Assembly (NCBI GenBank): GCA_024234975.1
Contig: JACKNH010000004.1
Location: 150,310 to 214,309 of the forward strand
DNA from: Gammaproteobacteria bacterium
GTDB taxonomy: Bacteria > Pseudomonadota > Gammaproteobacteria > Ga0077536
DNA length: 64,000 nt
Direction: 5' to 3'
Of the stretch, positions 1 through 64,000 are shown one piece after another. The position numbers were made by a program, and so were the translations under genes. Below the pieces are notes generated by a model. That model was not told the origin of the DNA and made no database searches. It saw only the letters and a program-made list of their open reading frames with translations. Positions within the stretch are counted from its first letter, which is position 1, and every line of letters begins with the position of its first letter.

Positions 1-2
1 AG

Positions 3-3000
3 GGCAGCGATCTGCTGAATTATCTCTTTGCTGACCCGACATCAAACTCCGATTCGGGTGTCCAACCCGAAGTCACCCGCGAAATCGTATTCATCGACGA
101 AACGGTGCCGGATTACCAGATACTGGTCGACCAGATTACGCACGGCAGTGCTGCAGGCACCGCGTTGGAAATTGTCACGATCGATTCAACCGGTGACGGC
201 ATTGCGCAGATCTCGGAGTTCCTGAGTGGCAAGGACGGCATTGATGCGGTTCATATCATCACCCACGGGCAGGCGGGTGAACTGAGCGTCGGTGGTTCGG
301 AATTGAACCTGGCCTCGCTGGATCAATATCGTGCCAGCCTGTCGCAATGGGCCGCTGCGCTGTCGGATACGGCGGACATCCTGCTGTACGGGTGCGACGT
401 CGCGGCTGATGCAGATGGGCGGGCGCTGGTGGAAGCAATTGCCGCCATTACCGGTGCAGATGTCGCGGCATCGGAAGATCGGACCGGCGCCACGACCGTC
501 GGCGCCGATTGGCAACTCGAATTCACGGCAGGCGCCGTGACAACGAGCGCACTTCGGGCCGCGGACGACGCCTGGGGGTACAGCCTGGCATCGGTCACGG
601 TGTCGACCACCAATGACATCGTTGACGGCAACACCGGCAGTATCGCGCTGCTGATCGGCTCGCCAGGCGCGGACGGCAAGATTTCACTGCGCGAGGCTGT
701 CATCGCTGCCAACCAGGATGCCGCGGCAGATACGATCAATCTGGCCAGCGCCACTTACACTTTGACGCGGGCCGGTGATGCCGAGCAATCCGCTTCGACG
801 GGTGACCTGGACATCGTGAACCCGTTGACCATAGTGGGTACAGGTGTCGACGGTTCGGTCATCAACGCCAGTGCGATGAATGATCGTGTCTTTGAAGTGC
901 TCGCCAGTGGTTCGCTGACACTGTCCGGGTTGACAGTCACAGGCGGCAATGGCGACTCCTATTCAGGGGGGGCGGTTCGCAATGCGGGCGTGCTCTCTGC
1001 AACCGACGTGGTGTTCGCCGCAAATCAGATCGGCAACGCAGACGGCGGGACCATCGATTCCAGCGGAACAACGACGCTGACGCGGGTCTCCATCATCGAC
1101 AGCGTGGCGAATCGTGGCGGCGCCCTGAACATCACGGGCGGCACGACCACGGTTCAAAATGCCACGTTCAGCAACAACACCTCGGCTTTCGATGGCGGCG
1201 CTATCCGGATCCAGGCCGGAACGCTGAACATCTCGTTCTCCACCGTCGCCGGCAATACGGCCACCGGCGGTTGGGGCGGCGCGCTCGAAATCGCCGGTGG
1301 TACGGTGAATACCAAGGCGACAATCTACGCCGACAATACCTCACTGTATGGCGGTGATATTCGTGGCACGCTGGCCAGCCAGGGATTGAACATCATTGAG
1401 AACAGTGCCGGTATCACCGGCGGAACGGCCGTTAATGACTTCCTCGGATCCGATCCATCGCTGGGCACACTCACGCATTCCGCTACCGGGCAGTACGTAC
1501 ATCCGATTGACGCCAGCAGCATCGCTGCGGATGCAGGCGTACCGTTGCCTCCGAGTACCGATCAACGCAATGTCACGCGCGACGGCTCAGCCGATATCGG
1601 CGCCTACGAATATTCCCATGCGGTTGCGCCTTCGTCGCTTTCCGTTGTTCAGAACAGTGATGGGGGACTCAGCCTCAATGAGAACGGCGGTAACAGCGCC
1701 TACCTGAAATCTGTCGACCCGGCGGTGATGTTCAGCGGCCTGACGGCGACCACGGTGGAAGTCGACTTCTCGATCTCCACGCCGGCGTCTTCCGCCACTG
1801 TTCTGTTATCGCTCGCCTCTGCGACCGATCCGGATGAACTGGCCCTCGGCATCCTCGCCGATGGCCACATTGCCATGCAGCTCGGGTCCGGATACCAGCA
1901 ATCCGCTTCGACCTATAACGAATTGTTCGACGGCCAACGTCATCGTCTGTCGGTAAGCTGGGTGAACAGTAGCGGCACTGTCCGCTTCTATGTGGATGGT
2001 GTGCTGAAGGAAACCATCGCGGGTTATCGCACCGGTGTCACCCTCGACGGCGCGGGCTCTATCCTGACCATCGGACAGGACCAGGACACGCTGGGCGGAG
2101 GCTTCGATCCTGCCCAGACATTCAAAGGCGTTGTCTACGACGTACGTGTGTTCAACGATGTCCGAACCGATCAGGAAGTGTTTTCATACAACGGCGTTGA
2201 TTTGCCGCACGACGCTGCCGGGCTGATTGGCTACTGGAAATTCGACAACCTGACGGCGGACGGCGAAGTCGCTGATCTCGTCGCCGGATTCAAGCTTCAG
2301 CTTGCACAAATCTCATCCAGTGCGTTTACCGCAGATGACGGATCGCTCGTCCTGAGTGTTGATGAACATTCCGCCATCGGTACTGTTGTTGGCACGGTTG
2401 CCGCCAGCGATGCGGAACGCGAGGGCTTGATCGCCATCCTGCTGGGAGCAGATCCCGATCTGACCTACAGCAGCATCACCGGCAAGTTCTACAAGCTGGT
2501 AAACACCTCGACCAGCTGGACCGGCGCCACTACCGCCGCGCAAAGTCATACCTTGAACGGCATCAGTGGTGAACTGGTATCCATCCATTCGGCGGTCGAA
2601 AACGAGATCATCCACGATTACGCCGATGCCGTCGGAAATGCGGTCTGGCTGGCCGGCTCTGACGTGCTCGCCGAGGGCCAGTGGCGCTGGTATTCCGCCG
2701 GTGTTGCCGGGGACACCTTCTGGTCCGGAACCGGCAGCGGGTATGCGCCGGACCATGTCTATCAGAATTGGTACACGAACGAACCCAATAACGATACCGG
2801 GATTGATGTCGCTGGCGAAAACTATCTCTACATGTCGTCGGATGGCACGTGGAACGATGTCTTTGCCGGCGCCGGCTGGCCCGTCTATGTCGTGCAGTGG
2901 GACGCTGACGAAGTCCTCGACGCCACGCAATCCCTGATCTATGCGATTACGGCGCAGACCAGCGCCGGTGCGTTTTCAATCGATGCGGACAGCGGTGTCA

Positions 3001-5279
3001 TCCAGGTCGCCGACGGATCACTGCTGGATTTCGACAGCGACGCGACGCACACGCTGACGGTTCAGGTCACCGACGCCGACGGCAATCAATTCAGCGATGC
3101 CTTCACCATCGCGTTGAACGACACGATGGCGGTGCAGTTTTCAGCTTATCCGATTGCCACCCAGAATCTCATCGAAGATGGCTCACTGACTTTCAGCAAT
3201 GGCAACGGAAATGCCGTCACGGTGTCCGATTCAACGGCGACGAATGCGACCCTGCAATTGGAATTGGCTGTAGCAAATGGTCGCATCAATCTGGCCACGC
3301 TGGCCGGGCTCGCCGTCGTGGCAGGCGCCGATGGCACATCATCGGTGGTCGTCAGCGGCAGCGAGTCCGCACTCAACGCCGCACTGGAAGGCATGGTCTA
3401 CACACCAACTGCTGACTTTGCCGGCACCGACTCGCTGGCGGTGAAGGTGGCGCTGGTGACCGACCTGCTGGCGCACTACGAATTCGAATCGGCTGGTGCA
3501 AACGACAGCAGCGTCGGTGGCCTGTATGACGGAGTCATCACCGGCGACGCCGCAGTGACGACGGATGCCGAACGCGGTTCGGTGCTTACGCTCGACGGTA
3601 CCGGCGATGGGGTCACCGTCACTGGCAGGTATGGTGATCCAACGACCGTGACGTTGGCAGCATGGGTCAATCTCACCAGTGCCGACACCTATGGCTCGCA
3701 TGTCATTTCGATTGGAAACGCGGTCGTGCTGGCACTGGACAGACCCAATGCCGGTGAGGGCGTCCATGGTTCGTTCTACAACGGCACCTCGTACAAATCC
3801 ACTACCAGCGGTCGCTTCATCGCCACCGACGGCTGGCATCACGTGGCTTACGTCATTGACGACGCCAACGATTTGCAGCAGCTGTACATCGATGGCGAAC
3901 TGGTCAGTGAAACGGCCTACACCGCAAGCGTTTCGTATGCCACGGCCACGACCGATTCGGCGATCGGCACCGATCCGGGCGGCAGCAGCGACTATGACTT
4001 CGCTGGCGATATGGATGATGTCCGGATATATACCAGGGCGCTGACAGCAGACGAAGTTCACGCGCTGGCGATGGACGTCGCGGCCGCCGAAGTGGCCATC
4101 AGTCTTGATGTCAGTGCCGTCAACGACGCGCCGGTCGCCGATCATGGTGGTGCCTACGCGATCAATGAAGGCGAAGCACTCTTCCTTGACGCCAGCGGTT
4201 CGTCGGATGCCGAAGGGGATACGCTGACCTACCGCTGGGACCTGGACAATGACGGTCAGTACGATGACCTCGTCACGACGGCCGCCTCGAACAGTGTTTC
4301 ATGGGCAACATTGAGCGGGCTGGGGGTGGATGATGACGGCGTCTACACCATTGGCCTTCAGGTGACCGACGGCAATGGCGGGGTGACCAGCACGTCGACG
4401 AGCTTGACCATTTCGAATGTCGCGCCAGTGTTGACGGCCACCGGTAGCGCGACAACCCCCGGTGGCGCGGTATACACGCTGACCCTTTCCGACATCGACC
4501 CCGGAAACGACACCATCAGCAGTTGGATCGTCAATTGGGGTGACGGCGCGGTAGACACGTACGCTGGCGACCCCTCGTCGGTGACGCACACCTATGCCAA
4601 TGTGCTTGCCGGCCGCACGCTGGATATCACAGTCAGCGCGACGGATGAGGATGGCCAGTATTTCGAGGCCGTCATGCTGGTACCTGCCTATGGTGGTGAC
4701 TACGTCAATCAGTATGGCGGGTATGACGGCACGCTCGCAGGGAGTTTTGCACCGTCCACGGACGGCATTGCCGGGCACGCCAACATCGTTGTGATGCCTA
4801 CCGGCAATTACCTGGTCAGTGGTGTGGATTCCGGCAATATCGTTGAATACCAGCCGAACGGTGCGCTGGTGGGTGATTTCGTCGCTGCCGTTGATACGCA
4901 TCTGGCCAATCCCGGCGGACTGGCCTATGGACCGGACGGCAACCTTTACGTCGCGGACTACGGGGCCGGCAAAGTCGTCCGCTTCGATGGCACGACTGGC
5001 GCCTTCATCGACGACTTCGTCGCTTCGGGCCTGAGCAATCCGCTGGGACTGGAGTTCGGGCCGGACGGCAAGCTGTACGTGGCCAACCGTGGCAGTGCAG
5101 GCGTGCTGCGCTACGATGCGGGCAGCGGTGCGCTGGATGCCGGTTTTGTCGTCGGCAGTATCAGCAATGCCGAAGACCTGACATTCGGCCCCGATGGAAA
5201 TATTTACGGGCGGTACCGGCGGCGTGATTCGCGTCAATGCGACGACCGGCGCGACCGCGACGTTCATCGCCAACGGTAG
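3..5279 (+). CDS. Giant adhesin fragment 1: DUF4347-like module, parallel beta-helix repeats, LamG, C-type lectin, cadherin-like, LamG, two PKD-like, NHL repeats
   Basis: Beta-helix entry motif ISLREAVIAANQDAAADTINLA, followed by repeated GGA[VLI]xN/I...N[TQ] turns (GGAVRNAG, GGALNITGG, GGAIRIQAG, GGALEIAGG). LamG-like WHHVAYVIDD...LYIDGELV...DMDDVRIYTRALTADEV. PKD-like TLTYRWDLDNDGQYDD...YTIGLQVTDGNGG. NHL-like GPDGNLYVADYGAGKVVRFDGTTGA and GPDGKLYVANRGSAGVLRYDAGSGA. Confidence 0.8.
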   Translation, partial: GSDLLNYLFADPTSNSDSGVQPEVTREIVFIDETVPDYQILVDQITHGSAAGTALEIVTIDSTGDGIAQISEFLSGKDGIDAVHIITHGQAGELSVGGSELNLASLDQYRASLSQWAAALSDTADILLYGCDVAADADGRALVEAIAAITGADVAASEDRTGATTVGADWQLEFTAGAVTTSALRAADDAWGYSLASVTVSTTNDIVDGNTGSIALLIGSPGADGKISLREAVIAANQDAAADTINLASATYTLTRAGDAEQSASTGDLDIVNPLTIVGTGVDGSVINASAMNDRVFEVLASGSLTLSGLTVTGGNGDSYSGGAVRNAGVLSATDVVFAANQIGNADGGTIDSSGTTTLTRVSIIDSVANRGGALNITGGTTTVQNATFSNNTSAFDGGAIRIQAGTLNISFSTVAGNTATGGWGGALEIAGGTVNTKATIYADNTSLYGGDIRGTLASQGLNIIENSAGITGGTAVNDFLGSDPSLGTLTHSATGQYVHPIDASSIAADAGVPLPPSTDQRNVTRDGSADIGAYEYSHAVAPSSLSVVQNSDGGLSLNENGGNSAYLKSVDPAVMFSGLTATTVEVDFSISTPASSATVLLSLASATDPDELALGILADGHIAMQLGSGYQQSASTYNELFDGQRHRLSVSWVNSSGTVRFYVDGVLKETIAGYRTGVTLDGAGSILTIGQDQDTLGGGFDPAQTFKGVVYDVRVFNDVRTDQEVFSYNGVDLPHDAAGLIGYWKFDNLTADGEVADLVAGFKLQLAQISSSAFTADDGSLVLSVDEHSAIGTVVGTVAASDAEREGLIAILLGADPDLTYSSITGKFYKLVNTSTSWTGATTAAQSHTLNGISGELVSIHSAVENEIIHDYADAVGNAVWLAGSDVLAEGQWRWYSAGVAGDTFWSGTGSGYAPDHVYQNWYTNEPNNDTGIDVAGENYLYMSSDGTWNDVFAGAGWPVYVVQWDADEVLDATQSLIYAITAQTSAGAFSIDADSGVIQVADGSLLDFDSDATHTLTVQVTDADGNQFSDAFTIALNDTMAVQFSAYPIATQNLIEDGSLTFSNGNGNAVTVSDSTATNATLQLELAVANGRINLATLAGLAVVAGADGTSSVVVSGSESALNAALEGMVYTPTADFAGTDSLAVKVALVTDLLAHYEFESAGANDSSVGGLYDGVITGDAAVTTDAERGSVLTLDGTGDGVTVTGRYGDPTTVTLAAWVNLTSADTYGSHVISIGNAVVLALDRPNAGEGVHGSFYNGTSYKSTTSGRFIATDGWHHVAYVIDDANDLQQLYIDGELVSETAYTASVSYATATTDSAIGTDPGGSSDYDFAGDMDDVRIYTRALTADEVHALAMDVAAAEVAISLDVSAVNDAPVADHGGAYAINEGEALFLDASGSSDAEGDTLTYRWDLDNDGQYDDLVTTAASNSVSWATLSGLGVDDDGVYTIGLQVTDGNGGVTSTSTSLTISNVAPVLTATGSATTPGGAVYTLTLSDIDPGNDTISSWIVNWGDGAVDTYAGDPSSVTHTYANVLAGRTLDITVSATDEDGQYFEAVMLVPAYGGDYVNQYGGYDGTLAGSFAPSTDGIAGHANIVVMPTGNYLVSGVDSGNIVEYQPNGALVGDFVAAVDTHLANPGGLAYGPDGNLYVADYGAGKVVRFDGTTGAFIDDFVASGLSNPLGLEFGPDGKLYVANRGSAGVLRYDAGSGALDAGFVVGSISNAEDLTFGPDGNIYGRYRRRDSRQCDDRRDRDVHRQR
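81..533 (+). other. DUF4347-like N-terminal module of the giant protein
   Basis: The pattern EIVFIDETVPDYQILVDQI...EIVTIDSTGDGIAQISEFL...IDAVHIITHGQAGELSVGG...ADILLYGCDVAADADGRALVEAIAAITGADVAASEDRTG matches my recollection of the DUF4347 family signature. His codon at 264-266, Cys codon at 393-395. Confidence 0.6.
2487..2903 (+). other. C-type lectin-like domain inside the giant protein
   Basis: FYKLVNTSTSWTGATTAAQSHTLNGISGELVSIHSAVENEII...WLAGSD...WRW...NWYTNEPNNDTGIDVAGENYLYMSSDGTWNDVF. EPN is at nt 2781-2789 and WND at 2850-2858. Confidence 0.7.
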
Positions 5280-7155
5280 CGGTGGCCTGGGGCTGGCCGC
5301 CGGTGTCGATTTCGGTCCGGATGGCCATCTCTACGTGGCCGATCAGACAAACAACGTCGTTCGCCGCTACGATGGCGCCAGTGGCGCCTACATCGACGAT
5401 TACGCCGTCGGGGTTGCCGGTCCTGCCTATACGGACTTCACGCCTGACCAACGCGTTGCCGTCACCTATGCCAATCAAAGCCCCACGATCGCCACGAATA
5501 CCGGCGCGACAGTTGACGAAGGTTCAACGGCCAACATCATCACGACGGCGATGCTGGATGAGGGCGATCCAGACGATGATGGCGCGGGTCTGACCTATAC
5601 GATTACGGCAAACGTCACGCATGGAACGCTGAAACTCAGTGGTGCCGCCATCGGGCTCAACGATACGTTCTCGCAGGATGATATCGACAACAACCGACTG
5701 ACCTACGACCACGATGGCAGCGAGACCACCAGTGACAGCTTTGGCTTCTCACTGGCCGATGGCGGTGAAAATGGCTCGACGCCGGCGACAGGTACCTTCA
5801 CGCTCACGGTGACACCGGTCAACGACGCCCCGACAATAACTTCATCGGGCACCGTCAATGCCGCTGAAAACCAGACCGTGGTGGGCACCGTCACGGCCAC
5901 CGATGCCGATGGTGACACGCCGACCTTCAGCCTGACCGGTGGTGCGGATCAGGGACTGTTCGCGATCGATACGAACACCGGTGCGCTGAGCTTCGTCGTG
6001 GCGCCCGACTTCGAAGTCCGGACTGACGCAAACACCGACGGCGTCTATGTAGTTCAGGTGACCGCTGCCGACGGCAATGGCGGATCCACCAACCAGCTCG
6101 TCAACGTGACCGTGACGGACACCAATGACGCCCCGGTCCTTGTCCCGTATGCACCGACCTACAACACAACCGAAGGCGCCGGAGCCTTTGCCGCGACGGT
6201 GGCCATGTTGTTGCAGTCCAGTGTATCGGATGCGGATACGGGAGCGGTGGAAGGTATCGCCATCTTCGGCATCAATTCCGCGGTAGGAACCTTCGAGTAC
6301 ACAACGGATGGTTCCACCTGGATATCTGTCGGAACAGTCTCATCCAACAGTGCATTGCTATTACGTGCCACGGATTCGCTGCGGTTCACGCCGACCGGTG
6401 ATGTCGGCGGCCAGATGACGATCAATTACCGCGCATGGGATCAGAGCAGCGGTACGGCGGGTTCCAAGGTTGACGCATCGACGACAGGCGGAACGTCAGC
6501 CTTCAGTACAGCTTCGGATGTGGTCACGGTCAATGTCACCGGAATCAACGATGCGCCCGCCGGCACCGACAAATCGATCAACATCAACGAAAACGCGATC
6601 TATACCTTCACCACCGCCGACTTCGGGTTCACTGATGTCGACGGCAACAACCTGGATAGCGTCTGGTTCATGTCAGTGCCGGCCAATGGTGCGCTGAAGT
6701 TCAATGGCGCAACCTTTGCGGCCAACAACTACGTGGTGGCGAGTGACATCGTCGACGGGCTGCTGACTTTCCAGCCAGCGACCAATGCCACCGGAACGCC
6801 CTATACCAGCTTCACGTTCCAGGTCCAGGATGATGGTGGCACGGCCAACGGCGGACTGAACCGCGACGCCACCAGCAACACGATCACAATCAACGTCGCC
6901 AACATCAACAATGCCCCGGTCATCGACAGCGGCGGTCTTTCATTACCGGCAGTGATTCTGCCTGGCGATTCGCCTTCCGGGAAACTTGTTGGCGACGTGT
7001 TGACCGACGTGAACTGGTCCGACGCCGACGTCGGCGCCTTGAAAGGCATCGCCATCGTGGCGAAGTCCGGCGCCGGCACCTGGCAATATTCGACCTCGGT
7101 GGCAGTACCTGGGCCAATATCAGCGGTGTGTCGGCGACCACGGCGTTGTTGTTGA
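5194..7155 (+). CDS. Giant adhesin fragment 2: remaining NHL repeats, then cadherin/Ig-like modules joined by [VTI]NDAP linkers
   Basis: GGTGGVIRVNATTGA and FGPDGHLYVADQTNNVVRRYDGASGA continue the NHL series from fragment 1 in a different frame. These are followed by LTVTPVNDAPTITSSG..., VTVTDTNDAPVLVP..., VNVTGINDAPAGTD... and INVANINNAPVIDSGG. Confidence 0.8.
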   Translation: MEIFTGGTGGVIRVNATTGATATFIANGSGGLGLAAGVDFGPDGHLYVADQTNNVVRRYDGASGAYIDDYAVGVAGPAYTDFTPDQRVAVTYANQSPTIATNTGATVDEGSTANIITTAMLDEGDPDDDGAGLTYTITANVTHGTLKLSGAAIGLNDTFSQDDIDNNRLTYDHDGSETTSDSFGFSLADGGENGSTPATGTFTLTVTPVNDAPTITSSGTVNAAENQTVVGTVTATDADGDTPTFSLTGGADQGLFAIDTNTGALSFVVAPDFEVRTDANTDGVYVVQVTAADGNGGSTNQLVNVTVTDTNDAPVLVPYAPTYNTTEGAGAFAATVAMLLQSSVSDADTGAVEGIAIFGINSAVGTFEYTTDGSTWISVGTVSSNSALLLRATDSLRFTPTGDVGGQMTINYRAWDQSSGTAGSKVDASTTGGTSAFSTASDVVTVNVTGINDAPAGTDKSININENAIYTFTTADFGFTDVDGNNLDSVWFMSVPANGALKFNGATFAANNYVVASDIVDGLLTFQPATNATGTPYTSFTFQVQDDGGTANGGLNRDATSNTITINVANINNAPVIDSGGLSLPAVILPGDSPSGKLVGDVLTDVNWSDADVGALKGIAIVAKSGAGTWQYSTSVAVPGPISAVCRRPRRCC

Positions 7156-8057
7156 ATGACACCACGTTGGTTCGCTACCTGCCGTCGACTGCTGGCGAGG
7201 AAGCCGTCCTGACCTTCCGTGCGTGGGACAGGACATCGGGGCCTTCATCGACCGAAGCGACACCCAGCTATCGTAATCCCGGCACTGGTGGCGGCACCTC
7301 CGCCTTCAGTGCGGAAATCGGCACCGTGGTGCAGTACGTGTCGTCGGTGAATACCCTGGGCATTACCACTGTCGGCAACGTCGCGTTGCCCAGCGGAACT
7401 TCCGGTCTGACAGGATGGACTGCCGGCACGGTTGTCGAAATTGCCGATCCGAATTTCGCCGTCGAACCCGGTACATCCTCCGGCACGTTTGCGGCCGTCG
7501 TTGATTTTTCGACAATGGCCGCCGACAGCTATGCCGGCATCAGCGATCTGCACTACGTCAGTCGCGACACCGTGGTGGGTACAACGGTGCCGTACCAGTT
7601 GCTGAAGGGTGACCTGCTGGTGTCGTTCCATGTCGCTGAAACGCTCACCAGTGTGAACACACTGAATGCGACCAGCGGAAGCATTGTGGTGTTCCGTCCG
7701 ACCGTATTGGGTGATTACAGCGCTGGCACGTGGACCACTCTGCTGGAGAATCCACTCGGTGGGCAGATCGGCGGTTTCACGCTGATCGAAAAGACCACGA
7801 CGATTGGTCAGGACCCAGGTCGCAGCCGGCAACTTCCTGATGGCAGAAACTCATTCCGGATCTTGCAGTATGTCGCGGTCTCGGGCACCGGAGATAGGTT
7901 CCACTGCGCTGACGCAGACATTGCTCGTCGAGGTCTCGATATCGATCTCGGACACGTAACTGTCGGCTATTCCGGGACTGAAGCTGGTCGATTCCCCTGT
8001 AACCATCGCGAACCGGACCATCGGCACGGGCTCGATACTGTTCGCTTTGAGCAGTGA
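7128..8057 (+). CDS. Giant adhesin fragment 3; its last ~80 codons look out of frame
   Basis: SATTALLLNDTTLVRYLPSTAGEEAVLTFRAWDRTSG parallels the earlier SNSALLLRATDSLRFTPTGDVGGQMTINYRAWDQSSG. After ~7810 the translation turns Arg/His-rich nonsense, while frame 1 gives plausible protein (TQVAAGNFLMAETHS...). Confidence 0.6.
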   Translation: MSATTALLLNDTTLVRYLPSTAGEEAVLTFRAWDRTSGPSSTEATPSYRNPGTGGGTSAFSAEIGTVVQYVSSVNTLGITTVGNVALPSGTSGLTGWTAGTVVEIADPNFAVEPGTSSGTFAAVVDFSTMAADSYAGISDLHYVSRDTVVGTTVPYQLLKGDLLVSFHVAETLTSVNTLNATSGSIVVFRPTVLGDYSAGTWTTLLENPLGGQIGGFTLIEKTTTIGQDPGRSRQLPDGRNSFRILQYVAVSGTGDRFHCADADIARRGLDIDLGHVTVGYSGTEAGRFPCNHREPDHRHGLDTVRFEQ

Positions 8058-9402
8058 TGACCTTGCCGTCGGCAGCAGCGCGCAGATATCGATGACGAAG
8101 TACGACGTCGCTGTTCTCACCGTCACCAGCACTGAACTCGACCCGGGAGCGGTATCCCAGGCGACAGCGACATTGTTGCTGGAAGGTGCGGACGTCGGAT
8201 TGGAGACGACCAGTGGTGGCCAGGGCGCGACCGCCGAAGCCGTCGGTGGTCTGACACTGTTCTACAGTGACGTTGCAACCGCGTACGTACCTATCGCCTC
8301 TGATGACACCGGCACCGTTGACGAAGCCGGGTCAGTATTGATCGACCTCGCTGCGAATGACTGGGATGGTGACGATGGTTTGAATCTGGCGTCCATCCAG
8401 GTGATCTCCGCGCCAGCCAATGGCAACGTTGTCGTCAATGCAAACGGCACGGTGACGTACACCCATAACGGTTCTGAAACGACCGCAGATTCCTTCACCT
8501 ACCGGATCGATGACGCAGGCGGTACACACAGTAACGTCGCCACCGTAACCCTCACAGTTACGCCGACCAACGATCCGCCGACCGGCGTGCCGGTCGTCAC
8601 CGGTACGACGACCGAAGATCAGACGTTGACGGCGGACACCAGCGGCATCGCCGATGCCGATGGCCTCGGCAGCTTCAGCTACCAGTGGTACCTCGACGGC
8701 GGTGCGATCGGCGGCGCCACGGCGAGCACATTCGTCCTCGGCGATACCGATGTCGGCAAGACGATCACCGTGCAGGTCAGCTATCAGGACGGGCAGGGCT
8801 TCAACGAATCCCTGACCAGTGTCGGTGTTGGTCCGATTGCCGCCGTTAACGACACGCCGACAGGCTTACCGGTCATCACCGGTACGGCCACCGAAGATCA
8901 AACGCTGACCGCGGATACCAGCGGCATCGCCGATGTCGATGGTCTCGGCGCGTTCAGCTACCAGTGGTACCGCGATGGCGGGGCGATCGGCGGCGCCACG
9001 GCCAGTACTTTCGTCCTCGGCGATACCGATGTCGGCAAGACGATCACCGTGCAGGTCAGCTATCAGGACGGGCAGGGCTTCAACGAATCCCTGACCAGCG
9101 TCGGTGTTGGTCCGATTGCCGCGGTCAACGATACACCGACCGGCTTACCGGTCATCACCGGTACGACGACAGAAGACCAGACGCCGACCGCGGATACCAG
9201 CGGCATCGCCGATGCGGGGGTACCAGCACCTGGTTACCAGTGGTATCGCGATGGCGGCGCGATCGGCGGCGCCACGGCGAGCACTTTCGTCCTGCGCGTA
9301 CGATGTCGCAACGACGATCAACTGCAGGTCAGCTATCAGGACGGCAGGGCTTCAACGAATCGCCGACCAGTGCGTCGGTGTTGGTCCGATTGCTGCCGTT
9401 AA
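8047..9402 (+). CDS. Giant adhesin fragment 4: pre-repeat module plus repeat units 1-3
   Basis: This frame is open back to 7960 and is preceded by an in-frame TAA at 7957-7959 (ISISDT*LSAIPGLKLVDSPVTIANRTIGTGSILFALSSDD). It contains NDPPTGVPVVTGTTTEDQTLTADTSGIADADGLGSFSYQWY... repeats. Confidence 0.7.
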   Translation: MSSDDLAVGSSAQISMTKYDVAVLTVTSTELDPGAVSQATATLLLEGADVGLETTSGGQGATAEAVGGLTLFYSDVATAYVPIASDDTGTVDEAGSVLIDLAANDWDGDDGLNLASIQVISAPANGNVVVNANGTVTYTHNGSETTADSFTYRIDDAGGTHSNVATVTLTVTPTNDPPTGVPVVTGTTTEDQTLTADTSGIADADGLGSFSYQWYLDGGAIGGATASTFVLGDTDVGKTITVQVSYQDGQGFNESLTSVGVGPIAAVNDTPTGLPVITGTATEDQTLTADTSGIADVDGLGAFSYQWYRDGGAIGGATASTFVLGDTDVGKTITVQVSYQDGQGFNESLTSVGVGPIAAVNDTPTGLPVITGTTTEDQTPTADTSGIADAGVPAPGYQWYRDGGAIGGATASTFVLRVRCRNDDQLQVSYQDGRASTNRRPVRRCWSDCCR

Positions 9403-9601
9403 CGACACGCCGACAGGCTGACGCGTCATCACCGGTACGGCCACCGAAGATCAAACGCTGACCGCGGATACCAGCGGCATCGCCGATGTCGATGGCCTGG
9501 GCACCTTCAGCTACCAGTGGTACCGCGACGGCGGGGCGATCGGCGGCGCCACGGCGAGCACATTCGTCCTTGGCGATGTCGATGTCGGCAAGACGATTAC
9601 C

Positions 9602-10744
9602 GTGCAGGTCAGCCAGGACGGCAGGGCTTCAACGAATCCTGACCAGTGTCGGCGTCGGTCCGGTCAACGACGCTTGACAGGCTTACCGGTCATCACCGGT
9701 ACGGCCACCGAAGATCAAACGCTGACCGCAGACACCAGCGGCATCGCCGATGTCGATGGTCTGGGCAGCTTCAGCTACCAGTGGTACCGCGATGGCGGGG
9801 CGATCGGCGGTGCCACGGCGAGCACTTTCGTCCTTGGCGATGCCGATGTCGGTAAGACCATCACAGTGGCGGTCAGCTATCAGGACCAACAGGGCTTCAA
9901 CGAATCGCTGACCAGCGTCGGTGTTGGTCCGATTGCCGCCGTTAACGACACGCCGACAGGCTTACCGGTCATCACCGGTACGGCCACCGAAGATCAAACG
10001 CTGACCGCGGATACCAGCGGCATCGCCGATGCCGATGGCCTCGGCACCTTCAGCTACCAGTGGTATCGCAACGGTGGCGCGATCAGCGGCGCCACGGCGA
10101 GCACATTCGTCCTTGGCGATACCGATGTCGGTAAGACGATTACCGTGCAGGTCAGCTATCAGGACGGGCAGGGCTTCAACGAATCGCTGACCAGCGTCGG
10201 CGTCGGTCCGATTTCGGCCGTCAACGATGCTCCCACCGGATTGCCGGTCATCACCGGTACGACGACAGAAGATCAGACGCTGACCGCAGACACCAGTGGT
10301 ATCGCCGATGTGGATGGTCTGGGCAGCTTCAGCTACCAGTGGTACCGCGACGGTGGCGCGATCAGCGGTGCCACGGCGAGCACTTTCGTCCTTGGCGATG
10401 CCGATGTCGGTAAGACGATTACCGTGCAGGTCAGCTATCAGGACGGGCAGGGCTTCAACGAATCGCTGACCAGTGTCGGCGTCGGTCCGATTTCGGCCGT
10501 CAACGATGCTCCCACCGGATTGCCGGTCATCACCGGCACGGCCACCGAAGATCGGACGCTGACCGCAGACACCAGTGGTATCGCCGATGATGGTCTGGGC
10601 AGCTTCAGCTACCAGGCGGTACCGCGACGGTGGCGCGATCAGCGGCCACGGCGAGCACTTTCGTCCTTGGCGATACCGATGTCGGCAAGACCATCACAGT
10701 GGCGGTCAGCTATCAGGACGGGCAGGGCTTCAACGAATCCATGA
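9602..10744 (+). CDS. Giant adhesin fragment 5: repeat units 5-8
   Basis: From ~9670 the translation is clean: GLPVITGTATEDQTLTADTSGIADVDGLGSFSYQWYRDGGAIGGATASTFVLGDADVGKTITV... The frame is lost in unit 8 near 10590-10640. Confidence 0.7.
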   Translation: MQVSQDGRASTNPDQCRRRSGQRRLTGLPVITGTATEDQTLTADTSGIADVDGLGSFSYQWYRDGGAIGGATASTFVLGDADVGKTITVAVSYQDQQGFNESLTSVGVGPIAAVNDTPTGLPVITGTATEDQTLTADTSGIADADGLGTFSYQWYRNGGAISGATASTFVLGDTDVGKTITVQVSYQDGQGFNESLTSVGVGPISAVNDAPTGLPVITGTTTEDQTLTADTSGIADVDGLGSFSYQWYRDGGAISGATASTFVLGDADVGKTITVQVSYQDGQGFNESLTSVGVGPISAVNDAPTGLPVITGTATEDRTLTADTSGIADDGLGSFSYQAVPRRWRDQRPRRALSSLAIPMSARPSQWRSAIRTGRASTNP

Positions 10745-11115
10745 CCAGCGTCGGTGTTGGTCCGATTGCCGCCGTTAACGATACGCCGACAGGCTTACCG
10801 GTCATCACCGGTACGACGACAGAAGATCAGACGCTGACTGCGGATACCAGCGGCATCGCCGATGTCGATGGCCTGGGCAGCTTCAGCTACCAGTGGTACC
10901 GCGACGGCGGGGCGATCGGCGGCGCCACGGCGAGCACATTCGTCCTTGGCGATACCGATGTCGGTAAGACCATCACAGTGACGGTCAGCTATCAGGACGG
11001 GCAGGGCTTCAACGAATTGCTGAACAGTGTCGGCGTCGGTCCGATTTCGGCCGTCAACGATGCACGACCGGCTTACCGGTCATTACCGGTACGGCCACCG
11101 AAGATCAAACGCTGA
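10630..11115 (+). CDS. Giant adhesin fragment 6: tail of unit 8 and unit 9
   Basis: ASTFVLGDTDVGKTITVAVSYQDGQGFNESMTSVGVGPIAAVNDTPTGLPVITGTTTEDQ... The frame is lost at the start of unit 10 (~11062). Confidence 0.65.
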   Translation: MARSAATASTFVLGDTDVGKTITVAVSYQDGQGFNESMTSVGVGPIAAVNDTPTGLPVITGTTTEDQTLTADTSGIADVDGLGSFSYQWYRDGGAIGGATASTFVLGDTDVGKTITVTVSYQDGQGFNELLNSVGVGPISAVNDARPAYRSLPVRPPKIKR

Positions 11116-11255
11116 CCGCCGACACCAGCGGCATCGCCGACGTCGATGGCCTCGGCGCATTCAATTACCAGTGGTATCGCAATGGCAGTGCGATCAACGG
11201 CGCTACCACCAGTACCTTCGTACTCGGCGATGCGGATGTCGGCACGACGATCACA

Positions 11256-13325
11256 GTGCAGGTCAGCTATCAGGACGGTCAGGGCTTCAACGAGTCACTA
11301 CTGAGCACGGGCGTCGGCCCGATCACCGCCGTGAACGATACCCCCATCGGTCTGCCCGTCATCACCGGTACGGCCACCGAAGATCAGACATTGACGGCGG
11401 ACACCAGTGGCATTGCCGACGTCGATGGCCTCGGCAGCTTCAGCTACCAGTGGTTCCGCGACGGTACCGCGATCAATGGCGCTACCGCCAGTACGTTCGT
11501 ACTCGGCGATGCGGATGTCGGCACGACGATCACAGTGCAGGTCAGCTATCAGGACGGTCAGGGCTTCAACGAGTCACTACTGAGCACGGGCGTCGGCCCG
11601 ATCGCCGGCATAAACGATGCGCCACTCGGCCAGCCGGTTGTTACAGGCATCACCGCCGTGGACCAGCTACTCACAGCAGATACCAGCGGTATCAGTGACG
11701 TGGATGGTCTGGGTACGTACAGCTACCAGTGGTTCCGCAGCGGTACCCTGATAGCGGGTGCGACCAATGAAACCTATCTGCTGACGAATGCCGATGTCGA
11801 CACATTCCTGAGCGTGCAAGTCAGCTATACCGATGGGCAGGGCACGGAAGAATCGTTGCAGAGCACGCTGGTCGGCCCGATTCAACCGCTGTTACCGCCA
11901 AATAATGCGCCGGTGTTCGACAGCGCGCCGGTGACAAATGTCACTGCGGGAACAGCCTACGTCTACCAGGTCGCAGTCACCGACGTCGACGTCATCGACA
12001 ACCTGACGATTACCGCGGCCAGTCTGCCAGGCTGGTTAGCCTTGACCGATAACGGCGATGGCACGGCCACGCTCAGTGGCGTGCCGCTCACCGCAGACGT
12101 CGGCACCTATGACATAGTGTTGTCCGTCAGTGACGGACAAGTGAGTGTCGAGCAGGGATTCGCTCTGATTGTTGATATCGATCCCAATCAAACTCCCGTC
12201 ATCGAATCTGATGGTGGCGGCACGGCCGCGACGCTGGCCGTCAGCGAAGGTACCGCACTGGTCACCGCGGTCGTGGCAACCGATGCCGATGGTGATGCGC
12301 TGACCTACAGCATCACCGGTGGTGCGGATGCGGCGGCATTCCAGATCGACGCGCAAACCGGCGCGTTGCAGTTCATCAGCCCGGTGCCGGCCTACTTCTC
12401 CCCTGCCGATGCTGACGGCGACAACACCTATCTGGTGACCGTTGCCGCAAGTGATGAGCACGGCGCGATCACCGCCCAGGCACTGTCGGTGGTGGTCGGC
12501 CCCAGCCCGTTGAATCCGGTGCTCGCCGAAGCCATTGCCGCTTCCAACCAGATTTCGCCCGAGGCGGACTCCGGCACTGCGTATGAGACCGTAGCCCAAT
12601 CCACACCGGGTACCGGGGGCGCAGCGGCGGCATTGGCTGACGCTGTCATCAGCCAGACGACCGGCAGCGGCGCGGCCAATACGGGGTCGTCGCAGGATTC
12701 GGATACTGAACAACTTACCGAGCAGGTTTTGCTTGCCGAATTGGCGCAAGCGCCGGGCAGCCTGCAAGACCTTATTGATGACACTGTTGGCCAGGACGAG
12801 GTCAAGTCTGTCGACGGTGTTGCCGATGCCGTCACTGCGGATGAACGGCCGCCGACTGATAACACAACCAATGACAATGCGCCCGCCCAGGCATCTGAAC
12901 TGGTCCGGGCCACGCTGCTGGCGGGTGCGTCAGGTATGCACCTTGACCTGACCCAACTGGAAACAGCCTTGAATACCACCAGTTTCAACAACGCGCTGGA
13001 CGAAATGCGGCGGGCGCTGACCGAGGTCAGCGAAAGCAAAGGCAAATCGATGGACCTGCGTGCTGAAGTCGCTACCGGCATCGGAATGAGTCTGACGGCC
13101 GGTATCGTTCAGTGGGTTCTGCGTACCGGCTCATTGATGTTCACGCTGGTCTCGACCATGCCGGTCTGGCGGTTCTTCGACCCACTACCGATCTTCGCGG
13201 GCGCACGCGAGGCTGATGCAGTAATGGTTGAAGGCGCCGACGAGAAAGCCACCGCCGTTGCACCTGCCGGAGAAGTCGAAACCCTGTTCGACAAAGCAGC
13301 AGAGCAAGAGGAACCTGCTGAATGA
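11256..13325 (+). CDS. Giant adhesin fragment 7 (frame open from ~11070): repeat units 10-12, Ig/cadherin-like modules, low-complexity linker, C-terminal hydrophobic anchor and acidic tail
   Basis: Dystroglycan/cadherin-like ITAASLPGWLALTDNGDGTATLSGVPLTADVGTYDIVLSVSDG and ATDADGDALTYSITGGADAAAFQIDAQTGALQF. An Ala/Gly/Ser/Thr/Asp-rich linker follows. The protein ends ...VATGIGMSLTAGIVQWVLRTGSLMFTLVSTMPVWRFFDPLPIF...AAEQEEPAE. Confidence 0.8.
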   Translation: MQVSYQDGQGFNESLLSTGVGPITAVNDTPIGLPVITGTATEDQTLTADTSGIADVDGLGSFSYQWFRDGTAINGATASTFVLGDADVGTTITVQVSYQDGQGFNESLLSTGVGPIAGINDAPLGQPVVTGITAVDQLLTADTSGISDVDGLGTYSYQWFRSGTLIAGATNETYLLTNADVDTFLSVQVSYTDGQGTEESLQSTLVGPIQPLLPPNNAPVFDSAPVTNVTAGTAYVYQVAVTDVDVIDNLTITAASLPGWLALTDNGDGTATLSGVPLTADVGTYDIVLSVSDGQVSVEQGFALIVDIDPNQTPVIESDGGGTAATLAVSEGTALVTAVVATDADGDALTYSITGGADAAAFQIDAQTGALQFISPVPAYFSPADADGDNTYLVTVAASDEHGAITAQALSVVVGPSPLNPVLAEAIAASNQISPEADSGTAYETVAQSTPGTGGAAAALADAVISQTTGSGAANTGSSQDSDTEQLTEQVLLAELAQAPGSLQDLIDDTVGQDEVKSVDGVADAVTADERPPTDNTTNDNAPAQASELVRATLLAGASGMHLDLTQLETALNTTSFNNALDEMRRALTEVSESKGKSMDLRAEVATGIGMSLTAGIVQWVLRTGSLMFTLVSTMPVWRFFDPLPIFAGAREADAVMVEGADEKATAVAPAGEVETLFDKAAEQEEPAE
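13069..13170 (+). other. Predicted C-terminal hydrophobic (one or two helix) membrane anchor of the giant protein
   Basis: VATGIGMSLTAGIVQWVLRTGSLMFTLVSTMPVW is the only long hydrophobic stretch in the visible protein. It is followed by RFFDPLPIFAGARE and an acidic tail. Confidence 0.5.
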
Positions 13326-16300
13326 TTCTGCGGTTGTTACAGTCCCCGGTAATCCGACTGAGTCTTGCCTTGGCCATGATGACCAGCGGCTTGTTGCTGG
13401 TTGCCGATCTTGTCGGAATTTTTCCCAATCAGCGCGCCGTGATGCTGGACGCGCGCAAGACCGTTTCCGAGTCAATTGCGATCCAGACGGTTGCCGCAGT
13501 GGAATCGGGCGAGACGGACATGTTGTCCGAGGTGATGAATTCGGTCACCGCGCGTGATCCGTCTGTCAAATCAATGGCGCTACGCGACAAATCCGGCGCC
13601 ATCGTGACCGCCGCCGGAGACCATGACAAGTTCTGGACCAGTAAGACTGGCGAGGCATCCAACGAAACACAGGTGCAGGTGCCTGTCTACAATGGCGAGA
13701 ACCGGTGGGGTACGTTGGAGCTTGCTTTCACACCCATTGGTGGCGACCGTTCGCTGAACGGGCTGCCACGATCATTTCTGGTTGTTCTGCTGTTCATTTC
13801 CTGTGCCGGTTTTGCCGCGAACTTCCTGTTGTTGCGCAGGGCCTTGCGAGAGCTGGACCCGAGTGCCGTGATCCCGCCGCGGGTGCAGGCGGCGTTGGAT
13901 GCGCTTGCCGAAGGACTGGTCATCATCGATTCCCGCGAACGGATACTGCTGGCCAACCAGGCGTTTTCGCGCAAGGTTGAACGCCCGCAATCGATGCTGG
14001 TCGGCCAGACCATGGCGACGCTGAACTGGCAACCGTATGACGACGAGGAAGCGCTGCCGGAAGTACTGCCGTGGTCGGAAGTTCTGCGTGATAACACGGT
14101 CGATACCGGCGTTCATCTGCGCATGGAAACCGCGACCGGCACGATGCTCAGCTTCGCCGTCAATGCAGTCCCGGTGACCGCGGGTGACGGCTCGGTACGC
14201 GGAGCATTGACGACATTCAACGATCTGACCCAGGTGGAACTGGCCTACCGCGAACTCAGTCGCGCCAACCAGAAGCTCGAGTCCGCAAAGCGCGACATTG
14301 CGCGTCAGAACCAGGAATTGCTGGTGCTGGCCACGCGCGATGCCATGACTGGTGTGCTCAATCGACGCGCGTTGTTCGAGGCGTTCGAAAATCTGCTGGT
14401 GGAAAGTGTCACCGGCGGCATTCCGTTGTGCTGCGTGATGATCGACATCGACAAGTTCAAATCGATTAACGACAGCTACGGTCACGGCGTGGGCGACAAA
14501 GTCATCAAGGCGGTGGCGGCTATTCTGAATGACACGGCACGCGCGACGGACATCGTCGGCCGTTATGGTGGTGAGGAATTCTGCGCGTTGTTGCCAGGCA
14601 CCGATCTCAAGCAGGGCGAAGTGCTGGCGGAACGAATCCGGGTGGCGGTGCAGGATGGTGTCGGTGGCAAAGCCAATACGCCGTTCCAGGTGACGGTGAG
14701 TCTCGGAGTATCAAGCACCGAATTCGGGGCGCACGAACCGATGGATTTGTGTAACCAGGCTGACCGTGCGCTCTATGTCGCCAAGGAAAGCGGCCGTAAT
14801 CGCGTGGTGCCCTGGAGTGATGTCGCTGAATATCTGGGCAGCGATACCGTCACCAGGGCGGAGAAACCTGCTGAACCGCCGGCGCCCGCCAAAGCCGCAC
14901 CTGGCGAATCCTTCCCACGCGAGAGCGAGTTGGCCGTACGGATCGAACAGCTGGAACGCGCCTTGAGCGAAAGCGAGCGTCAACGCGCACGGGCGCTGAT
15001 GGAACATCCGCACGGCGGTGGCACCAGTGTTTCGAGTTGGGCGCTGCTGCAGGACAGGCTCGAGCAATCCTTGATGCGCACCCGGCGCAGTAGTAAACAC
15101 GTGGCCGTGGTTGCCATCGAAATCGACGCCTACAGGACAGTCAACTCCACGCTGGGCATGACCAGTGGCGAGAAGATGATTGACGCGGTCAATGAAAGGT
15201 TGGCAGGAAATCTGCGCGAAATCGATACCATCTCCATGCCGCAGGACGGTGACCCAGGCGTCGTGCTGACCCGCCTGACCAACGATGAGTTCGTGCTCGT
15301 GCTGGCCGATTTCGACGACAAGGCCATGGTGCCGCGGGTGGTCGAGCGTCTGGGCAGCGTGTTCCGCGATCCGTTCGATATCGACGGCTCGGAAATCTTC
15401 GTGACGCCGCGGCTGGGTGTGGCCGTTTATCCCGGTGACGGCAAGAATGCGACCGAACTGGTGGCCAACGCCAACGCCGCATTGCGTTTCGCCCGTCAGC
15501 GTTCAGATCGCACAACCTATCACTTCTATTCGAGCGAAATGAATGAGAAAGCCCGTGAACAACTGCGGGTTGAAAACGAGTTGCGGCATGCGATCGAGCG
15601 GGAAGAGTTTGTCCTGCATTACCAACCCAGAATCGATCTCGCTTCCGGCGCGATCACCGGCATGGAAGCGTTGCTGCGCTGGAATCATCCCGCGCACGGC
15701 ATGATCTTCCCGGACAAGTTCGTGCCCATGGCCGAGCGCCTCGGGTTGATCACGCAGATCGGAGAGTGGGTGGCTGGCGCGGCATGCCGCCAGGTTGACG
15801 CATGGTCCGCGAACGGCTTTGGCGAGCTGGAGCTTGCTATCAATGTCTCGCCGATTCAGCTGCGCGACGACAAGTTCCTGCACAAGCTGCGCGAAAAGGT
15901 CGCGAAGTATGGAGTCCCCGCTGAGCGTATCGAGTTGGAAATCACCGAATCGGTAGTGATCGATAACATTGACGTTGTGCTCGACCTGATGCGCAAGCTT
16001 GCTGACGAAGGCTTCAAGCTGGCACTGGACGATTTCGGCACGGGCTATTCATCGCTGGGCTATCTGCGACGGTTGCCACTGCATCGACTGAAGATCGATC
16101 GATCTTTCCTGCGCGGGTTGGGGCAGAACATGACCGACTATGCCATCGTCAGTTCGGTCATTGAAATGTCACACTCGCTGGGGATGCGGGTGGTCGCCGA
16201 AGGCATCGAGAACGAAGAGCAATGGGTAGCCTTGTGTGAGCTCGGTTGCGACGAAGGGCAGGGCTATCTGTGGAGCCGTCCGGTCAGCGTGGAAGACGCA

Positions 16301-16474
16301 GTGACCCTGCTGGAGAAAAATTCCGATTTGCGGCAGAAGGTGCGCATGATTCACGCCAGTCGCGCCGAGCAATTTGAGAGTGCGCGTCGGATTGCCATCA
16401 AGGGCGTACTCAACGACGCCGGTCCGCTCGATGTGGAGACACTGATGCGCGACAAGATCATCCGTTTGAATTGA
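13322..16474 (+). CDS. Membrane-bound c-di-GMP turnover protein: TM-periplasmic region-TM, PAS, GGDEF (intact), second degenerate GGDEF, EAL
   Basis: The ATG at 13322 overlaps the giant gene TGA (ATGA). I-site RATD plus GGEEF lie at nt 14540-14581. The degenerate second GGDEF (RLTNDEF) is at 15272-15292. EAL motifs are MEALLRW (15662-), DDFGTGYSSLGYL and QGYLWSRP. A coiled-coil-like linker (ELAVRIEQLERALSESERQRA) sits between the two GGDEF domains. Confidence 0.9.
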   Translation: MILRLLQSPVIRLSLALAMMTSGLLLVADLVGIFPNQRAVMLDARKTVSESIAIQTVAAVESGETDMLSEVMNSVTARDPSVKSMALRDKSGAIVTAAGDHDKFWTSKTGEASNETQVQVPVYNGENRWGTLELAFTPIGGDRSLNGLPRSFLVVLLFISCAGFAANFLLLRRALRELDPSAVIPPRVQAALDALAEGLVIIDSRERILLANQAFSRKVERPQSMLVGQTMATLNWQPYDDEEALPEVLPWSEVLRDNTVDTGVHLRMETATGTMLSFAVNAVPVTAGDGSVRGALTTFNDLTQVELAYRELSRANQKLESAKRDIARQNQELLVLATRDAMTGVLNRRALFEAFENLLVESVTGGIPLCCVMIDIDKFKSINDSYGHGVGDKVIKAVAAILNDTARATDIVGRYGGEEFCALLPGTDLKQGEVLAERIRVAVQDGVGGKANTPFQVTVSLGVSSTEFGAHEPMDLCNQADRALYVAKESGRNRVVPWSDVAEYLGSDTVTRAEKPAEPPAPAKAAPGESFPRESELAVRIEQLERALSESERQRARALMEHPHGGGTSVSSWALLQDRLEQSLMRTRRSSKHVAVVAIEIDAYRTVNSTLGMTSGEKMIDAVNERLAGNLREIDTISMPQDGDPGVVLTRLTNDEFVLVLADFDDKAMVPRVVERLGSVFRDPFDIDGSEIFVTPRLGVAVYPGDGKNATELVANANAALRFARQRSDRTTYHFYSSEMNEKAREQLRVENELRHAIEREEFVLHYQPRIDLASGAITGMEALLRWNHPAHGMIFPDKFVPMAERLGLITQIGEWVAGAACRQVDAWSANGFGELELAINVSPIQLRDDKFLHKLREKVAKYGVPAERIELEITESVVIDNIDVVLDLMRKLADEGFKLALDDFGTGYSSLGYLRRLPLHRLKIDRSFLRGLGQNMTDYAIVSSVIEMSHSLGMRVVAEGIENEEQWVALCELGCDEGQGYLWSRPVSVEDAVTLLEKNSDLRQKVRMIHASRAEQFESARRIAIKGVLNDAGPLDVETLMRDKIIRLN

Positions 16475-16478
16475 TGCG

Positions 16479-16500
16479 GATCGGCGCTTGTGCGCCGGTC
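16479..16500. terminator. GC-rich hairpin between convergent genes (possible bidirectional terminator)
   Basis: gatcggcgc-ttgt-gcgccggtc forms a 9-bp stem (one G-U pair) with a 4-nt loop. It starts 5 nt after the TGA at 16472-16474 and overlaps the stop of the minus-strand ORF. There is no U tract. Confidence 0.35.
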
Positions 16501-17026
16501 AGCCAGCAGGCTCGATACTCGCCCGATACGACAGGTCTTCAGCCGGCAGATCGACCTGAGCCAACCACAACGCCGCTTCCTCCAGCGTTTCGACCACGGC
16601 CACGATGCCACCGCGATTGCGTGCGGTCAGCTGTGCGAGCTTGTCGCGTCGGCCGGTGGGGTAGACGATGGCGACGGCCAGTTCGCGCCCCCAGTGAAAT
16701 GGCGCCCGCTTGCCGAGTTCGTAGCGTTCAAAATCGTTGAGGTCGCCGGTGATGTTGCGGGCATCGAGCATGATGCGGCGCCGCCCCGCGTTGCGGGCGA
16801 CAGTGCCGACGGACATTATCGCGGCGTGTCCGGCCACTGATGACCACGCGCCTCGAACAATGACTTCCAGATAAACACCAAGATCAAAATACTCGAACTG
16901 GAACCGTTCTGATTTTTGTTTTCCCTGCCGCACTGCAATGTCCGCCTGCTCCCTCAACGATGGCCATGATCCAACAGTCCTCGCTCCGGTGCAAACCGGC
17001 CACCGCCACGCCACCGGTTCAAGCAT
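16499..17026 (-). CDS. Hypothetical protein (small alpha/beta domain; function unknown)
   Basis: A 175-codon ORF. The C-terminal ~130 aa look protein-like (FEYFDLGVYLEVIVRGAW...RRRIMLDARNITGDLNDFERYELGKR...LAVAIVYPTGRRDKLAQLTARNRGGIVAVVETLEEAALWL). The first ~40 codons are Trp/Arg-rich and may not be translated. The start is uncertain. Confidence 0.45.
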   Translation of the reverse strand: MLEPVAWRWPVCTGARTVGSWPSLREQADIAVRQGKQKSERFQFEYFDLGVYLEVIVRGAWSSVAGHAAIMSVGTVARNAGRRRIMLDARNITGDLNDFERYELGKRAPFHWGRELAVAIVYPTGRRDKLAQLTARNRGGIVAVVETLEEAALWLAQVDLPAEDLSYRASIEPAG

Positions 17027-17073
17027 GGCATTAGCTCAGGTGCTCCGGTATCGTTCCCGGCAGGAGGAACCTC

Positions 17074-18306
17074 ATGTTCGAACAGATTCACAGCTACACC
17101 GACGATGCCATCGAGGCGGTCTACGCACGGTCGGCAGCGGATATGCGTAGTGACAAGCTCGACCTCAGCATTGGCGTCTACCGTGACGAGTTGGGGGCAG
17201 TGACCGTGATGGACGCTGTTACCAGGGCCGAGGCGCGTCTGCTTTCCGGGCCGCGTCCCAAAGGGTACGTTTCGCCGCTTGGCAATCGCCGTTATGTCGA
17301 GGCGGTGGAGCAGCTCGTGTTGGGTGCAAACCATCCCGCCGTGTCCGACAACCGGGTCGTCTCCGCACAGGGACCTGGTGCCGGCGGCATGTTGCGCGTA
17401 GGTGCGGAGCTGATTGCCACGCTCAGGCCGGATGCCACGTTGTGGTTGTCAGACCCGGTGTGGGAGCACCAGATCGAATTCTTCAGCCGGGCCGGCGTGC
17501 CGCGGCGCTATTACCGTTACTACGATCGACACAGTGGCCTGCTGCGATTCGACGAAATGCTCGCGGATCTGGCCAATGCCCGGGCGGGCGACGTCGTGTT
17601 GATCCACGGCTGTTGCCACAATCCTACCGGGGCCGATCTTTCCATTGCGCAATGGCAGCGGTTGGCGGACCTCTGCCTGGAACGTGACCTGGTGCCGTTC
17701 GTGGATGTCGCTTACCAGGGTTTCGGTGTGAACGTGGAGCAGGATGTCGCCGGCGTCAGGTTGATGGCGGCCACGGTTCCTGAAATGCTGCTGGCAGTCT
17801 CCTCGTCCAAGTCGTTCACCATTTACCGCGAGCGGGTCGGTATGTTGTCGCTGATTCTCAGCAGCGCCACGCGGCGAGAGCATGTCTCACGATGGTTGCG
17901 CGATCTGATCCGTGGACTGTATTTCATGCCACCCGACCATGGTGCTGCTGTGGTGGCGGAGGTCCTGCTGGATGCGGAATTCCGGCGTAGCTGGAACAGC
18001 GAACTCGATGTGTTCCGTGAGCGCATGATCGCCAGCCGTACCCGGCTGGTCGATGCCCTGAGCACCGCCTTGCCAAGGCTCGATTTCAATTTCATCCTCG
18101 GGCAACAAGGCATGTTCTCGGTGTTGCCGCTGGACGCGCAACAGCTGGACCGACTGGTGCGCGATCACGGCATTTACCTGCTGTCCAATGGCCGGTTGAA
18201 CTTTGCCGCGTTGCCTGAGAAGCATACGCCACGCGTGGCCCAGGCGTTGGCCGCGGTGATGGTCGACCATCCGTCCGAGACCGGGGTCGCCGCCGTCGCG
18301 GTATGA
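17074..18306 (+). CDS. tyrB: Aromatic/aspartate aminotransferase (class I, AspC/TyrB family)
   Basis: DKLDLSIGVYRDELG, HGCCHNPTGADL and SSSKSFTIYRERVG (PLP-lysine motif). AGGAGG lies 6 nt upstream of the ATG. Confidence 0.88.
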   Translation: MFEQIHSYTDDAIEAVYARSAADMRSDKLDLSIGVYRDELGAVTVMDAVTRAEARLLSGPRPKGYVSPLGNRRYVEAVEQLVLGANHPAVSDNRVVSAQGPGAGGMLRVGAELIATLRPDATLWLSDPVWEHQIEFFSRAGVPRRYYRYYDRHSGLLRFDEMLADLANARAGDVVLIHGCCHNPTGADLSIAQWQRLADLCLERDLVPFVDVAYQGFGVNVEQDVAGVRLMAATVPEMLLAVSSSKSFTIYRERVGMLSLILSSATRREHVSRWLRDLIRGLYFMPPDHGAAVVAEVLLDAEFRRSWNSELDVFRERMIASRTRLVDALSTALPRLDFNFILGQQGMFSVLPLDAQQLDRLVRDHGIYLLSNGRLNFAALPEKHTPRVAQALAAVMVDHPSETGVAAVAV

Positions 18307-18797
18307 CATTGATGCGGCAACCGGGCGCCAGGTGCTTTTTGCTACTGCTGATCGCAGTGATGCCATGGCTGGCGGGTGCAGCGAGCAGGCCCGGCACGGA
18401 CGGGGATTTTGGTTGGGGGCTGATGTTTCTGTATTACATCATGCCCGGCGCTGTACTGATGTTGGTCATCAGCCTGTTGTGCGCGAGCCTCGGCTTGTTT
18501 CGCCAGCCCGTTATTGCGCTGGCGTTTTCCGCAGCCACTTTGGTCATCGGCATCAGCAGCGCACTGCTGCTGGTATTCACCGTGCGCGACACGCTGGCGA
18601 TGATGATCTCGGTGACGGGTGTGGTGGTGGCGACCTGCGTTGTGCTTTATCCACCGGTTCGGCAATACCTGTCCCGCGCCGAGTACGACCCTGATGCACA
18701 CAAAGCCAGCAGCGTCGAACATCCCCAGTTCGATAATGTGAGGATCGGTCGTTTCGGTCAGCGCGGCTCATCCGGCAAGCAGCGCGCGCGGCGCTGA
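18303..18797 (+). CDS. Hypothetical integral membrane protein (about 4 hydrophobic helices, basic C-terminus)
   Basis: The ATGA overlap with the aminotransferase stop suggests coupling. Hydrophobic helices: LLLLIAVMPWLAGA, LMFLYYIMPGAVLMLVISLLCASLGL, VIALAFSAATLVIGISSALLLVF and MMISVTGVVVATCVVLY. Confidence 0.55.
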   Translation: MTLMRQPGARCFLLLLIAVMPWLAGAASRPGTDGDFGWGLMFLYYIMPGAVLMLVISLLCASLGLFRQPVIALAFSAATLVIGISSALLLVFTVRDTLAMMISVTGVVVATCVVLYPPVRQYLSRAEYDPDAHKASSVEHPQFDNVRIGRFGQRGSSGKQRARR

Positions 18798-18834
18798 GAA
18801 CAGCTGCGCGGTGCCGCACGTCGAACAAGTCCAC

Positions 18835-21189
18835 TCAGCTCTTTTTCAGCGCCTTGGCGAGCGCATCGGCAAACGCGCCCTGCGGCTTTGCCGCGGGACG
18901 CGCTTCACGGTGACGATTCTGGTTTGATGTCGTCGGCGCTGCTTTTGGCCGCCCGCCGTTCGCAGCATCCGCCGGATCCGACGTGCGCATGGTCAGCGCA
19001 ATACGCTTGCGCGCAACATCCACTTCGAGCACCTTCACCTTGACGATATCACCGGCCTTGACCACTTCCCGCGGATCGCGCACGAATCGATCCGCCAGCA
19101 TCGAGATATGCACCAGGCCATCCTGATGCACGCCGATATCCACGAAGGCGCCGAAATTCGCCACGTTGGTCACCGTACCTTCCAGCAACATGCCGGGCTT
19201 CAGGTCGCTGATCGCCTCGACGCCGTCCTTGAAACTGGCAGCCTTGAATTCCGGCCGCGGATCGCGCCCGGGTTTTTCCAGTTCGCTGATGATGTCCTTT
19301 ACCGTCACTACGCCGAAGGTCTCGTCAGTAAAACGTGCGGGGTCGAGTTTGCGCAGCAGCGCGGCATTACCGATGACCGAGCGTACGTCGTCGTGCAGTT
19401 CGCCGACAATGCGCTCAACCACGCCATAGGATTCCGGATGCACGGCCGAAGCGTCCAGCGGATTGTCGCCATTGACGATGCGCAGAAAGCCCGCCGCCTG
19501 TTCGAACGTTTTTGCACCCAGCCGCGGGACAGACTTCAACACCTGACGGTTGGCGAAGGCGCCGTGACTATCGCGATAGGCAACAATGTTCTCGGCCAGC
19601 GTCTGCGATAAACCGGCCACGCGCGACAGCAACGCCGGTGATGCGGTATTGACGTCAACACCGACCGCGTTGACGCAGTCCTCGACGACCGCATCGAGCT
19701 GGCGCGCCAGCCGGCTCTGATTGACGTCGTGTTGATACTGACCAACGCCCACCGATTTCGGCTCGATCTTCACCAGCTCCGCCAGCGGATCCTGCAGGCG
19801 TCTGGCGATCGACACGGCGCCACGCAACGTGACATCCAGTTGTGCCAGTTCCTTCGCCGCCAATGCCGACGCCGAATAGACTGACGCGCCAGCTTCAGAC
19901 ACGACGATCTTGATCGGCTTGCGCGCGACCTTGTCCGCCGGCAACAGCTTCAACAGGTCCGCCGCCAGGCGATCGGTCTCGCGCGATGCAGTGCCGTTGC
20001 CGATGCCGATGAGTTCGATCTGGTGCTTGATGACCAGGCCTGCCAGCGTGTGCAGGGATCCGTTCCAGTCGCGTTTGGGTTCATGCGGATAGATGGTGGC
20101 GGTGTCGAGCACCTTGCCGGTCTGGTCAACGACAGCGACTTTGACACCGGTGCGGATGCCCGGATCCAGCCCCATCGTGACTCGCGGGCCGGCCGGTGCC
20201 GCGAGCAATACATCCTTCAGGTTGCGCGCGAAGACATCGATGGCCTCATGCTCAGCCTGCTCACGCAAGGCCAGGAAGAATTCGCTTTCCAGCTGCCATG
20301 CCAGTTTGACCTGCCAGGCCCAGCGCACCGTTTGCGTCAGCCAGGCGTCGCCCGGACGGCTGCCCTGGGTGATGTGGTAGTGCGCGGCGATGATCGATTC
20401 GCAACTGTTGCCGGTGCGCGTGCTGGTCGTTTCGAGTTCCTCCGGCAGCTTCAACGCCAGCCGCAGGATTTCCTCCTTGCGACCGCGGAACATCGCCAGC
20501 GCGCGATGCGAAGGGACGTTGGCGTAGGGTTCGCGGTGATCGAAGTAGTCGCGGAACTTCGCGCCCTCGTTCTCCTTGCCTTCAGCGACGCTGGCGACCA
20601 CCACTGCGCAGGAGGTGAGATGGGCGCGCAACTTCGCCAGCAGTTCGGCATCTTCAGCGAAACGCTCGGTCAGAATCTGCCGCGCACCTTCCAGGGCCGC
20701 CGCTGCATCGGCAACGCCGGGGTTATCGCCATGGTCAGTGGTAAACGGGGCAATGATGTAATCCTGCGCCTGTTGTTCAGGGTCGAGGTCGGGATTTGCC
20801 AGCAGTGCATCGGCCAGCGGCTCCAGCCCTGCTTCGCGCGCTATCTGGGCCTTGGTCCTGCGCTTGGGCTTGTACGGCAGGTAGAGATCTTCCAGACGCT
20901 GCTTGGTGTCAGCCGCTTCAATGGCGGCTTTCAGCTCGGGCGTCAACTTCTGCTGCTCATCGATGCTTTTGAGAATCACTTCGCGACGCTGCTCAAGCTC
21001 GCGCAGATAGGCGAGGCGCTCGTCGATGGTGCGTAGCTGCGTGTCGTCGAGGCCACCGGTGACTTCCTTGCGGTAGCGGGCGATGAACGGCACTGTGGCG
21101 CCTTCGTCAATCAAGGCCACGGTGGCGATGATTTGTTGCGGTTTGACGCCGAGTTCGGCGGCGATACGAGATTCTATGGCTGCTGACAT
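18835..21189 (-). CDS. tex: Transcription accessory protein Tex (S1 RNA-binding domain protein)
   Basis: [50 protein letters not shown]-terminal S1 domain [26 protein letters not shown]. The ORF track begins at a TTG at 21240. The ATG at 21189 is preferred because a promoter-like TTGAAG-17-CATAGT overlaps the upstream TTG. Confidence 0.9.
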
Positions 21190-21231
21190 TGAGCGTATGT
21201 AACTTTGGATTGGCGAAGATAAGGGGCGGCC

Positions 21232-21260
21232 ACTATGCAAAATGCACGTAGCCGCTTCAA
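21232..21260 (-). promoter_or_regulatory. Candidate sigma70 promoter for tex (TTGAAG-17 nt-CATAGT)
   Basis: On the minus strand the -35 is at 21260-21255 and the -10 at 21237-21232, about 45 nt upstream of the ATG at 21189. Confidence 0.35.
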
Positions 21261-21308
21261 GACTTGAAATCAGTGGCAGTTAGTGCTGTGAAAGTGCCGG
21301 GAATTCGA

Positions 21309-22763
21309 TCAGGAAAGCTTCAATCCGCGCAGCGCGAGATCCAGCGCTTTCATCACGGCGGTGCCTTTGGCGATGGTTTCATTCCACTCGCTGGCCGGAA
21401 CGGAATCAGCGACGATGCCGGCGCCGGCCTGCACGTGCAGCCAGCCATCCTTGATGATCGCGGTGCGGATGGCGATGGCGGTATCGATATTGCCGCTCCA
21501 CGACAGGTAGCCGATGGCGCCACCGTAGTAGCCGCGTTTGACCGGCTCGACTTCGTCGATGATTTCCATCGCGCGCACCTTGGGTGCGCCGCTCAAGGTG
21601 CCGGCCGGAAAAGTGGCGCGCAGTACATCGAGCGGCTTGGTGCCTTCGGCCAGCTGGCCGCAGACGTTCGACACGATATGCATGACATGTGAATAGCGCT
21701 CGATCACCATGTTCTCGGTGACGCGAACGGTGCCCGGCACGCAGACGCGCGAAATATCGTTGCGACCGAGATCGATCAGCATGAGGTGCTCTGCACGCTC
21801 CTTGGCGTCCGCCAGCAATTCGTCAGCGAGCGCCACGTCGGCAGCCGGGGTGGCGCCACGTGGACGGGTGCCGGCGATCGGCCGCACCGTGACTTCGCCA
21901 TCCTCCAGCCGGACCAGAATCTCCGGCGAAGATCCCACGACATGGGTGTCGCCGAGATTGAGGCAGTAAAGATAAGGCGACGGATTCAGACAGCGTAACG
22001 CGCGATACAGGCTGACCGGATCACCGGTGTACGGGGCGGACAAACGCTGTGACGGTACGACCTGCATGCAGTCGCCATCGACGATGTACTGTTTGATGCG
22101 CACCACCGCCGCTTCAAAATCCTCGCGCTCAAAGCCGGTCTTGATGGTGGACTGATCGAGTCCGCTACCGGATGCCGGTTGCAGCTGCTGCGCGGAAAGC
22201 GGTTGCCGCAATTGCTCCGCCAGTTCGTCCAGGCGGCGTTCGCCCGCGGCGGTGGCGCCTTCATCATCGGCATCGATGTACTTGACGATATAGACCTTGC
22301 CCAGGCGGTTGTCGAAGACGACAACTTCCTCTGACAACATCAACAGAATTTCCGGACTGCCGACGGGATCCGGTTGGCGTGCGGGGCCGAGCCTGGGCTC
22401 TATGTAGCGGACGGTGTCGTACCCGAAGCAACCGACCAGGCCACCGGTGAATCGGGGCAGGCCGGCCGGTTCGTCGACGGCAAATCGCGCGTGGAAGGCT
22501 TCAATCCACGCCAGCGGATCGGTAGCCGTCGCCTGTTCAATGATGTGGCCGTCGCGCTCTACCGTGATGTTGTGGCCGCGTACGCGTAATACCACGCGTG
22601 CCGGCAGACCAATGAACGAGTAGCGGCCCCAGCGCTCACCGCCCTGCATCGATTCGAACAGGTAACTGTAGGGTGCGTTGGCAAGCTTGATATAGGCGGA
22701 CAGCGGCGTATCGAGATCGGCAAGCAGCTCGCGGACAAGGGGGATTCGATGATAGGCGATCAC
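21309..22763 (-). CDS. trpE: Anthranilate synthase component I
   Basis: [49 protein letters not shown] and [24 protein letters not shown]. The ORF track extends to 22886 inside rpe. A GTG at 22763, 1 nt after the rpe stop, is the likely start. Confidence 0.88.
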
Positions 22764-22764
22764 T

Positions 22765-23444
22765 TCAGGGTTCCAACCGGGCGTCGACCGCGGTGCGCAT
22801 GGCCGTGATCGTCGCGTGATAATCAGCACTGCCGAATATGGCGGAGCCGGCGACGAAGGTGTCGATGCCGGCCGCTGCGATCTCACCGATATTCTGCGTG
22901 TTCACACCGCCATCAATTTCCAACCGGATATCGCGGCCACTCTCATCGATGAGTGCGCGTGCCTGACGCGCCTTGTGCAGCGTTCCGGGAATAAATTTCT
23001 GCCCACCGAAGCCGGGATTGACCGACATCAGCAGCACCATGTCAATCTTGTCCAGCACGAACTCCAGGTGGCTCAACGGCGTGGCCGGATTGAACACCAG
23101 CCCGGCCTTGCAACCGCCATCGCGAATCAGTCCCAACGTGCGATCGATATGTTCGCTGGCTTCCGGATGGAAGGTGATGTAAGTCGCACCGGCGGCGATG
23201 AAATCGCCAATGATGCGATCAACCGGTTTCACCATCAGGTGGACATCAATCGACGCCGTTATCCCGTAGTTGCGCAGCGCCTGGCAGACCAGCGGGACGA
23301 CCGTCAGGTTGGGGACATAGTGGTTGTCCATCACATCGAAGTGGACGAAATCCGCGCCGGCGTCAGGTACGCTGAAACGTCTTCCCCAGGCAGGCGAAGT
23401 CAGGCTGAAAGAATGGACGGGACTATGACGGTTGACTGGCGCAT
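22765..23444 (-). pseudogene. rpe: Ribulose-phosphate 3-epimerase; the 5' ~60 nt carry several frame shifts
   Basis: Residues from [20 protein letters not shown] to the end are intact ([29 protein letters not shown]). The true N-terminus [14 protein letters not shown] (ATG at 23444) is in another frame. DFA.LG and EDVSA appear in further frames between 23340 and 23400. The span of 680 nt is not a multiple of 3. Confidence 0.85.
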
Positions 23445-24876
23445 GGAAAACGGTGCTCGACAAGGCGCCAGTATACCGAATTAGGCGCAGCAGTGGCAAT
23501 GGCGGCGGTGCGGGCCGTGCGACGGTGGCGGATTATGCGCGCGGGTGTCTCGGCTTCGAGCCTGGCCAGGAAGTCAACAACATGTTGATGGGTGTCGCCA
23601 ATGTCCTCGTACAGGATGCCGTGGCGCTCTGCTTCCACCCAGTACAGCCGCTTTTGTTGGTTGGAACGATCGACAACAGGTTGGCGCTGGCGGGATCCAC
23701 CACCGGGTCGCCGGTGGACTGATCAACGTCACCGGGCAGGTGATTCTGCTGCTGTCGGCGCAGTGATCGTTGAGTTGGTGGCTCATACAGCGCGCGAATG
23801 GGTACGTTCCGGTAGTTGATGTGAGGATGTTCGCTTTCGTTGAAGCGGAACGGAAAAACACCTTCGTAGGATGTCAGCCAGCGGACAATATTCGCACCGT
23901 GTACCAGTGGCGCGAATTTCAGGTTCTGGTTGGAATTTCAAGCCGGTGCAAACCGTGCCACCCTGGCCAGCTGCGATGGCGCTTCGGCTGCCAGCAGCAG
24001 GCCGAGCGCCGCCGGTGGAAAAACTACCAGCGCGACTTCGTCGGTGATCGCCTGCAACACCTGGTAGCCTTCCCGCACCGAACGCCAGCCAGTCCTCCCA
24101 GCGGCGCTCGCGCAAGTCCACGGCAGGTGCCATGGCCTTCAGCCGCGGACCATGACCGTGTAACCCAGCGCATGCAATTTTCACCAATGCCGCGGACCTC
24201 GGCCGGCGACGCCAGCAGACCATGTATCAGCAGCACGCCGACGCGTCGTTGACGCGGCGCCACCAGCAGAAACGGATCATGCGACATTGTCGCAGTTTCC
24301 TGCTGATTGATTTGTGCATGTCGTGGCCGGCTGAATAATTGCTTGTCCCACGCCAACGCAAGCATCTGATCGTTGAAGCGCAGATCGGCCAGTGCGCGGG
24401 GCGTCACCAGTGGCGCCTGATTTATATAAGGCCTCGCGTCGGTGATCAGCGCGCCCAGCGGCTCCACTTCGTTGGCATATACCTCCAGCGGATTTTCCAG
24501 TCGAACCTCGTCGAACTCCTGGCCACTGGTGAGCTTGGGCAGGAAGTCGATGGTGTCACCGTTCATCGCCAGCAGTTCCGCCCGGGCAGCGGATTCAAGC
24601 AATTGCTGGAGTTGAGGCGTGGTGGCGGCCAGCAGGCGGGCGTAGACCTCCGGATTGCATACAAATCCTGGTGCAGGTGCACCTCGCGGTGTACATGCAG
24701 CTTGATGAACAGGTACAACGCCATGCGCAGTTGGGCAGCGGCAGCGAGCGATGGCCATCCTCCCGGTGGTTGAAGATGATATGCGCGGCGAGGTGCGAAA
24801 GATTCACCGTCACCGAGCGATACATCTCCTCCATGTAGTCATCGCGCAGCCGTTCGATGCTGCTCTTCAAACCCAT
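23423..24876 (-). pseudogene. Alpha/beta-hydrolase-fold protein with an N-terminal region of unknown function; heavily frame-shifted
   Basis: Protein-like pieces occur in all three minus frames: GLKSSIERLRDDYMEEMYRSVTVNLSHLAAHIIFNHRE; QLRMALYLFIKLHVHREVHLHQDLY; NPEVYARLLAATTPQLQQLLESAARAELLAMNGDTIDFLPKL...HDPFLLVAPRQRRVGVLLIHGLLASPAEV; DLRERRWEDWLA; VEAERHGILYEDIGDTHQHVVDFLARLEAE. Confidence 0.6.
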
Positions 24877-25805
24877 GGCGCAGTAACGCAGATCGCGCGG
24901 CTGTGACTCTGATGCGTTTCAAAGGCGTGCTCCAGCGATTGCACGCGACGGCTCAGGTGCTCGACCAGCGGCTTTTCCCACCAGCGTGCATCGTGAAACA
25001 GCATCAGCGGATCACCGAGGCGGATGTCCATGTCGGTCCGCTTCAACAGCAGGTTGCCTTCTACAATCAGCTCTTCCAGGGCACGTTCGCTGAGGTTGCC
25101 TTTGAACAGTTCGACGCCCCGCACCAGCAGGTTTTCCTGAATTCGCAGCGGGTAGAACGTGATATTGGCGGGAATGATGGCCACTGGTCGACGCGCAGCT
25201 TCGACCAATGCATACCGCGACTGGAGGCCGGCCGCGTCCGCCCATTGCTGCAGAATCTCACGGTTGCCACGCTGGTCCTGACGCAGCACAGCGCGATGAA
25301 ATATCTCGAGACCTATCGCCAGCCGCGCAGCGCCGGTGTGATGCTTGCGGCGTACTCGCGCCTTGCGGCTATAGATGCTGTATTCGCCGGCGGAATCGAT
25401 GACCCGGCGATCCTTGACCATGCCGCCTTCGGGAAACACAACCACTTTGCGACCGCGCAACACATTGGCCGCCAGTAACGCCAGCAGGTGCGGGTGATCA
25501 TTGGGGACGGCGCCGACATCGATCAACAGCTTCGCCAGCGATTCGTTGCCGTGAAAGAACTGGCCTGCAGCGACCGAGCGGCAGAATGCGCCGCAGGCCT
25601 GGTAAATCAGGTACTGCGGAATGAACGTCTCCATCCGCGCAAAGTGATTGAACAGGAATATGTCGCCGGCCTCGACCTGGCCTTTTTCGTGGTGCAGCTT
25701 GATGTTGAGGCCCAGCAGATGACGGACGCGTTCGAACCAGCGCGCGAGGCGCTCGTAGACCTGCGGATTCAAATCCAGCTGTGGGTCGTGTGCCGGGACG
25801 GTCAT
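24867..25805 (-). CDS. Lysophospholipid/glycerolipid acyltransferase family protein (PlsC-like)
   Basis: FLFNHFARMETFIPQ (NHx4D-type motif with Glu in place of Asp) and VVVFPEGGMV (motif III). The ATG at 25805 overlaps the queG TGA (ATGA). The ORF track start at 25832 is less likely. Confidence 0.7.
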   Translation of the reverse strand: MTVPAHDPQLDLNPQVYERLARWFERVRHLLGLNIKLHHEKGQVEAGDIFLFNHFARMETFIPQYLIYQACGAFCRSVAAGQFFHGNESLAKLLIDVGAVPNDHPHLLALLAANVLRGRKVVVFPEGGMVKDRRVIDSAGEYSIYSRKARVRRKHHTGAARLAIGLEIFHRAVLRQDQRGNREILQQWADAAGLQSRYALVEAARRPVAIIPANITFYPLRIQENLLVRGVELFKGNLSERALEELIVEGNLLLKRTDMDIRLGDPLMLFHDARWWEKPLVEHLSRRVQSLEHAFETHQSHSRAICVTAPWV

Positions 25806-26884
25806 GTCATCGCCTGCTGTTGCAGCGCCCATTCCACATGTTCACGCACCATGCTATCCGGAAATTTCACGCGCGACATCAAGGCGTCATGGACGCGCTG
25901 GCTGTGCGGCGCATTACCCAGCGCGACCGCGATGTTGCGCAGCCAGCGCAACCAGCCGATCCGGCGAATGGCTGAACCTTCGGTCCGGGTGAGGAATTCG
26001 TCTTCGGTCCAGGCGAACAGCGCTACCAGGTCGGGATTGTCCAGTGAGTTGCGTACGCGAAAATCAGGTTCGGCGCTCACCCTGGCGAAGCGGTTCCACG
26101 GGCAGACGAGTTGGCAGTCGTCACAGCCATAGATGCGGTTACCGATGAGTGGTCGCAGCTCAACGGGAATGCCGCCCTTCAATTCGATCGTCAGGTAGGA
26201 AATACACAAGCGCGCATCAAGCTGGTACGGCGCCACGATGGCCCGGGTCGGGCAGACGTCGATGCAGCGCGTGCAGGTGCCGCAATGCTCCTGCGTGACG
26301 GGCGGGTCCGGTGGTAGCGCCAGGTCGGTATAGATTTCACCGAGAAAAAACCACGAACCGGCCTGCCGATGTATCAGGTTGGTATGTTTGCCGATCCAGC
26401 CCAGGGCCGCGTTGCGGGCATGGGCTTTCTCCAGGACCGGTGCGCTGTCGCAGAACACGCGGTAGCCGAAAGGCCCGATGATTTTGCCGATGTCGTCGGC
26501 GAGGTGCTGTAGCCGTTGGCGAATCAGCTTGTGGTAATCGCGGCCGGTGGCGTAGCGTGAGACGTAGCCTCGCGTGCCGTCAATCAGGACCTGTGCAGGA
26601 TCAGTGGCATCGGCGGGCCAGTAGTCCATACGCACACTGATGATGGTGCGAGTCCCTTCAACCAACGCCCCCGGCGCCTGACGGAGCGCGGCATGGCGCG
26701 CCATCCAGTCCATCTCGCCCTGATAACCGGCCGCGAGCCAGTCGGTCAGATGCGCATTGTCATCGTCCGCCACGCCGCTGCTGAAACCAACCTGGCCAAA
26801 CCCGTGCAGGCGGCCGAGTTCGCGGATCCGGGCGATGATTTCCGAAGGCACTGCGTCAGATGGCGGGTGGGATGGGTAATGCAT
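25802..26884 (-). CDS. queG: tRNA epoxyqueuosine(34) reductase
   Basis: Ferredoxin-type motifs CGTCTRCIDVCPTRAI and CDDCQLVCPWN, plus a C-terminal HEAT-like WLRWLRNIAVALGNA. The start MHYPSHPP at 26884 is preferred over the ORF-track start at 26959. Confidence 0.88.
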   Translation of the reverse strand: MHYPSHPPSDAVPSEIIARIRELGRLHGFGQVGFSSGVADDDNAHLTDWLAAGYQGEMDWMARHAALRQAPGALVEGTRTIISVRMDYWPADATDPAQVLIDGTRGYVSRYATGRDYHKLIRQRLQHLADDIGKIIGPFGYRVFCDSAPVLEKAHARNAALGWIGKHTNLIHRQAGSWFFLGEIYTDLALPPDPPVTQEHCGTCTRCIDVCPTRAIVAPYQLDARLCISYLTIELKGGIPVELRPLIGNRIYGCDDCQLVCPWNRFARVSAEPDFRVRNSLDNPDLVALFAWTEDEFLTRTEGSAIRRIGWLRWLRNIAVALGNAPHSQRVHDALMSRVKFPDSMVREHVEWALQQQAMT

Positions 26885-27626
26885 CCTGCAGCCGGCGTTG
26901 CACCGCATGCCACAGCGCGAGAAAAGCCCGGCCGGCGTCGGTGCCGGCGGCAAACGCATTCACCGGCGCGCGTTGCTCGCCCATGCGTTCGATGTCACTC
27001 GCATAGGGGATGTAGCTGCGAATGACTTCCTCGTGCTCGGCAGCGAACTGGGCCACCGTCGCGCGGTGAATATTCTTGCGTCGATCGACCATGGAGAAAA
27101 ATGGCAGCAAACGCGCGGTGATATTCTGCTGTGTGTGCAGATACTGCCGTATCTGGGTGTAGGCACGCACCGACAGCGGGGTCGGAATGACCGGCACCAG
27201 CAACCAATCCACCGCGTGAAACACACTCTCGGACACCAGCGACATGTTGGGCGCGCAATCGATGATCAGCAGGTCGAAATCCTCTTCGACACTCGCCAGC
27301 CGTTTGGTCAGGCGGTATTCCGGATTCTTGCGATCGTAGAGATCGATATCGAGGTGACGATAGCTGAAGTCAGCCGGCAACATGCTGAGGTTGGCGTAAC
27401 TGGTGGTCCGGATCGATTTACGCAGCGCCTTCTTCTTGTCCAGCAGGCGCGCGGCGCCGCCATCGATGCTGGGGTCCACACGCAGATAGAAGCTGGCAGC
27501 GCCTTGCGGATCGAGATCCCAGAGCAAGGTGCGAAGCCCTGTGCGGCTGGCTTCATAGGCCAGGTTCACCGCCGCCGCTGTTTTACCCACGCCACCTTTG
27601 ATGTTGTAGGTCGCGAGCGAAATCAT
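26856..27626 (-). CDS. Orphan ParA/MinD-family P-loop ATPase
   Basis: Deviant Walker A with signature lysine, ATYNIKGGVGKTAAAVNLA (nt 27579-27599). DLDPQG. Walker B-like DLLIIDCAPN. The ATG overlaps the CHAD gene TGA (ATGA at 27623-27626). Confidence 0.85.
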   Translation of the reverse strand: MISLATYNIKGGVGKTAAAVNLAYEASRTGLRTLLWDLDPQGAASFYLRVDPSIDGGAARLLDKKKALRKSIRTTSYANLSMLPADFSYRHLDIDLYDRKNPEYRLTKRLASVEEDFDLLIIDCAPNMSLVSESVFHAVDWLLVPVIPTPLSVRAYTQIRQYLHTQQNITARLLPFFSMVDRRKNIHRATVAQFAAEHEEVIRSYIPYASDIERMGEQRAPVNAFAAGTDAGRAFLALWHAVQRRLQDALPIPPAI

Positions 27627-28606
27627 TGGCCGCCACCGCTGGCCGAAGCTTCACGCCCACGTAATAACTTCTTGCAGCGCTTATGGCTTTTCGGCGCCGC
27701 TATCTTCTGCAACGCCTTGCACGCCTTGGCCTTGATCGCGGCACGTTCCCGGCGCCGACGCTTTTGCAGCCGGCGCAGCTCGCGCCCTGCGCCACGATGC
27801 TTGCGCGGGCTGTGGCGCAATTCGTTGCGCCAGTTCTTCAGCAGTACCACCTGGGCTTCCAGGTCGCAGAACGCGCCCAGCGCATTCTGCAATTTCTTCA
27901 GCCGCGCCAGTAACTTTTCTCTGCGTTCAGGATCGTAAGCGTGTGGAAATGCTTCCAACTGGTAACGCAGTTGCTTGCCGAGGATACGTACATCATGGAT
28001 GCGCCGTGGCGTCGGTTTTCGCAGTGCATTGCGCGCCGCGCGGCGGAAGTCATCATAGCTGGCGCGGATTATCTTGTGGATGAAACGCAGCGCCCGCGGG
28101 TCCTGCGGTGCAGGGCTCAGCAGCGCTGCCAGTGACGTCACCCAATGCGAGCGCAGATCGCGATAGACCTCGCTCTCCAGCATGATGCGCACGCGGTGTT
28201 GTTCGTCGGCGATATCGCGTGCGAGCAGCGATGACAGCATGGAATAGGTGATGGATTTCTTGAACTCGCCGCGCATCTGCTTGCGCAGCAGGCCCAGCAA
28301 CACGTCAAGGTCACGTTGGTGGCTGGTGGCGGACTGCAGCCAGCGCATGCCTTGCGCCAGTGGACGCGTCAATTGCTTGCTCAGACTGTGCTTGAGAAAT
28401 GGCAGCAGCGCACGGGTACGACGGATCGCGATGCGCGCTTCATGCAGCGCGTCTGCGTTCGGGGTTTCCAGCCAGGCGCCGAGTTGCTGGTCGATCTGAT
28501 AGACCTGCGCCTGCAGGATCGCCGCGGCCAATGATTGCAGCGAAGGCACTGCCGGACGTGGCGTCGGCGGTAGGGTCTGGCTGGAATATGGCAGTTCCTG
28601 GCTCAT
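27623..28606 (-). CDS. CHAD domain-containing protein with a strongly basic C-terminal tail
   Basis: CHAD-type conserved His/Arg helices: LHEARIAIRRTRALLPFL, IHDVRILGKQLRYQLEAF and LKKLQNALGAFCDLEAQ. By my count the last 68 aa contain 25 Lys/Arg (…LQKRRRRERAAIKAKACKALQKIAAPKSHKRCKKLLRGRE…). Confidence 0.8.
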   Translation of the reverse strand: MSQELPYSSQTLPPTPRPAVPSLQSLAAAILQAQVYQIDQQLGAWLETPNADALHEARIAIRRTRALLPFLKHSLSKQLTRPLAQGMRWLQSATSHQRDLDVLLGLLRKQMRGEFKKSITYSMLSSLLARDIADEQHRVRIMLESEVYRDLRSHWVTSLAALLSPAPQDPRALRFIHKIIRASYDDFRRAARNALRKPTPRRIHDVRILGKQLRYQLEAFPHAYDPERREKLLARLKKLQNALGAFCDLEAQVVLLKNWRNELRHSPRKHRGAGRELRRLQKRRRRERAAIKAKACKALQKIAAPKSHKRCKKLLRGREASASGGGQ

Positions 28607-28693
28607 GCGCTTATCGACGTCCGGACGTGCGCGCTACATTAACACGAGAAGCCGCTGTGCTTCACCGCACGCAAATACAATGGCTGATCACGG

Positions 28694-28715
28694 ATTCCGG
28701 CGCCGTGACCGGAAT
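28694..28715 (-). terminator. Hairpin 3 nt after the phoH2 stop (weak terminator or attenuator candidate)
   Basis: Minus strand ATTCCGG-tcacggcg-CCGGAAT, a 7-bp stem with an 8-nt loop. No U tract follows. Confidence 0.3.
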
Positions 28716-28717
28716 TG

Positions 28718-30172
28718 TCAGAGGTTCGCCGCGGCGAAGTCTGCCAGCGGTGAGCGTTCGCCGCGGGCAAGGATGATGTGGCCGGCGCCGGACCAGGTCT
28801 TGAAACGATCCACCACGTAGGTAAGACCCGAGGTGGTGGCGCTGAGATACGGCGTGTCGATCTGCGCGATATTACCCAGACAGACGATCTTGGTGCCGTT
28901 GCCGGCACGGGTGATCAGCGTCTTCATCTGCTTGGCGGAGAGATTCTGCGCTTCATCGATGATGACGTAGCGATCGAGAAACGTCCGGCCGCGCATGAAA
29001 TTCAGCGAGCGGATCTTGATCCGGTGGCTCAACATGTCATTGGTGACGGCGCGGCCCCATTCACCGCCTTCTTCACTGACCGTCAGCACTTCGAGGTTGT
29101 CCAGCAGCGCGCCCATCCACGGCGTCATCTTTTCCTCTTCCGAACCGGGCAGAAAACCGATGTCCTCGCCGACCGGGATCGTTTCGCGGGTGACGATGAT
29201 TTCGCGGTACAGCTTGTGTTCCATGGTCTGCGCCAGCCCTGCGGCCAGCGCCAGCAGCGTCTTGCCGGTACCGGCGGTGCCGAGCAACGTGACGAAGCTG
29301 ATATCGGGGTCCATCAGCATGTTGAGCGCAAAGTTCTGCTCACGGTTGCGGGCCATGATGCCCCACACCGCGTGCTTGGTGTTGCGATAGTCGGTGACCT
29401 GTTGCAACACGAACTTGCGCTTGGGATCTTCCCGCACAATCACTTCAATGCCGCTGTCCTCATCGCCATACAGGCAGAGGTTGGGAAATACCGGCATGTC
29501 TTCCGGCAGGTTAGGCAGTGCGTAGAAGGTATGCCCGTTGGCCTGCCACACCTCCAGGTTCGCGCCCTGGCGCTCCCAGACATCCGGCGGCAGCGGCGCG
29601 ACGCCGGAGTACAACAAATCCACGTCGTCCAGCACCTGGTCGCTGTAATAATCCTCGGCAACCAGGCCCAGCATGCGCGCCTTGATGCGCAGATTGATGT
29701 CTTTGGAAACCAGCACGATTTCCTGGTCGGTGTAGTGGCCGACCATGGTCAACGCGATGGCGATGATGGTGTTGTCGGGCACGCTGCCGGGCAGATCCTG
29801 CGGCAGCGCGCCGTCGAATAATTCGGTCTGCAGGTACAGTTTGCCGCTGGGGCTGACCAGTCCCGCGCCTTCGCCGGGTGCTGGCAGGGCCAGGCCATCG
29901 CGCAGAGCGGTGAGATCCGACTCGCCGATCAGTCCATCGAGAAAGCGGCTGACCTGACGCGCACTGCGCGCCACTTCCGAGGTGCCCTTCTTGGCGTGAT
30001 CCAGTTCCTCGATGACCGCCATCGGCAGGAAGATATCGTTTTCCTTGAAGCGGAACAGCGCGGTCGGATCGTGCAGCAACACGTTGGTGTCCAGCACGTA
30101 CATCCGGCGACGTTCGGGGTCGCGCGGCGGATTGTGGGCGGAACGGCCTGCAGGCTGCTCGCCAGCGGTCAT
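28718..30172 (-). CDS. PhoH2-type protein: N-terminal PIN domain fused to a PhoH-like ATPase
   Basis: PIN domain: MYVLDTNVLLHDPTALFRFKENDIFLPMAVIEELD. P-loop: VTLLGTAGTGKTLLALA. PhoH core: YVIIDEAQNLSAKQMKTLITRAGNGTKIVCLGNIAQID. The ATG at 30172 overlaps the gcvR TGA (ATGA). An alternative ATG lies at 30103. Confidence 0.85.
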   Translation of the reverse strand: MTAGEQPAGRSAHNPPRDPERRRMYVLDTNVLLHDPTALFRFKENDIFLPMAVIEELDHAKKGTSEVARSARQVSRFLDGLIGESDLTALRDGLALPAPGEGAGLVSPSGKLYLQTELFDGALPQDLPGSVPDNTIIAIALTMVGHYTDQEIVLVSKDINLRIKARMLGLVAEDYYSDQVLDDVDLLYSGVAPLPPDVWERQGANLEVWQANGHTFYALPNLPEDMPVFPNLCLYGDEDSGIEVIVREDPKRKFVLQQVTDYRNTKHAVWGIMARNREQNFALNMLMDPDISFVTLLGTAGTGKTLLALAAGLAQTMEHKLYREIIVTRETIPVGEDIGFLPGSEEEKMTPWMGALLDNLEVLTVSEEGGEWGRAVTNDMLSHRIKIRSLNFMRGRTFLDRYVIIDEAQNLSAKQMKTLITRAGNGTKIVCLGNIAQIDTPYLSATTSGLTYVVDRFKTWSGAGHIILARGERSPLADFAAANL

Positions 30173-30699
30173 TTCACCGGCTCCATAATCGCGTCAAGAT
30201 TCAGGTGATCGCAGAAATCCATGAATTCTCCGCGCAACGCGGCGATCGAGATATCGGTCGGGATGCTGATGGTCAGATGCAGCGAGAACATCGGCGTTGC
30301 GGTATGCGCGGCGGCGTAGGTGCCGGAGATCAGCTCTTCGATATTGATCTCGCGGGCGGTGAAGAACTGGCTGATATCGTGGACGATACCGATCTGGTCC
30401 ACCGCCACGACTTCCACGGCATAGGGCATGAAATTGCCACTGCGCTTGCGTGCTTCCGAACGGCGGGTCGTGAGCGTCAACCGCAATTGTTCTGCCAGGC
30501 GGTTCTGAATGTTTTCGAATTTGGCGATGGAATCCCAGCTGCCGGTCAGCATGATCATCATGCACAACGAGTCGCCCATTACGGCCATGCGGCTGTCTGC
30601 CACGCTGCAGCCGCAGTCCTTGATTGCTTTGGTGAACGATTCAACGAGATCCGGACGGTTTTGTCCGATGGCGGTCAGGGCCAGGTAGTTTTGCATCAA
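30169..30699 (-). CDS. gcvR: Glycine cleavage system transcriptional repressor-like protein (tandem ACT domains)
   Basis: YLALTAIGQNRPDLVESFTKAIKDCGCSVADSRMAVMGDSLCMMIMLTGSWDSI parallels E. coli GcvR. It is divergent from dapA, as in E. coli. Confidence 0.8.
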   Translation of the reverse strand: MMQNYLALTAIGQNRPDLVESFTKAIKDCGCSVADSRMAVMGDSLCMMIMLTGSWDSIAKFENIQNRLAEQLRLTLTTRRSEARKRSGNFMPYAVEVVAVDQIGIVHDISQFFTAREINIEELISGTYAAAHTATPMFSLHLTISIPTDISIAALRGEFMDFCDHLNLDAIMEPVK

Positions 30700-30795
30700 T
30701 CAGTTAGCGGTTCAGGAAGTGGCGACGGCGTGTGGATTGCGCCCATTGTGCACGCTTTGATGGCGGCTCGGCAAGCAACCCGGTGCCCGCGATTC

Positions 30796-30824
30796 TTGTC
30801 TTGGCGCAGGCGCGCGGCTAACAT
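30796..30824 (+). promoter_or_regulatory. Candidate sigma70 promoter for dapA (TTGTCT-17 nt-TAACAT)
   Basis: The -35 is at 30796-30801 and the -10 at 30819-30824, 28 nt upstream of the dapA ATG. Confidence 0.3.
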
Positions 30825-30852
30825 AACTGATTGAAAAAAATTAGGTAATCCT

Positions 30853-31743
30853 ATGTTCCGTGGCAGTATGGTCGCCTTGGTGACGCCAATGACCACTGGC
30901 GTTGGCGTACAGACGCCGCTGGATTTCGCCCGCCTCGAGCGGCTGGTGGAATTTCATATCGAGCAGGGGACGGATGCGATCGTCGCGGTGGGCACCACCG
31001 GCGAATCGGCGACACTGACGGAAGCCGAACACGTTGAAGTCATACGCCGGACGGTGGAATTCGTCGGCGGTCGCGTGCCGGTAATCGCCGGCACCGGCGC
31101 CAACTCGACGCTGGAGGCAATTCTGTGGACACAGCAGGCCCAGGATGCCGGGGCCGACGCGTGTCTGCTGGTGACGCCTTATTACAACAAGCCAACGCAG
31201 GAAGGCCTGTACCTCCATCACAAGGCGATCGCGGATGCGGTCGATATCCCGCAGATTCTGTACAATGTGCCCGGCCGCACGGCCTGCGATATGCAGCCGG
31301 AAACGGTTGGCCGGCTGGCGGAAGTCGACAACATCATCGGCATCAAGGAAGCCACCGGTGATATCAGTCGCGTCGCGCGTCTGCGCGAACTGTGCGGCGA
31401 TGATTTCATGCTGTACTCAGGTGATGACGCCACTTCGCTGGCATTCATGGCCGCTGGCGGCCATGGCGTGATATCTGTCACAGCAAATGTGGTTCCGGCG
31501 TTGATGCATCAGATGTGCGCGGCGATGCTGGCCGGTGATCGTGCCACCGCCGAGTCTCTGGATGGGCGCATGCAAGCGCTGCATCGGGATCTGTTCGTTG
31601 AATCGAACCCGATCCCGGTCAAATGGGCGGTGGCTGAACTCGGCCTGGTCGCCGCCGGCATCAGGTTGCCGTTGACCTGGCTGGCCGAGCCTGCACAACC
31701 GGTGGTCCGCAAGGCAATGGCCGCGGCAGGTATCGCGGTTTGA
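30853..31743 (+). CDS. dapA: 4-hydroxy-tetrahydrodipicolinate synthase
   Basis: [13 protein letters not shown]...[18 protein letters not shown]...[12 protein letters not shown]...ILYNVPGRT...GIKEATGD. Confidence 0.95.
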
Positions 31744-31838
31744 CATTTTCATCGCGCATTAAGGGCGCGTTAAGGCTGGCGGGATAGTCTGGCAGGACCT
31801 TCCGGCTGGCAATCGCAGAATTCAACAAGGGGTTAGTC

Positions 31839-32963
31839 ATGGTGCGTTCGGTCGTAATGCTGGTGACGTGTTCAGTTGCACTCACCGGGTGTGGTTTATT
31901 TGACGGTTTCGACCGTGTACTGCCGGATCGCCGTACGGACTACCAACGGGCGGAATCGCTGCCCGATCTCGAAGTACCCCCTGAACTGACGACCGACGCC
32001 ATCCAGGACCGGCTGCCGATCCCGGCGGCCGGCAGCTCCAACTTCGCAACATTCCAGGATCGTACGGCGCAGTCCAGCGTATCTGAAGCACCGGGCGGCG
32101 CCGCGCAGCCGCCAGCCAATCCCGGCGTGCGCCTGGTGGATGCCGGTGGCGGTCGTACCTTCCTGCGCCTGGATGCCACCGTGGCGGATTCGGTCCAGGC
32201 GGTCACCCGCGCGCTGAACCAGGCCGGAGTGAAAATCACCGATACCGATGCCGCGGCCGGTCTGATCGAAGTGAATCAGCCTCCGGCGGGTCAGACCGAC
32301 GAGAAGAAGGGCGTATTGTCCCGGTTGAAATTCTGGGGCAAGGACAAGGGCACGGATTACCGCATTCATCTGACCGACAACGCAGGCCTGACCGAACTCA
32401 CGGTGCATGACAGCAACGACGCTTGGGATACCAGCGTCCCCGCACAGCAATTCGTGTCATTGATCCAGCAGAATCTGCGGATTACCCCGCGCGCTTCGTT
32501 TGCGGCGCCGGTCGAGGCAGCGCGTCCGATACAGCAGCGGCCCGCGGCGCCGGTCGAACGGCCCGCACCGCCGGTTGAACGGGCAACGACCACGAATGAA
32601 TCGCAGTTCCGGCTGATGAACGCCGGCAGCGGCCGGGTCTTCGTTCGCCTCGCGCAACCGGTGCCAGCCGCGTTGGCGTCGGTTTCCGCCGCATTGATGC
32701 AGGCCGGCGTCGAAGTCACCGAATCCGATCAGTCTGCCGGCGTGCTGGAAGTTCGCTTGCCGCCAGCCGGCGCGGGCGACGAAAAGAAGGGCGTGCTGTC
32801 GCGGCTGAAATTCTGGGGCAAGGACAAGGGCACCGAATACCGTATCCATCTGACGGACAACGATGGCGTCACCGAGATGACCGTGCACGATATGGACGAC
32901 AACTGGGATACCAGCGAGCCGGCCCAGGAATTCGTCAATCTGATTTACCAGAACCTGCAGTAA
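31839..32963 (+). CDS. bamC: Outer membrane protein assembly factor BamC (lipoprotein) with two unusually similar C-terminal domains
   Basis: Lipobox VALTGC. N-terminal DYQRAESLPDLEVPPELT. Two helix-grip-like domains. It sits directly downstream of dapA, as in E. coli and Pseudomonas. Confidence 0.85.
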   Translation: MVRSVVMLVTCSVALTGCGLFDGFDRVLPDRRTDYQRAESLPDLEVPPELTTDAIQDRLPIPAAGSSNFATFQDRTAQSSVSEAPGGAAQPPANPGVRLVDAGGGRTFLRLDATVADSVQAVTRALNQAGVKITDTDAAAGLIEVNQPPAGQTDEKKGVLSRLKFWGKDKGTDYRIHLTDNAGLTELTVHDSNDAWDTSVPAQQFVSLIQQNLRITPRASFAAPVEAARPIQQRPAAPVERPAPPVERATTTNESQFRLMNAGSGRVFVRLAQPVPAALASVSAALMQAGVEVTESDQSAGVLEVRLPPAGAGDEKKGVLSRLKFWGKDKGTEYRIHLTDNDGVTEMTVHDMDDNWDTSEPAQEFVNLIYQNLQ

Positions 32964-32979
32964 GCACCCGCTGCAAATC

Positions 32980-33007
32980 GCCTGTGGAGGGCTTGCCCGC
33001 CACAGGC
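32980..33007 (+). terminator. Hairpin downstream of bamC
   Basis: GCCTGTGG-12 nt loop-CCACAGGC, an 8-bp stem, 17 nt after the TAA and followed by gttctctg. Confidence 0.4.
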
Positions 33008-33076
33008 GTTCTCTGCATCGACGGAACCCACCTGACGCATTGGCCAGCCCGGCAGCTTGAGACCTTGTCAGGTAGA

Positions 33077-33099
33077 GCTCGCCCCGGACCAGGGCGAGC
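33077..33099 (-). terminator. Hairpin downstream of der
   Basis: GCTCGCCC-7 nt loop-GGGCGAGC, an 8-bp stem, 25 nt after the der stop. No clear U tract. Confidence 0.35.
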
Positions 33100-33123
33100 A
33101 GGATCTTTGCCCGCCAGACACCG

Positions 33124-34512
33124 CTACTTCTTGTGAAAGGCCATCATCCGGCGCCGCTTGCGGATCTGCCGCTGGGTCAACTCGTTGCGTCGGCCGGCAA
33201 ACGGATTTTCACCCTGGCGGAATTCGATGCGGACCGGTGTGCCGGTCAGCTTGAAGGCTTCACGGAAACAACTTTCCAGATACCGGCGGTAGGCCATGGG
33301 CACCGATTCAGTCTGGTTGCCGTGAATGATGAAAGTGGGCGGGTTGTTGCCGCCTTGATGCGCATAGCGCAACTTGATTCGGCGGCCACGCACCAGCGGC
33401 GGCTGATGGTTGGCCACCGCACGTTCCAGCACGTTGTTCACCTGGCTGGTGGAGGCCTGGTAGAACGCCGCCGCGGCGGCCTTGTCGATCAGCGAAAACA
33501 GGTTGCCGACGCCGGAGCCATGTAGCGCGGATATGTAACGCACCGGCGCGTAAGACACGAACCGCAACTTGCGATCGACCTCCTGTTTGACCCGCTCGCG
33601 CACGTCATGGGCCAGGCCATCCCACTTGTTCATTGCAATGACCAGCGCCCGCCCGCTGCCCAGGCACATGCCCAGCAGACCGGTATCCTGATCCGTCACC
33701 GGCTCGGTGGCGTCCATTACGAAGACGATGACATTGGCGAGATCGATGGACGCCAGTGCGGCGACCACGCTGAATTTTTCCACGGTCTCCTGCACGCGGG
33801 CGCGGCGGCGGATCCCCGCGGTATCGATCAGCGTGTATTGTTTGCCGTCGCGCTCGAACGCAATGGCGATGCTGTCGCGCGTGGTGCCGGGAATATCGGA
33901 GGTGATGACGCGGTCTTCACCCAGCATGCGGTTGACCAGCGTCGACTTGCCGACATTCGGACGTCCCACCACCGCAATACGCACGCCGCCGCCGCTTGCA
34001 TCCTCCAGCGGCTCGGCGTTCTCGGGAATTCTCTCGCAGATGAGTTCGCCGATTTCATCCATGCCAAGCCCGCTGCGCGCGGCCACGCCCAGTGGTGCGC
34101 CATAGCCCAGTGCGTGGAAATCACTGACGGCGATGGAGGCATCGTTATCGTCGATTTTGTTGACGATGAGAACGGTCTTGTCCTGCCATTTACGCACAGC
34201 CTTTGCCAGCTCGAAATCCACCGGCGACGGTCCGCTCTGGGCGTCGACCACGAACAGAATGCAGTCTGCTTCAGCGGCGGCCTGCAGCGCCTGATGGTGT
34301 ACGAGTTCGCCCAGCTCGGACGAGTCATCGAACAAGCCGCCCGTATCGATCACGATGTAGGGTCGATCGCCGACCTTCCCCACGCCGACCTTGCGGTCAC
34401 GGGTCATGCCGGGCGTATCGGCCACCAGCGCGTCACGAGTGCGCGTCAGCCGATTGAACAACGTAGACTTGCCGACATTTGGTCGGCCGATGATGGCTAC
34501 GACGAACGGCAT
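33124..34512 (-). CDS. der: Ribosome-associated GTPase Der (EngA)
   Basis: Two G domains: MPFVVAIIGRPNVGKSTLFNRLT and IAVVGRPNVGKSTLVNRM. C-terminal KH-like domain. The ORF-track 80-codon N-terminal extension (to 34752) is rejected. Confidence 0.95.
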   Translation of the reverse strand: MPFVVAIIGRPNVGKSTLFNRLTRTRDALVADTPGMTRDRKVGVGKVGDRPYIVIDTGGLFDDSSELGELVHHQALQAAAEADCILFVVDAQSGPSPVDFELAKAVRKWQDKTVLIVNKIDDNDASIAVSDFHALGYGAPLGVAARSGLGMDEIGELICERIPENAEPLEDASGGGVRIAVVGRPNVGKSTLVNRMLGEDRVITSDIPGTTRDSIAIAFERDGKQYTLIDTAGIRRRARVQETVEKFSVVAALASIDLANVIVFVMDATEPVTDQDTGLLGMCLGSGRALVIAMNKWDGLAHDVRERVKQEVDRKLRFVSYAPVRYISALHGSGVGNLFSLIDKAAAAAFYQASTSQVNNVLERAVANHQPPLVRGRRIKLRYAHQGGNNPPTFIIHGNQTESVPMAYRRYLESCFREAFKLTGTPVRIEFRQGENPFAGRRNELTQRQIRKRRRMMAFHKK

Positions 34513-34610
34513 GATGGGCTGGCCCGGCGGATGTGGCGGCCGTTGGGTTGATTCATTCCTGGCATGGTGGCTCAGTTGCGCGGTGACGCTGGCGAAACAG
34601 CGGATGGCCG

Positions 34611-35804
34611 TCAGTTGAGACGGAAACTGGCCAGCCGACCGCCGGAGGTGAAAGCCACCAGGTGGTCGCCCAACGGGATCGGCGCGGTGAAGATCGGATC
34701 CTTGCCCAGCCGTTCGCGGGCGACGAAGCTGCCGTCGGCGCCGTTCAACCAATGCAGGTAGCCTTCCATGTCGCCGACGACGACGTTGCCGCCGATCGCC
34801 GCGGGCGCGCCAAGTTCGCGATTGAGCAGTGCTTCAGTCCGCCACACCGACGCGCCGGTGAGGCGATCAAGCGCCCATACGCCGCCATCGGTCGCCGCGA
34901 CATAGACACGCCGGCTGTCGACGGCAAGCCCGGCGTAGGATGACATGTCGCGGGTCCACTCGATGCTGCCATCGGTGATCGAAATGGCGGCGACCTGACC
35001 CTGGTAGCTGGCAACGTAGACGGTATCACCGGCCACCATCAGCTCACTGTCGAGATCGACCATGCGTTGCAGGTCGGTACGGCCGGTGGCGACTGCGACT
35101 TCCACCGACCAGACTTCGCGACCACTCTGCAATTCCAGCGCGATCAGGCGCCCGCTGTCGAAGCCCAGCAACACGCGGTCGCGGACAATGGCGGGATTGC
35201 CATTACCACGCAGTGTCAGCACCGGAATGTCACGGTCATAGATCCACAGGCGCGAGCCACTGCGGACATCCAGGCCGATCACGCGCCCATCAATGCTGCG
35301 CGCGACGATGACGCCTTGCGCGGCCTGCGGTGCGGCCAGCACTTCGCTGGAAAGCTGGGTACGCCAGTTTTCGTTGCCGGAGGCCGCGTCCAGCGCGACA
35401 ACTTCACCGTTCTTGGTGCCGACCAGCACCAGGCCATCGCCAACACCCGGACCACCGGTGATCGTGGTCTTCTTGAGATCATGCGACCAGAGCTTACGCC
35501 CGGTATCCTGTTCGAACGCGCCGACTTTGCCGCCGCGCTCGGCGACATACACAACGCCGTCAACGACCACTGGATGCAGCGTGAGGTAGTGCTTGTCGGT
35601 GCCCGAGCCCAACGAAGTCGACCATTGCCGATCCACCGCCATCACCGGGGTGAAATCCTCCAGCGGCGTCGGTTTGACTTCGTCCTTGTCGCTGAACAGG
35701 TTCTTGATGCTGCTGCAGCCGGACAACATGAGCGCGGCGGCAAGCACGATGAGGGTGCGGCGCACCGGCAGTGTAGCGGGATAATTCAGCATGAATGGCA
35801 TCAC
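34611..35804 (-). CDS. bamB: Outer membrane protein assembly factor BamB (PQQ-like beta-propeller lipoprotein)
   Basis: Lipobox LMLSGCSS, with repeated propeller blades (VVYVAERGGKVGAFEQDTGRKLW, LVLVGTKNGEVVALDAASGNENW, ...). It lies in the conserved yfgM-bamB-der order. Confidence 0.92.
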   Translation of the reverse strand: MMPFMLNYPATLPVRRTLIVLAAALMLSGCSSIKNLFSDKDEVKPTPLEDFTPVMAVDRQWSTSLGSGTDKHYLTLHPVVVDGVVYVAERGGKVGAFEQDTGRKLWSHDLKKTTITGGPGVGDGLVLVGTKNGEVVALDAASGNENWRTQLSSEVLAAPQAAQGVIVARSIDGRVIGLDVRSGSRLWIYDRDIPVLTLRGNGNPAIVRDRVLLGFDSGRLIALELQSGREVWSVEVAVATGRTDLQRMVDLDSELMVAGDTVYVASYQGQVAAISITDGSIEWTRDMSSYAGLAVDSRRVYVAATDGGVWALDRLTGASVWRTEALLNRELGAPAAIGGNVVVGDMEGYLHWLNGADGSFVARERLGKDPIFTAPIPLGDHLVAFTSGGRLASFRLN

Positions 35805-36454
35805 GGCGTGGTGGCGCTGCCGGCATCGGCCAGCGGCAGGTTGTCGCGCTTGAGTTCGATGAACCGCGTATCAAATCCCTGTTCGGTCAGCGCCGTGATG
35901 GCCTGGCCGTAGAAATCGTCGGCACTTTGGTAGTTGCCCATGGCTGCGCGGATATCACCTTTCAGCTCGTAGAAGTCCTCGGCATCGGCCGCACCTGATC
36001 CGGCAAGCTCACCCCAGGCGCCGGCGGCATCGCCTTCGAACAACATCACCTGGGCGATGCGTGACGAGGCGACCTGCTTCAACGCGGAACTGGTGGCGTG
36101 GTCGCGGGCCCAGGCCAGTCTGGCTTTGGCCTCGGTCAGGTTCTGGCGGTCGACTTCCAGTTTCCCCAGCAACAACGCGGCAAGCACGCTGTAGGCTGAC
36201 TCTTCGAAGTTCGCGATGATGCCATTGCCCAGATCAGCGGCGACTTCATAGTTGCCCTGGCGCAGCGATTCCATCATCAGGTTGTAGGTGACGGAGGCCT
36301 GCTCGGCTTTTTCCGCCTTGGCTTCGGTCCAGTAGCGGTAGCCGAACAGCACGGCCAGGCCGATGGTCAAGCCGACTACCAACGCGCTGCCGTTGTCTTT
36401 CCACCAGCGCTTGAATGCCTCTAATTGTTCGTTATCGGAATCGTACTGACTCAA
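35801..36454 (-). CDS. yfgM: YfgM-family membrane-anchored TPR-like protein (ancillary SecYEG subunit family)
   Basis: TTG start with GGAG 8 nt upstream. NEQLEAFKRWWKDNGSALVVGLTIGLAVLFGYRYW is followed by a TPR-like region. The stop overlaps the bamB start (ATGA). Confidence 0.8.
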   Translation of the reverse strand: MSQYDSDNEQLEAFKRWWKDNGSALVVGLTIGLAVLFGYRYWTEAKAEKAEQASVTYNLMMESLRQGNYEVAADLGNGIIANFEESAYSVLAALLLGKLEVDRQNLTEAKARLAWARDHATSSALKQVASSRIAQVMLFEGDAAGAWGELAGSGAADAEDFYELKGDIRAAMGNYQSADDFYGQAITALTEQGFDTRFIELKRDNLPLADAGSATTP

Positions 36455-36513
36455 GGCGGCAACTCCAAAAATGTAGGTTCAATCCCCGGCCCCGGGCGCC
36501 GGCGGCCGCGCGA

Positions 36514-37794
36514 TTATAGCGCAGATGTCTGGCCGAACTCGGCCTGCAGCAGTGCCTGCAGGGCGGTCAGCGGTACGGTCTGCTGCGCGCGATCATCTCG
36601 CAGAAAACGTACCGTGACGGTGCGCTCGAGCTGTTCGTCCTCGCCGATCAACAGTCCAATCCGGGCACCGGAGCGGTCGGCACGCTTCATCTGTGCCTTG
36701 GCACTACCCCCGCCCAGGTTGCATAACACAGGTAAATCAGGGAAATAGTCACGCAACCGTTCGGTCAGGGCGTTGGCTTCCAGCAGGGTGGTCTCGCCCA
36801 ATGGCATGACGTAGATTCCGGCGGGCGCGGGCGGCGCCGGCTGGTCTTCCAACATTGCCAGCAGGCGTTCCATGCCCATGGCGAAGCCGATACCCGGCGT
36901 GGACTTGCCGCCGAACTGGGCGACCATGCCGTCGTAACGTCCACCGGCGCACACCGTGCCCTGCGCGCCGAGGCGATCGGTCACCCATTCAAATACCGTG
37001 TGCGTGTAGTAATCCAGGCCGCGCACCAGCCGCGTGTTGTGTACGAAGCCGATCCCGGCACTTTCCAGCAACGCCTGCATGCCCTGGAAATGCGCCTGCG
37101 AATCCGCCCCCAGGTGCTCGGTCAGCCGCGGCGCATTGGCGATCAAGTCCTGCATGGCCGGGTTCTTGCTGTCGAGGATCCGCAACGGGTTGTGTTCCAG
37201 TCGCGTGCGGCTGTCCTCATCCAGCTGCTCACTATGCGCGGCGAAATATTTACGCAGCTCGTCGCGGTAGGCTTCGCGCTCGGGCGGTGTGCCCAGCGTG
37301 TTGATCTGCAATTCCACATCCTTGATGCCAAGGTCGCGCCACATTCGCGCGGTCATCTGGATCAATTCGGCGTCGATATCCGGCCCGGCAAAGCCGAACG
37401 CCTCCACCCCGAACTGGTAGAACTGGCGGTAGCGGCCTTTCTGCGGACGCTCATGACGGAACATCGCGCCCTGGTACCACACCCGTTGGCTGAGCTGATT
37501 GATGAGGCCATGTTCGAGCATGGCGCGCACGCAGCCGGCGGTACCTTCCGGCCGCAGGCTCAGCAGCTCACCGTTGCGATCGCTGAAGGTATACATTTCC
37601 TTCTGCACGATGTCGGTCAGATCGCCGATGCTGCGGGCGAATACCGCGGTCTGTTCGACAATCGGCAGCCGGACTTCCTGGAAGCCGTACTGCTCGACGA
37701 TCCGTCGCAGGGTCTTTTCCAGCGCATGCCAGCGCGCACTTTCCGGCGGCAGGATGTCGTTCATCCCGCGGACTGATTGCATTGTCGAACTCAC
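36514..37794 (-). CDS. hisS: Histidine--tRNA ligase
   Basis: GMNDILPPESARWHALE...EMYTFSDRNGELLSLRPEGTA...YQGAMFRHERPQKGRYRQFYQFG...RGLDYYTHTVFE...GGRYD. Confidence 0.96.
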   Translation of the reverse strand: MSSTMQSVRGMNDILPPESARWHALEKTLRRIVEQYGFQEVRLPIVEQTAVFARSIGDLTDIVQKEMYTFSDRNGELLSLRPEGTAGCVRAMLEHGLINQLSQRVWYQGAMFRHERPQKGRYRQFYQFGVEAFGFAGPDIDAELIQMTARMWRDLGIKDVELQINTLGTPPEREAYRDELRKYFAAHSEQLDEDSRTRLEHNPLRILDSKNPAMQDLIANAPRLTEHLGADSQAHFQGMQALLESAGIGFVHNTRLVRGLDYYTHTVFEWVTDRLGAQGTVCAGGRYDGMVAQFGGKSTPGIGFAMGMERLLAMLEDQPAPPAPAGIYVMPLGETTLLEANALTERLRDYFPDLPVLCNLGGGSAKAQMKRADRSGARIGLLIGEDEQLERTVTVRFLRDDRAQQTVPLTALQALLQAEFGQTSAL

Positions 37795-37860
37795 TTTGGA
37801 ACGAACCTCTTAAAGCAGCGCCGTAACGAGGGTGATTTGCCTGACCGTGGTAACCGGCGA

Positions 37861-38856
37861 CTATTCGGGCAGGTTGAGCCGTGCGACACCTTCCCGCGAA
37901 TAGCGGTCGAGGTCGACGGGCGAACCCAGGTAGGTCAGGTCAACCGCCTGGGAATTGCCGATCACCAGGCGATACGGTGGTTTGCCGCCGACTTCGATGC
38001 GGCGGCCGCGCCGGCCGATGTCGTAGTAGAGGCGCTTGCCTTCGGCGTCGGTGATTTCAACCCAGGCGTCAGCCCGGGTGTTGACCGAAATATCGCCGGG
38101 GCCATTGGTGAAAACGGTGGCGTCGCCGTCATTGTCGCTGGCCAATGTTTCAGGTGCTGCGCGCTCGCCGGACGCGGCATCATCCGCTGGCGGCAGCACG
38201 GCGAGTTCGTCCGCCGACAACTGCGATGGTTCCGGCTCTACCGCAGCAGATTCAAGATCGAGTGCCTGGGCCTGGAACTGTTCAGTGATCGCGACGGTGA
38301 GCGGATCGGTGAGTGAGGGATCAATCACCGCATACTGGCTGTCGGTCACCGTCGACGGCGCCGTGACCGGCGCCGGGGGCGTGAGCGGCACCGTATCGGC
38401 GTAACGGGATTGAAAATAATCGACCAGGTTGCTGCCCTGCCAGCCAAGCAGGACAACAATGATGACCAGCAAGGTCACCGACACGGCACGCACCCAATGA
38501 CTCTGGCTGGTCGGTTGCACCGGCGGTCCGCTGGTGAATGTTGTCAGTGCCGGGTCATTGGATGGCTGTTGGCGGGCGAATGCTGCCAGCAGCGGTGCAT
38601 CGTCCGTGGCCAAAGCATGGGCAATGCCACGAAGGTAACCGCGCACGAAGGTCGGCGCTGGCAGTGTGGCGAACTCGTTGTTTTCCAGGGCGCTGATCTT
38701 TGCGGGATCCAGATTCAGCTGGCGCGCGAGTTCTTCAACCGAAAAGCCGGCGGTTTCGCGGGCGGATCGAATCAATTCCCCGCAGGTTGTCGTTGTCGTC
38801 GTCGCCGGCGCCGCTGGCGTTGCCGGCTCGACGTCGATATCCGTACTCTGGTTCAC
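37861..38856 (-). CDS. rodZ: Cytoskeleton protein RodZ (HTH-TM-DUF4115 architecture)
   Basis: XRE-type HTH CGELIRSARETAGFSVEELARQLNLDPAKISALENNEF. TM segment VRAVSVTLLVIIVVLLGW. C-terminal AWVEITDAEGKRLYYDIGRRGRRIEVGGKPPYRLVIGN. Confidence 0.85.
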   Translation of the reverse strand: MNQSTDIDVEPATPAAPATTTTTTCGELIRSARETAGFSVEELARQLNLDPAKISALENNEFATLPAPTFVRGYLRGIAHALATDDAPLLAAFARQQPSNDPALTTFTSGPPVQPTSQSHWVRAVSVTLLVIIVVLLGWQGSNLVDYFQSRYADTVPLTPPAPVTAPSTVTDSQYAVIDPSLTDPLTVAITEQFQAQALDLESAAVEPEPSQLSADELAVLPPADDAASGERAAPETLASDNDGDATVFTNGPGDISVNTRADAWVEITDAEGKRLYYDIGRRGRRIEVGGKPPYRLVIGNSQAVDLTYLGSPVDLDRYSREGVARLNLPE

Positions 38857-39632
38857 CGTGAATCCTGGCGCAGATCGCGGAAGCGACGCGCTTCCTCGGA
38901 ATCGGGATAGTTACGATTCAACAGCAGACCATAGGATGCGACCGCATCACGGTTGTTCAGCGCTTGTTCGACACGGATACCCAGCCACAGGGAACTGGCG
39001 GTATGCGAAGCGATCTCGAGATAGCGTTGCAGAAAACCGCGCGCGCCGAGGTAGTCCTGATGGTTGTAACTGATGGAAGCCATCTGCAGCAGCGCCGGCG
39101 GAATTCGCGGGTTGCGCCGCAGAGCGCGTCGCAGTTGTGATTCGGCGTCATCCTGGCGGCCGGCCTGAAACAGGCAGGTGCCGGCATTGTTCCAGGCGAT
39201 TTCCGGACTTTCATACAGCGGATTGGCCGCCGCCTTGTCGAACATCCCGATCGCTTCATCGACCTGCTGGCGTTGGCACAGGAACAGACCGAAGTTGTTC
39301 AGGGCGGTCGGGTCTTCGGGAGACTCACGCAGCGCACGGCGGAAATGCTGTTCGGCATCGGCATCCTTGCCCAGACGCGCATAGAGCAGACCGAGGCCGA
39401 CGTGGGCGGGCGCGAAGTCGGGCGCAAGGTCCAGCGCTTCATGCAACCGATCCAGCGCGGTTTCATTGCGGCCTTCACGCAGGTATGCCAGACCGAGATC
39501 CGTCTTGATCCGCGCCAGGCGGACCTGGTCGGAATCGTCGCGGGGATTCGAGCGGGTGCCACCGCCGGTGCCGCAGGCTGTCAGCGTGGCGACGGTAAAC
39601 AACATCAGCAATACACGCACAGTCGCAGGCAT
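38853..39632 (-). CDS. pilW: Type IV pilus biogenesis/stability TPR lipoprotein PilW (PilF)
   Basis: Lipobox TLTACG. TPR repeats (LGLAYLREGRNETALDRLHEALDLAPDFAPAH...). It occupies the rlmN-pilF-rodZ position, as in Pseudomonas. Confidence 0.8.
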   Translation of the reverse strand: MPATVRVLLMLFTVATLTACGTGGGTRSNPRDDSDQVRLARIKTDLGLAYLREGRNETALDRLHEALDLAPDFAPAHVGLGLLYARLGKDADAEQHFRRALRESPEDPTALNNFGLFLCQRQQVDEAIGMFDKAAANPLYESPEIAWNNAGTCLFQAGRQDDAESQLRRALRRNPRIPPALLQMASISYNHQDYLGARGFLQRYLEIASHTASSLWLGIRVEQALNNRDAVASYGLLLNRNYPDSEEARRFRDLRQDSR

Positions 39633-39650
39633 CTATCGTTTCCTTCTCGT

Positions 39651-40772
39651 TCAGAGGGCCGTAACGGCACCTGGCTGTGCACGATGGCGACGGCCGCGTG
39701 CCTGTACCTGTCCCACCAGCTGGCCACAGGCCGCGCTGATGTCCTCGCCGCGGGTCTTGCGGGTGATGGTGACGATATCCGCGGCCGCGAGGGTATCGCG
39801 GAAACGCAGGATGTCGGCGTGTTCACTGCGCCCATACGCCGCCCCGGGAAACGGGTTGAACGGTATCAGGTTCATCTTGGCGGGCTTGCCACGCAACAGC
39901 CGGACCAACTGCCGGGCATGTTCCAGTGAATCGTTGATGCCGGCGAGCATCACGTATTCGAAGGTGATCTGTTCGATCGAGGCCTCTTCGGTATAACGCC
40001 AGCAGGCTTCCAGCAATTGCGCGATGGGGTACTTGCGATTGATCGGTACGATTTCATCACGCAAGGCATCGTTGGGCGCATGCAGCGAGACGGCCAGCGC
40101 CACCGGACATTCGCGCGCCAGCTTCGCGATGCCCGGCACCACGCCCGCCGTACTCAGGGTCACGCGTTTGCGCCCCAGCCCATAGGCATTGTCGTCAATC
40201 ATCAGGCGCAAGGCCGGGGCCACGCGTTCAAGATTCAGCAACGGCTCGCCCATGCCCATCAGCACGACATTGGTGATGCGACGGTTGGCGTGCCGCACAT
40301 GGCCGAGCTCGCGCGCGGCCAGCCATACCTGGCCGATGATTTCCGCGGTGGAAAGATTACGGTTGAAACCCTGCTTGGCGGTGGAACAGAACTGACAATC
40401 CAGCGCGCAACCCACCTGCGAGGAGATACACAGCGTGCCGCGATCATCCTCCGGGATGAACACGGTTTCGATGCAATTGCCCGAGTCCACCCGCATCAAC
40501 CATTTATGGGTGCCGTCAGTGGATTCCTTGTGCAATACGATTTCAGGGAACCGCAGGTGGGCGATTTCCGGCAGCTTTGCCCGCAGGTCGACGCTGAGGT
40601 TGGTCATGGCGGAGAAATCCGACACGCCGAGTTCGTGCACCCATTTCTGAATCTGGGTCGCGCGGAACGGGCGCTCTCCGATGCCTTCGAAGAATGCTTT
40701 CAGCCCGTTCAGATCGAGATCGAGCAGATTGGTCGGCGTGTCGGTGTGTTGCATACAACGGCTGCGCGGCAA
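39651..40772 (-). CDS. rlmN: 23S rRNA/tRNA adenine-C2 methyltransferase RlmN (radical SAM)
   Basis: [11 protein letters not shown]...[26 protein letters not shown]...MGMGEPLLN...SACGQL. Confidence 0.95.
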
Positions 40773-41201
40773 TTAACTGCGCGCGCAGATCTCCTCTGGT
40801 TTGAAGAAGAATGCGATCTCCTGCGCGGCGGTTTCCGGCGCGTCGGAGCCATGTACCGCATTCTCGGTCATGCTGTGGGCGAAATCTGCACGAATGGTGC
40901 CGGGATCGGCTTTCTCGGGATTGGTGGCGCCCATGATTTCGCGGTTTCGCGCGATCGCATTCTCGCCTTCCAGCACCTGCACCATCACCGGGCCCGAGGT
41001 CATGAACTCGACGAGCTCGCCGTAAAACGGACGTTCGGCGTGTACGGCGTAGAACTGCTCAGCCTGTTGTTGGCTCAGGTGCAACATCTTCGCGGCGACG
41101 ATCGTCAGGCCGCCTTTTTCGAAGCGATCGAGTATGCCGCCGATGTCGTTCACCCGTACCGAACTGGGCTTGATGATGGAAAGTGTGCGTTCAATGGCCA
41201 T
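40773..41201 (-). CDS. ndk: Nucleoside-diphosphate kinase
   Basis: [13 protein letters not shown]...[14 protein letters not shown]...GTIRADFA....NAVHGSD. Confidence 0.97.
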
Positions 41202-41243
41202 GTGGTTTCTTTCTTACTGTCAAATATCCAATGAAATCGGGGG

Positions 41244-41249
41244 ATTATA
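41244..41249 (-). promoter_or_regulatory. Perfect TATAAT -10 box upstream of ndk (poor -35)
   Basis: Minus strand ccTTATAATcc, about 43 nt upstream of the ndk ATG. The best -35 at 17-nt spacing is TCGCCT. Confidence 0.3.
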
Positions 41250-41319
41250 AGGGGAACGCGAACCCAAGGCGAGGGTGGGGCCGTGCCTTGGGTCGGGTCG
41301 GACCAGGGTCGGGATGCGG

Positions 41320-41336
41320 CCGGTCCGGCGGACCGG
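41320..41336 (-). terminator. Short hairpin abutting the sufT stop
   Basis: CCGGTCC-ggc-GGACCGG, a 7-bp stem with a 3-nt loop. No U tract. Confidence 0.25.
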
Positions 41337-41888
41337 TCAGTACATCAGGCCGGTTTCCAGTCGGGCGACGTCGGACATCATGCTCTGGTTCCATGGCGGA
41401 TCGAACACCAGGTCGACGTCGCAGGCGGTGACGCCGGGGACTTCCAGGGCCTTCTGCCGCACGTCCTCCACCAGGAAGGGGCCCATGCCGCAGCCGGGCG
41501 CCGTCAAGGTCATGCGGATGCTGACCCGGTTGCCACCCTCGGCCAGCGGCTCGATATCACACGCATAGATCAGACCCAGTTCGACGATGTTGACCGGAAT
41601 CTCCGGGTCATAACACGTACGTAACTGATTCCACAGAAGTTCTTCGTCCACCTTACCGTCGGCTGGAGCCACTGCGTCATGCGCCGGCAGCGCCACCGGT
41701 TCCATGCCGAGCGCATCCAGATCCTGCCCGGCAACCCGCGCGAGGGAGCCGTTCACGTTGAGGGTGACGCTGCCGCCCAGTGCCTGCGTGACATACACCT
41801 CGGTGCCCGCGTTCAACGTGATGCTGACACCTTCAGGAATCAGCACCGCAGGACAATCGCGTTCGACGATTACCGATTCGAAGGGCAT
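41337..41888 (-). CDS. sufT: SUF-associated Fe-S assembly protein SufT (N-terminal domain + DUF59/MIP18 domain)
   Basis: LWNQLRTCYDPEIPVNIVELGLIY...VSIRMTLTAPGCGMG...VDLVFDPPW. It is the last gene of the suf string. Confidence 0.8.
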   Translation of the reverse strand: MPFESVIVERDCPAVLIPEGVSITLNAGTEVYVTQALGGSVTLNVNGSLARVAGQDLDALGMEPVALPAHDAVAPADGKVDEELLWNQLRTCYDPEIPVNIVELGLIYACDIEPLAEGGNRVSIRMTLTAPGCGMGPFLVEDVRQKALEVPGVTACDVDLVFDPPWNQSMMSDVARLETGLMY

Positions 41889-41931
41889 GGGCGACCTTTT
41901 TTCATATGGCTGGAAGTGGGTGGAAAGTTGA

Positions 41932-43182
41932 TCACAGCAGCATCTCGCGCACCCGCGTCACCGCGCCGGCGAATCGTTCAATTTCCTCGACCGTGTTGTA
42001 CAGCGCGCAGGAGGCGCGCACGGTGCCGGTGACGCCGAAGCGCTTCAAGGCCGGCATCGCGCAATGGTGGCCGACGCGGACGGCGATGCCGAGACTGTCC
42101 AGCAATTTGCCGATGTCCGCCTGGTGCGCGCCCTCGATGACAAACGACACGACGGCGACCTTGTTCGGCGCGGTACCAATGATACGCAGGCCGGGAATGC
42201 CGGTGAGGCCGCCAGTCAACGCGGCCAGCAGCGACTGTTCGTGCGCGGCCAATGCCGCCTGGTCCAGTGCGCGGAAGTAGTCCAGGGCGGCGCCCAGGCC
42301 GATCGCGCCGGCGATATGCGGCGTACCGGCTTCAAATTTCCACGGCAGGTCGGCGTATTCGGTGTGTTCGAAACTGACCGTGCGGATCATGTCGCCACCG
42401 CCTTGCCATGGCGGCATCTCGTCGAGCAGCGCCTCGCGACCGTAAAGGATGCCAATACCGGTCGGTGCGTAAATCTTGTGGCCGGAAAACGCGTAAAAGT
42501 CGCAGCCCAGCGCGCTGACATCCACCGGTTCGTGGGCAACGGCTTGCGCGCCATCGACCAGCACCAGGGCGCCAGCGGCTTTGGCTTGCGCAACCATGTC
42601 TGCGATCGGATTGATGGTGCCCAGCGCGTTGGAGACGTGAACCAGCGCGGCAAGCCGGGTGCGTGGGCCGAGCAGTTCGGCGAATGCCGCCGGATCCAGC
42701 GTGCCGTCTTCCAGCACCGGCGCCACCTTCAGCACAGCGCCGGTCTGCTGGCACAGCAGTTGCCAGGGCACGATGTTGGCGTGATGCTCGAGCGCGGTAA
42801 TCAGGATTTCATCGCCGGCCTGCAACTGGTTGCGGCCCCAGCTCTGCGCCACCAGATTGATGGCCTCGGTGGTGCCGCGCGTATAAATGATTTCGGCCGT
42901 CGATGCGGCATTGAGAAACGCGCGGACTTTTTCGCGCGCGCCTTCATAGGCCGCAGTCGCGCGTTCACTCAAGGTATGTATGCCGCGATGAACGTTGGCA
43001 TTGTCATACGTGTAGTAATCGGCGATGGCATCGATCACGACCTGCGGCTTCTGCGTGGTGGCGGCGTTGTCCAGGTACACCAGCGGATGGTTGTGCACGC
43101 GCTGCGCAAGAATGGGAAAGTCCGCGCGCAATTGCGCAATGGATTTGCCGGGAGCGGCGGTTTGTTGGGCACAGGCGGTCAT
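41932..43182 (-). CDS. sufS: Cysteine desulfurase SufS (group II)
   Basis: YLDNAATTQKP, FSGHKIYAPTGIGILYG (PLP Lys), VRVGHHCAMP and RASCALYNT (catalytic Cys). Confidence 0.95.
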   Translation of the reverse strand: MTACAQQTAAPGKSIAQLRADFPILAQRVHNHPLVYLDNAATTQKPQVVIDAIADYYTYDNANVHRGIHTLSERATAAYEGAREKVRAFLNAASTAEIIYTRGTTEAINLVAQSWGRNQLQAGDEILITALEHHANIVPWQLLCQQTGAVLKVAPVLEDGTLDPAAFAELLGPRTRLAALVHVSNALGTINPIADMVAQAKAAGALVLVDGAQAVAHEPVDVSALGCDFYAFSGHKIYAPTGIGILYGREALLDEMPPWQGGGDMIRTVSFEHTEYADLPWKFEAGTPHIAGAIGLGAALDYFRALDQAALAAHEQSLLAALTGGLTGIPGLRIIGTAPNKVAVVSFVIEGAHQADIGKLLDSLGIAVRVGHHCAMPALKRFGVTGTVRASCALYNTVEEIERFAGAVTRVREMLL

Positions 43183-44485
43183 GTCAGTTCCGGTAGTGGC
43201 TCCAGGGCGGCCAGCAGCCCTGCAAGTTCGGTCAATGCCAGCTGGCGCAATTTGCTGTCGGCGATGGCGTCGACGATGTCGCCGACAAAGGCGTGCAACA
43301 GCAGTGCGCGGGCGGTGGCCAGCGGTACGCCGCGCGAGCGCAGGTAGAACAATGCGGTTTCATCGAGCTGGCCGACGGTTGCACCGTGTGCGCATTGCAC
43401 GTCATCGGCGTAAATCTCGAGTTCCGGCTTGGTGTCGATTTCCGCCCGCGCGGACAACAGCAGATTGCGGTTATGCAATTGCGCCGAAATCTGTTGTGCA
43501 TCCTGGCGCACCAGGATGCGGCCGTTGAACACGCCACGCCCCTCGTCGTCGATGACACCTTTGTAGCGCACGGTGCTGCGGGTCCGCGGGGCGGCGTGAT
43601 CAATATTCAGGTGGCAGTCGCAATGACGTTTGCCATCGACGAACATCAAGCCATCGAGGCCGACGACCGAACCTTCACTGTGTTGTTCGATGTTGATGTC
43701 CGTGCGCGAAAGTCCCGCGCCGATATCGAAATGCGTCGCCTGGTAGGTGGCGTCGCGCGCCAGATCCACATAGGTCCGGCCGATGTGATACGACGCCGGG
43801 CTTTCCGCCTGGATCCGGCAATGGGTGACGGTTGCGGTCTGGCCGATGACGATATCGGTCACCACATTGGTCAGCGCCTGCGCGCCCGCCAGATCGACAT
43901 AGCGTTCCAGCACAGTCACGCTGGCGCCGGCGCCGATATCCAGCCGCAGACGCGGGTGGCACATGGCGGGCTCATCCGTTGCCGTGCGCAGGCAGATGAT
44001 TTCCAGAGGTTGGTCGATGGCGATGCCGGCATCGATGTTCACATGCAGACCGGCGCCGAGAAACGCATCGTTCAACCATTGGAACGCGTCGTCTACCGGT
44101 GCACGGCTCTGCATCAGCGCGGTAAGGTGCTGGTCCAGACCGCTGAGTGAAACTCCGGTTGGCAGTGCGTCGAGATCAGTCAATACCGGGTCCAGCCAGC
44201 CGTTCACCAGTACGATGGGGTGCGCAGTCAGGGCCGGCAGCTGTTGCCTGGTCAGCGCAGTGGCCGATGGGCCGGTAAAGCGGAACCGGTTGCCGGCGAG
44301 GGACTTCAGATCAGTGTATTTCCACGCCTCGTCGCGGGTGACCGGCAGGCCGCGGGCGCGCAAGCGATCGACAGCGGCAGTGCGATGATTTGCCACGCTG
44401 CGCTGGTCGGCGGCAGGGAGCGTCGCCGCGACACGCTCAAATTCGCCGGCCAGCGAATCCAGCGCCTGATTCAATGCCGCCGTCA

Positions 44486-44489
<4 letters not shown>
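43179..44489 (-). CDS. sufD: Fe-S cluster assembly protein SufD
   Basis: [46 protein letters not shown]. It overlaps sufC and sufS by 4 nt each. Confidence 0.93.
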
Positions 44490-45235
<746 letters not shown>

Positions 45236-45259
45236 GGTTGAAAAATCCGACTTGTAATT

Positions 45260-46708
45260 TCAGCCCACGGCGCCTTCAAGGCTGACCGCGAGCAGTTTGT
45301 TGGCCTCGACGGCGAACTCCATGGGCAGTTCCTTGAACACGTCCTTGCAGAAGCCGTTGACGATCATGTTCACCGCGTCTTCCTGTGGAATGCCGCGGCT
45401 GCGCAGGTAGAACAACTGGTCCTCGCTGATGCGTGAGGTGGACGCCTCATGTTCGACCTTGGCGCTCGGGTTGCGCACTTCGATATACGGAAAGGTATGC
45501 GCGCCGCAGCGGTCGCCAAGCAACAGCGAATCACACTGGGTGTAATTCCGGGCGCCCTCCGCGCCGGGCAGAATCCTGACCAGCCCGCGGTAGGCGTTCT
45601 GCGCCTGGCGTGCGGAGATGCCCTTGGAAACGATGGTGCTGCGGGTGTTGCGGCCGATGTGGACCATCTTGGTGCCGGTATCAGCCTGCTGATAGTTGTT
45701 GGTCAGCGCCACCGAATAGAATTCACCCACCGAATTCTCCCCGCGCAGTATGCAGCTGGGATATTTCCAGGTGATGGCTGATCCGGTTTCAACCTGGGTC
45801 CACGAGATCTTCGCATTCGCGCCGCGGCAGTCGCCGCGCTTGGTGACGAAGTTATAAATGCCACCACGGCCCTGTTCATCGCCCGGGTACCAGTTCTGCA
45901 CCGTGGAGTACTTGATGTTGGCATCACGCAGCGCCACCAGCTCGACGACCGCGGCATGCAACTGGTTCTCGTCGCGCATCGGCGCCGTACAGCCTTCCAG
46001 GTAACTCACGGTGCTGCCTTCGTCGGCGACGATCAGCGTGCGTTCGAACTGCCCGGTGTTCATCGCGTTGATGCGGAAATAGGTCGACAGCTCCATCGGG
46101 CAGCGCGTGTTTTTCGGGATGTAGACGAACGATCCATCCGAGAACACCGCCGCATTCAACGCTGCAAAGTAGTTATCGCCGGCGGGAACCACCGAGCCGA
46201 GGTATTTGCGCACCAGTTCGGGGTGTTCGCGTACGGCTTCGGAGAACGAACAGAAGATGACGCCGGCTTCAGCCAGCTTGCCTTTGAAGGTCGTCGCCAC
46301 GGACACGCTGTCGAACACGGCGTCGACCGCCACACCGGCCAGCATCTTCTGCTCGTGCAGCGGGATGCCGAGTTTTTCATAGGTCTCCAGCAGTTTCGGG
46401 TCGACCTCGTCCAGCGACTTCGGGCCATCTTCCTTGCGCTTGGGCGCGGCGTAATAGCTGATGGATTGTAAATCGATCGGCGGGTAATGCAGGTGCGCCC
46501 AGTCCGGCTCGCTCATCCGCTGGAACTGCGCAAACGCCGCCAGGCGGGCGTCGAGCAGCCATTGCGGTTCGTTCTTCTTGGCCGAAATCAGCGCGATGAT
46601 GTCTTCGTTCAGACCCGGCGGCGCGCGGTCCTGCTCGATATCGGTATAAAAGCCTGCCGCGTAGTCCTGTTTGACCAGGCGGGTGACGTCTTCATTTCGG
46701 GTGGACAT
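45260..46708 (-). CDS. sufB: Fe-S cluster assembly scaffold SufB
   Basis: [24 protein letters not shown]...[16 protein letters not shown]...[21 protein letters not shown]. Confidence 0.96.
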
Positions 46709-46725
46709 GGTGCGTGGTCATCCCG

Positions 46726-47052
46726 TCAGAGGCTGAAGCTCTCGCCACACCCACACGTCTCCTTGACGTTCGGATTGACGAATTTCAGGCCGGCGTTCAG
46801 GCCTTCGCGGGTGAAATCGATTTCGGTGCCGTCGAGGTATTTCAGGCTCTGGTCGTCGACCACGATCCGGATGCCTTCCGATTCAAAGACATGGTCGTGG
46901 CCACGCACTTCCGCGGCAGGTTCGACGACGTATTTGAACCCCGAGCACCCGGTGGGTTTGACGGCGACCCGCATCATGGGTCCGCTCGCCCCCTGGCGGG
47001 CAAGAATGCCCTGTACATGGCGGGCGGCGTTGGCGGTAAGTGTTACAGACAT
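46726..47052 (-). CDS. sufA: A-type Fe-S carrier (SufA/IscA, HesB family)
   Basis: MSVTLTANAARHVQGIL...MRVAVKPTGCSGFKY...NPNVKETCGCGESF. The ORF-track extension to 47181 is rejected. Confidence 0.9.
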   Translation of the reverse strand: MSVTLTANAARHVQGILARQGASGPMMRVAVKPTGCSGFKYVVEPAAEVRGHDHVFESEGIRIVVDDQSLKYLDGTEIDFTREGLNAGLKFVNPNVKETCGCGESFSL

Positions 47053-47080
47053 AACTGTGAATCCTGGTTCGGGTGGCCGT

Positions 47081-47545
47081 TCAACCGGCAGCGGACGGCC
47101 GCATGTCCTTGATCGTCTGGGTCTTGGTCGCGGCATTGCGCAGCGCGTGACGGCGCGCCAGTTCACCCAGGGTGATATCACTCAAAAAGTCCCGGATGTT
47201 GGCGCTCAAGCCTTCCCACAAATCGTGGGTCAGGCAGGCCTGGTCGCCGCGACAATTCTGATTGCCACCGCAGCGGGTGGCATCCACTGATTCGTCAACT
47301 GCGTCGATTACAGCGGCAATCGAAATCGCGTCGTCCGCCCGTGCCAGGCGATACCCGCCGCCCGGACCGCGCACGCTGTCGACCAGGCCGGCCTTGCGCA
47401 GACCGCCAAACAACTGCTCGAGGTAGGCGAGCGAAATGTCTTCACGTGCCGAGATGTCGCCCAGGCTGACCGGGTTGGTCGAGCCATGGATCGTCAAATC
47501 CAGCATGGCAGTCACCGCGTAGCGGCCGCGCGTTGTTAATTTCAT
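47081..47545 (-). CDS. iscR: Rrf2-family Fe-S regulator IscR
   Basis: MKLTTRGRYAVTAMLDL...ISLAYLEQLFGGLRKAGLVDSVRGPGGGYRLA. Cluster ligands C-x5-C-x5-C-x2-H are present (RCGGNQNCRGDQACLTH). The ORF-track extension to 47650 is rejected. Confidence 0.9.
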   Translation of the reverse strand: MKLTTRGRYAVTAMLDLTIHGSTNPVSLGDISAREDISLAYLEQLFGGLRKAGLVDSVRGPGGGYRLARADDAISIAAVIDAVDESVDATRCGGNQNCRGDQACLTHDLWEGLSANIRDFLSDITLGELARRHALRNAATKTQTIKDMRPSAAG

Positions 47546-47577
47546 ATAAAAATCAGTCCGTTGCGAATCGCCCGGGA

Positions 47578-47602
47578 TTACCAGACTAAATTGCTCGGGA
47601 AT
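47578..47602 (-). promoter_or_regulatory. Candidate IscR operator (type-1-like) overlapping the -10 and transcription start
   Basis: Minus strand ATTCCCGAGCAATTTAGTCTGGTAA matches 20 of 25 positions of the E. coli type-1 IscR consensus as I recall it (ATASYYGACTRWWWYAGTCRRSTAT). Confidence 0.4.
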
Positions 47603-47629
47603 TATGGGGAGATGGCGGAATGCAGTCAA
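47601..47629 (-). promoter_or_regulatory. Strong sigma70-type promoter of the iscR-suf operon (TTGACT-17 nt-CATAAT)
   Basis: On the minus strand the -35 is at 47629-47624 and the -10 at 47606-47601, 55 nt upstream of the iscR ATG. Confidence 0.6.
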
Positions 47630-47684
47630 GCCGCGCGGCATTGGACCCACGGGCGGTAAGTGTGCGAGAGCTGCCGCCGGCCGC

Positions 47685-50600
47685 TCAGGCGGCGGAGTGG
47701 TTGGTGTGCAGTTCGGCGTTCTTCGCCAGCAGCTCAGCCAGGGCGACCGCGCCTACCGGCTTACTGAAGTAGTAACCCTGCATCTGGTCGCAATCCTTGG
47801 CGCGAAGGAATTCAACCTGCTCGAGGGTTTCCACACCTTCGGCCACGACGACCATGGACATGGTCTTGCCCATGGCGATGATGGCTTCGGTGATCGCACG
47901 GTCTTCAGTCACTGCAGGCACTTCGCGGATGAATGAGCGGTCGATCTTCAGCGTATCGATAGGGAAGTTCTTCAACTGGCCCAGCGAGGAATAGCCGGTG
48001 CCGAAGTCGTCGATGGCGAGCTTGACGCCCTTGGCCTTGATGGCGTTGAGCTGTTCCAGCGCCCGCTCCGGATTCTGGATAACCATGCCTTCGGTGATTT
48101 CCAGTTCCAGCAGTTCGGGCTGGATACCGGTCGCGGCAATGATGGCGGAAATGTCGGTAAGAAAACTCTTGTCGTTGAACTGGCGTGCGGACAGGTTGAC
48201 CGCCATGCAGATCGGCGGCAGCCCCTGCCGTTGCCAGGCAACGTTCTGCATACAGGCTTCGCGCAGCACCCATTTGCCGATTTCCACGATCTCACCGATC
48301 TCCTCGGCGATCGGGATGAAGCGCACGGGGGAAACGACGCCCAGCTCGGCGTTGTCCCAGCGGATCAGCGCCTCCACGCCCATGATGCGATTGGTCGCAA
48401 TCTCCACCTTGGGCTGATACGACAGCGTGAATTCGTTTTGCGCCAGTGCGCACCGCAGGTTCGATTCGATGCGCAGCCGTTCGATCGACTGGCTGCGGAT
48501 ACCTGGTGCATAGAACTGGACATTGTTCTTGCCTTCTTCCTTGGCAAGATACATCGCGATGTCAGCGTTCTTGGTCAACGCCTGCTCATCGGCGGCATCC
48601 TGCGGATACAGACAGACCCCGATGCTGGCGGTGATCCGGAATTCGTGACTGTTGATGGTCATCGGCTCGGTCGCCGCCATCAACAGCTTGCGGGCCACGG
48701 TGTTGGCGCTGTCGCGGTCGCCGGTTTCCGGCAGTATCACCACGAATTCGTCGCCGCCCAGACGGGCGATTACATCACCTCCGCGCAGCACCTCGCGGAA
48801 CCGGCGGGCCATTTCCTGCAACAGCGCATCACCGGCATCGTGGCCAAGTGAGTCGTTGATCAGCTTGAAGCGATCCAGATCGATGAACAGCACGGCGAAG
48901 CGACGATCGTAGCGTTTCGCAGTCTCGATGGTCTGGCCGAGGATCTGGTTGAACATGGCCCGATTCGGCAGACCCGTGAGCCCATCGTGCGTAGCGAGGT
49001 AGTGGATGCGTTCGGCCGATTGCATGCGGTCGGTGATATCGCGGCCGACACCCCGGTAACCGATGAAATGGCCTTGATGATCATGCATCGGTTCACCCGA
49101 AACGCTGATGTAGGCCCGTTGGCCATCCGCGCAGCGCCGGAATAAAACGATATCGCGGAAGGGCCGGCGTGATCGCAACGCGGTGCGGAATGACTCCCAA
49201 TCGGTGGTGGGATCGATTTCCAGGCCATCGGTGGCATCCCAACCCGCGCGGCCCAGCCGGTTGCGGATGAACTGGTCCCAACCCTGGCCGTGCTGCGGGC
49301 ACTCGATGCGGGAGAACCGCAGTTGCTCATCCAGTTCCCAATACCAGTCCGATGACATCTCGGTCAGGCTGCGGAAGCGTTCCTCGCTGTCGCGCAAGGC
49401 GCGCTCGGCGCGTGCCCGTTCGGCATCGCGCTCGAAATTATCCAGTTCGTAGGCGAGGTTCGCGACCATGCGCTGCAGCAGGTTGATGATTTCCTTGTCG
49501 AACGAATGCACCTCGCGGTGGCATAACACCAGCGCACCGACGCATCTTTCGTCGCGCACCAGTGGCACCGCGGCGCCGGAACCGATGCCAATCGTCGCTG
49601 CCGCCTTGTGCCACGGCTCAAGCCGCGGGTCGTCGCGGAACTCGTTGCTGATGATGCTCTGTTCGAGTTGATAGGCGATTTCGCCCAGTCCCCAACCATG
49701 CAGCGCCGCGGTATCCCCATGCAGCGATCGTGGATTCGAGTGCGATAATCCGTGGTGGAGTGCGGCGACGTACAGCTTGCCGGAAGCATCCGTCAGCAGC
49801 AGCGTCGCAACCAGGAAGCCGCCGGCTTCACAGGCGGCGTTGCAGATGCCGTCATAGAGTTCATGCGGGGATTCGGCGCGCAGCAGAATTTCGTTGGTGG
49901 CGCTCAGTGCGGCGAACATGTGGCTGACGCGTGAGGCCGCTGCGGCCACCTGCTTGCGGGCGGTGATGTCTTCCGCCACGGAGATGTCGTATTCGGGTTC
50001 GCCGCGGGCGTTGCGCTTGACTGCGATCGACAGGCTGACCCAGACCGTGGTGCCATCCTTGCGCAGGTAACGCTTCTCGCACTTGATGTGGTCCAGCTTG
50101 CCAGCCACGAGTTTCGCATGGGGCTCGGCGGTGACGTGAATGTCGTCGGGGTGCGTGATCTGGGAGACGTTCTTCTGCAGCAATTCTTCAGCGCTGTAGC
50201 CGAGAATTTCGCACATACCGCGATTGACGTGCAGATAGCGGCCATCCAACCCGACATGGGCGATACCGACGGCGGCCAGGCGCACCGTATTCTGGTAGAG
50301 CTCACGGCTATCGCGCAGATCGACTTCCGATTGACGTTGATGCGAGAAATGACTGATCTGGTCGGCGACAAACTGTAACGTTGTAAGAAGTTCGGCATCC
50401 GGTTGGGGAATGACCGGTGCGAAGAATTCAAGTACGCCGAGATTGTGCGCAAAGCCGGGCAGAGGAATCGCCAGCGCGCTATGAATGCCGGCGGTTGCGA
50501 CCTGTAAGTCACGACCTGGCATGTCGTCAGGCCCTATGTCAGCCACCCAGACCGGTTCGAGATCGGCCCAGGTCCGCACGACCAGGCTGGTCGCCTCCGG

Positions 50601-51329
50601 CGTGGTCTGCCGCCAGGCGTTGTCGCTGCCATTGAGCGCCAGGGTGGCACTTTCGTCAGCGCCGTATACGATGGCGCATGTCAGTCGATCGGCCTGCGCT
50701 GAATAATGCCAGTACGTTGCCGCCGACCACTCCATTGCCGTGCATACCAGCTTCAGCACAGAAGCCGCGGCTTCTTCGATACCTTGCGCGGTTGAAAGTA
50801 CATCGATGCAACCGTGCTCGATGGTCAGCCGCTGGCGGGTGCGGATGTGTTCAGTGACGTCGGTAGCGACGCCGCGATAGCCATCGAAGCGGCCTTGCGC
50901 ATCGAACACCGGTTGACCGCTGACGTTGAAGTAGCGCCGGCCAATGGTCGGGTCCTGCCACTGGAATGTCAGGTCACGGAAAGATTGATGGGATTGCACG
51001 ATTGCGCGATAGCGCGCAGCGTCAACGTCGGCGAGGAAATGGCCGGGCAGTTCCCAGGGCGCACGACCGAGCACCAGCGCTTGCGCTGGTGGATCGATGG
51101 CCTCGTTGAGCATCTGGAGCAGCGTGATTCGGTGAAAGCGATCCTGTTCCCAATAGGCATCCGCCGCCATCAGCAGCAGATCCCGTTGAGAGGCGGGGAG
51201 CTTCGAATCCTTACCCTTGACTTCCGTGTCGGAGAGGCAGCGATCTTGCGCGACAACTTCGAACGTCAAGCGGCCTCCCCGGTTGATGGTATTCAGTTGT
51301 GCGCATCGTTTCGCAGTTGTGGATACCAC
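47685..51329 (-). CDS. Cytoplasmic multi-sensor c-di-GMP protein: PAS-GAF-PAS-GAF-PAS-GGDEF-EAL
   Basis: GGDEF domain with I-site (RGGDVIARLGGDEFVVIL). EAL domain (VEALIRW, DDFGTGYSSLGQL, QGYYFSKP). Three PAS-like blocks ending ...GYRGVATDVTEH, ...SVAEDITARK and ...GYRGVGRDITDR. Two GAF-like blocks. Confidence 0.9.
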   Translation of the reverse strand: MVSTTAKRCAQLNTINRGGRLTFEVVAQDRCLSDTEVKGKDSKLPASQRDLLLMAADAYWEQDRFHRITLLQMLNEAIDPPAQALVLGRAPWELPGHFLADVDAARYRAIVQSHQSFRDLTFQWQDPTIGRRYFNVSGQPVFDAQGRFDGYRGVATDVTEHIRTRQRLTIEHGCIDVLSTAQGIEEAAASVLKLVCTAMEWSAATYWHYSAQADRLTCAIVYGADESATLALNGSDNAWRQTTPEATSLVVRTWADLEPVWVADIGPDDMPGRDLQVATAGIHSALAIPLPGFAHNLGVLEFFAPVIPQPDAELLTTLQFVADQISHFSHQRQSEVDLRDSRELYQNTVRLAAVGIAHVGLDGRYLHVNRGMCEILGYSAEELLQKNVSQITHPDDIHVTAEPHAKLVAGKLDHIKCEKRYLRKDGTTVWVSLSIAVKRNARGEPEYDISVAEDITARKQVAAAASRVSHMFAALSATNEILLRAESPHELYDGICNAACEAGGFLVATLLLTDASGKLYVAALHHGLSHSNPRSLHGDTAALHGWGLGEIAYQLEQSIISNEFRDDPRLEPWHKAAATIGIGSGAAVPLVRDERCVGALVLCHREVHSFDKEIINLLQRMVANLAYELDNFERDAERARAERALRDSEERFRSLTEMSSDWYWELDEQLRFSRIECPQHGQGWDQFIRNRLGRAGWDATDGLEIDPTTDWESFRTALRSRRPFRDIVLFRRCADGQRAYISVSGEPMHDHQGHFIGYRGVGRDITDRMQSAERIHYLATHDGLTGLPNRAMFNQILGQTIETAKRYDRRFAVLFIDLDRFKLINDSLGHDAGDALLQEMARRFREVLRGGDVIARLGGDEFVVILPETGDRDSANTVARKLLMAATEPMTINSHEFRITASIGVCLYPQDAADEQALTKNADIAMYLAKEEGKNNVQFYAPGIRSQSIERLRIESNLRCALAQNEFTLSYQPKVEIATNRIMGVEALIRWDNAELGVVSPVRFIPIAEEIGEIVEIGKWVLREACMQNVAWQRQGLPPICMAVNLSARQFNDKSFLTDISAIIAATGIQPELLELEITEGMVIQNPERALEQLNAIKAKGVKLAIDDFGTGYSSLGQLKNFPIDTLKIDRSFIREVPAVTEDRAITEAIIAMGKTMSMVVVAEGVETLEQVEFLRAKDCDQMQGYYFSKPVGAVALAELLAKNAELHTNHSAA

Positions 51330-51470
51330 GCCCGATGCGCCCTTACGGTAAAAATTACATTCCGTGACCGCGGTTTATCGCGGATTTTACCGTCGGGGAT
51401 ATATCGACCTTGAAGGCGGTTTCTTAAAACGCAGGAATGTCCCGGGCGGGTGGCGGCGGGGAGGGCGAAT

Positions 51471-52238
51471 TCAGGGATTTTTGTCAGGTGGCGCAGGCGG
51501 CTGCCCGGTGGCATCGTCCAGGTCCGGCGGTATGAGACGTTCGCCGTTGCAGTCCACGCCTTGTTCGCGCAGCACGGCGACAATCCGTTCTATGCGCTGT
51601 TCCACACTCTGGGTCTGGTCGAGCAGGGCGTCGACGGCATTGGCCAGCGGATCCGGCATGTCGCCAGAAGTGCCGTACGGTGCAAAAGCAGTGCCCTTGG
51701 AATCTTCCGAGTCCTGTTGTTCGTCATTACTGCCGACAACGCGGCCCGGAATGCCCACCACGGTGGCACCTTCCGGCACGTCCTTGACCACCACGGCATT
51801 GGATCCGACGCGGGCGCCCGCACCGAGCACAATGGGACCCAGCACTTTGGCGCCAGCGCCCACAACGACACCGTCATGCAGCGTCGGGTGGCGTTTGCCC
51901 TTCTTCCAGGATGTGCCGCCCAGCGTCACCCCGTGGTACAGCGTGCAATCATCCCCCACCTCGGCAGTCTCGCCAATCACCACGCCCATGCCGTGGTCGA
52001 TGAAGAAACGCCGGCCCAGTGTGGCGCCGGGATGGATCTCGATGCCGGTCAGGAAACGGCCGATATGGGCCAGCATCCTGGCGGCCCACTTGAAGCCGGC
52101 GCGCCACAGCTGGTGGCTGAGCCGGTGAATCAGGATCGCATGAACGCCGGGGTACGTCGTCAGGATTTCGAACGCATTGCGCGCGGCCGGATCCCGGTCG
52201 TAAACGGAATTGATGTCTTCGCGCAGGCGTTCAAACAT
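51471..52238 (-). CDS. cysE: Serine O-acetyltransferase
   Basis: [30 protein letters not shown]...[44 protein letters not shown]. Confidence 0.95.
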
Positions 52239-52242
52239 GGCG

Positions 52243-55344
<3,102 letters not shown>

Positions 55345-55405
55345 TGCTGTGTCATCGTTGAACCGTGGGCACGCCCGACGGTGTCATGAAATCAGTCGCC
55401 CGTGG

Positions 55406-55849
55406 TCAGTTTCGGTCTGACGCATTGACCCGCTGGGTACCCGGATTGATGCCGGCCTGTTGCCAATCGCGAAAGCGCTGGCGGGCTGCGTTGCGGCTGA
55501 CGGCATCATAGCCGGCACTCTCGACGACGCGGTCATAGCCCTGGCAATCAGCCAGTGGAAGATTGCCGAGGTTAACCAGTACGTCCGCCGGTGCGAATCG
55601 CGACCCGTGACCGATCAAAATCGGCACGTCCGCGTTGCCATCGGCGCCCGCCAACACCGAGTGCGGGACGAAGCTGACGTCCTGGAAAGTCCACAACAGA
55701 CTGTCCAGCTCGCCGGCCCGTTCCGCGTCTTCGACGTACAGCAAGACCCGCAGTCCACGCTGCCATATTTTGTTGATCAGCCGGCAGATTACAACATCGT
55801 GCGCACGCTTGTCGGCGTCTTCGACAACGTAGAAATCTACTTGCGGCAT
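55406..55849 (-). CDS. holC: DNA polymerase III subunit chi
   Basis: MPQVDFYVVEDA...VICRLINKIWQRGLRVLLYVEDAERAGELDSLLWTF. It lies in the conserved pepA-holC-valS order. Confidence 0.88.
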   Translation of the reverse strand: MPQVDFYVVEDADKRAHDVVICRLINKIWQRGLRVLLYVEDAERAGELDSLLWTFQDVSFVPHSVLAGADGNADVPILIGHGSRFAPADVLVNLGNLPLADCQGYDRVVESAGYDAVSRNAARQRFRDWQQAGINPGTQRVNASDRN

Positions 55850-55865
55850 CGATGCTCAACCGGGC

Positions 55866-57356
55866 TCAAACCGCCGCCCGCTGCCTGAGATATTCCAGCA
55901 GCAGTGGCACCGGACGACCTGTCGCGCCTTTATCCTTGCCGCTGATCCAGGCCGATCCGGCGATGTCCAGATGGGCCCAGCGCAGGTCGGTGGTGAAGCG
56001 GGCGAGGAAGCAGGCCGCGGTAATGGCACCGCCATGGCGGCTGCCCACGTTCGCCATATCAGCGAAGTTGCTGTCCAACTCCTTCTGGTAGTCGTCCCAC
56101 AGCGGCAGCCGCCAGGCACGATCGAAGGTGGCGTTGCCGGCGGCGAGCAGTGCGTTGGCCAGCGCATCGTCGGCACACATCAGGCCGCTGGCATGATGTC
56201 CCAGGGCAACGACGCAGGCGCCGGTCAGGGTGGCGATGTCAATCACCACGTCAGGGTTGAATTCGCGGCAGTAGGTCAGCGCATCGCAGAGGATCAGCCG
56301 GCCCTCGGCATCGGTATTGAGAATCTCCACGGTTTTGCCGGACATCGTCTGCACGACATCGCCGGGCTTGGTGGCGTTGCCATCCGGCAGGTTCTCGGTG
56401 GCCGGCACAACGCCGACAACATTGATGGGCAACGCCAATTCAACCAAAGCCTGCATCACGCCAAATACACTGGCCGCACCACACATATCGAACTTCATTT
56501 CATCCATGGCCGCGGCCGGCTTGATCGATATTCCGCCGGAATCGAACGTGACGCCTTTACCGACCAGCGCAATCGGCGCCTGCTTGGCATCGGCACCGTG
56601 ATATTGCATGACGATGAGTTTTGGCGGCTGACGGCTGCCACGGGCGACGCTGAGCAGCGCGCCCATGCCAAGTTTTTCCATCTGTGCCTGGTCCAGTACC
56701 TTCACCTTGAGGCTGTTGTGTTGTTTGCCCATTTCCAGGGCGCACTCGGCAAGGTAGGTGGGTGTACAGTGATTGGCGGGCCGGTTGCCGAGGTCACGTG
56801 CGAAACGTATGCCCCCGGCGATGGCCTTGCCAACCTTGATCGCGTCGCGCACGGCGTCGACGGCGGTCTTGTCGGCATTGATCGTCACCCGACGGATGAC
56901 GGAGGCATTGCTTCCGCGACCGGCCTTGAACTCGCCGAAGCGGTAGCTCCCGCGGTCAAAGCCGATGACTTGCAGCTCGATATTTTCAGCCAGGTCGGCC
57001 CCGGCAATTTCAACCTCGGCCAGCGCGCTGACCACGTTGGTGGACGCCGAAGCGTTGATCGTGCGGGCGGCGGCAGCGATTGCACGCTGGAAATCAGGCG
57101 CCGCGACTTCGGTATGCCCGCCAAGGCCGACCAGCAGAATGCGTTCCGCGGCAATTCCCGGAGGACTTTGCAGCACCAGTGTCTGTCCGACGTTGCCCTT
57201 GATGTCGCCGTTGTGCAGCACCCGTTTGATCAGGCCGCGCGTCTTGCGGTCAATCCTGGCGGCCGCCGCGGACAACCGGCGGTTGGTGAATACCCCGACC
57301 GCAAGGCAGTGAGTCTTGCTGGTTGTGAGGTCATCTGACTTGGCGACGAATTCCAT
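55866..57356 (-). CDS. pepA: Leucyl aminopeptidase
   Basis: VGKGVTFDSGGISIKP...NTDAEGRLILCDALTY... Confidence 0.96.
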   Translation of the reverse strand: MEFVAKSDDLTTSKTHCLAVGVFTNRRLSAAAARIDRKTRGLIKRVLHNGDIKGNVGQTLVLQSPPGIAAERILLVGLGGHTEVAAPDFQRAIAAAARTINASASTNVVSALAEVEIAGADLAENIELQVIGFDRGSYRFGEFKAGRGSNASVIRRVTINADKTAVDAVRDAIKVGKAIAGGIRFARDLGNRPANHCTPTYLAECALEMGKQHNSLKVKVLDQAQMEKLGMGALLSVARGSRQPPKLIVMQYHGADAKQAPIALVGKGVTFDSGGISIKPAAAMDEMKFDMCGAASVFGVMQALVELALPINVVGVVPATENLPDGNATKPGDVVQTMSGKTVEILNTDAEGRLILCDALTYCREFNPDVVIDIATLTGACVVALGHHASGLMCADDALANALLAAGNATFDRAWRLPLWDDYQKELDSNFADMANVGSRHGGAITAACFLARFTTDLRWAHLDIAGSAWISGKDKGATGRPVPLLLEYLRQRAAV

Positions 57357-57555
57357 GACGTTCCTTTTTTTTTGCGTGGATGAGGCGGTATGGCGGGCGC
57401 CAGTTTATTACATGCAGTCTGAAATTTCGTAACGCGCTTTTCTCGGTGGCCGGGCGACCAAACCGCTTGACCGGATTGCGTCCGCCAGTGGTGCATGGGC
57501 GGGGCGCCGGAGCGTGCCGCTGCGGTGGCACCGGGTGCGGTTTACAATGGGCGGA

Positions 57556-58632
57556 ATGCGTTATTTCACCCTCCTGGACTGGTATCTCAATCGGGCGATT
57601 CTCGGCAGCGTTGCGCTGGTCATGGCGGTGTTGCTGGGGTTGTTCACGCTGTTCGAATTGATCGCGCAGCTGGATAACCTGGGGCCGGGCGATTACGACG
57701 CCCCCGCCGCACTGGTCTACGTGGCGCTGCGCATCCCGCGGTTGTGCTACGAACTGTTCCCCTCGGCGGCGATGATCGGCGTGCTGCTGGGGTTGAGCAG
57801 TCTTGCGCGTACCGGCGAACTTGCAGTGATCCGATTCGCCGGCCGGTCCCGTCTGGGACTGCTCGGATCAGTGATGAAAGGTGGCAGCCTGCTCATCATC
57901 GCCGTGATAGTGCTGGGCGAATTCGTGGCGCCCCCGCTGGACATGCGGGCGGATCAATACCGTTCGACCAAGCGCGTCGGCCGGATATCGCTGGGAACAT
58001 TGACCGGCATATGGGTGCGGGATGGCACCACCTACATCAATATCCGTGGCGTCATGACGGCCGAATCGCTGCGCGATGTCTACATCTACGAGTTCGACCA
58101 CGACGAGCATCTGCGCAGCAGTACCTATGCGGCCGAGGCCGACTACGACAATGGCGGCTGGCGCTTGTCCAACGTCGTACAGACCCGCCTGGACGGTGCC
58201 CGCGCCCAACGCGTTGCATTCCGCGAAGCCGGCTGGCAGTCATTGGTGGACCCGGCACTGGTCGACGTGCTGACGGCGGCATCAGAGCAACTTTCCATCA
58301 AGTCGCTGCAACGGTATATCGCCTACCTGAAAAGTAACGGTCTGCGCACGGAAACCTACGAGTACGCCTTGTGGTTGAAGTTGATGTATCCGGTGGCCAC
58401 CGCGGTGATGATCCTGCTGGGCGTGCCCATGGTTCTGGGGCGGCTGACGCGTACCGTTGCCATGGGCCAGGGCGTATTGCAGGGAACGTTGATCGGCGTG
58501 AGCTTCCATCTGGTCAACCAGACCATAGGCCACCTCGCGGTGGTCGCTGAAGTTGCGCCGATGGTCAGCGCCGCGGTGCCAACGCTGGTGGTGCTGGTGA
58601 TTGGACTGTACCTGTTGAACCGCGTGCGCTGA
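57556..58632 (+). CDS. lptG: LPS export ABC transporter permease LptG
   Basis: It aligns by eye with E. coli LptG rather than LptF: LLDWYLNRAIL, NLGPGDYDA, GIWVRDGTTYINIRGV, VYIYEFDHDEHLRSSTYAAEADYDNGGWRLSNV and LSIKSLQRYIAYLKSNGLRTETYEYALWLKLMYPVATAVMILLG. The start MRYFTLL at 57556 is preferred over 57514. Confidence 0.85.
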   Translation: MRYFTLLDWYLNRAILGSVALVMAVLLGLFTLFELIAQLDNLGPGDYDAPAALVYVALRIPRLCYELFPSAAMIGVLLGLSSLARTGELAVIRFAGRSRLGLLGSVMKGGSLLIIAVIVLGEFVAPPLDMRADQYRSTKRVGRISLGTLTGIWVRDGTTYINIRGVMTAESLRDVYIYEFDHDEHLRSSTYAAEADYDNGGWRLSNVVQTRLDGARAQRVAFREAGWQSLVDPALVDVLTAASEQLSIKSLQRYIAYLKSNGLRTETYEYALWLKLMYPVATAVMILLGVPMVLGRLTRTVAMGQGVLQGTLIGVSFHLVNQTIGHLAVVAEVAPMVSAAVPTLVVLVIGLYLLNRVR

Positions 58633-58650
58633 CAGAGCACACCGGCGCCT

Positions 58651-59103
58651 TCAGGGCTTGTTCACCACCAATCTCGTATCGCTGAAGTGGTCATGCCAGC
58701 ACAGATGCTGCTGATGAAAAACGCTGCTGATGAATCCCAGGCCAAGAATCGCCCATGACAGGATGGCAATGGCGAAACGCAACGTGGCTTGTCTGAATGT
58801 GGGTGGCTGGCCGTCCAGCGTGACCACGTGCAGATGCCAGCTCTTCATGCCCAGCGTGCGCCGGCCGCCGGTCCAGAAGTAAGTGAAATAGCCAAAGACG
58901 ACCAACACCAGGTAGGCGGTGAACAGCGCGTTCTGCGGTCGAATCGCCTGGCCCCCGGCCAGCACCACCAGTGGAATGGTGGCCAGGAACAACACGCCGA
59001 ACAGCAGCAGGCTGTCGTAGACGATGGCGGCGAGACGCCGCGCCAGGCCGGAGTTCATCGGGAAGGTGTGACCTGCGATTGTGAAAGGCGCTGAATCATA
59101 CAA
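58651..59103 (-). CDS. RDD family membrane protein
   Basis: GLARRLAAIVYDSLLLFGVLFLATIP...GGRRTLGMKSWHLHVV. Confidence 0.75.
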   Translation of the reverse strand: MYDSAPFTIAGHTFPMNSGLARRLAAIVYDSLLLFGVLFLATIPLVVLAGGQAIRPQNALFTAYLVLVVFGYFTYFWTGGRRTLGMKSWHLHVVTLDGQPPTFRQATLRFAIAILSWAILGLGFISSVFHQQHLCWHDHFSDTRLVVNKP

Positions 59104-59221
59104 GCGGCCGCGCGTATCGTAAAACCGGAAACTCGCTGGCGGTCGACGAGGTCATGCCGGGTCCGTTCGTCTAGAATGCGGCGCACGGCGGTCACCGCCA
59201 ACCACCGGATGAAGCGTCACG

Positions 59222-59902
59222 ATGCGTATCACCTTGCTGCAACACGTCCCGTTCGAAGGACCGGGCAGTATCGACCCATGGTGCCGGCAGGAACGGCTGG
59301 AACTGAATATCGCGCACCTGTATCGCGGCGACGCCGTACCCCAGGTGCAGGATTTTGACGGCCTGGTGGTAATGGGCGGCCCCATGAGTGTGCACGATGA
59401 CGCCCAACACGCCTGGTTGGCCAACGAGCGCGCATTGATTGAGGCGGCGGCGGGCGCCGGCAAACCAGTACTGGGAATCTGCCTGGGCGCCCAGCAGATC
59501 GCCGCCGCGCTGGGCGCTTCGGTATCGCGGAATCCGCAGCCGGAAATCGGCTGGTTTCCGGTGCAGGCGACCGGCGGAATCGCGGGGTTTTCGCTACCAT
59601 CGTCGCTGACGGTATTCCATTGGCATGGCGAAACATTCAGCCTGCCCCCCGGGGCGACTCACCTGGCCAGCAGCAACATATGCGAAAACCAGGCATTCGC
59701 CTGCTCACGCAACGTGCTGGCATTGCAGTTTCATCTGGAAACGACGCCGGAAGGCATAGGCGCACTGATTGCGAATTGCGCGGATGAATTGATTGACGCG
59801 CCTTACGTGCAATCAGCAGCAGCGATGACAGCGGCAGCGCCGGCTGCCTGCCGCGGGCTCACGACGTCGATGAATGACGTGTTGCGCTATCTGTTTGCTT
59901 GA
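59222..59902 (+). CDS. Class I glutamine amidotransferase-like protein (GuaA N-domain-like)
   Basis: FDGLVVMGGPMSVHDD, KPVLGICLGAQQIAAALG (nucleophile Cys) and FHWHGETFSLPPGA. Confidence 0.8.
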   Translation: MRITLLQHVPFEGPGSIDPWCRQERLELNIAHLYRGDAVPQVQDFDGLVVMGGPMSVHDDAQHAWLANERALIEAAAGAGKPVLGICLGAQQIAAALGASVSRNPQPEIGWFPVQATGGIAGFSLPSSLTVFHWHGETFSLPPGATHLASSNICENQAFACSRNVLALQFHLETTPEGIGALIANCADELIDAPYVQSAAAMTAAAPAACRGLTTSMNDVLRYLFA

Positions 59903-62033
59903 GATTCAGCTCGAAGCCTGCGGCACGGCGGTTGTCGAGATTGACCAGCCAGTCGGCAACGTCAGTGGCCGGCATCGCTGCACCGAACAGGAATCCCTGC
60001 AGTTCATCGCAATCATGGCTACGCAGAAACTTCATCTGCGCGGTGGTTTCCACGCCTTCTGCGACAACGCTCAGGCGCAGGCTGCGGGCCATACTGATGA
60101 TGGTCTTGACGATCACCGGGTCGTCGCGATCGCCGGTGATGTCCTGCACGAACGCCTGATCGATTTTCAGTACATCCAACGGCAGTCGCTGCAGGTAGCT
60201 CAACGACGAATATCCCGTACCGAAATCGTCGATGGCGATACCGAAACCATGTGATTTCAATTCGTTGATGATGCGAACCGCCGCATCGCAGTCCTGCATC
60301 AGGATGCTTTCGGTGATCTCCAGTTCAATCTGCGTCGCCGGTGTGCCATTTGCCGCGACGATACCGGCCAGGCGTTGATGCAGCGAAGGGCTCTTGAACT
60401 GGGCGCTGGACAGGTTGACGGCGCAATGGAAATCACCAATGCCCTGGTCACGCCAAAGCCGCAGTTGCTCTGCCACCCGCGCCAGTACCCACTCGCTGAT
60501 CGGTACGATGAGCCCGGTTTCCTCGGCGATGGGAATGAACTTGGATGGTGGCACCTGCTTGAGGTCCGGATGGTACCAGCGCAGCAGGGCTTCAAACCCG
60601 GCAATCGTGAGATCGGCGCCGCGTAACTTCGGCTGGAAGCAGACCATGAACTGGTCGCGTTCGAGTGCCCGGCGCAGATTCATTTCCATGGTCAGGCGCT
60701 GTACGGCGCGCAGGTTCATGGTCTTGGTGTAATAACGCTCGGTGTCATCATCTTCACTGCGTGCCTGGCCGGCAGCGGCGTTGGCGGCGCGGATCAGACT
60801 GTCGGCGTCATTGCCGTCAGCGGGCGACACGCTGATACCGACTGACGCGCGGATGAATATCTCCTGCTCGTCCACCGTCAGCGGCGCGTCCAGCGCTGCG
60901 CGCAGTTTCCGCGCGATGTCACCGGCGTGTTCCACTGCGTCGTCGATCGCCAGCAGTACCAGAAACTCACCGCCGTTGCCGCGCCCCAATTCAGCCTGCG
61001 TGGTGACGCCCCCCTGCAAGATGTCGCGCAGTCGTTGGCCGACGATGCGCAACACTTCATTGCCATGCCGGAACCCGAGCGTATCGTTGATGCGGCGGAA
61101 TTCGTTCAACTCCACCGCCAGCACCGCAACCGGGCGCCCGCCCTGCTCTCCGGCCTGCAGGAGTTGCTTGAGTTGTTGGTGTATCGAAGCGCGATTGGGC
61201 AGACCGGTCACCCCATCGTAGTGTTCCAGCTGGTGCAACTGGTGCTCGAAACTTCGGCGTTCGGTGACGTCCTGCACCGTGCCGATCAGACGGCATTCGC
61301 CGGCGCTGTTGCGGTCAGCAATGCCGACCAGGTCCAGTATCCGACCGTCGCGCGCAGGATCGCCCACGCATATTTCGAGATTGAATGAACTGCCGTCATC
61401 CAGGCTTTGCTCAAATGCCGCACTGATGGCGTCACGCTGACGGGTGTTGATGGCCGCGCCAAGGGTCCGGTAGTCATTGACGTGAATGTTTTCGTTGAGA
61501 CCGAACAGGCGCTGAACCTCGGGCGTCCAGATCGTGAAATTGCCGGTGGTATCGGTTTCCCAATGCCCCAGCTTGGCGATGCGCTGGGCCTGGGCCAGAC
61601 GTTGCTCACTGGCCCGCAATGCATCCGCGGTGGCCTTGGCCCGCAACAGGTAGCGCACCCGGTGGCTCAGCAGGTCGAAGTTGATGGGTTTGGTGATGAA
61701 ATCGGTCGCACCGACTTCGTAGGCACGGTTGATTGAGCCGACGTCATCAAGGCCGGTCATCATCATGATCGGGATGTGCCGCCATTGCGCGGCTTCGCGC
61801 AGACTGGCGCAGGCCTGGAAACCGTCGATGTCGGGCATCATCACATCGAGCAGAATCAAGTCGGGCTGCCAGGCATCAAGCCGGGCCAGCAGGTCGGCCG
61901 CGGTATGGGTGTCAATGACGGTGAATCCCGAATTCTCCAGTTCCGCCCGGGTAAGCACGCACAGCATCTCGTCGTCGTCGACAACGAGAATGACCGGTAC
62001 TGTGACTTCTTCTATGGGTGCACTAGGCGTCAT
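59859..62033 (-). CDS. Response-regulator c-di-GMP phosphodiesterase: REC-PAS-GGDEF(degenerate)-EAL
   Basis: REC domain: ILVVDDDEMLCVL...DLILLDVMMPDIDGF. PAS domain. GGDEF signature replaced by GRGNGGEFLVLL. EAL domain: FEALLRW, DDFGTGYSSLSYL and QGFLFGAA. Confidence 0.88.
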   Translation of the reverse strand: MTPSAPIEEVTVPVILVVDDDEMLCVLTRAELENSGFTVIDTHTAADLLARLDAWQPDLILLDVMMPDIDGFQACASLREAAQWRHIPIMMMTGLDDVGSINRAYEVGATDFITKPINFDLLSHRVRYLLRAKATADALRASEQRLAQAQRIAKLGHWETDTTGNFTIWTPEVQRLFGLNENIHVNDYRTLGAAINTRQRDAISAAFEQSLDDGSSFNLEICVGDPARDGRILDLVGIADRNSAGECRLIGTVQDVTERRSFEHQLHQLEHYDGVTGLPNRASIHQQLKQLLQAGEQGGRPVAVLAVELNEFRRINDTLGFRHGNEVLRIVGQRLRDILQGGVTTQAELGRGNGGEFLVLLAIDDAVEHAGDIARKLRAALDAPLTVDEQEIFIRASVGISVSPADGNDADSLIRAANAAAGQARSEDDDTERYYTKTMNLRAVQRLTMEMNLRRALERDQFMVCFQPKLRGADLTIAGFEALLRWYHPDLKQVPPSKFIPIAEETGLIVPISEWVLARVAEQLRLWRDQGIGDFHCAVNLSSAQFKSPSLHQRLAGIVAANGTPATQIELEITESILMQDCDAAVRIINELKSHGFGIAIDDFGTGYSSLSYLQRLPLDVLKIDQAFVQDITGDRDDPVIVKTIISMARSLRLSVVAEGVETTAQMKFLRSHDCDELQGFLFGAAMPATDVADWLVNLDNRRAAGFELNLKQTDSATRHSSTS

Positions 62034-62211
62034 CGCAGGTCCGCAAGGCGTCGGCTGGCCGCGGAATGGTTTCCGCTTTTAAGGCGCCAGCGATGTGTTA
62101 TCGGCACTGGAACGGCTTGTCTGGAGGGCTGACAGTCACCGGCAACACAGTCGCCGGCGACTCAGTAAGAATTTGATCGGGAAAGATTTTAAGTAATTTA
62201 CAACAGCGCAA

Positions 62212-63432
62212 TCAGGGCGCGGTCGGGGCAATCCGGAGTAGCGCGCCGTCGTCTTCATCGGTGACGACATACAGCAGTTCGTCCGGCCCCTGGCGCACAT
62301 CGCGGATGCGCTGGTGCAGGTCCGTCAGCAGGGTTTCGCGGCGCAGTTCGCCGAGGTCGTCATTGAATGCAACGCGCTCCAGCCCGCCGGTGCGCGGCAC
62401 CTCGCCGCGGCGGGAACTGCCGATGAACAGATTGCCACGCCATGCGGCCAGTTTGCTGCCGGTATAGAAACTCAGGCCGGTCGGGCCGATGGAAGGTACC
62501 CACAGCAGCAGCGGCGCACTGACGCCGTCGGGCAGCGGGTCATCGGTGATCTGCGTGCCATCGTAGTTACGGCCGAAGCTGGCGCGCGGCCAGCCATAGT
62601 TCTGGCCTGGCAGGATTCGATTGACCTCGTCGCCACCATTGGGCCCATGTTCGGCCGCCAATACGGCGCCGCTGGCGGGATCCACCGTGAGACCGAGTTG
62701 GTCACGGTGTCCCACCGATACCACAGCGGGATGTCCCCCACGGCCGTCGGCAAACGGGTTGTCTGCGGGAATGCTGCCATCGGCATTGATGCGTAACACC
62801 TTGCCGTAGATGTTGGCGGGGTTCTGGGCGTCGTCACTGAATGGCGCACCGGTGGTGATGTAAAGGGTTCCATCTTTGGCGAACGCAAGGCGCGAGCCGC
62901 TGGCGCCCGGCGTCTGCGGGCCGCTCAGCAGTTCCTCGACCTGGGCGAGTGAGCCGTTTTCGAAGCGTCCACGGGCGACGACCAGCGAACTCGGTCGGCG
63001 GCGGGAATCCGCGCCGGCTTCGCCGAGCCGGTTGAAACTGAAGTAAACGAGGTGGTTGGTGGCGTAGTCGGGATGTGGCACGACGTCATGCAGGCCGCCG
63101 CCGCGCGATTGTGCTGGCGCCGGAGCGCCGGTGACGGGCTGTGTGACCAGCTCCGGGCTGGCGCCGGTGGCGCCACGAACCCAGCGCAGGTTACCGCCAC
63201 GTTCGCTGATCAGTGCATCACCGTCCGGCAGCATCGCCAATGCGAAGGGGTGGTTGATGCCACGGATCAGTACCGATACCTCGATACCGTGCTGCTCGGC
63301 GGTATCGAACCGGTAAACCGGCGCTGACAGTGTGACCGGAGCAATGCCGATGTCAGGTTGCTGGGCACATGCCAGGCCGCCGGTCAGCGTGAACAGTGCG
63401 GCGGCAGCGCTCGCCCTCAATGCGTGGTTCAT
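62212..63432 (-). CDS. Secreted PQQ-dependent sugar (glucose/sorbosone) dehydrogenase-family beta-propeller
   Basis: Signal peptide MNHALRASAAAALFTLTGGLACAQ, and HGPNGGDEVNRILPGQNYGWP. Confidence 0.8.
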   Translation of the reverse strand: MNHALRASAAAALFTLTGGLACAQQPDIGIAPVTLSAPVYRFDTAEQHGIEVSVLIRGINHPFALAMLPDGDALISERGGNLRWVRGATGASPELVTQPVTGAPAPAQSRGGGLHDVVPHPDYATNHLVYFSFNRLGEAGADSRRRPSSLVVARGRFENGSLAQVEELLSGPQTPGASGSRLAFAKDGTLYITTGAPFSDDAQNPANIYGKVLRINADGSIPADNPFADGRGGHPAVVSVGHRDQLGLTVDPASGAVLAAEHGPNGGDEVNRILPGQNYGWPRASFGRNYDGTQITDDPLPDGVSAPLLLWVPSIGPTGLSFYTGSKLAAWRGNLFIGSSRRGEVPRTGGLERVAFNDDLGELRRETLLTDLHQRIRDVRQGPDELLYVVTDEDDGALLRIAPTAP

Positions 63433-63484
63433 GGTTCGCTCCCCCTGTCATTTGTATCGCCGGCACGTTGACCGGCTGCCACGA

Positions 63485-64000
63485 TCATGTTGTGACCGAC
63501 ACCCGAACCGCCAGTTCGTGCTCGCCGCTGCCAAGCACGACGCCGCGCAAGGGTGTGACGTCGGCGAAATCCCGGCCCCAGCCGACGGTGATGAACTCCA
63601 GGTTGGCGCGTTTGCCGTTGGTCGGATCGAAACCCACCCAGCCAAGACCAGGCATGTAGCTTTCCAGCCAGGCGTGTGAGGCGTCGGCGCCGACCAGTTT
63701 CTCCTTGCCCGGTGGCGGCTGATTCAGGATATAGCCGCTGACGTATCGCGCGGGCAGCTTCATTGAGCGCAGGCAGCTCAGCATCAGGTGGGCGAAGTCC
63801 TGGCAAACGCCGCGCCGGTGCGCGAGGACCTCGCTGACCGGTGTTGAAATGGAAGTGGCTTCAGGGTCGTAGGCGAACTCGGTGCGGATCCGTAAAGTCA
63901 GATCAAGCATGGCTTCCAGCCAGGGTCGACCCGGTGGAAAGCTTTTCCGGCCATAACCGAGAGCGTCTGGCAAGCGGGGAGCAAGGCTCGAACCCAGGCG
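63485..64000 (-). CDS. Transglutaminase-like family protein (C-terminal part; 5' end outside the window)
   Basis: RRGVCQDFAHLMLSCLRSMKLPARYVSGY...DASHAWLESYMPGLGWVGFDPTNG (Cys-His-Asp core). The frame stays open to nt 64000. Confidence 0.85.
   Translation of the reverse strand, partial: RLGSSLAPRLPDALGYGRKSFPPGRPWLEAMLDLTLRIRTEFAYDPEATSISTPVSEVLAHRRGVCQDFAHLMLSCLRSMKLPARYVSGYILNQPPPGKEKLVGADASHAWLESYMPGLGWVGFDPTNGKRANLEFITVGWGRDFADVTPLRGVVLGSGEHELAVRVSVTT

Follow-up and report, generated by a model that had tools for sequence, protein, structure and literature searches.

The window, the whole 64,000-nt stretch of DNA that was analysed, opens inside a very large gene that we predict to encode one repeat-rich, very acidic (pI ~4) surface adhesin of the LEPR-XLL / DUF4347 class. 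In the explanation that we favor, the adhesin would be guided by an N-terminal leader through a membrane cassette encoded just upstream, would stay anchored by its C-terminus, and would be coupled to a sensor encoded just downstream. Judged from sequence comparisons, this explanation as a whole, the nature of the product included, is somewhat more likely than not.

Positions 1-13325 (+ strand) cover the 3′-terminal 13.3 kb of one gene, 13,482 nt long, that ends with a TGA at 13323-13325. An earlier note, made from the window alone, had proposed a single giant mosaic adhesin-like gene of more than 4,400 residues without its first codons, and ORF tiling, a codon-usage frame map and profile searches all agree with it. 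The upstream contig DNA supplies the start: frame 3 is open from nt 3 back to an ATG at window position -156 (contig C4:150153), which places 52 codons 5′ of the window and gives a gene of ~4,490 codons. The reading frame runs through seven ORF blocks.

3..5279, + strand: block 1, frame 3
5182..7155, + strand: block 2, frame 1
6834..8057, + strand: block 3, frame 3
7960..9402, + strand: block 4, frame 1
9422..10744, + strand: block 5, frame 2
10591..11115, + strand: block 6, frame 1
10968..13325, + strand: block 7, frame 3

The codon-usage map gives the same block order, with switches near 5200, 7090, 7850-7930, 9330, 10620 and 11040. The encoded modules are as follows.

84..563, + strand: DUF4347 domain (Pfam, 171 bits)
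600..1620, + strand: right-handed beta-helix showing the CSLREA N-terminal, POMP-repeat and choice-of-anchor Q signatures (TIGR01376, TIGR04214 and NCBIfam NF041518, the last at 34.9 bits with a cut-off of 25)
1767..2183, + strand: first LamG / pentaxin-type jelly-roll module (PF00354, 57.5 bits; PF02210)
2565..2862, + strand: C-type lectin-like module (PF00059, Lectin_C, 20.5 bits, under the 22.6 cut-off)
2898..3089, + strand: cadherin-type module (PF00028, 34 bits)
3594..4061, + strand: second LamG module (Laminin_G_3, PF13385, 127.5 bits, two stretches)
4122..4700 (end approximate), + strand: two PKD domains (PKD_4, PF18911, two stretches; PF22352)
4902..5460, + strand: NHL-repeat region (PF01436), crossing the first frame break, over which homologue alignments are continuous
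5482..6849, + strand: Cadherin_3, Cadherin_4/Big_9 and Cadherin_5 modules (Pfam) with xNDAP linkers between them and weak similarity to tandem-95 repeats
8551..11873, + strand: twelve 279-bp (93-aa) Ig-like repeats (TRF and our own alignment)
12492..13064, + strand: acidic low-complexity linker of ~190 residues, seen from sequence and composition
13065..13196, + strand: conserved C-terminal membrane segment, two hydrophobic stretches with R-T-G between them, followed by PxWRxxDPLPI

Pfam, NCBIfam and alignment support the DUF4347, beta-helix, LamG, cadherin-like, PKD and NHL modules and the twelve repeats that the earlier note had listed, while its C-type lectin falls just below threshold; PF00059 is precomputed for homologues of the giant protein. 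In the profile search a single NHL repeat passes the threshold. TRF counts 10.9 copies of the 279-bp unit at 8568-11572, and alignment of the units adds a divergent twelfth that ends at 11873; the 93-aa repeats are weakly similar to the ZirU family. The module make-up, which had been called unusual, is not: intact homologues of 3,900-7,000 aa in Planctomycetes and Proteobacteria have the identical set (DUF4347, pentaxin/LamG, Lectin_C, cadherin, PKD, NHL and the 93-aa Ig-like repeat), with a best identity of 71% over ~590 residues. Profile searches gave no family match for the acidic linker, and none of the RTX, autotransporter, TpsA or LapG-type families matched the giant protein, in which GGxGxD motifs are absent; this agrees with the earlier reading that RTX, autotransporter and TpsA features are missing.

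The giant gene carries six net frame changes and two in-frame stops, all between ~5.2 and 11.0 kb. Three lesions lie outside the repeat array.

5203..5208, + strand: first frame break, from frame 3 into frame 1, located in unique sequence
7096..7100, + strand: second frame break, from frame 1 into frame 3, at a short run of G
7820..7960, + strand: patch of low coding signal in all frames; the reading passes here from frame 3 into frame 1, and a TAA stands in frame at 7957-7959

Within the array, clustered indels and scrambled patches occur only in units 3-4 (9109-9646, with an in-frame TGA at ~9420), unit 8 (10484-10758) and the boundary of units 9 and 10 (~11040). Unit 3 has 17 private substitutions and 8 indel columns; units 2, 6 and 7 have 0-1 private changes. 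We find it fairly likely that these frame changes and stops are local consensus errors of metagenome assembly rather than real decay, because ~47 kb of further long ORFs in this assembly are unbroken, the lesions are bunched in scrambled patches, no lesion occurs in the remaining 7.6 kb of the giant gene, and the cassette and sensor genes are intact. The count of lesions also fits a real, multiply disrupted pseudogene, a cargo that decayed in the population while its cassette and sensor persist, and we regard this as a lesser possibility. The lesions at ~5205, ~7097 and 7820-7960 are in unique sequence (no DNA repeats were found in 1-8600), where repeat-driven misassembly is not expected, and two other cargo/cassette sets in the genome could render this set dispensable. 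However, every lesion falls inside 5.8 kb, strong coding signal persists between them, and scrambled patches of 20-30 nt in otherwise near-identical units do not resemble independent mutations; giant genes are similarly broken in several other metagenome-assembled genomes (loci L052, L057 and L097). A chimeric misassembly of several unrelated genes, which the many frame changes and the low-coding patch might suggest, is very improbable given that single HSPs of seven intact homologues span frame break 1 collinearly, that leader, module set, 93-aa repeats and C-terminal motif co-occur in single homologous proteins, and that GC is flat at 0.59-0.63 over the full length of the gene.

The earlier note had found no obvious route of export or anchoring and had suggested looking upstream for secretion genes. 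The 5 kb upstream provide both a LEPR-XLL leader and a cassette directly 5′ of the giant gene, which is the fourth gene of a tightly spaced same-strand row (an ATGA overlap, then gaps of 68 and 76 nt); a sensor gene closes the row via a second ATGA overlap.

5′ of the giant gene, same strand: cassette gene 1, an HlyD-type adaptor of 612 aa whose cytoplasmic N-domain is large
5′ of the giant gene, same strand: cassette gene 2, a 719-aa protein in which a PqqD-like leader-binding domain, an HExxH M50 membrane protease and an HlyD adaptor are fused
5′ of the giant gene, same strand: cassette gene 3, a 288-aa HlyD adaptor with a signal peptide
13322..16474, + strand: membrane sensor (PAS, GGDEF, degenerate GGDEF and EAL domains) whose ATG overlaps the TGA of the giant gene (ATGA)

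The fusion protein itself is sub-threshold for M50 (24.3 bits against 27.2) and PqqD (17.6 bits against 23.4). A PqqD-like domain is present in 44 of 46 members of the M50-fusion family, whose profile matches the PqqD structure 3g2b (E=0.0019). The GAF domain reported for the first-adaptor family was not detected by Pfam in this first adaptor. The N-terminus of the giant protein is a basic stretch plus a LEPR-XLL-type leader (~-102 to -58; NF012209, 23.3 bits against a cut-off of 17). From this arrangement, the three genes are probably a dedicated exporter of the giant adhesin.

All three M50-HlyD paralogues in the genome adjoin a LEPR-XLL giant (the gene described here, a 2,858-aa ORF and a 10,249-aa ORF). 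We found at least 585 related cassette loci, with conserved gene order in the 80 that were read and homology to this cassette at E values of 1e-74 to 1e-181. A giant ORF is adjacent in 19 of the 34 loci with at least 4 kb of flank on both sides, and within 10 kb of the cassette a LEPR motif occurs in 21 and DUF4347 in 18 of the 80 loci. Among 30 relatives, the cassette is present in all five genomes that encode a DUF4347 giant, and such a giant is missing from all 22 genomes without the cassette (hypergeometric p ~4e-4). There are exceptions to the linkage: 1.7 Mb separate the closest in-family homologue from its cassette, and a homologue in Aquabacterium is likewise unlinked.

We propose that the leader would be bound by the PqqD-like domain and removed by the M50 protease, after which the three adaptors, with a TolC-family channel encoded elsewhere (no TolC gene adjoins any of the three cassettes of the genome), would move the chain across the envelope N-terminus first. 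The giant's locus encodes no ABC, RND or MFS pump and no SecA-like motor, so an energy source for such one-step export is missing. In most cassettes there is also a SecA paralogue, built of DEAD, preprotein-binding and P-loop domains. The copy here falls in a well-supported clade without that gene, and 8 of 11 genomes with SecA-less cassettes have only canonical SecA. The paralogue implies a Sec-type motor and its absence here would suit a two-step route, in which housekeeping SecA/SecYEG takes the protein across the inner membrane until it stops at the C-terminal anchor, M50 only clears the leader, much as RseP and other site-2 proteases remove remnant signal peptides, and the adaptors serve only outer-membrane passage or signalling. 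We consider this route unlikely, though it deserves some weight: the leader has no hydrophobic core (maximum KD19 0.84 in the first 60 residues), and three dedicated HlyD-type adaptors, one of them protease-fused, are easier to reconcile with a continuous conduit than with a 4,490-residue intermediate in the periplasm.

In the proposed cassette export, the C-terminal segment would remain in the inner membrane, N-out and C-in, with the ~190-residue acidic linker spanning the conduit. The segment is conserved in 44 of 120 homologues; it is also kept in the contig C6 paralogue, in G002, the closest in-family homologue, and at loci L037 and L039. The hydrophobic C-terminal anchor of the earlier note is a weaker point: the copy here is only moderately hydrophobic (KD19 1.23), but in 4 of 5 homologues checked hydropathy reaches its global maximum at the corresponding stretch. 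The N-terminal TM-periplasmic-TM module of the sensor, for which AF2 and Foldseek indicate a PDC-like fold, is kept in sensors 3′ of other anchored giants. Five loci combine an anchored giant with readable DNA beyond it, and in all five the C-terminal motif is followed by the same sensor N-domain, with GGDEF(-EAL) or histidine kinase outputs. The anchored tail may touch the co-translated sensor and so link adhesin display to c-di-GMP turnover. M50 proteases are known above all for regulated intramembrane proteolysis, and a cargo with a conserved membrane segment and a partner sensor could point to a device of that kind, in which M50 cuts the C-terminal segment to release the adhesin or send a signal and the cassette exports nothing. 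This is quite improbable, since many cassette-linked giants without the segment, the 10,249-aa paralogue among them, retain the leader, the PqqD-like domain on the protease fits leader binding, and the predicted N-out/C-in orientation is not the usual one for site-2 protease substrates.

Leader-guided export by the cassette has likenesses in several known systems. Like the giant adhesins of type 1 systems (LapA with LapBCE and LapD/LapG of Pseudomonas fluorescens, SiiE, MpIBP), the protein is giant, acidic and built of Ig/cadherin repeats. HlyD-family adaptors with TolC in trans, as proposed here, and an inner-membrane GGDEF-EAL protein with a periplasmic domain encoded beside the adhesin are also common to both; the second Foldseek match of the sensor periplasmic domain is the periplasmic output domain of the LapD orthologue CdgS9 (weak, E=5e-3). 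In contrast to type 1 systems, the locus has an N-terminal leader and no ABC transporter, RTX repeats or C-terminal secretion signal; an M50 protease takes the place of LapG, and a C-terminal membrane tether that of an N-terminal retention plug. Leader-dependent peptide exporters and RiPP maturation systems (daptide, YydH/LiaK types) share the N-terminal leader logic and combine PqqD-like recognition with a membrane HExxH protease, as does the fusion. The protease is homologous to NF041824 (E=6e-44) and NF058609, but the scores are far under the equivalog cut-offs (150.7 bits against 300), RiPP cargo is a peptide whereas this cargo has ~4,490 residues, and here the protease is fused to an envelope adaptor.

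The cassette itself has a precedent in the ‘secondary SecA_DEAD’ locus of Kamneva, Poudel and Ward 2015, with GAF-HlyD, Peptidase_M50, SecA_DEAD and HlyD/biotin-lipoyl genes (for example MexAM1_META1p2402-2399), described in silico with no cargo named and a role called unknown (PMC4452313). The three adaptor/protease genes and their order are shared, as are the lack of an ABC transporter and a TolC that is usually elsewhere; our cassette differs by having no SecA_DEAD gene and by its tie to a LEPR-XLL giant and a downstream sensor. The earlier note had allowed that the homologues might turn out to be adhesins of a characterised family whose secretion system is known and encoded alongside; we found a neighbour described in silico only (PMC4452313).

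The DUF4347 domain, just behind the leader, is predicted to have a fold like that of clan-CD cysteine proteases (caspases, legumain, toxin CPDs). Its AF2 model (pLDDT 81.6) has its best structural match in chain G of 9qpe, which is Tce1 (E=9e-6, TM 0.55-0.58), with legumain and caspases next, and in a 17-sequence alignment two His (codons 252-254 and 264-266) and one Cys (codon 393-395) are invariant, in the expected strands. It may be a CPD/caspase-like module that self-processes the giant protein. Tce1 (PA0256), an H3-T6SS effector of Pseudomonas aeruginosa in the same Pfam family, is a putative cysteine protease with a dyad that aligns with that of a toxin CPD (PMC13323088); protease activity is putative in both proteins. 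Tce1 is a small Hcp-loaded effector, whereas the DUF4347 of the giant protein is the first adhesin module directly behind an export leader.

The giant gene runs over window positions 1-13325 on the + strand, and ORF calls tile it in seven blocks:

3..5279, + strand, frame 3
5182..7155, + strand, frame 1
6834..8057, + strand, frame 3
7960..9402, + strand, frame 1
9422..10744, + strand, frame 2
10591..11115, + strand, frame 1
10968..13325, + strand, frame 3

A frame map based on codon usage, with this genome (3.9 Mb in 61 contigs, 77% complete) supplying the intact genes for training, gives a single continuous coding signal with frame switches at about 5200, 7090, 7850-7930, 9330, 10620 and 11040. 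On contig C4 of this genome the window spans 150310-214309. The earlier note held that the first codons lie outside the window and called for the upstream sequence to find the true start and any secretion genes. In that DNA, frame 3 stays open as far as an ATG at -156 (counted from the window start), which adds the 52 missing codons and brings the gene to 13,482 nt, or ~4,490 codons. The same DNA supplies an LEPR-XLL leader and a putative three-gene export cassette.

Pfam and NCBIfam profiles bear out nearly all of the modules first read from the sequence: DUF4347 (171 bits), beta-helix signatures, pentaxin/LamG, Laminin_G_3, two PKD domains, cadherin-type domains, NHL and Big_9. The C-type lectin module falls just short of its cut-off (PF00059, 20.5 bits vs 22.6) and is a precomputed match in several homologues with the same module set. 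The array of twelve 93-aa repeats is also recovered: TRF counts 10.9 copies of the 279-bp unit, and a divergent twelfth emerges from the alignment. The frame-joined protein has a pI of 4.05 and three cysteines. It contains zero GGxGxD motifs and no Pfam match to HemolysinCabind, and none of the seven pieces has a Pfam or NCBIfam match to a beta-barrel translocator, a TPS domain or a T9SS C-terminal domain, in agreement with the reported lack of RTX, autotransporter and TpsA features. Its homologues carry generic names only (LamG-like, cadherin, VCBS, DUF4347 and tandem-95 repeat proteins). The locus holds one genuine giant adhesin gene of the LEPR-XLL/DUF4347 class, which is broken in this assembly.

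The first break (~5205) lies in unique sequence. Seven intact homologues each align across it in one uninterrupted piece, which places the lesion inside a single coding sequence rather than between two genes. The second (~7097) falls at a short G run. Between 7820 and 7960, a stretch of ~140 nt scores poorly in every + frame, contains an in-frame TAA and has an antisense coding score about as high as the sense score. High antisense scores are expected in GC-rich DNA and therefore do not show an inversion; the stretch may be a small inversion, a noisy patch or a real linker. In window positions 1-8600 there are no DNA repeats that would cause the breaks outside the repeat array. Within the array, damage is restricted to units 3, 4 and 8 and the boundary of units 9 and 10. 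In unit 3, two scrambled patches contain 17 private substitutions and 8 indel columns, and unit 4 has an in-frame TGA, while units 2, 6 and 7 have 0-1 private changes each.

About 47 kb of other long ORFs in the assembly are intact. These comprise two other giants of 10,249 and 2,858 aa (both without long tandem DNA repeats), the first 5.4 kb of the broken gene itself and the 1,050-aa sensor downstream of it. The last 2.3 kb of the broken gene and the three cassette genes are also free of breaks. The lesion rate exceeds 2 per kb within one 5.8-kb stretch of the giant gene and is zero elsewhere. Because the lesions are dense in that one stretch, absent elsewhere and patchy, local consensus noise is probably the better fit to the frame breaks, and neutral decay the lesser one. 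An exact-product look-up found no other assembly containing the downstream sensor, two exact-pattern scans with variable gaps allowed found no metagenome contigs spanning breaks 1 and 2, and the homologue search returned no relative above 71% identity to the frame-joined protein and no near-identical intact copy. Genome-wide, overlapping same-strand stop-to-stop ORFs (361 pairs) were tried as a frameshift proxy and do not discriminate, because true gene junctions produce the same signal.

Three cassette loci from metagenome-assembled genomes with contig_NNN-style names (L052, L057 and L097) have adjacent giant genes that are likewise split among several frames, and in L057 the SecA-like gene is split too. 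Breaks of this kind in giant genes may be an artefact that assembly produces repeatedly. In metagenome-assembled genomes, giant repeat genes can mimic pseudogenes through local consensus errors.

The true N-terminus begins with a basic stretch followed by the motif IERRILLSAD, and there is no hydrophobic signal-peptide core in this leader. NF012209 (LEPR-XLL) matches residues 18-32 with 23.3 bits (cut-off 17); the family comprises very large proteins whose N-terminus carries a ~24-residue LEPRxLLSA-type motif. Directly upstream of the giant gene, on the same strand, are three genes:

Gene 1, a 612-aa HlyD-family adaptor with a ~370-residue cytoplasmic N-domain
Gene 2, a 719-aa protein with HELGH and an HlyD-type adaptor region at its C-terminal end
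Gene 3, a 288-aa adaptor with a signal peptide

Genes 1 and 2 share an ATGA overlap, and the next gaps are 68 and 76 nt. The gene 2 product is homologous to RiPP-type intramembrane metalloproteases (NF041824, E=6e-44). Its match to PF02163 (Peptidase M50) is weak (24.3 bits vs 27.2), and HELGH is invariant across the three paralogues of this protein in the genome. The N-terminal 125 residues appear to be PqqD-like. PF05402 gives 17.6 bits vs 23.4 for the protein itself and matches 44 of 46 family members at E<=0.1 (best E=1.1e-8), and the family profile aligns over its full length with the PqqD crystal structure 3g2b (E=0.0019). In RiPP pathways, domains of the PqqD type recognise the leader peptide. 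The first adaptor matches only HlyD_3, HlyD_D23 and biotin-lipoyl in Pfam at E<=0.1, and the cassette family shares homology with it over the N-terminal 370 residues.

No ABC transporter is encoded among the neighbouring ORFs examined, up to 15 kb upstream or directly downstream of the giant gene. TolC-family genes exist in the genome, and none adjoins any of its three cassettes. The adjacent cassette, in a variant without a SecA paralogue, is most likely the export route of the giant; the functional steps are what we infer. Further upstream, contig positions C4:136861-141377 (L002:6552-11068) encode a TonB-dependent receptor (1,020 aa) and an MFS transporter (412 aa) on the opposite strand, then two small signal-peptide proteins on the + strand, one SnoaL-like. 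These genes have no evident link to the cassette.

The gene for the protease-adaptor fusion (M50-adaptor) has three paralogues in the genome, each beside an LEPR-XLL giant:

The window gene
A DUF4347 protein of 2,858 aa at one end of contig C6
A 10,249-aa protein, C6:91-122 kb

At C6:91364-129837 the intact 10,249-aa LEPR-XLL ORF is followed by an adaptor, the M50-adaptor, a 669-aa SecA-like ATPase and a small adaptor; this giant has neither DUF4347 nor a C-terminal membrane segment. The third cassette (C6:275012-292253, L018) consists of an adaptor cut by the contig end, the M50-adaptor and the 2,858-aa DUF4347 giant, which has the same C-terminal motif as the window giant. It is followed by a hybrid histidine kinase whose N-domain is that of the window sensor, by a GGDEF-EAL response regulator and, ~4.5 kb on, by a small adaptor.

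A pattern scan found at least 585 related cassette loci across species. In the 80 loci read, the order adaptor, M50-adaptor, optional SecA-like gene, adaptor is nearly universal, with full-length homology. An LEPR-type motif occurs within 10 kb in 21 of the 80 and DUF4347 in 18. Among loci having at least 4 kb on both sides, 19 of 34 have an adjacent giant ORF, taken as a directly adjoining ORF of >=1,500 aa or one of >=150-600 aa running off the fetched locus end. Across 30 relatives, a DUF4347 giant is present in five genomes, each of which also has the cassette, and in none of the 22 genomes without a cassette (p ~4e-4). The giant need not be linked to its cassette: 1.7 Mb separates the two for the closest in-family homologue (4,619 aa, intact), and a homologue from Aquabacterium is unlinked as well.

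In 68 of the 80 loci a SecA paralogue of ~665 aa, with SecA_DEAD, preprotein-binding and P-loop domains, sits between the protease fusion and the last adaptor. Such a secondary SecA_DEAD gene is absent between the M50-adaptor and third adaptor genes of the window locus, and the only SecA paralogue of the genome (C6:127007-129013) belongs to the cassette of the 10,249-aa giant. The window M50-adaptor protein falls in a clade of seven rows (SH-aLRT 99), in none of which a SecA-like gene was found, one of them (L025) being on a contig too short downstream to judge its absence. The SecA-less state clusters on the M50-adaptor tree. Only a SecA of canonical size is present in 8 of 11 genomes with SecA-less cassettes, which may be incomplete. 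The window adds a cassette clade predicted to work without the SecA paralogue.

Kamneva and co-workers (2015, PMC4452313) described the cassette in silico as the 'secondary SecA_DEAD' locus, gave its role as 'completely unknown' and named no cargo. Their locus shares with ours the order of an adaptor with a large N-domain, an M50-adaptor and a small adaptor. It has the SecA_DEAD protein, which the window locus lacks. The GAF domain of its first adaptor went undetected by Pfam at E<=0.1 in the window adaptor.

Directly behind the leader is DUF4347 (PF14252, 171.4 bits vs 24.6, profile positions 1-154 of 164). His66, His70, Tyr-Gly-Cys113, Asp135, Ser139 and Asp141 are invariant in 17 sequences and Gly71 is nearly so; assignment to the clan-CD proteases calls for an alpha/beta fold of the caspase kind, in which a catalytic His with Gly next to it and a Cys come after successive hydrophobic strands. 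The structural model (pLDDT 81.6) has its best Foldseek match in PDB 9qpe, at the Tce1 chain (E=9e-6). Legumain and caspases come next, with probabilities of 0.99-1.00 but TM scores of only 0.35-0.40. Tce1 (PA0256) is itself a DUF4347 protein (PMC8262886). Its authors consider it a putative cysteine protease with a His/Cys pair that aligns with the dyad of a toxin cysteine protease domain (PMC13323088). That the first cargo module, with its predicted CPD/caspase-like protease fold, is a self-processing module is a reasonable inference and nothing more.

The giant ends in an acidic low-complexity stretch of ~190 residues, two hydrophobic stretches parted by R-T-G, the motif PxWRxxDPLPI and an acidic tail. 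This segment also ends the paralogue at the end of contig C6, the closest in-family homologue (genome G002), the giants of L037 and L039 and a Stieleria (Planctomycetes) protein. The motif is found in 44 of 120 homologues chosen by their middle region only. In four of five homologues examined, the hydropathy of the whole protein peaks in this segment; in the window copy the segment is weaker. Basic residues follow the first hydrophobic stretch, which suggests an N-out, C-in orientation. Giants located upstream of their cassette are without the segment, and it therefore marks a subclass of cargo.

The stop codon of the giant overlaps the ATG of the 1,050-aa sensor (13322..16474, + strand), which contains PAS, GGDEF, degenerate GGDEF and EAL domains. 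A TM-periplasmic-TM module with a conserved juxtamembrane motif takes up the first 200 residues. This module is encoded immediately downstream of all five anchored giants for which downstream DNA is available, with GGDEF(-EAL) outputs in three and histidine kinases in two. The window adds a cargo subclass whose conserved, predicted membrane tether is coupled genetically to a sensor that has either a c-di-GMP or a kinase output. The periplasmic fold is predicted to be PDC-like. Second among its matches is the LapD orthologue CdgS9 (output domain); since this match is weak and non-specific, a LapD-like reading of the sensor is analogy only. The LapA system is a functional analogue, with type 1 secretion of giant adhesins and a c-di-GMP-controlled inner-membrane partner, but its RTX repeats, C-terminal signal and cognate ABC transporter are absent here.

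Giant LEPR-XLL/DUF4347 proteins are common in Proteobacteria and Planctomycetes and are annotated by generic domain names only, and the searched literature mentioning DUF4347 or LEPR-XLL proteins does not address their secretion. Joining the cassette with LEPR-XLL cargo gives a testable hypothesis of type-1-like, leader-guided export without an ABC transporter. The PqqD-like domain, fused to the M50 protease and adaptor, would read the leader, which the protease would then clip. The ~4,490-residue chain would exit N-terminus first via a conduit of the three adaptors and TolC. The C-terminal segment would remain in the inner membrane with the acidic linker threading the conduit, and the tether may signal occupancy or tension to the co-translated GGDEF-EAL sensor, so that adhesin display would feed c-di-GMP signalling. 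The DUF4347 protease module may cleave itself and so mature or release the adhesin. It is rather unlikely that all of these steps hold jointly, as a working, unnumbered Gram-negative export route with no ABC transporter and, in this clade, no dedicated SecA paralogue.

The Stieleria varia protein P0008 (6,975 aa) has 71% identity to the window giant over ~590 residues and 57% over the 93-aa repeats (window positions 4240-6000 and 8560-10370). The two proteins have their leader type and C-terminal motif in common. This likeness points to a probable exchange of whole modules or genes between phyla.

Follow-up and report, generated by a model that had tools for sequence, protein, structure and literature searches.

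A 64,000-nucleotide stretch of gammaproteobacterial DNA (the window) carries a gene for a CHAD-domain protein that ends on the start codon of a gene for a ParA/MinD-type ATPase. What would such a pair do in the cell? A sequence-only reading had proposed that the CHAD protein is the cargo adaptor of a partitioning system for polyphosphate (polyP) granules, and that its basic C-terminal tail contacts and stimulates the ATPase. PolyP granules are regularly spaced or sit at defined positions in many bacteria. Both genes and their overlap were seen in the window sequence where that reading had placed them, and the locus is laid out as follows.

27623-28606, minus strand: gene for the CHAD-domain protein (327-aa ORF), a short form without the N-terminal TTM-like domain of most orthologues.
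26856-27626, minus strand: gene for the ParA/MinD-superfamily ATPase (256-aa ORF), assigned by sequence to a distinct CHAD-linked subfamily.
27623-27626, minus strand: ATGA stop/start overlap, with the CHAD TGA on the ParA ATG (TCAT on the plus strand).
27579-27605, minus strand: codons for residues 8-16, which form the deviant Walker A motif NIKGGVGKT with its signature lysine K10 (from translation and alignment).
28421-28444, minus strand: codons H55, R58 and R62 of the CHAD protein, equivalents of the polyP-contacting H253, R256 and R260 of Chlorobium CHAD.
28313-28315, minus strand: codon R98 of the CHAD protein, equivalent of Chlorobium CHAD R296 (polyP binding).
27626-27835, minus strand: C-terminal 70 residues (258-327) of the CHAD protein, 36% Lys+Arg, the predicted last helices of the CHAD fold.
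28607-28717, minus strand: 111-nt intergenic region from the PIN-PhoH stop to the CHAD start, which presumably serves the pair as promoter region.
25802-26884, minus strand: queG (epoxyqueuosine reductase; Pfam QueG_DUF1730 and Fer4_16), directly downstream of the ParA gene; context, outside the module.

Translation of queG probably starts at M26 (26884), or else at M18 (26908), and its first codons overlap the ParA 3' end. Pfam annotation of the window gave housekeeping genes only for about 13 kb on either side of the pair; neighbours were GGDEF/EAL, aminotransferase, Tex, TrpE, Rpe, hydrolase, QueG and PIN-PhoH genes, as well as those for an ACT protein, DapA, BamC, Der, BamB and HisS. No parB-like, min, flagellar, chemotaxis or carboxysome gene was found over this distance, as had been claimed. 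Scans for sigma-70 promoters and intrinsic terminators between 25.6 and 30.9 kb yielded nothing above shuffled expectation, and the region upstream of the CHAD gene contained neither a sigma-70-like site nor a Pho box (CTGTCATNNNNCTGTCAT, up to three mismatches). One Pho-box match with a single mismatch was located at 55338, at the valS start, and was at chance level, 22 of 100 shuffles giving an equal count.

The ATPase matched Pfam AAA_31 (E = 7.5e-31, 107.9 bits vs 27) and CbiA (E = 5.9e-14, 52.5 bits vs 25.4), and its residues 7-16 form a deviant Walker A motif (YNIKGGVGKT). In an alignment of 24 sequences (A1), N8, K10, G11, G12, V13, G14, K15 and T16 were invariant, as were the A' aspartates D37 and D39 (WDLDPQG), the Walker B aspartate D123 (DCAP) and R183, which aligns with the arginine of the FDSR motif of M. 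xanthus ParA. [quoted passage not shown] More than 8000 homologues were found, the closest being 55-71% identical, and the clade (E <= 1e-30) comprised 794 clusters at 50% identity. Its members are 41-71% identical to one another and about 25% identical to the chromosomal ParA of M. xanthus (8RAY), the closest solved structure by sequence, with which they share a size of about 255 aa, the Walker motifs and the aligned arginine.

We placed the clade by profile scores against solved structures and by curated NCBIfam cut-offs, in place of a reference tree. The family profile scored chromosomal ParA at 117 bits, Soj at 85, FleN at 48, McdA at 45 and MinD at 44. The ATPase remained under every curated NCBIfam cut-off: ParA_partition NF041546 (82.9 vs 180 bits), SopA (52.2 vs 725), RepA (70.2 vs 348), MinD TIGR01968 (22.2 vs 212.9) and BcsQ TIGR03371 (51.4 vs 157.85) were not reached. 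BcsQ, the name given by one source, was ruled out by this score and because bcs genes occurred in no locus; no min genes lay near the pair. The McdA structures 6NON and 6NOO reached about 45 bits on the family profile, compared with more than 250 bits within the CHAD-linked family, and no carboxysome genes lie near the window pair. Although it resembles chromosomal ParA/Soj, the window ATPase has no parB/parS nearby and has a CHAD protein as partner; a parB-type gene was found neither within ~13 kb in the window nor conserved in the 84 subfamily loci surveyed below. Only 11 of 72,556 plasmid records held a member, indicating that the subfamily is not a plasmid partition ATPase. By these comparisons the ATPase belongs to a distinct clade and to no clade of known cargo, and its description as an orphan was borne out.

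The CHAD protein of the window matched Pfam CHAD (PF05235) over residues 29-255 (E = 3.7e-38, 132.2 bits vs a gathering score of 25.6). Its AlphaFold2 model (pLDDT 89.4) was superposed on the Chlorobium CHAD-polyP structure 6QVA with TM scores of 0.79/0.83 over 309 columns, the crystal structure having 310 residues. As modelled, the protein is a long CHAD fold of two four-helix bundles around a central basic pore, the same fold and pore as in the CHAD phosins and TTM-CHAD proteins (Chlorobium CHAD Q8KE09, R. eutropha PptA and PptB, E. coli YgiF). H55, R58, R62 and R98 align with Chlorobium CHAD H253, R256, R260 and R296 (phmmer against 6QV7/6QVA), whose mutation lowers polyP binding (PMC6537752). 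The first three were invariant in alignments A4 and A5, and R98 in A2, A4 and A5; the 'back-side' patch of Chlorobium CHAD (R385, K386, K389, K390) is kept only in part. Because the polyP-contacting His and Arg residues are conserved in the ParA-linked CHAD proteins, the partner is, by sequence, of the genuine polyP-binding type. An N-terminal CYTH domain is absent from the window protein by Pfam and alignment, and its residues 1-22 are disordered and not basic in the model.

The C-terminus was the element to which ATPase stimulation had been ascribed. Its last 70 residues indeed contain 25 Lys+Arg (36%, vs 16% elsewhere in the protein), so the count of one third stood; the notion of a free tail did not. 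Helices 268-303 and 305-314 were modelled with confidence (block pLDDT 87-97), and in the alignment of the partner family this stretch falls on the conserved C-terminal helices. The 'basic tail' is thus predicted to form the closing helices of a canonical long CHAD fold. We considered the ~60 residues that follow the Pfam CHAD match as an extension specific to ParA-linked proteins, and discarded this since structure comparison places them within the normal long CHAD fold. The extreme Lys/Arg content is peculiar to the window genome: the last 60 residues are 38% K+R in the window, whereas most of the 61 partner proteins have about 15% there. Could the C-terminal ~70 residues still be flexible, bind the ParA dimer as a peptide and stimulate its ATP hydrolysis? 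Their 36% K+R, their position adjoining the ParA start and the use of positively charged peptides by known partners (PMC12462528) speak for it. We nevertheless consider it very unlikely, as residues 268-314 are confident helices, the whole protein matches a complete CHAD crystal structure, and the high basicity is not shared by most partners; the basic residues might equally bind polyP or DNA. Lower confidence was limited to the ~10 terminal residues (RGREASASGGGQ), which are not conserved. By alignment and models, neither terminus of the partners carries a disordered and basic peptide that is conserved and resembles those of ParB, McdB or ParG. The stimulating-peptide claim was not supported by these results, and the CHAD protein probably contacts the ATPase through a folded surface rather than its basic C-terminus.

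We surveyed 84 loci of the ATPase subfamily, of which 80 were one per GTDB species and two were cut by contig ends. A CHAD ORF lay directly upstream, on the same strand and ending at the ATPase start, in 61 of the 84; among the rest, the CHAD gene was 232 nt away in one locus and divergent in another. At the 58 junctions scored, a 4-nt NTGA overlap was found 40 times, a 1-nt overlap six times and a gap of 2-19 nt ten times. The pairing spans at least nine phylum- or class-level lineages (Gamma-, Beta- and Alphaproteobacteria, Desulfuromonadota, Acidobacteriota, Actinomycetota, Dormibacterota, Planctomycetota and Gemmatimonadota) and is not lineage-specific; it is present in cultured Paracoccus, Sedimenticola selenatireducens and Thalassobaculum litoreum. 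Found in this many subfamily loci and phyla, the adjacency is far beyond chance. No other neighbour was conserved across phyla in the 84 loci, leaving CHAD plus ATPase as the sole invariant core. These genomic patterns support the view that the two genes form a functional pair, and the proposed translational coupling agrees with the conservation of both adjacency and overlap across phyla.

Adjacency might instead be inherited synteny of no functional meaning, given that the window lineage also keeps queG as a fixed neighbour with no obvious functional link. That explanation is almost certainly wrong: the CHAD-ATPase junction is retained in all these lineages while other neighbours change, 4-nt overlaps are conserved, and fusions to CYTH domains exist. 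The ParA-queG adjacency was confined to the gammaproteobacterial lineage of the window, and for this reason we discounted a functional partnership with queG. An HU-like gene stood ahead of the ATPase-CHAD pair in one locus.

In 18 of the 82 informative loci the ATPase had no adjacent CHAD gene and lay beside unrelated genes, so the ATPase can occur uncoupled or have its partner gene at another site. No second partner family was found in the CHAD-less loci, where the neighbours were a chromate transporter, Dtd, GGDEF, MacB, OmpA, DUF6599 and AI-2E, and the CHAD-less members are nested inside the CHAD-linked ones within the ATPase clade. Neither of two canonical CYTH-CHAD genes that we checked was adjoined by ParA.

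The usual partner is a protein of ~520 aa that combines a degenerate TTM/CYTH fold with a long CHAD domain, the architecture and length of Chlorobium CHAD (CHAD domain, residues 207-522). All 40 partner proteins tested matched Pfam CHAD. The model of a long-form partner (pLDDT 95.9) showed the N-terminal TTM/CYTH fold and a CHAD domain 40% identical to that of 6QVA, with a TM score of 0.94. Unlike in known TTM-CHAD proteins, the TTM-like domain of the long orthologues is not recognized by Pfam CYTH and has no conserved Glu in an ExExK test; having lost the conserved acidic catalytic residues, it is probably not an enzyme, as far as sequence can tell. The window copy has lost this domain entirely. 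A CYTH domain was fused to the ATPase in seven of ten long subfamily members, and a CHAD gene preceded the ParA-CYTH fusion in all three cases looked up.

Genes of polyP and phosphate metabolism recurred near the pair. In L010, L016 and L039, ppk1 was the immediate upstream gene, and in L026, L032 and L079 it lay close by; ppk2 was found in L010, L016, L021, L082 and L092, and a Na/Pi cotransporter in L092; in Paracoccus marcusii, pstB-phoU-phoB adjoins the operon. Such a setting would suit a pair that controls polyP metabolism or granule biogenesis, in which the ATPase is an ATP-dependent switch on polyP nucleation, size or turnover and acts, together with the TTM/CHAD protein, with the often adjacent CYTH, NUDIX, PPK1 and PPK2 enzymes. 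The recurrent neighbours are enzymes (ppk1, ppk2, CYTH, NUDIX, His_Phos_1), the ParA-CYTH fusions put a triphosphate-tunnel domain on the ATPase itself, and the partner contains no canonical stimulating peptide. However, these enzymes occur in a minority of loci (~10-15 of 84) beside an invariant core of CHAD and ATPase only, and the TTM-like domain of the partner, without its acidic residues, is probably catalytically inert. ParA/MinD ATPases are, moreover, known as spatial organisers and not as metabolic regulators. We regard metabolic control as unlikely.

Alternatively, the ATPase might organise the nucleoid, the division site or another complex, with the CHAD protein relaying polyP status, much as MipZ and PomZ are governed by partners. 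Chromosomal ParA as the closest solved relative, the HU-like gene mentioned above, the members without an adjacent CHAD gene and the position of Caulobacter polyP granules, which follows chromosome segregation (reviewed in PMC13052382), are compatible with such a role. In no lineage, however, were parB, min, pom or division genes conserved nearby, and translational coupling together with the phosphate-binding-domain fusions points to polyP as the object of the system, beyond a signal to it. A target other than the granule thus appears distinctly unlikely.

We lean, by a little, towards a dedicated cargo-adaptor/ATPase pair of the ParA/MinD type that positions polyP granules, a reading drawn from the genomic context. 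With its conserved basic pore and surface, which include H55, R58, R62 and R98, the CHAD protein would bind polyP and thereby decorate the granules. The co-translated ATPase would dimerise with ATP and, judging by a single aligned arginine, bind the nucleoid. Contact with granule-bound CHAD protein would then stimulate ATP hydrolysis and free the ATPase from DNA, and granules would climb the resulting ATPase gradient, becoming spaced along the nucleoid and shared between daughters as McdA/McdB does for carboxysomes. Here we infer the CHAD-ATPase interaction, the nucleoid binding, the stimulation of the ATPase by its partner and the positioning output. Of the adaptor proposal, the conserved pairing and the polyP-binding type of the partner stood, whereas the basic-tail element did not. 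As an adaptor would be, the partner is encoded next to the ATPase and is co-conserved with it; as a counter-point, the models show in it no short disordered basic peptide of the kind typical of ParB, MinE, McdB and ParG.

The pair resembles McdA/McdB in being a two-gene unit of a small ParA-type ATPase without an N-terminal DNA-binding domain and an adjoining protein of unrelated type that binds, or in the CHAD case would bind, a cytoplasmic inclusion other than DNA, and in its proposed nucleoid-based gradient. It differs in that the signature lysine occupies the canonical place in Walker A, the adaptor gene precedes the ATPase gene, the granule to be moved would consist of an inorganic polymer, and the partner is folded (usually TTM-CHAD) whereas McdB is disordered and condensate-forming. 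We know of no ATPase partner described for phosins, and phenotypes of CHAD phosin deletions have been weak so far. AlgP, a very basic, histone H1-like protein that ties polyP granules to the nucleoid and spaces them in Pseudomonas aeruginosa, is so far the sole protein linked to granule spacing (PMC9239181); unlike the CHAD-ParA pair, it is a single protein with no known ATPase and no homology to CHAD or ParA. PolyP spacing in Synechococcus elongatus was reported to be independent of ParA-family proteins (PMC13556221), and therefore any CHAD-ParA system is not universal.

The sequence-only reading was aware of no description of such a pair. Its adjacency has in fact been drawn once, in an Acidithiobacillus 'ACAci' cluster figure showing CYTH-CHAD, ppk, parA and folD together (PMC6416229), which is probably the same CHAD-ParA module. 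That cluster was read as a class IV adenylate cyclase with cAMP signalling coupled to cell division, and neither an adaptor-ATPase nor a granule-positioning role was proposed (PMC6416229). We found no proposal of polyP granule positioning by a CHAD-ParA pair in the literature, and no ParA system for polyP is listed in the 2024-2026 reviews and papers. A 2025 review describes the polyP-positioning machinery as unknown and explicitly raises the question of an energy cost of granule localisation (PMC13052382); in the words of a 2026 study, the mechanism is 'yet to be discovered' (PMC13556221).

On our reading, the pair is the best available candidate for ATP-driven positioning of polyP granules, and, being a conserved ATPase-adaptor pair present in cultured organisms, a concrete one. 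Whether it represents an ancient and widespread ParA-type system (~800 clusters, at least nine lineages) that spaces polyP granules and secures their inheritance, with a TTM-CHAD adaptor engaging the ATPase through a folded domain, seems to us evenly balanced. If true, it would be the first ATP-driven positioning system whose cargo is an inorganic-polymer inclusion, and the ParA/MinD family would gain a new class of cargo and a new type of adaptor. It would also give a function to one subfamily of CHAD phosins and account for a large group of ParA genes now regarded as 'orphans', whose annotations read AAA ATPase, BcsQ or chromosome partitioning protein.

The two genes lie on the minus strand of the window, the CHAD gene upstream and the ATPase gene downstream, and follow two further genes of the same strand:

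27623-28606, minus strand: CHAD-protein gene, 327 aa (PF05235, E = 3.7e-38, residues 29-255)
26856-27626, minus strand: ParA/MinD-superfamily ATPase gene, 256 aa (AAA_31, E = 7.5e-31; CbiA, E = 5.9e-14)
28718-30172, minus strand: PIN-PhoH (YlaK-like) gene, directly upstream of the CHAD gene
30169-30699, minus strand: ACT-domain (GcvR-like) gene, with a 4-nt overlap with the PIN-PhoH gene

The plus strand reads TCAT at 27623-27626; therefore, the TGA of the CHAD gene overlaps the ATG of the ATPase gene on the coding strand. The ATPase contained the deviant Walker A motif NIKGGVGKT, and 25 of the 70 C-terminal residues of the CHAD protein were Lys or Arg (36%, versus 16% in the remainder). The flanks, about 13 kb per side, contained housekeeping genes only (GGDEF/EAL, aminotransferase, Tex, TrpE, Rpe, DapA, BamC, Der, BamB, HisS), and no parB, min, flagellar, chemotaxis or carboxysome genes were found within this distance. 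The sequence-only reading had described the pair correctly on every factual point (coordinates, overlap, Walker A, tail composition and neighbours). The order dapA, ACT, PIN-PhoH was kept across the gammaproteobacterial lineage of the window, and queG lay directly downstream of the ATPase gene.

At its 3' end, the ATPase gene shares 104 nt (26856-26959, minus strand) with the longest queG ORF; queG starts at M18 (26908) or M26 (26884) better match the 355-374-aa queG of relatives. In the gammaproteobacterial lineage, queG stayed next to the ATPase gene, frequently overlapping it by 4 nt, even in the absence of a CHAD gene (loci L001, L003, L008 and L044). In relatives the gene after queG encodes one acyltransferase/alpha-beta-hydrolase protein of about 770 aa, whereas the window contains two ORFs of 244 and 321 aa (24024-24758 and 24867-25832, minus strand) without a Pfam match at 1e-5; a frameshift, a pseudogene or misassembly may underlie the split. 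The window also lacks the DUF3530 gene that comes next in several relatives, though not in all. A sequence one mismatch away from the Pho box, CTGTCATTGCTGTGTCAT, at the start of valS (55338-55355, plus strand) is within chance (22 of 100 shuffles reached the same count).

Homologues of the ATPase numbered in the thousands, the best being 55-71% identical to the window ATPase. A profile built from 24 homologues was scanned against one genome per GTDB species, and the 80 best loci were taken. These came from Gammaproteobacteria (Sedimenticola, Thiodiazotropha, Methylococcales, Thiogranum) and from Nitrotoga, Rhodospirillales, Trichloromonas, Acidobacteriota, many Actinomycetota, Dormibacterota, Planctomycetota, Gemmatimonadota and Bacteroidota. 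CHAD ORFs were sought in all ORFs of the loci with the window CHAD protein and an iterated CHAD profile. Among 84 loci (the 80 best GTDB loci, the first three contig look-up loci and the window), 61 had a same-strand CHAD ORF ending at the ATPase start, including two frameshifted copies and one copy cut by a contig end. The CHAD gene was 232 nt upstream of the ATPase in one locus and divergent from it in another; two loci ended just before the ATPase and were uninformative on adjacency, and 18 had no adjacent CHAD gene. With the ATPase start placed from the Walker A position, the 4-nt NTGA overlap of the window was found at 40 of 58 junctions, a 1-nt overlap at 6, gaps of 2-19 nt at 10 and larger gaps (85 and 232 nt) at 2. 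The adjacency and stop/start overlap that the sequence-only reading had proposed to survey thus recurred in many phyla.

No other gene family was kept around the ATPase across phyla in the 84 loci. PIN-PhoH and queG neighbours were restricted to the window's own gammaproteobacterial lineage, and the CHAD-less loci had unrelated neighbours (chromate transporter, Dtd, GGDEF, MacB, OmpA, AI-2E). Locus L032, tallied as lacking an adjacent CHAD gene, actually has the order ATPase, CYTH, ppk1, CHAD. Genomes typically contain only a few CHAD genes, so adjacency by chance would occur, as a rough estimate, about once in a thousand per genome. Meaningless CHAD-ATPase synteny is extremely unlikely, and we consider it highly probable that the two proteins work together.

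We then compared the ATPase subfamily of the window protein (the family) with ParA/MinD proteins. In a neighbour-joining tree, family members were 41-71% identical to the window ATPase, and a long branch split them from Myxococcus xanthus chromosomal ParA (25% identical). The second ParA-like gene of locus L003 was as distant from the family as M. xanthus ParA; this gene (7956-8669, minus strand) encodes an unrelated protein of 237 aa, 25% identical, and is convergent to queG. Against solved structures, the family profile scored highest with M. xanthus ParA (8RAY, 117 bits), followed by Soj (about 85), ParF (51), FleN (48), McdA (45) and MinD (44 bits), and scores inside the family were 250-366 bits. 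The window ATPase failed to reach the curated cut-off of any NCBIfam model, ParA_partition, SopA, RepA, BcsQ and MinD among them. When 1.84 billion representative proteins were searched exhaustively with the profile, 794 clusters were found at E <= 1e-30, and only 11 of 72,556 plasmid records carried family members. Judged from these sequence comparisons, the family appears to be a clade of its own and falls into no clade of known cargo. Its invariant catalytic residues are K10, K15, D37, D39 and D123. R183, also invariant, aligned with the Arg of the FDSR motif in M. xanthus ParA, the position equivalent to the DNA-binding arginine R189 of Bacillus subtilis Soj.

CHAD-less ATPases were nested at several places among the CHAD-linked ones in the tree, which fits repeated secondary separation from CHAD. 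One Methylococcales subclade has no adjacent CHAD gene (L023, L025, L030, L041, L045 and L060), and in all of them but L023 a D-Tyr-tRNA deacylase gene follows the ATPase. The CHAD gene is retained in sister genomes of the Methylococcaceae (L017, L024, L035, L047 and L074).

The CHAD proteins encoded beside family ATPases (partners) are usually 505-535 aa long, and Pfam detected CHAD alone in 40 of 40 examined. The AlphaFold2 model of a long partner, P0127, had two domains (pLDDT 95.9). The N-terminal part of about 200 residues matched triphosphate tunnel (TTM, or CYTH) proteins, e.g. thiamine triphosphatase and CyaB-like cyclases, and the C-terminal CHAD domain matched the polyP-bound Chlorobium tepidum structure 6QVA (40% identity, TM 0.94, rmsd 1.8 A). 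The crystallised Chlorobium domain is residues 207-522 of Q8KE09 (PMC6537752); therefore, Q8KE09 matches the partners in architecture and length. Its residues H253, R256, R260 and R296 touch polyP, and their mutation weakens binding (PMC6537752). The aligned residues of the window protein, H55, R58, R62 and R98, were invariant in partners. By homology to this structure, the partner is a predicted polyP binder. The TTM-like domain kept conserved basic residues and had no conserved glutamates, and is probably a binding module, not an enzyme. It was missing from the window CHAD protein and a few others (L009, L027). The window protein is divergent, with <=30% identity to any other homologue, and its closest syntenic relatives retain the 507-518-aa form.

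The sequence-only reading had proposed that the basic tail of about 70 aa could be the ParA-interaction or ATPase-stimulation element. The charge itself is real: K+R made up 38% of the last 60 residues, the highest among 61 partners, most of which had about 15%. Fairly basic ends (25-30%) were also seen in the remaining partner ORFs of short or truncated form (L009, L027 and L042, the last cut by a contig end). In the AlphaFold2 model (pLDDT 89.4, pTM 0.86), residues 268-303 and 305-314 were helical (block pLDDT 87-97), and superposition of the model on the Chlorobium CHAD structure of 310 residues spanned 309 columns. The Pfam CHAD model ends before the final pair of helices in the 'long' CHAD fold, and the tail aligned with the conserved C-terminal helices of partners (consensus RQxxARxxFxxRFxxF...NRxxFxxLF). 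No conserved disordered basic peptide was found at either end of the partners. The tail is predicted to be helical and its charge is not conserved; therefore, a free ParA-stimulating peptide is not supported, and we regard the originally proposed mechanism as very unlikely. Speculatively, the basic ends might make up for the absent TTM-like domain or increase affinity for DNA.

Gene fusions and neighbours linked the pair to polyP and phosphate. About a dozen of the 150 best family members were 500-560 aa long, and 7 of 10 long members scanned had a C-terminal CYTH domain fused to the ATPase (proteins P0246, P0251, P0277, P0298, P0315, P0335 and P0360; fusion loci L091 5001-6515, L092 5001-6566, L094 3077-4711 and L040 5086-6828). 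A CHAD gene preceded all three fusion genes whose contigs were looked up, the two genes overlapping by 1 or 4 nt or being separated by a short gap, and one of the three adjoined ppk2 and a Na/Pi cotransporter gene. Six of the GTDB loci had ppk1, which immediately preceded the CHAD gene in three of them and was close by in the other three; ppk2 was present in four, stand-alone CYTH genes in five and a histidine phosphatase gene in eight. Control of granule biogenesis or polyP turnover by the pair is a rather unlikely alternative. A small His_Phos_1 (SixA-like) gene recurs beside the pair in several unrelated lineages (L012, L016, L021, L027, L028, L029, L031, L074 and L092).

The annotated order in cultured Paracoccus aestuarii and P. 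marcusii is small ORF, CHAD, AAA ATPase, CYTH, NUDIX, and in P. marcusii the group directly follows pstB-phoU-phoB. Here CYTH is encoded on its own, directly behind the ATPase gene. The small ORF, of 62 aa, overlaps the CHAD start by 4 nt (L095 3299-3487, L096 3288-3476) and was found only in Paracoccus. It has a basic N-terminus followed by SLRLPRKTLKALKTRAIEDD..., resembles ribbon-helix-helix proteins of the ParG/CopG kind, and may act as a regulator or as a further partner of the ATPase. A search from the CHAD side gave the high-scoring partner P0184, with an ATPase just upstream and an HU-like gene before it. Locus L088 (3566-6374) has the reversed order: HU-like DNA-binding protein, ParA-like ATPase (41% identical to the window ATPase), 267-nt gap, 457-aa CHAD protein. 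No ATPase was near the two canonical CYTH-CHAD protein genes examined; judging by this small sample, the ATPase link is specific to one CHAD subfamily.

The most economical mechanism, somewhat more probable than not, is a ParA-type positioning system for polyP granules, in which the granule-bound CHAD protein would be the adaptor and the nucleoid would be the track. For this system we infer interaction of the two proteins, DNA binding, ATPase stimulation and a granule phenotype. The pair could instead provide polyP-regulated organisation of some other target, which we judge quite improbable.

In full-text searches, a ParA-type system for polyP granules was not put forward by any paper, and a 2024 review of ParA/MinD cargos did not mention polyP. 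A 2025 review gives AlgP as the sole polyP positioning factor and leaves it to future work whether energy is required (PMC13052382). In Synechococcus, a 2026 study reported polyP spacing independent of ParA-family proteins, by an undiscovered mechanism, and named CHAD proteins only as possible connectors (PMC13556221). The presumed novelty of the pair held for its function in the papers found, but probably not for the gene cluster: a 2019 genomics paper had drawn CYTH-CHAD, ppk and parA together in Acidithiobacillus, where the authors' reading was cAMP signalling tied to cell division (PMC6416229). If the positioning system is real, it would extend the ParA/MinD positioning theme to a novel cargo and a novel adaptor type. 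With the pair, a question that the field recognises as open can be put to a direct test in bacteria that grow in culture.
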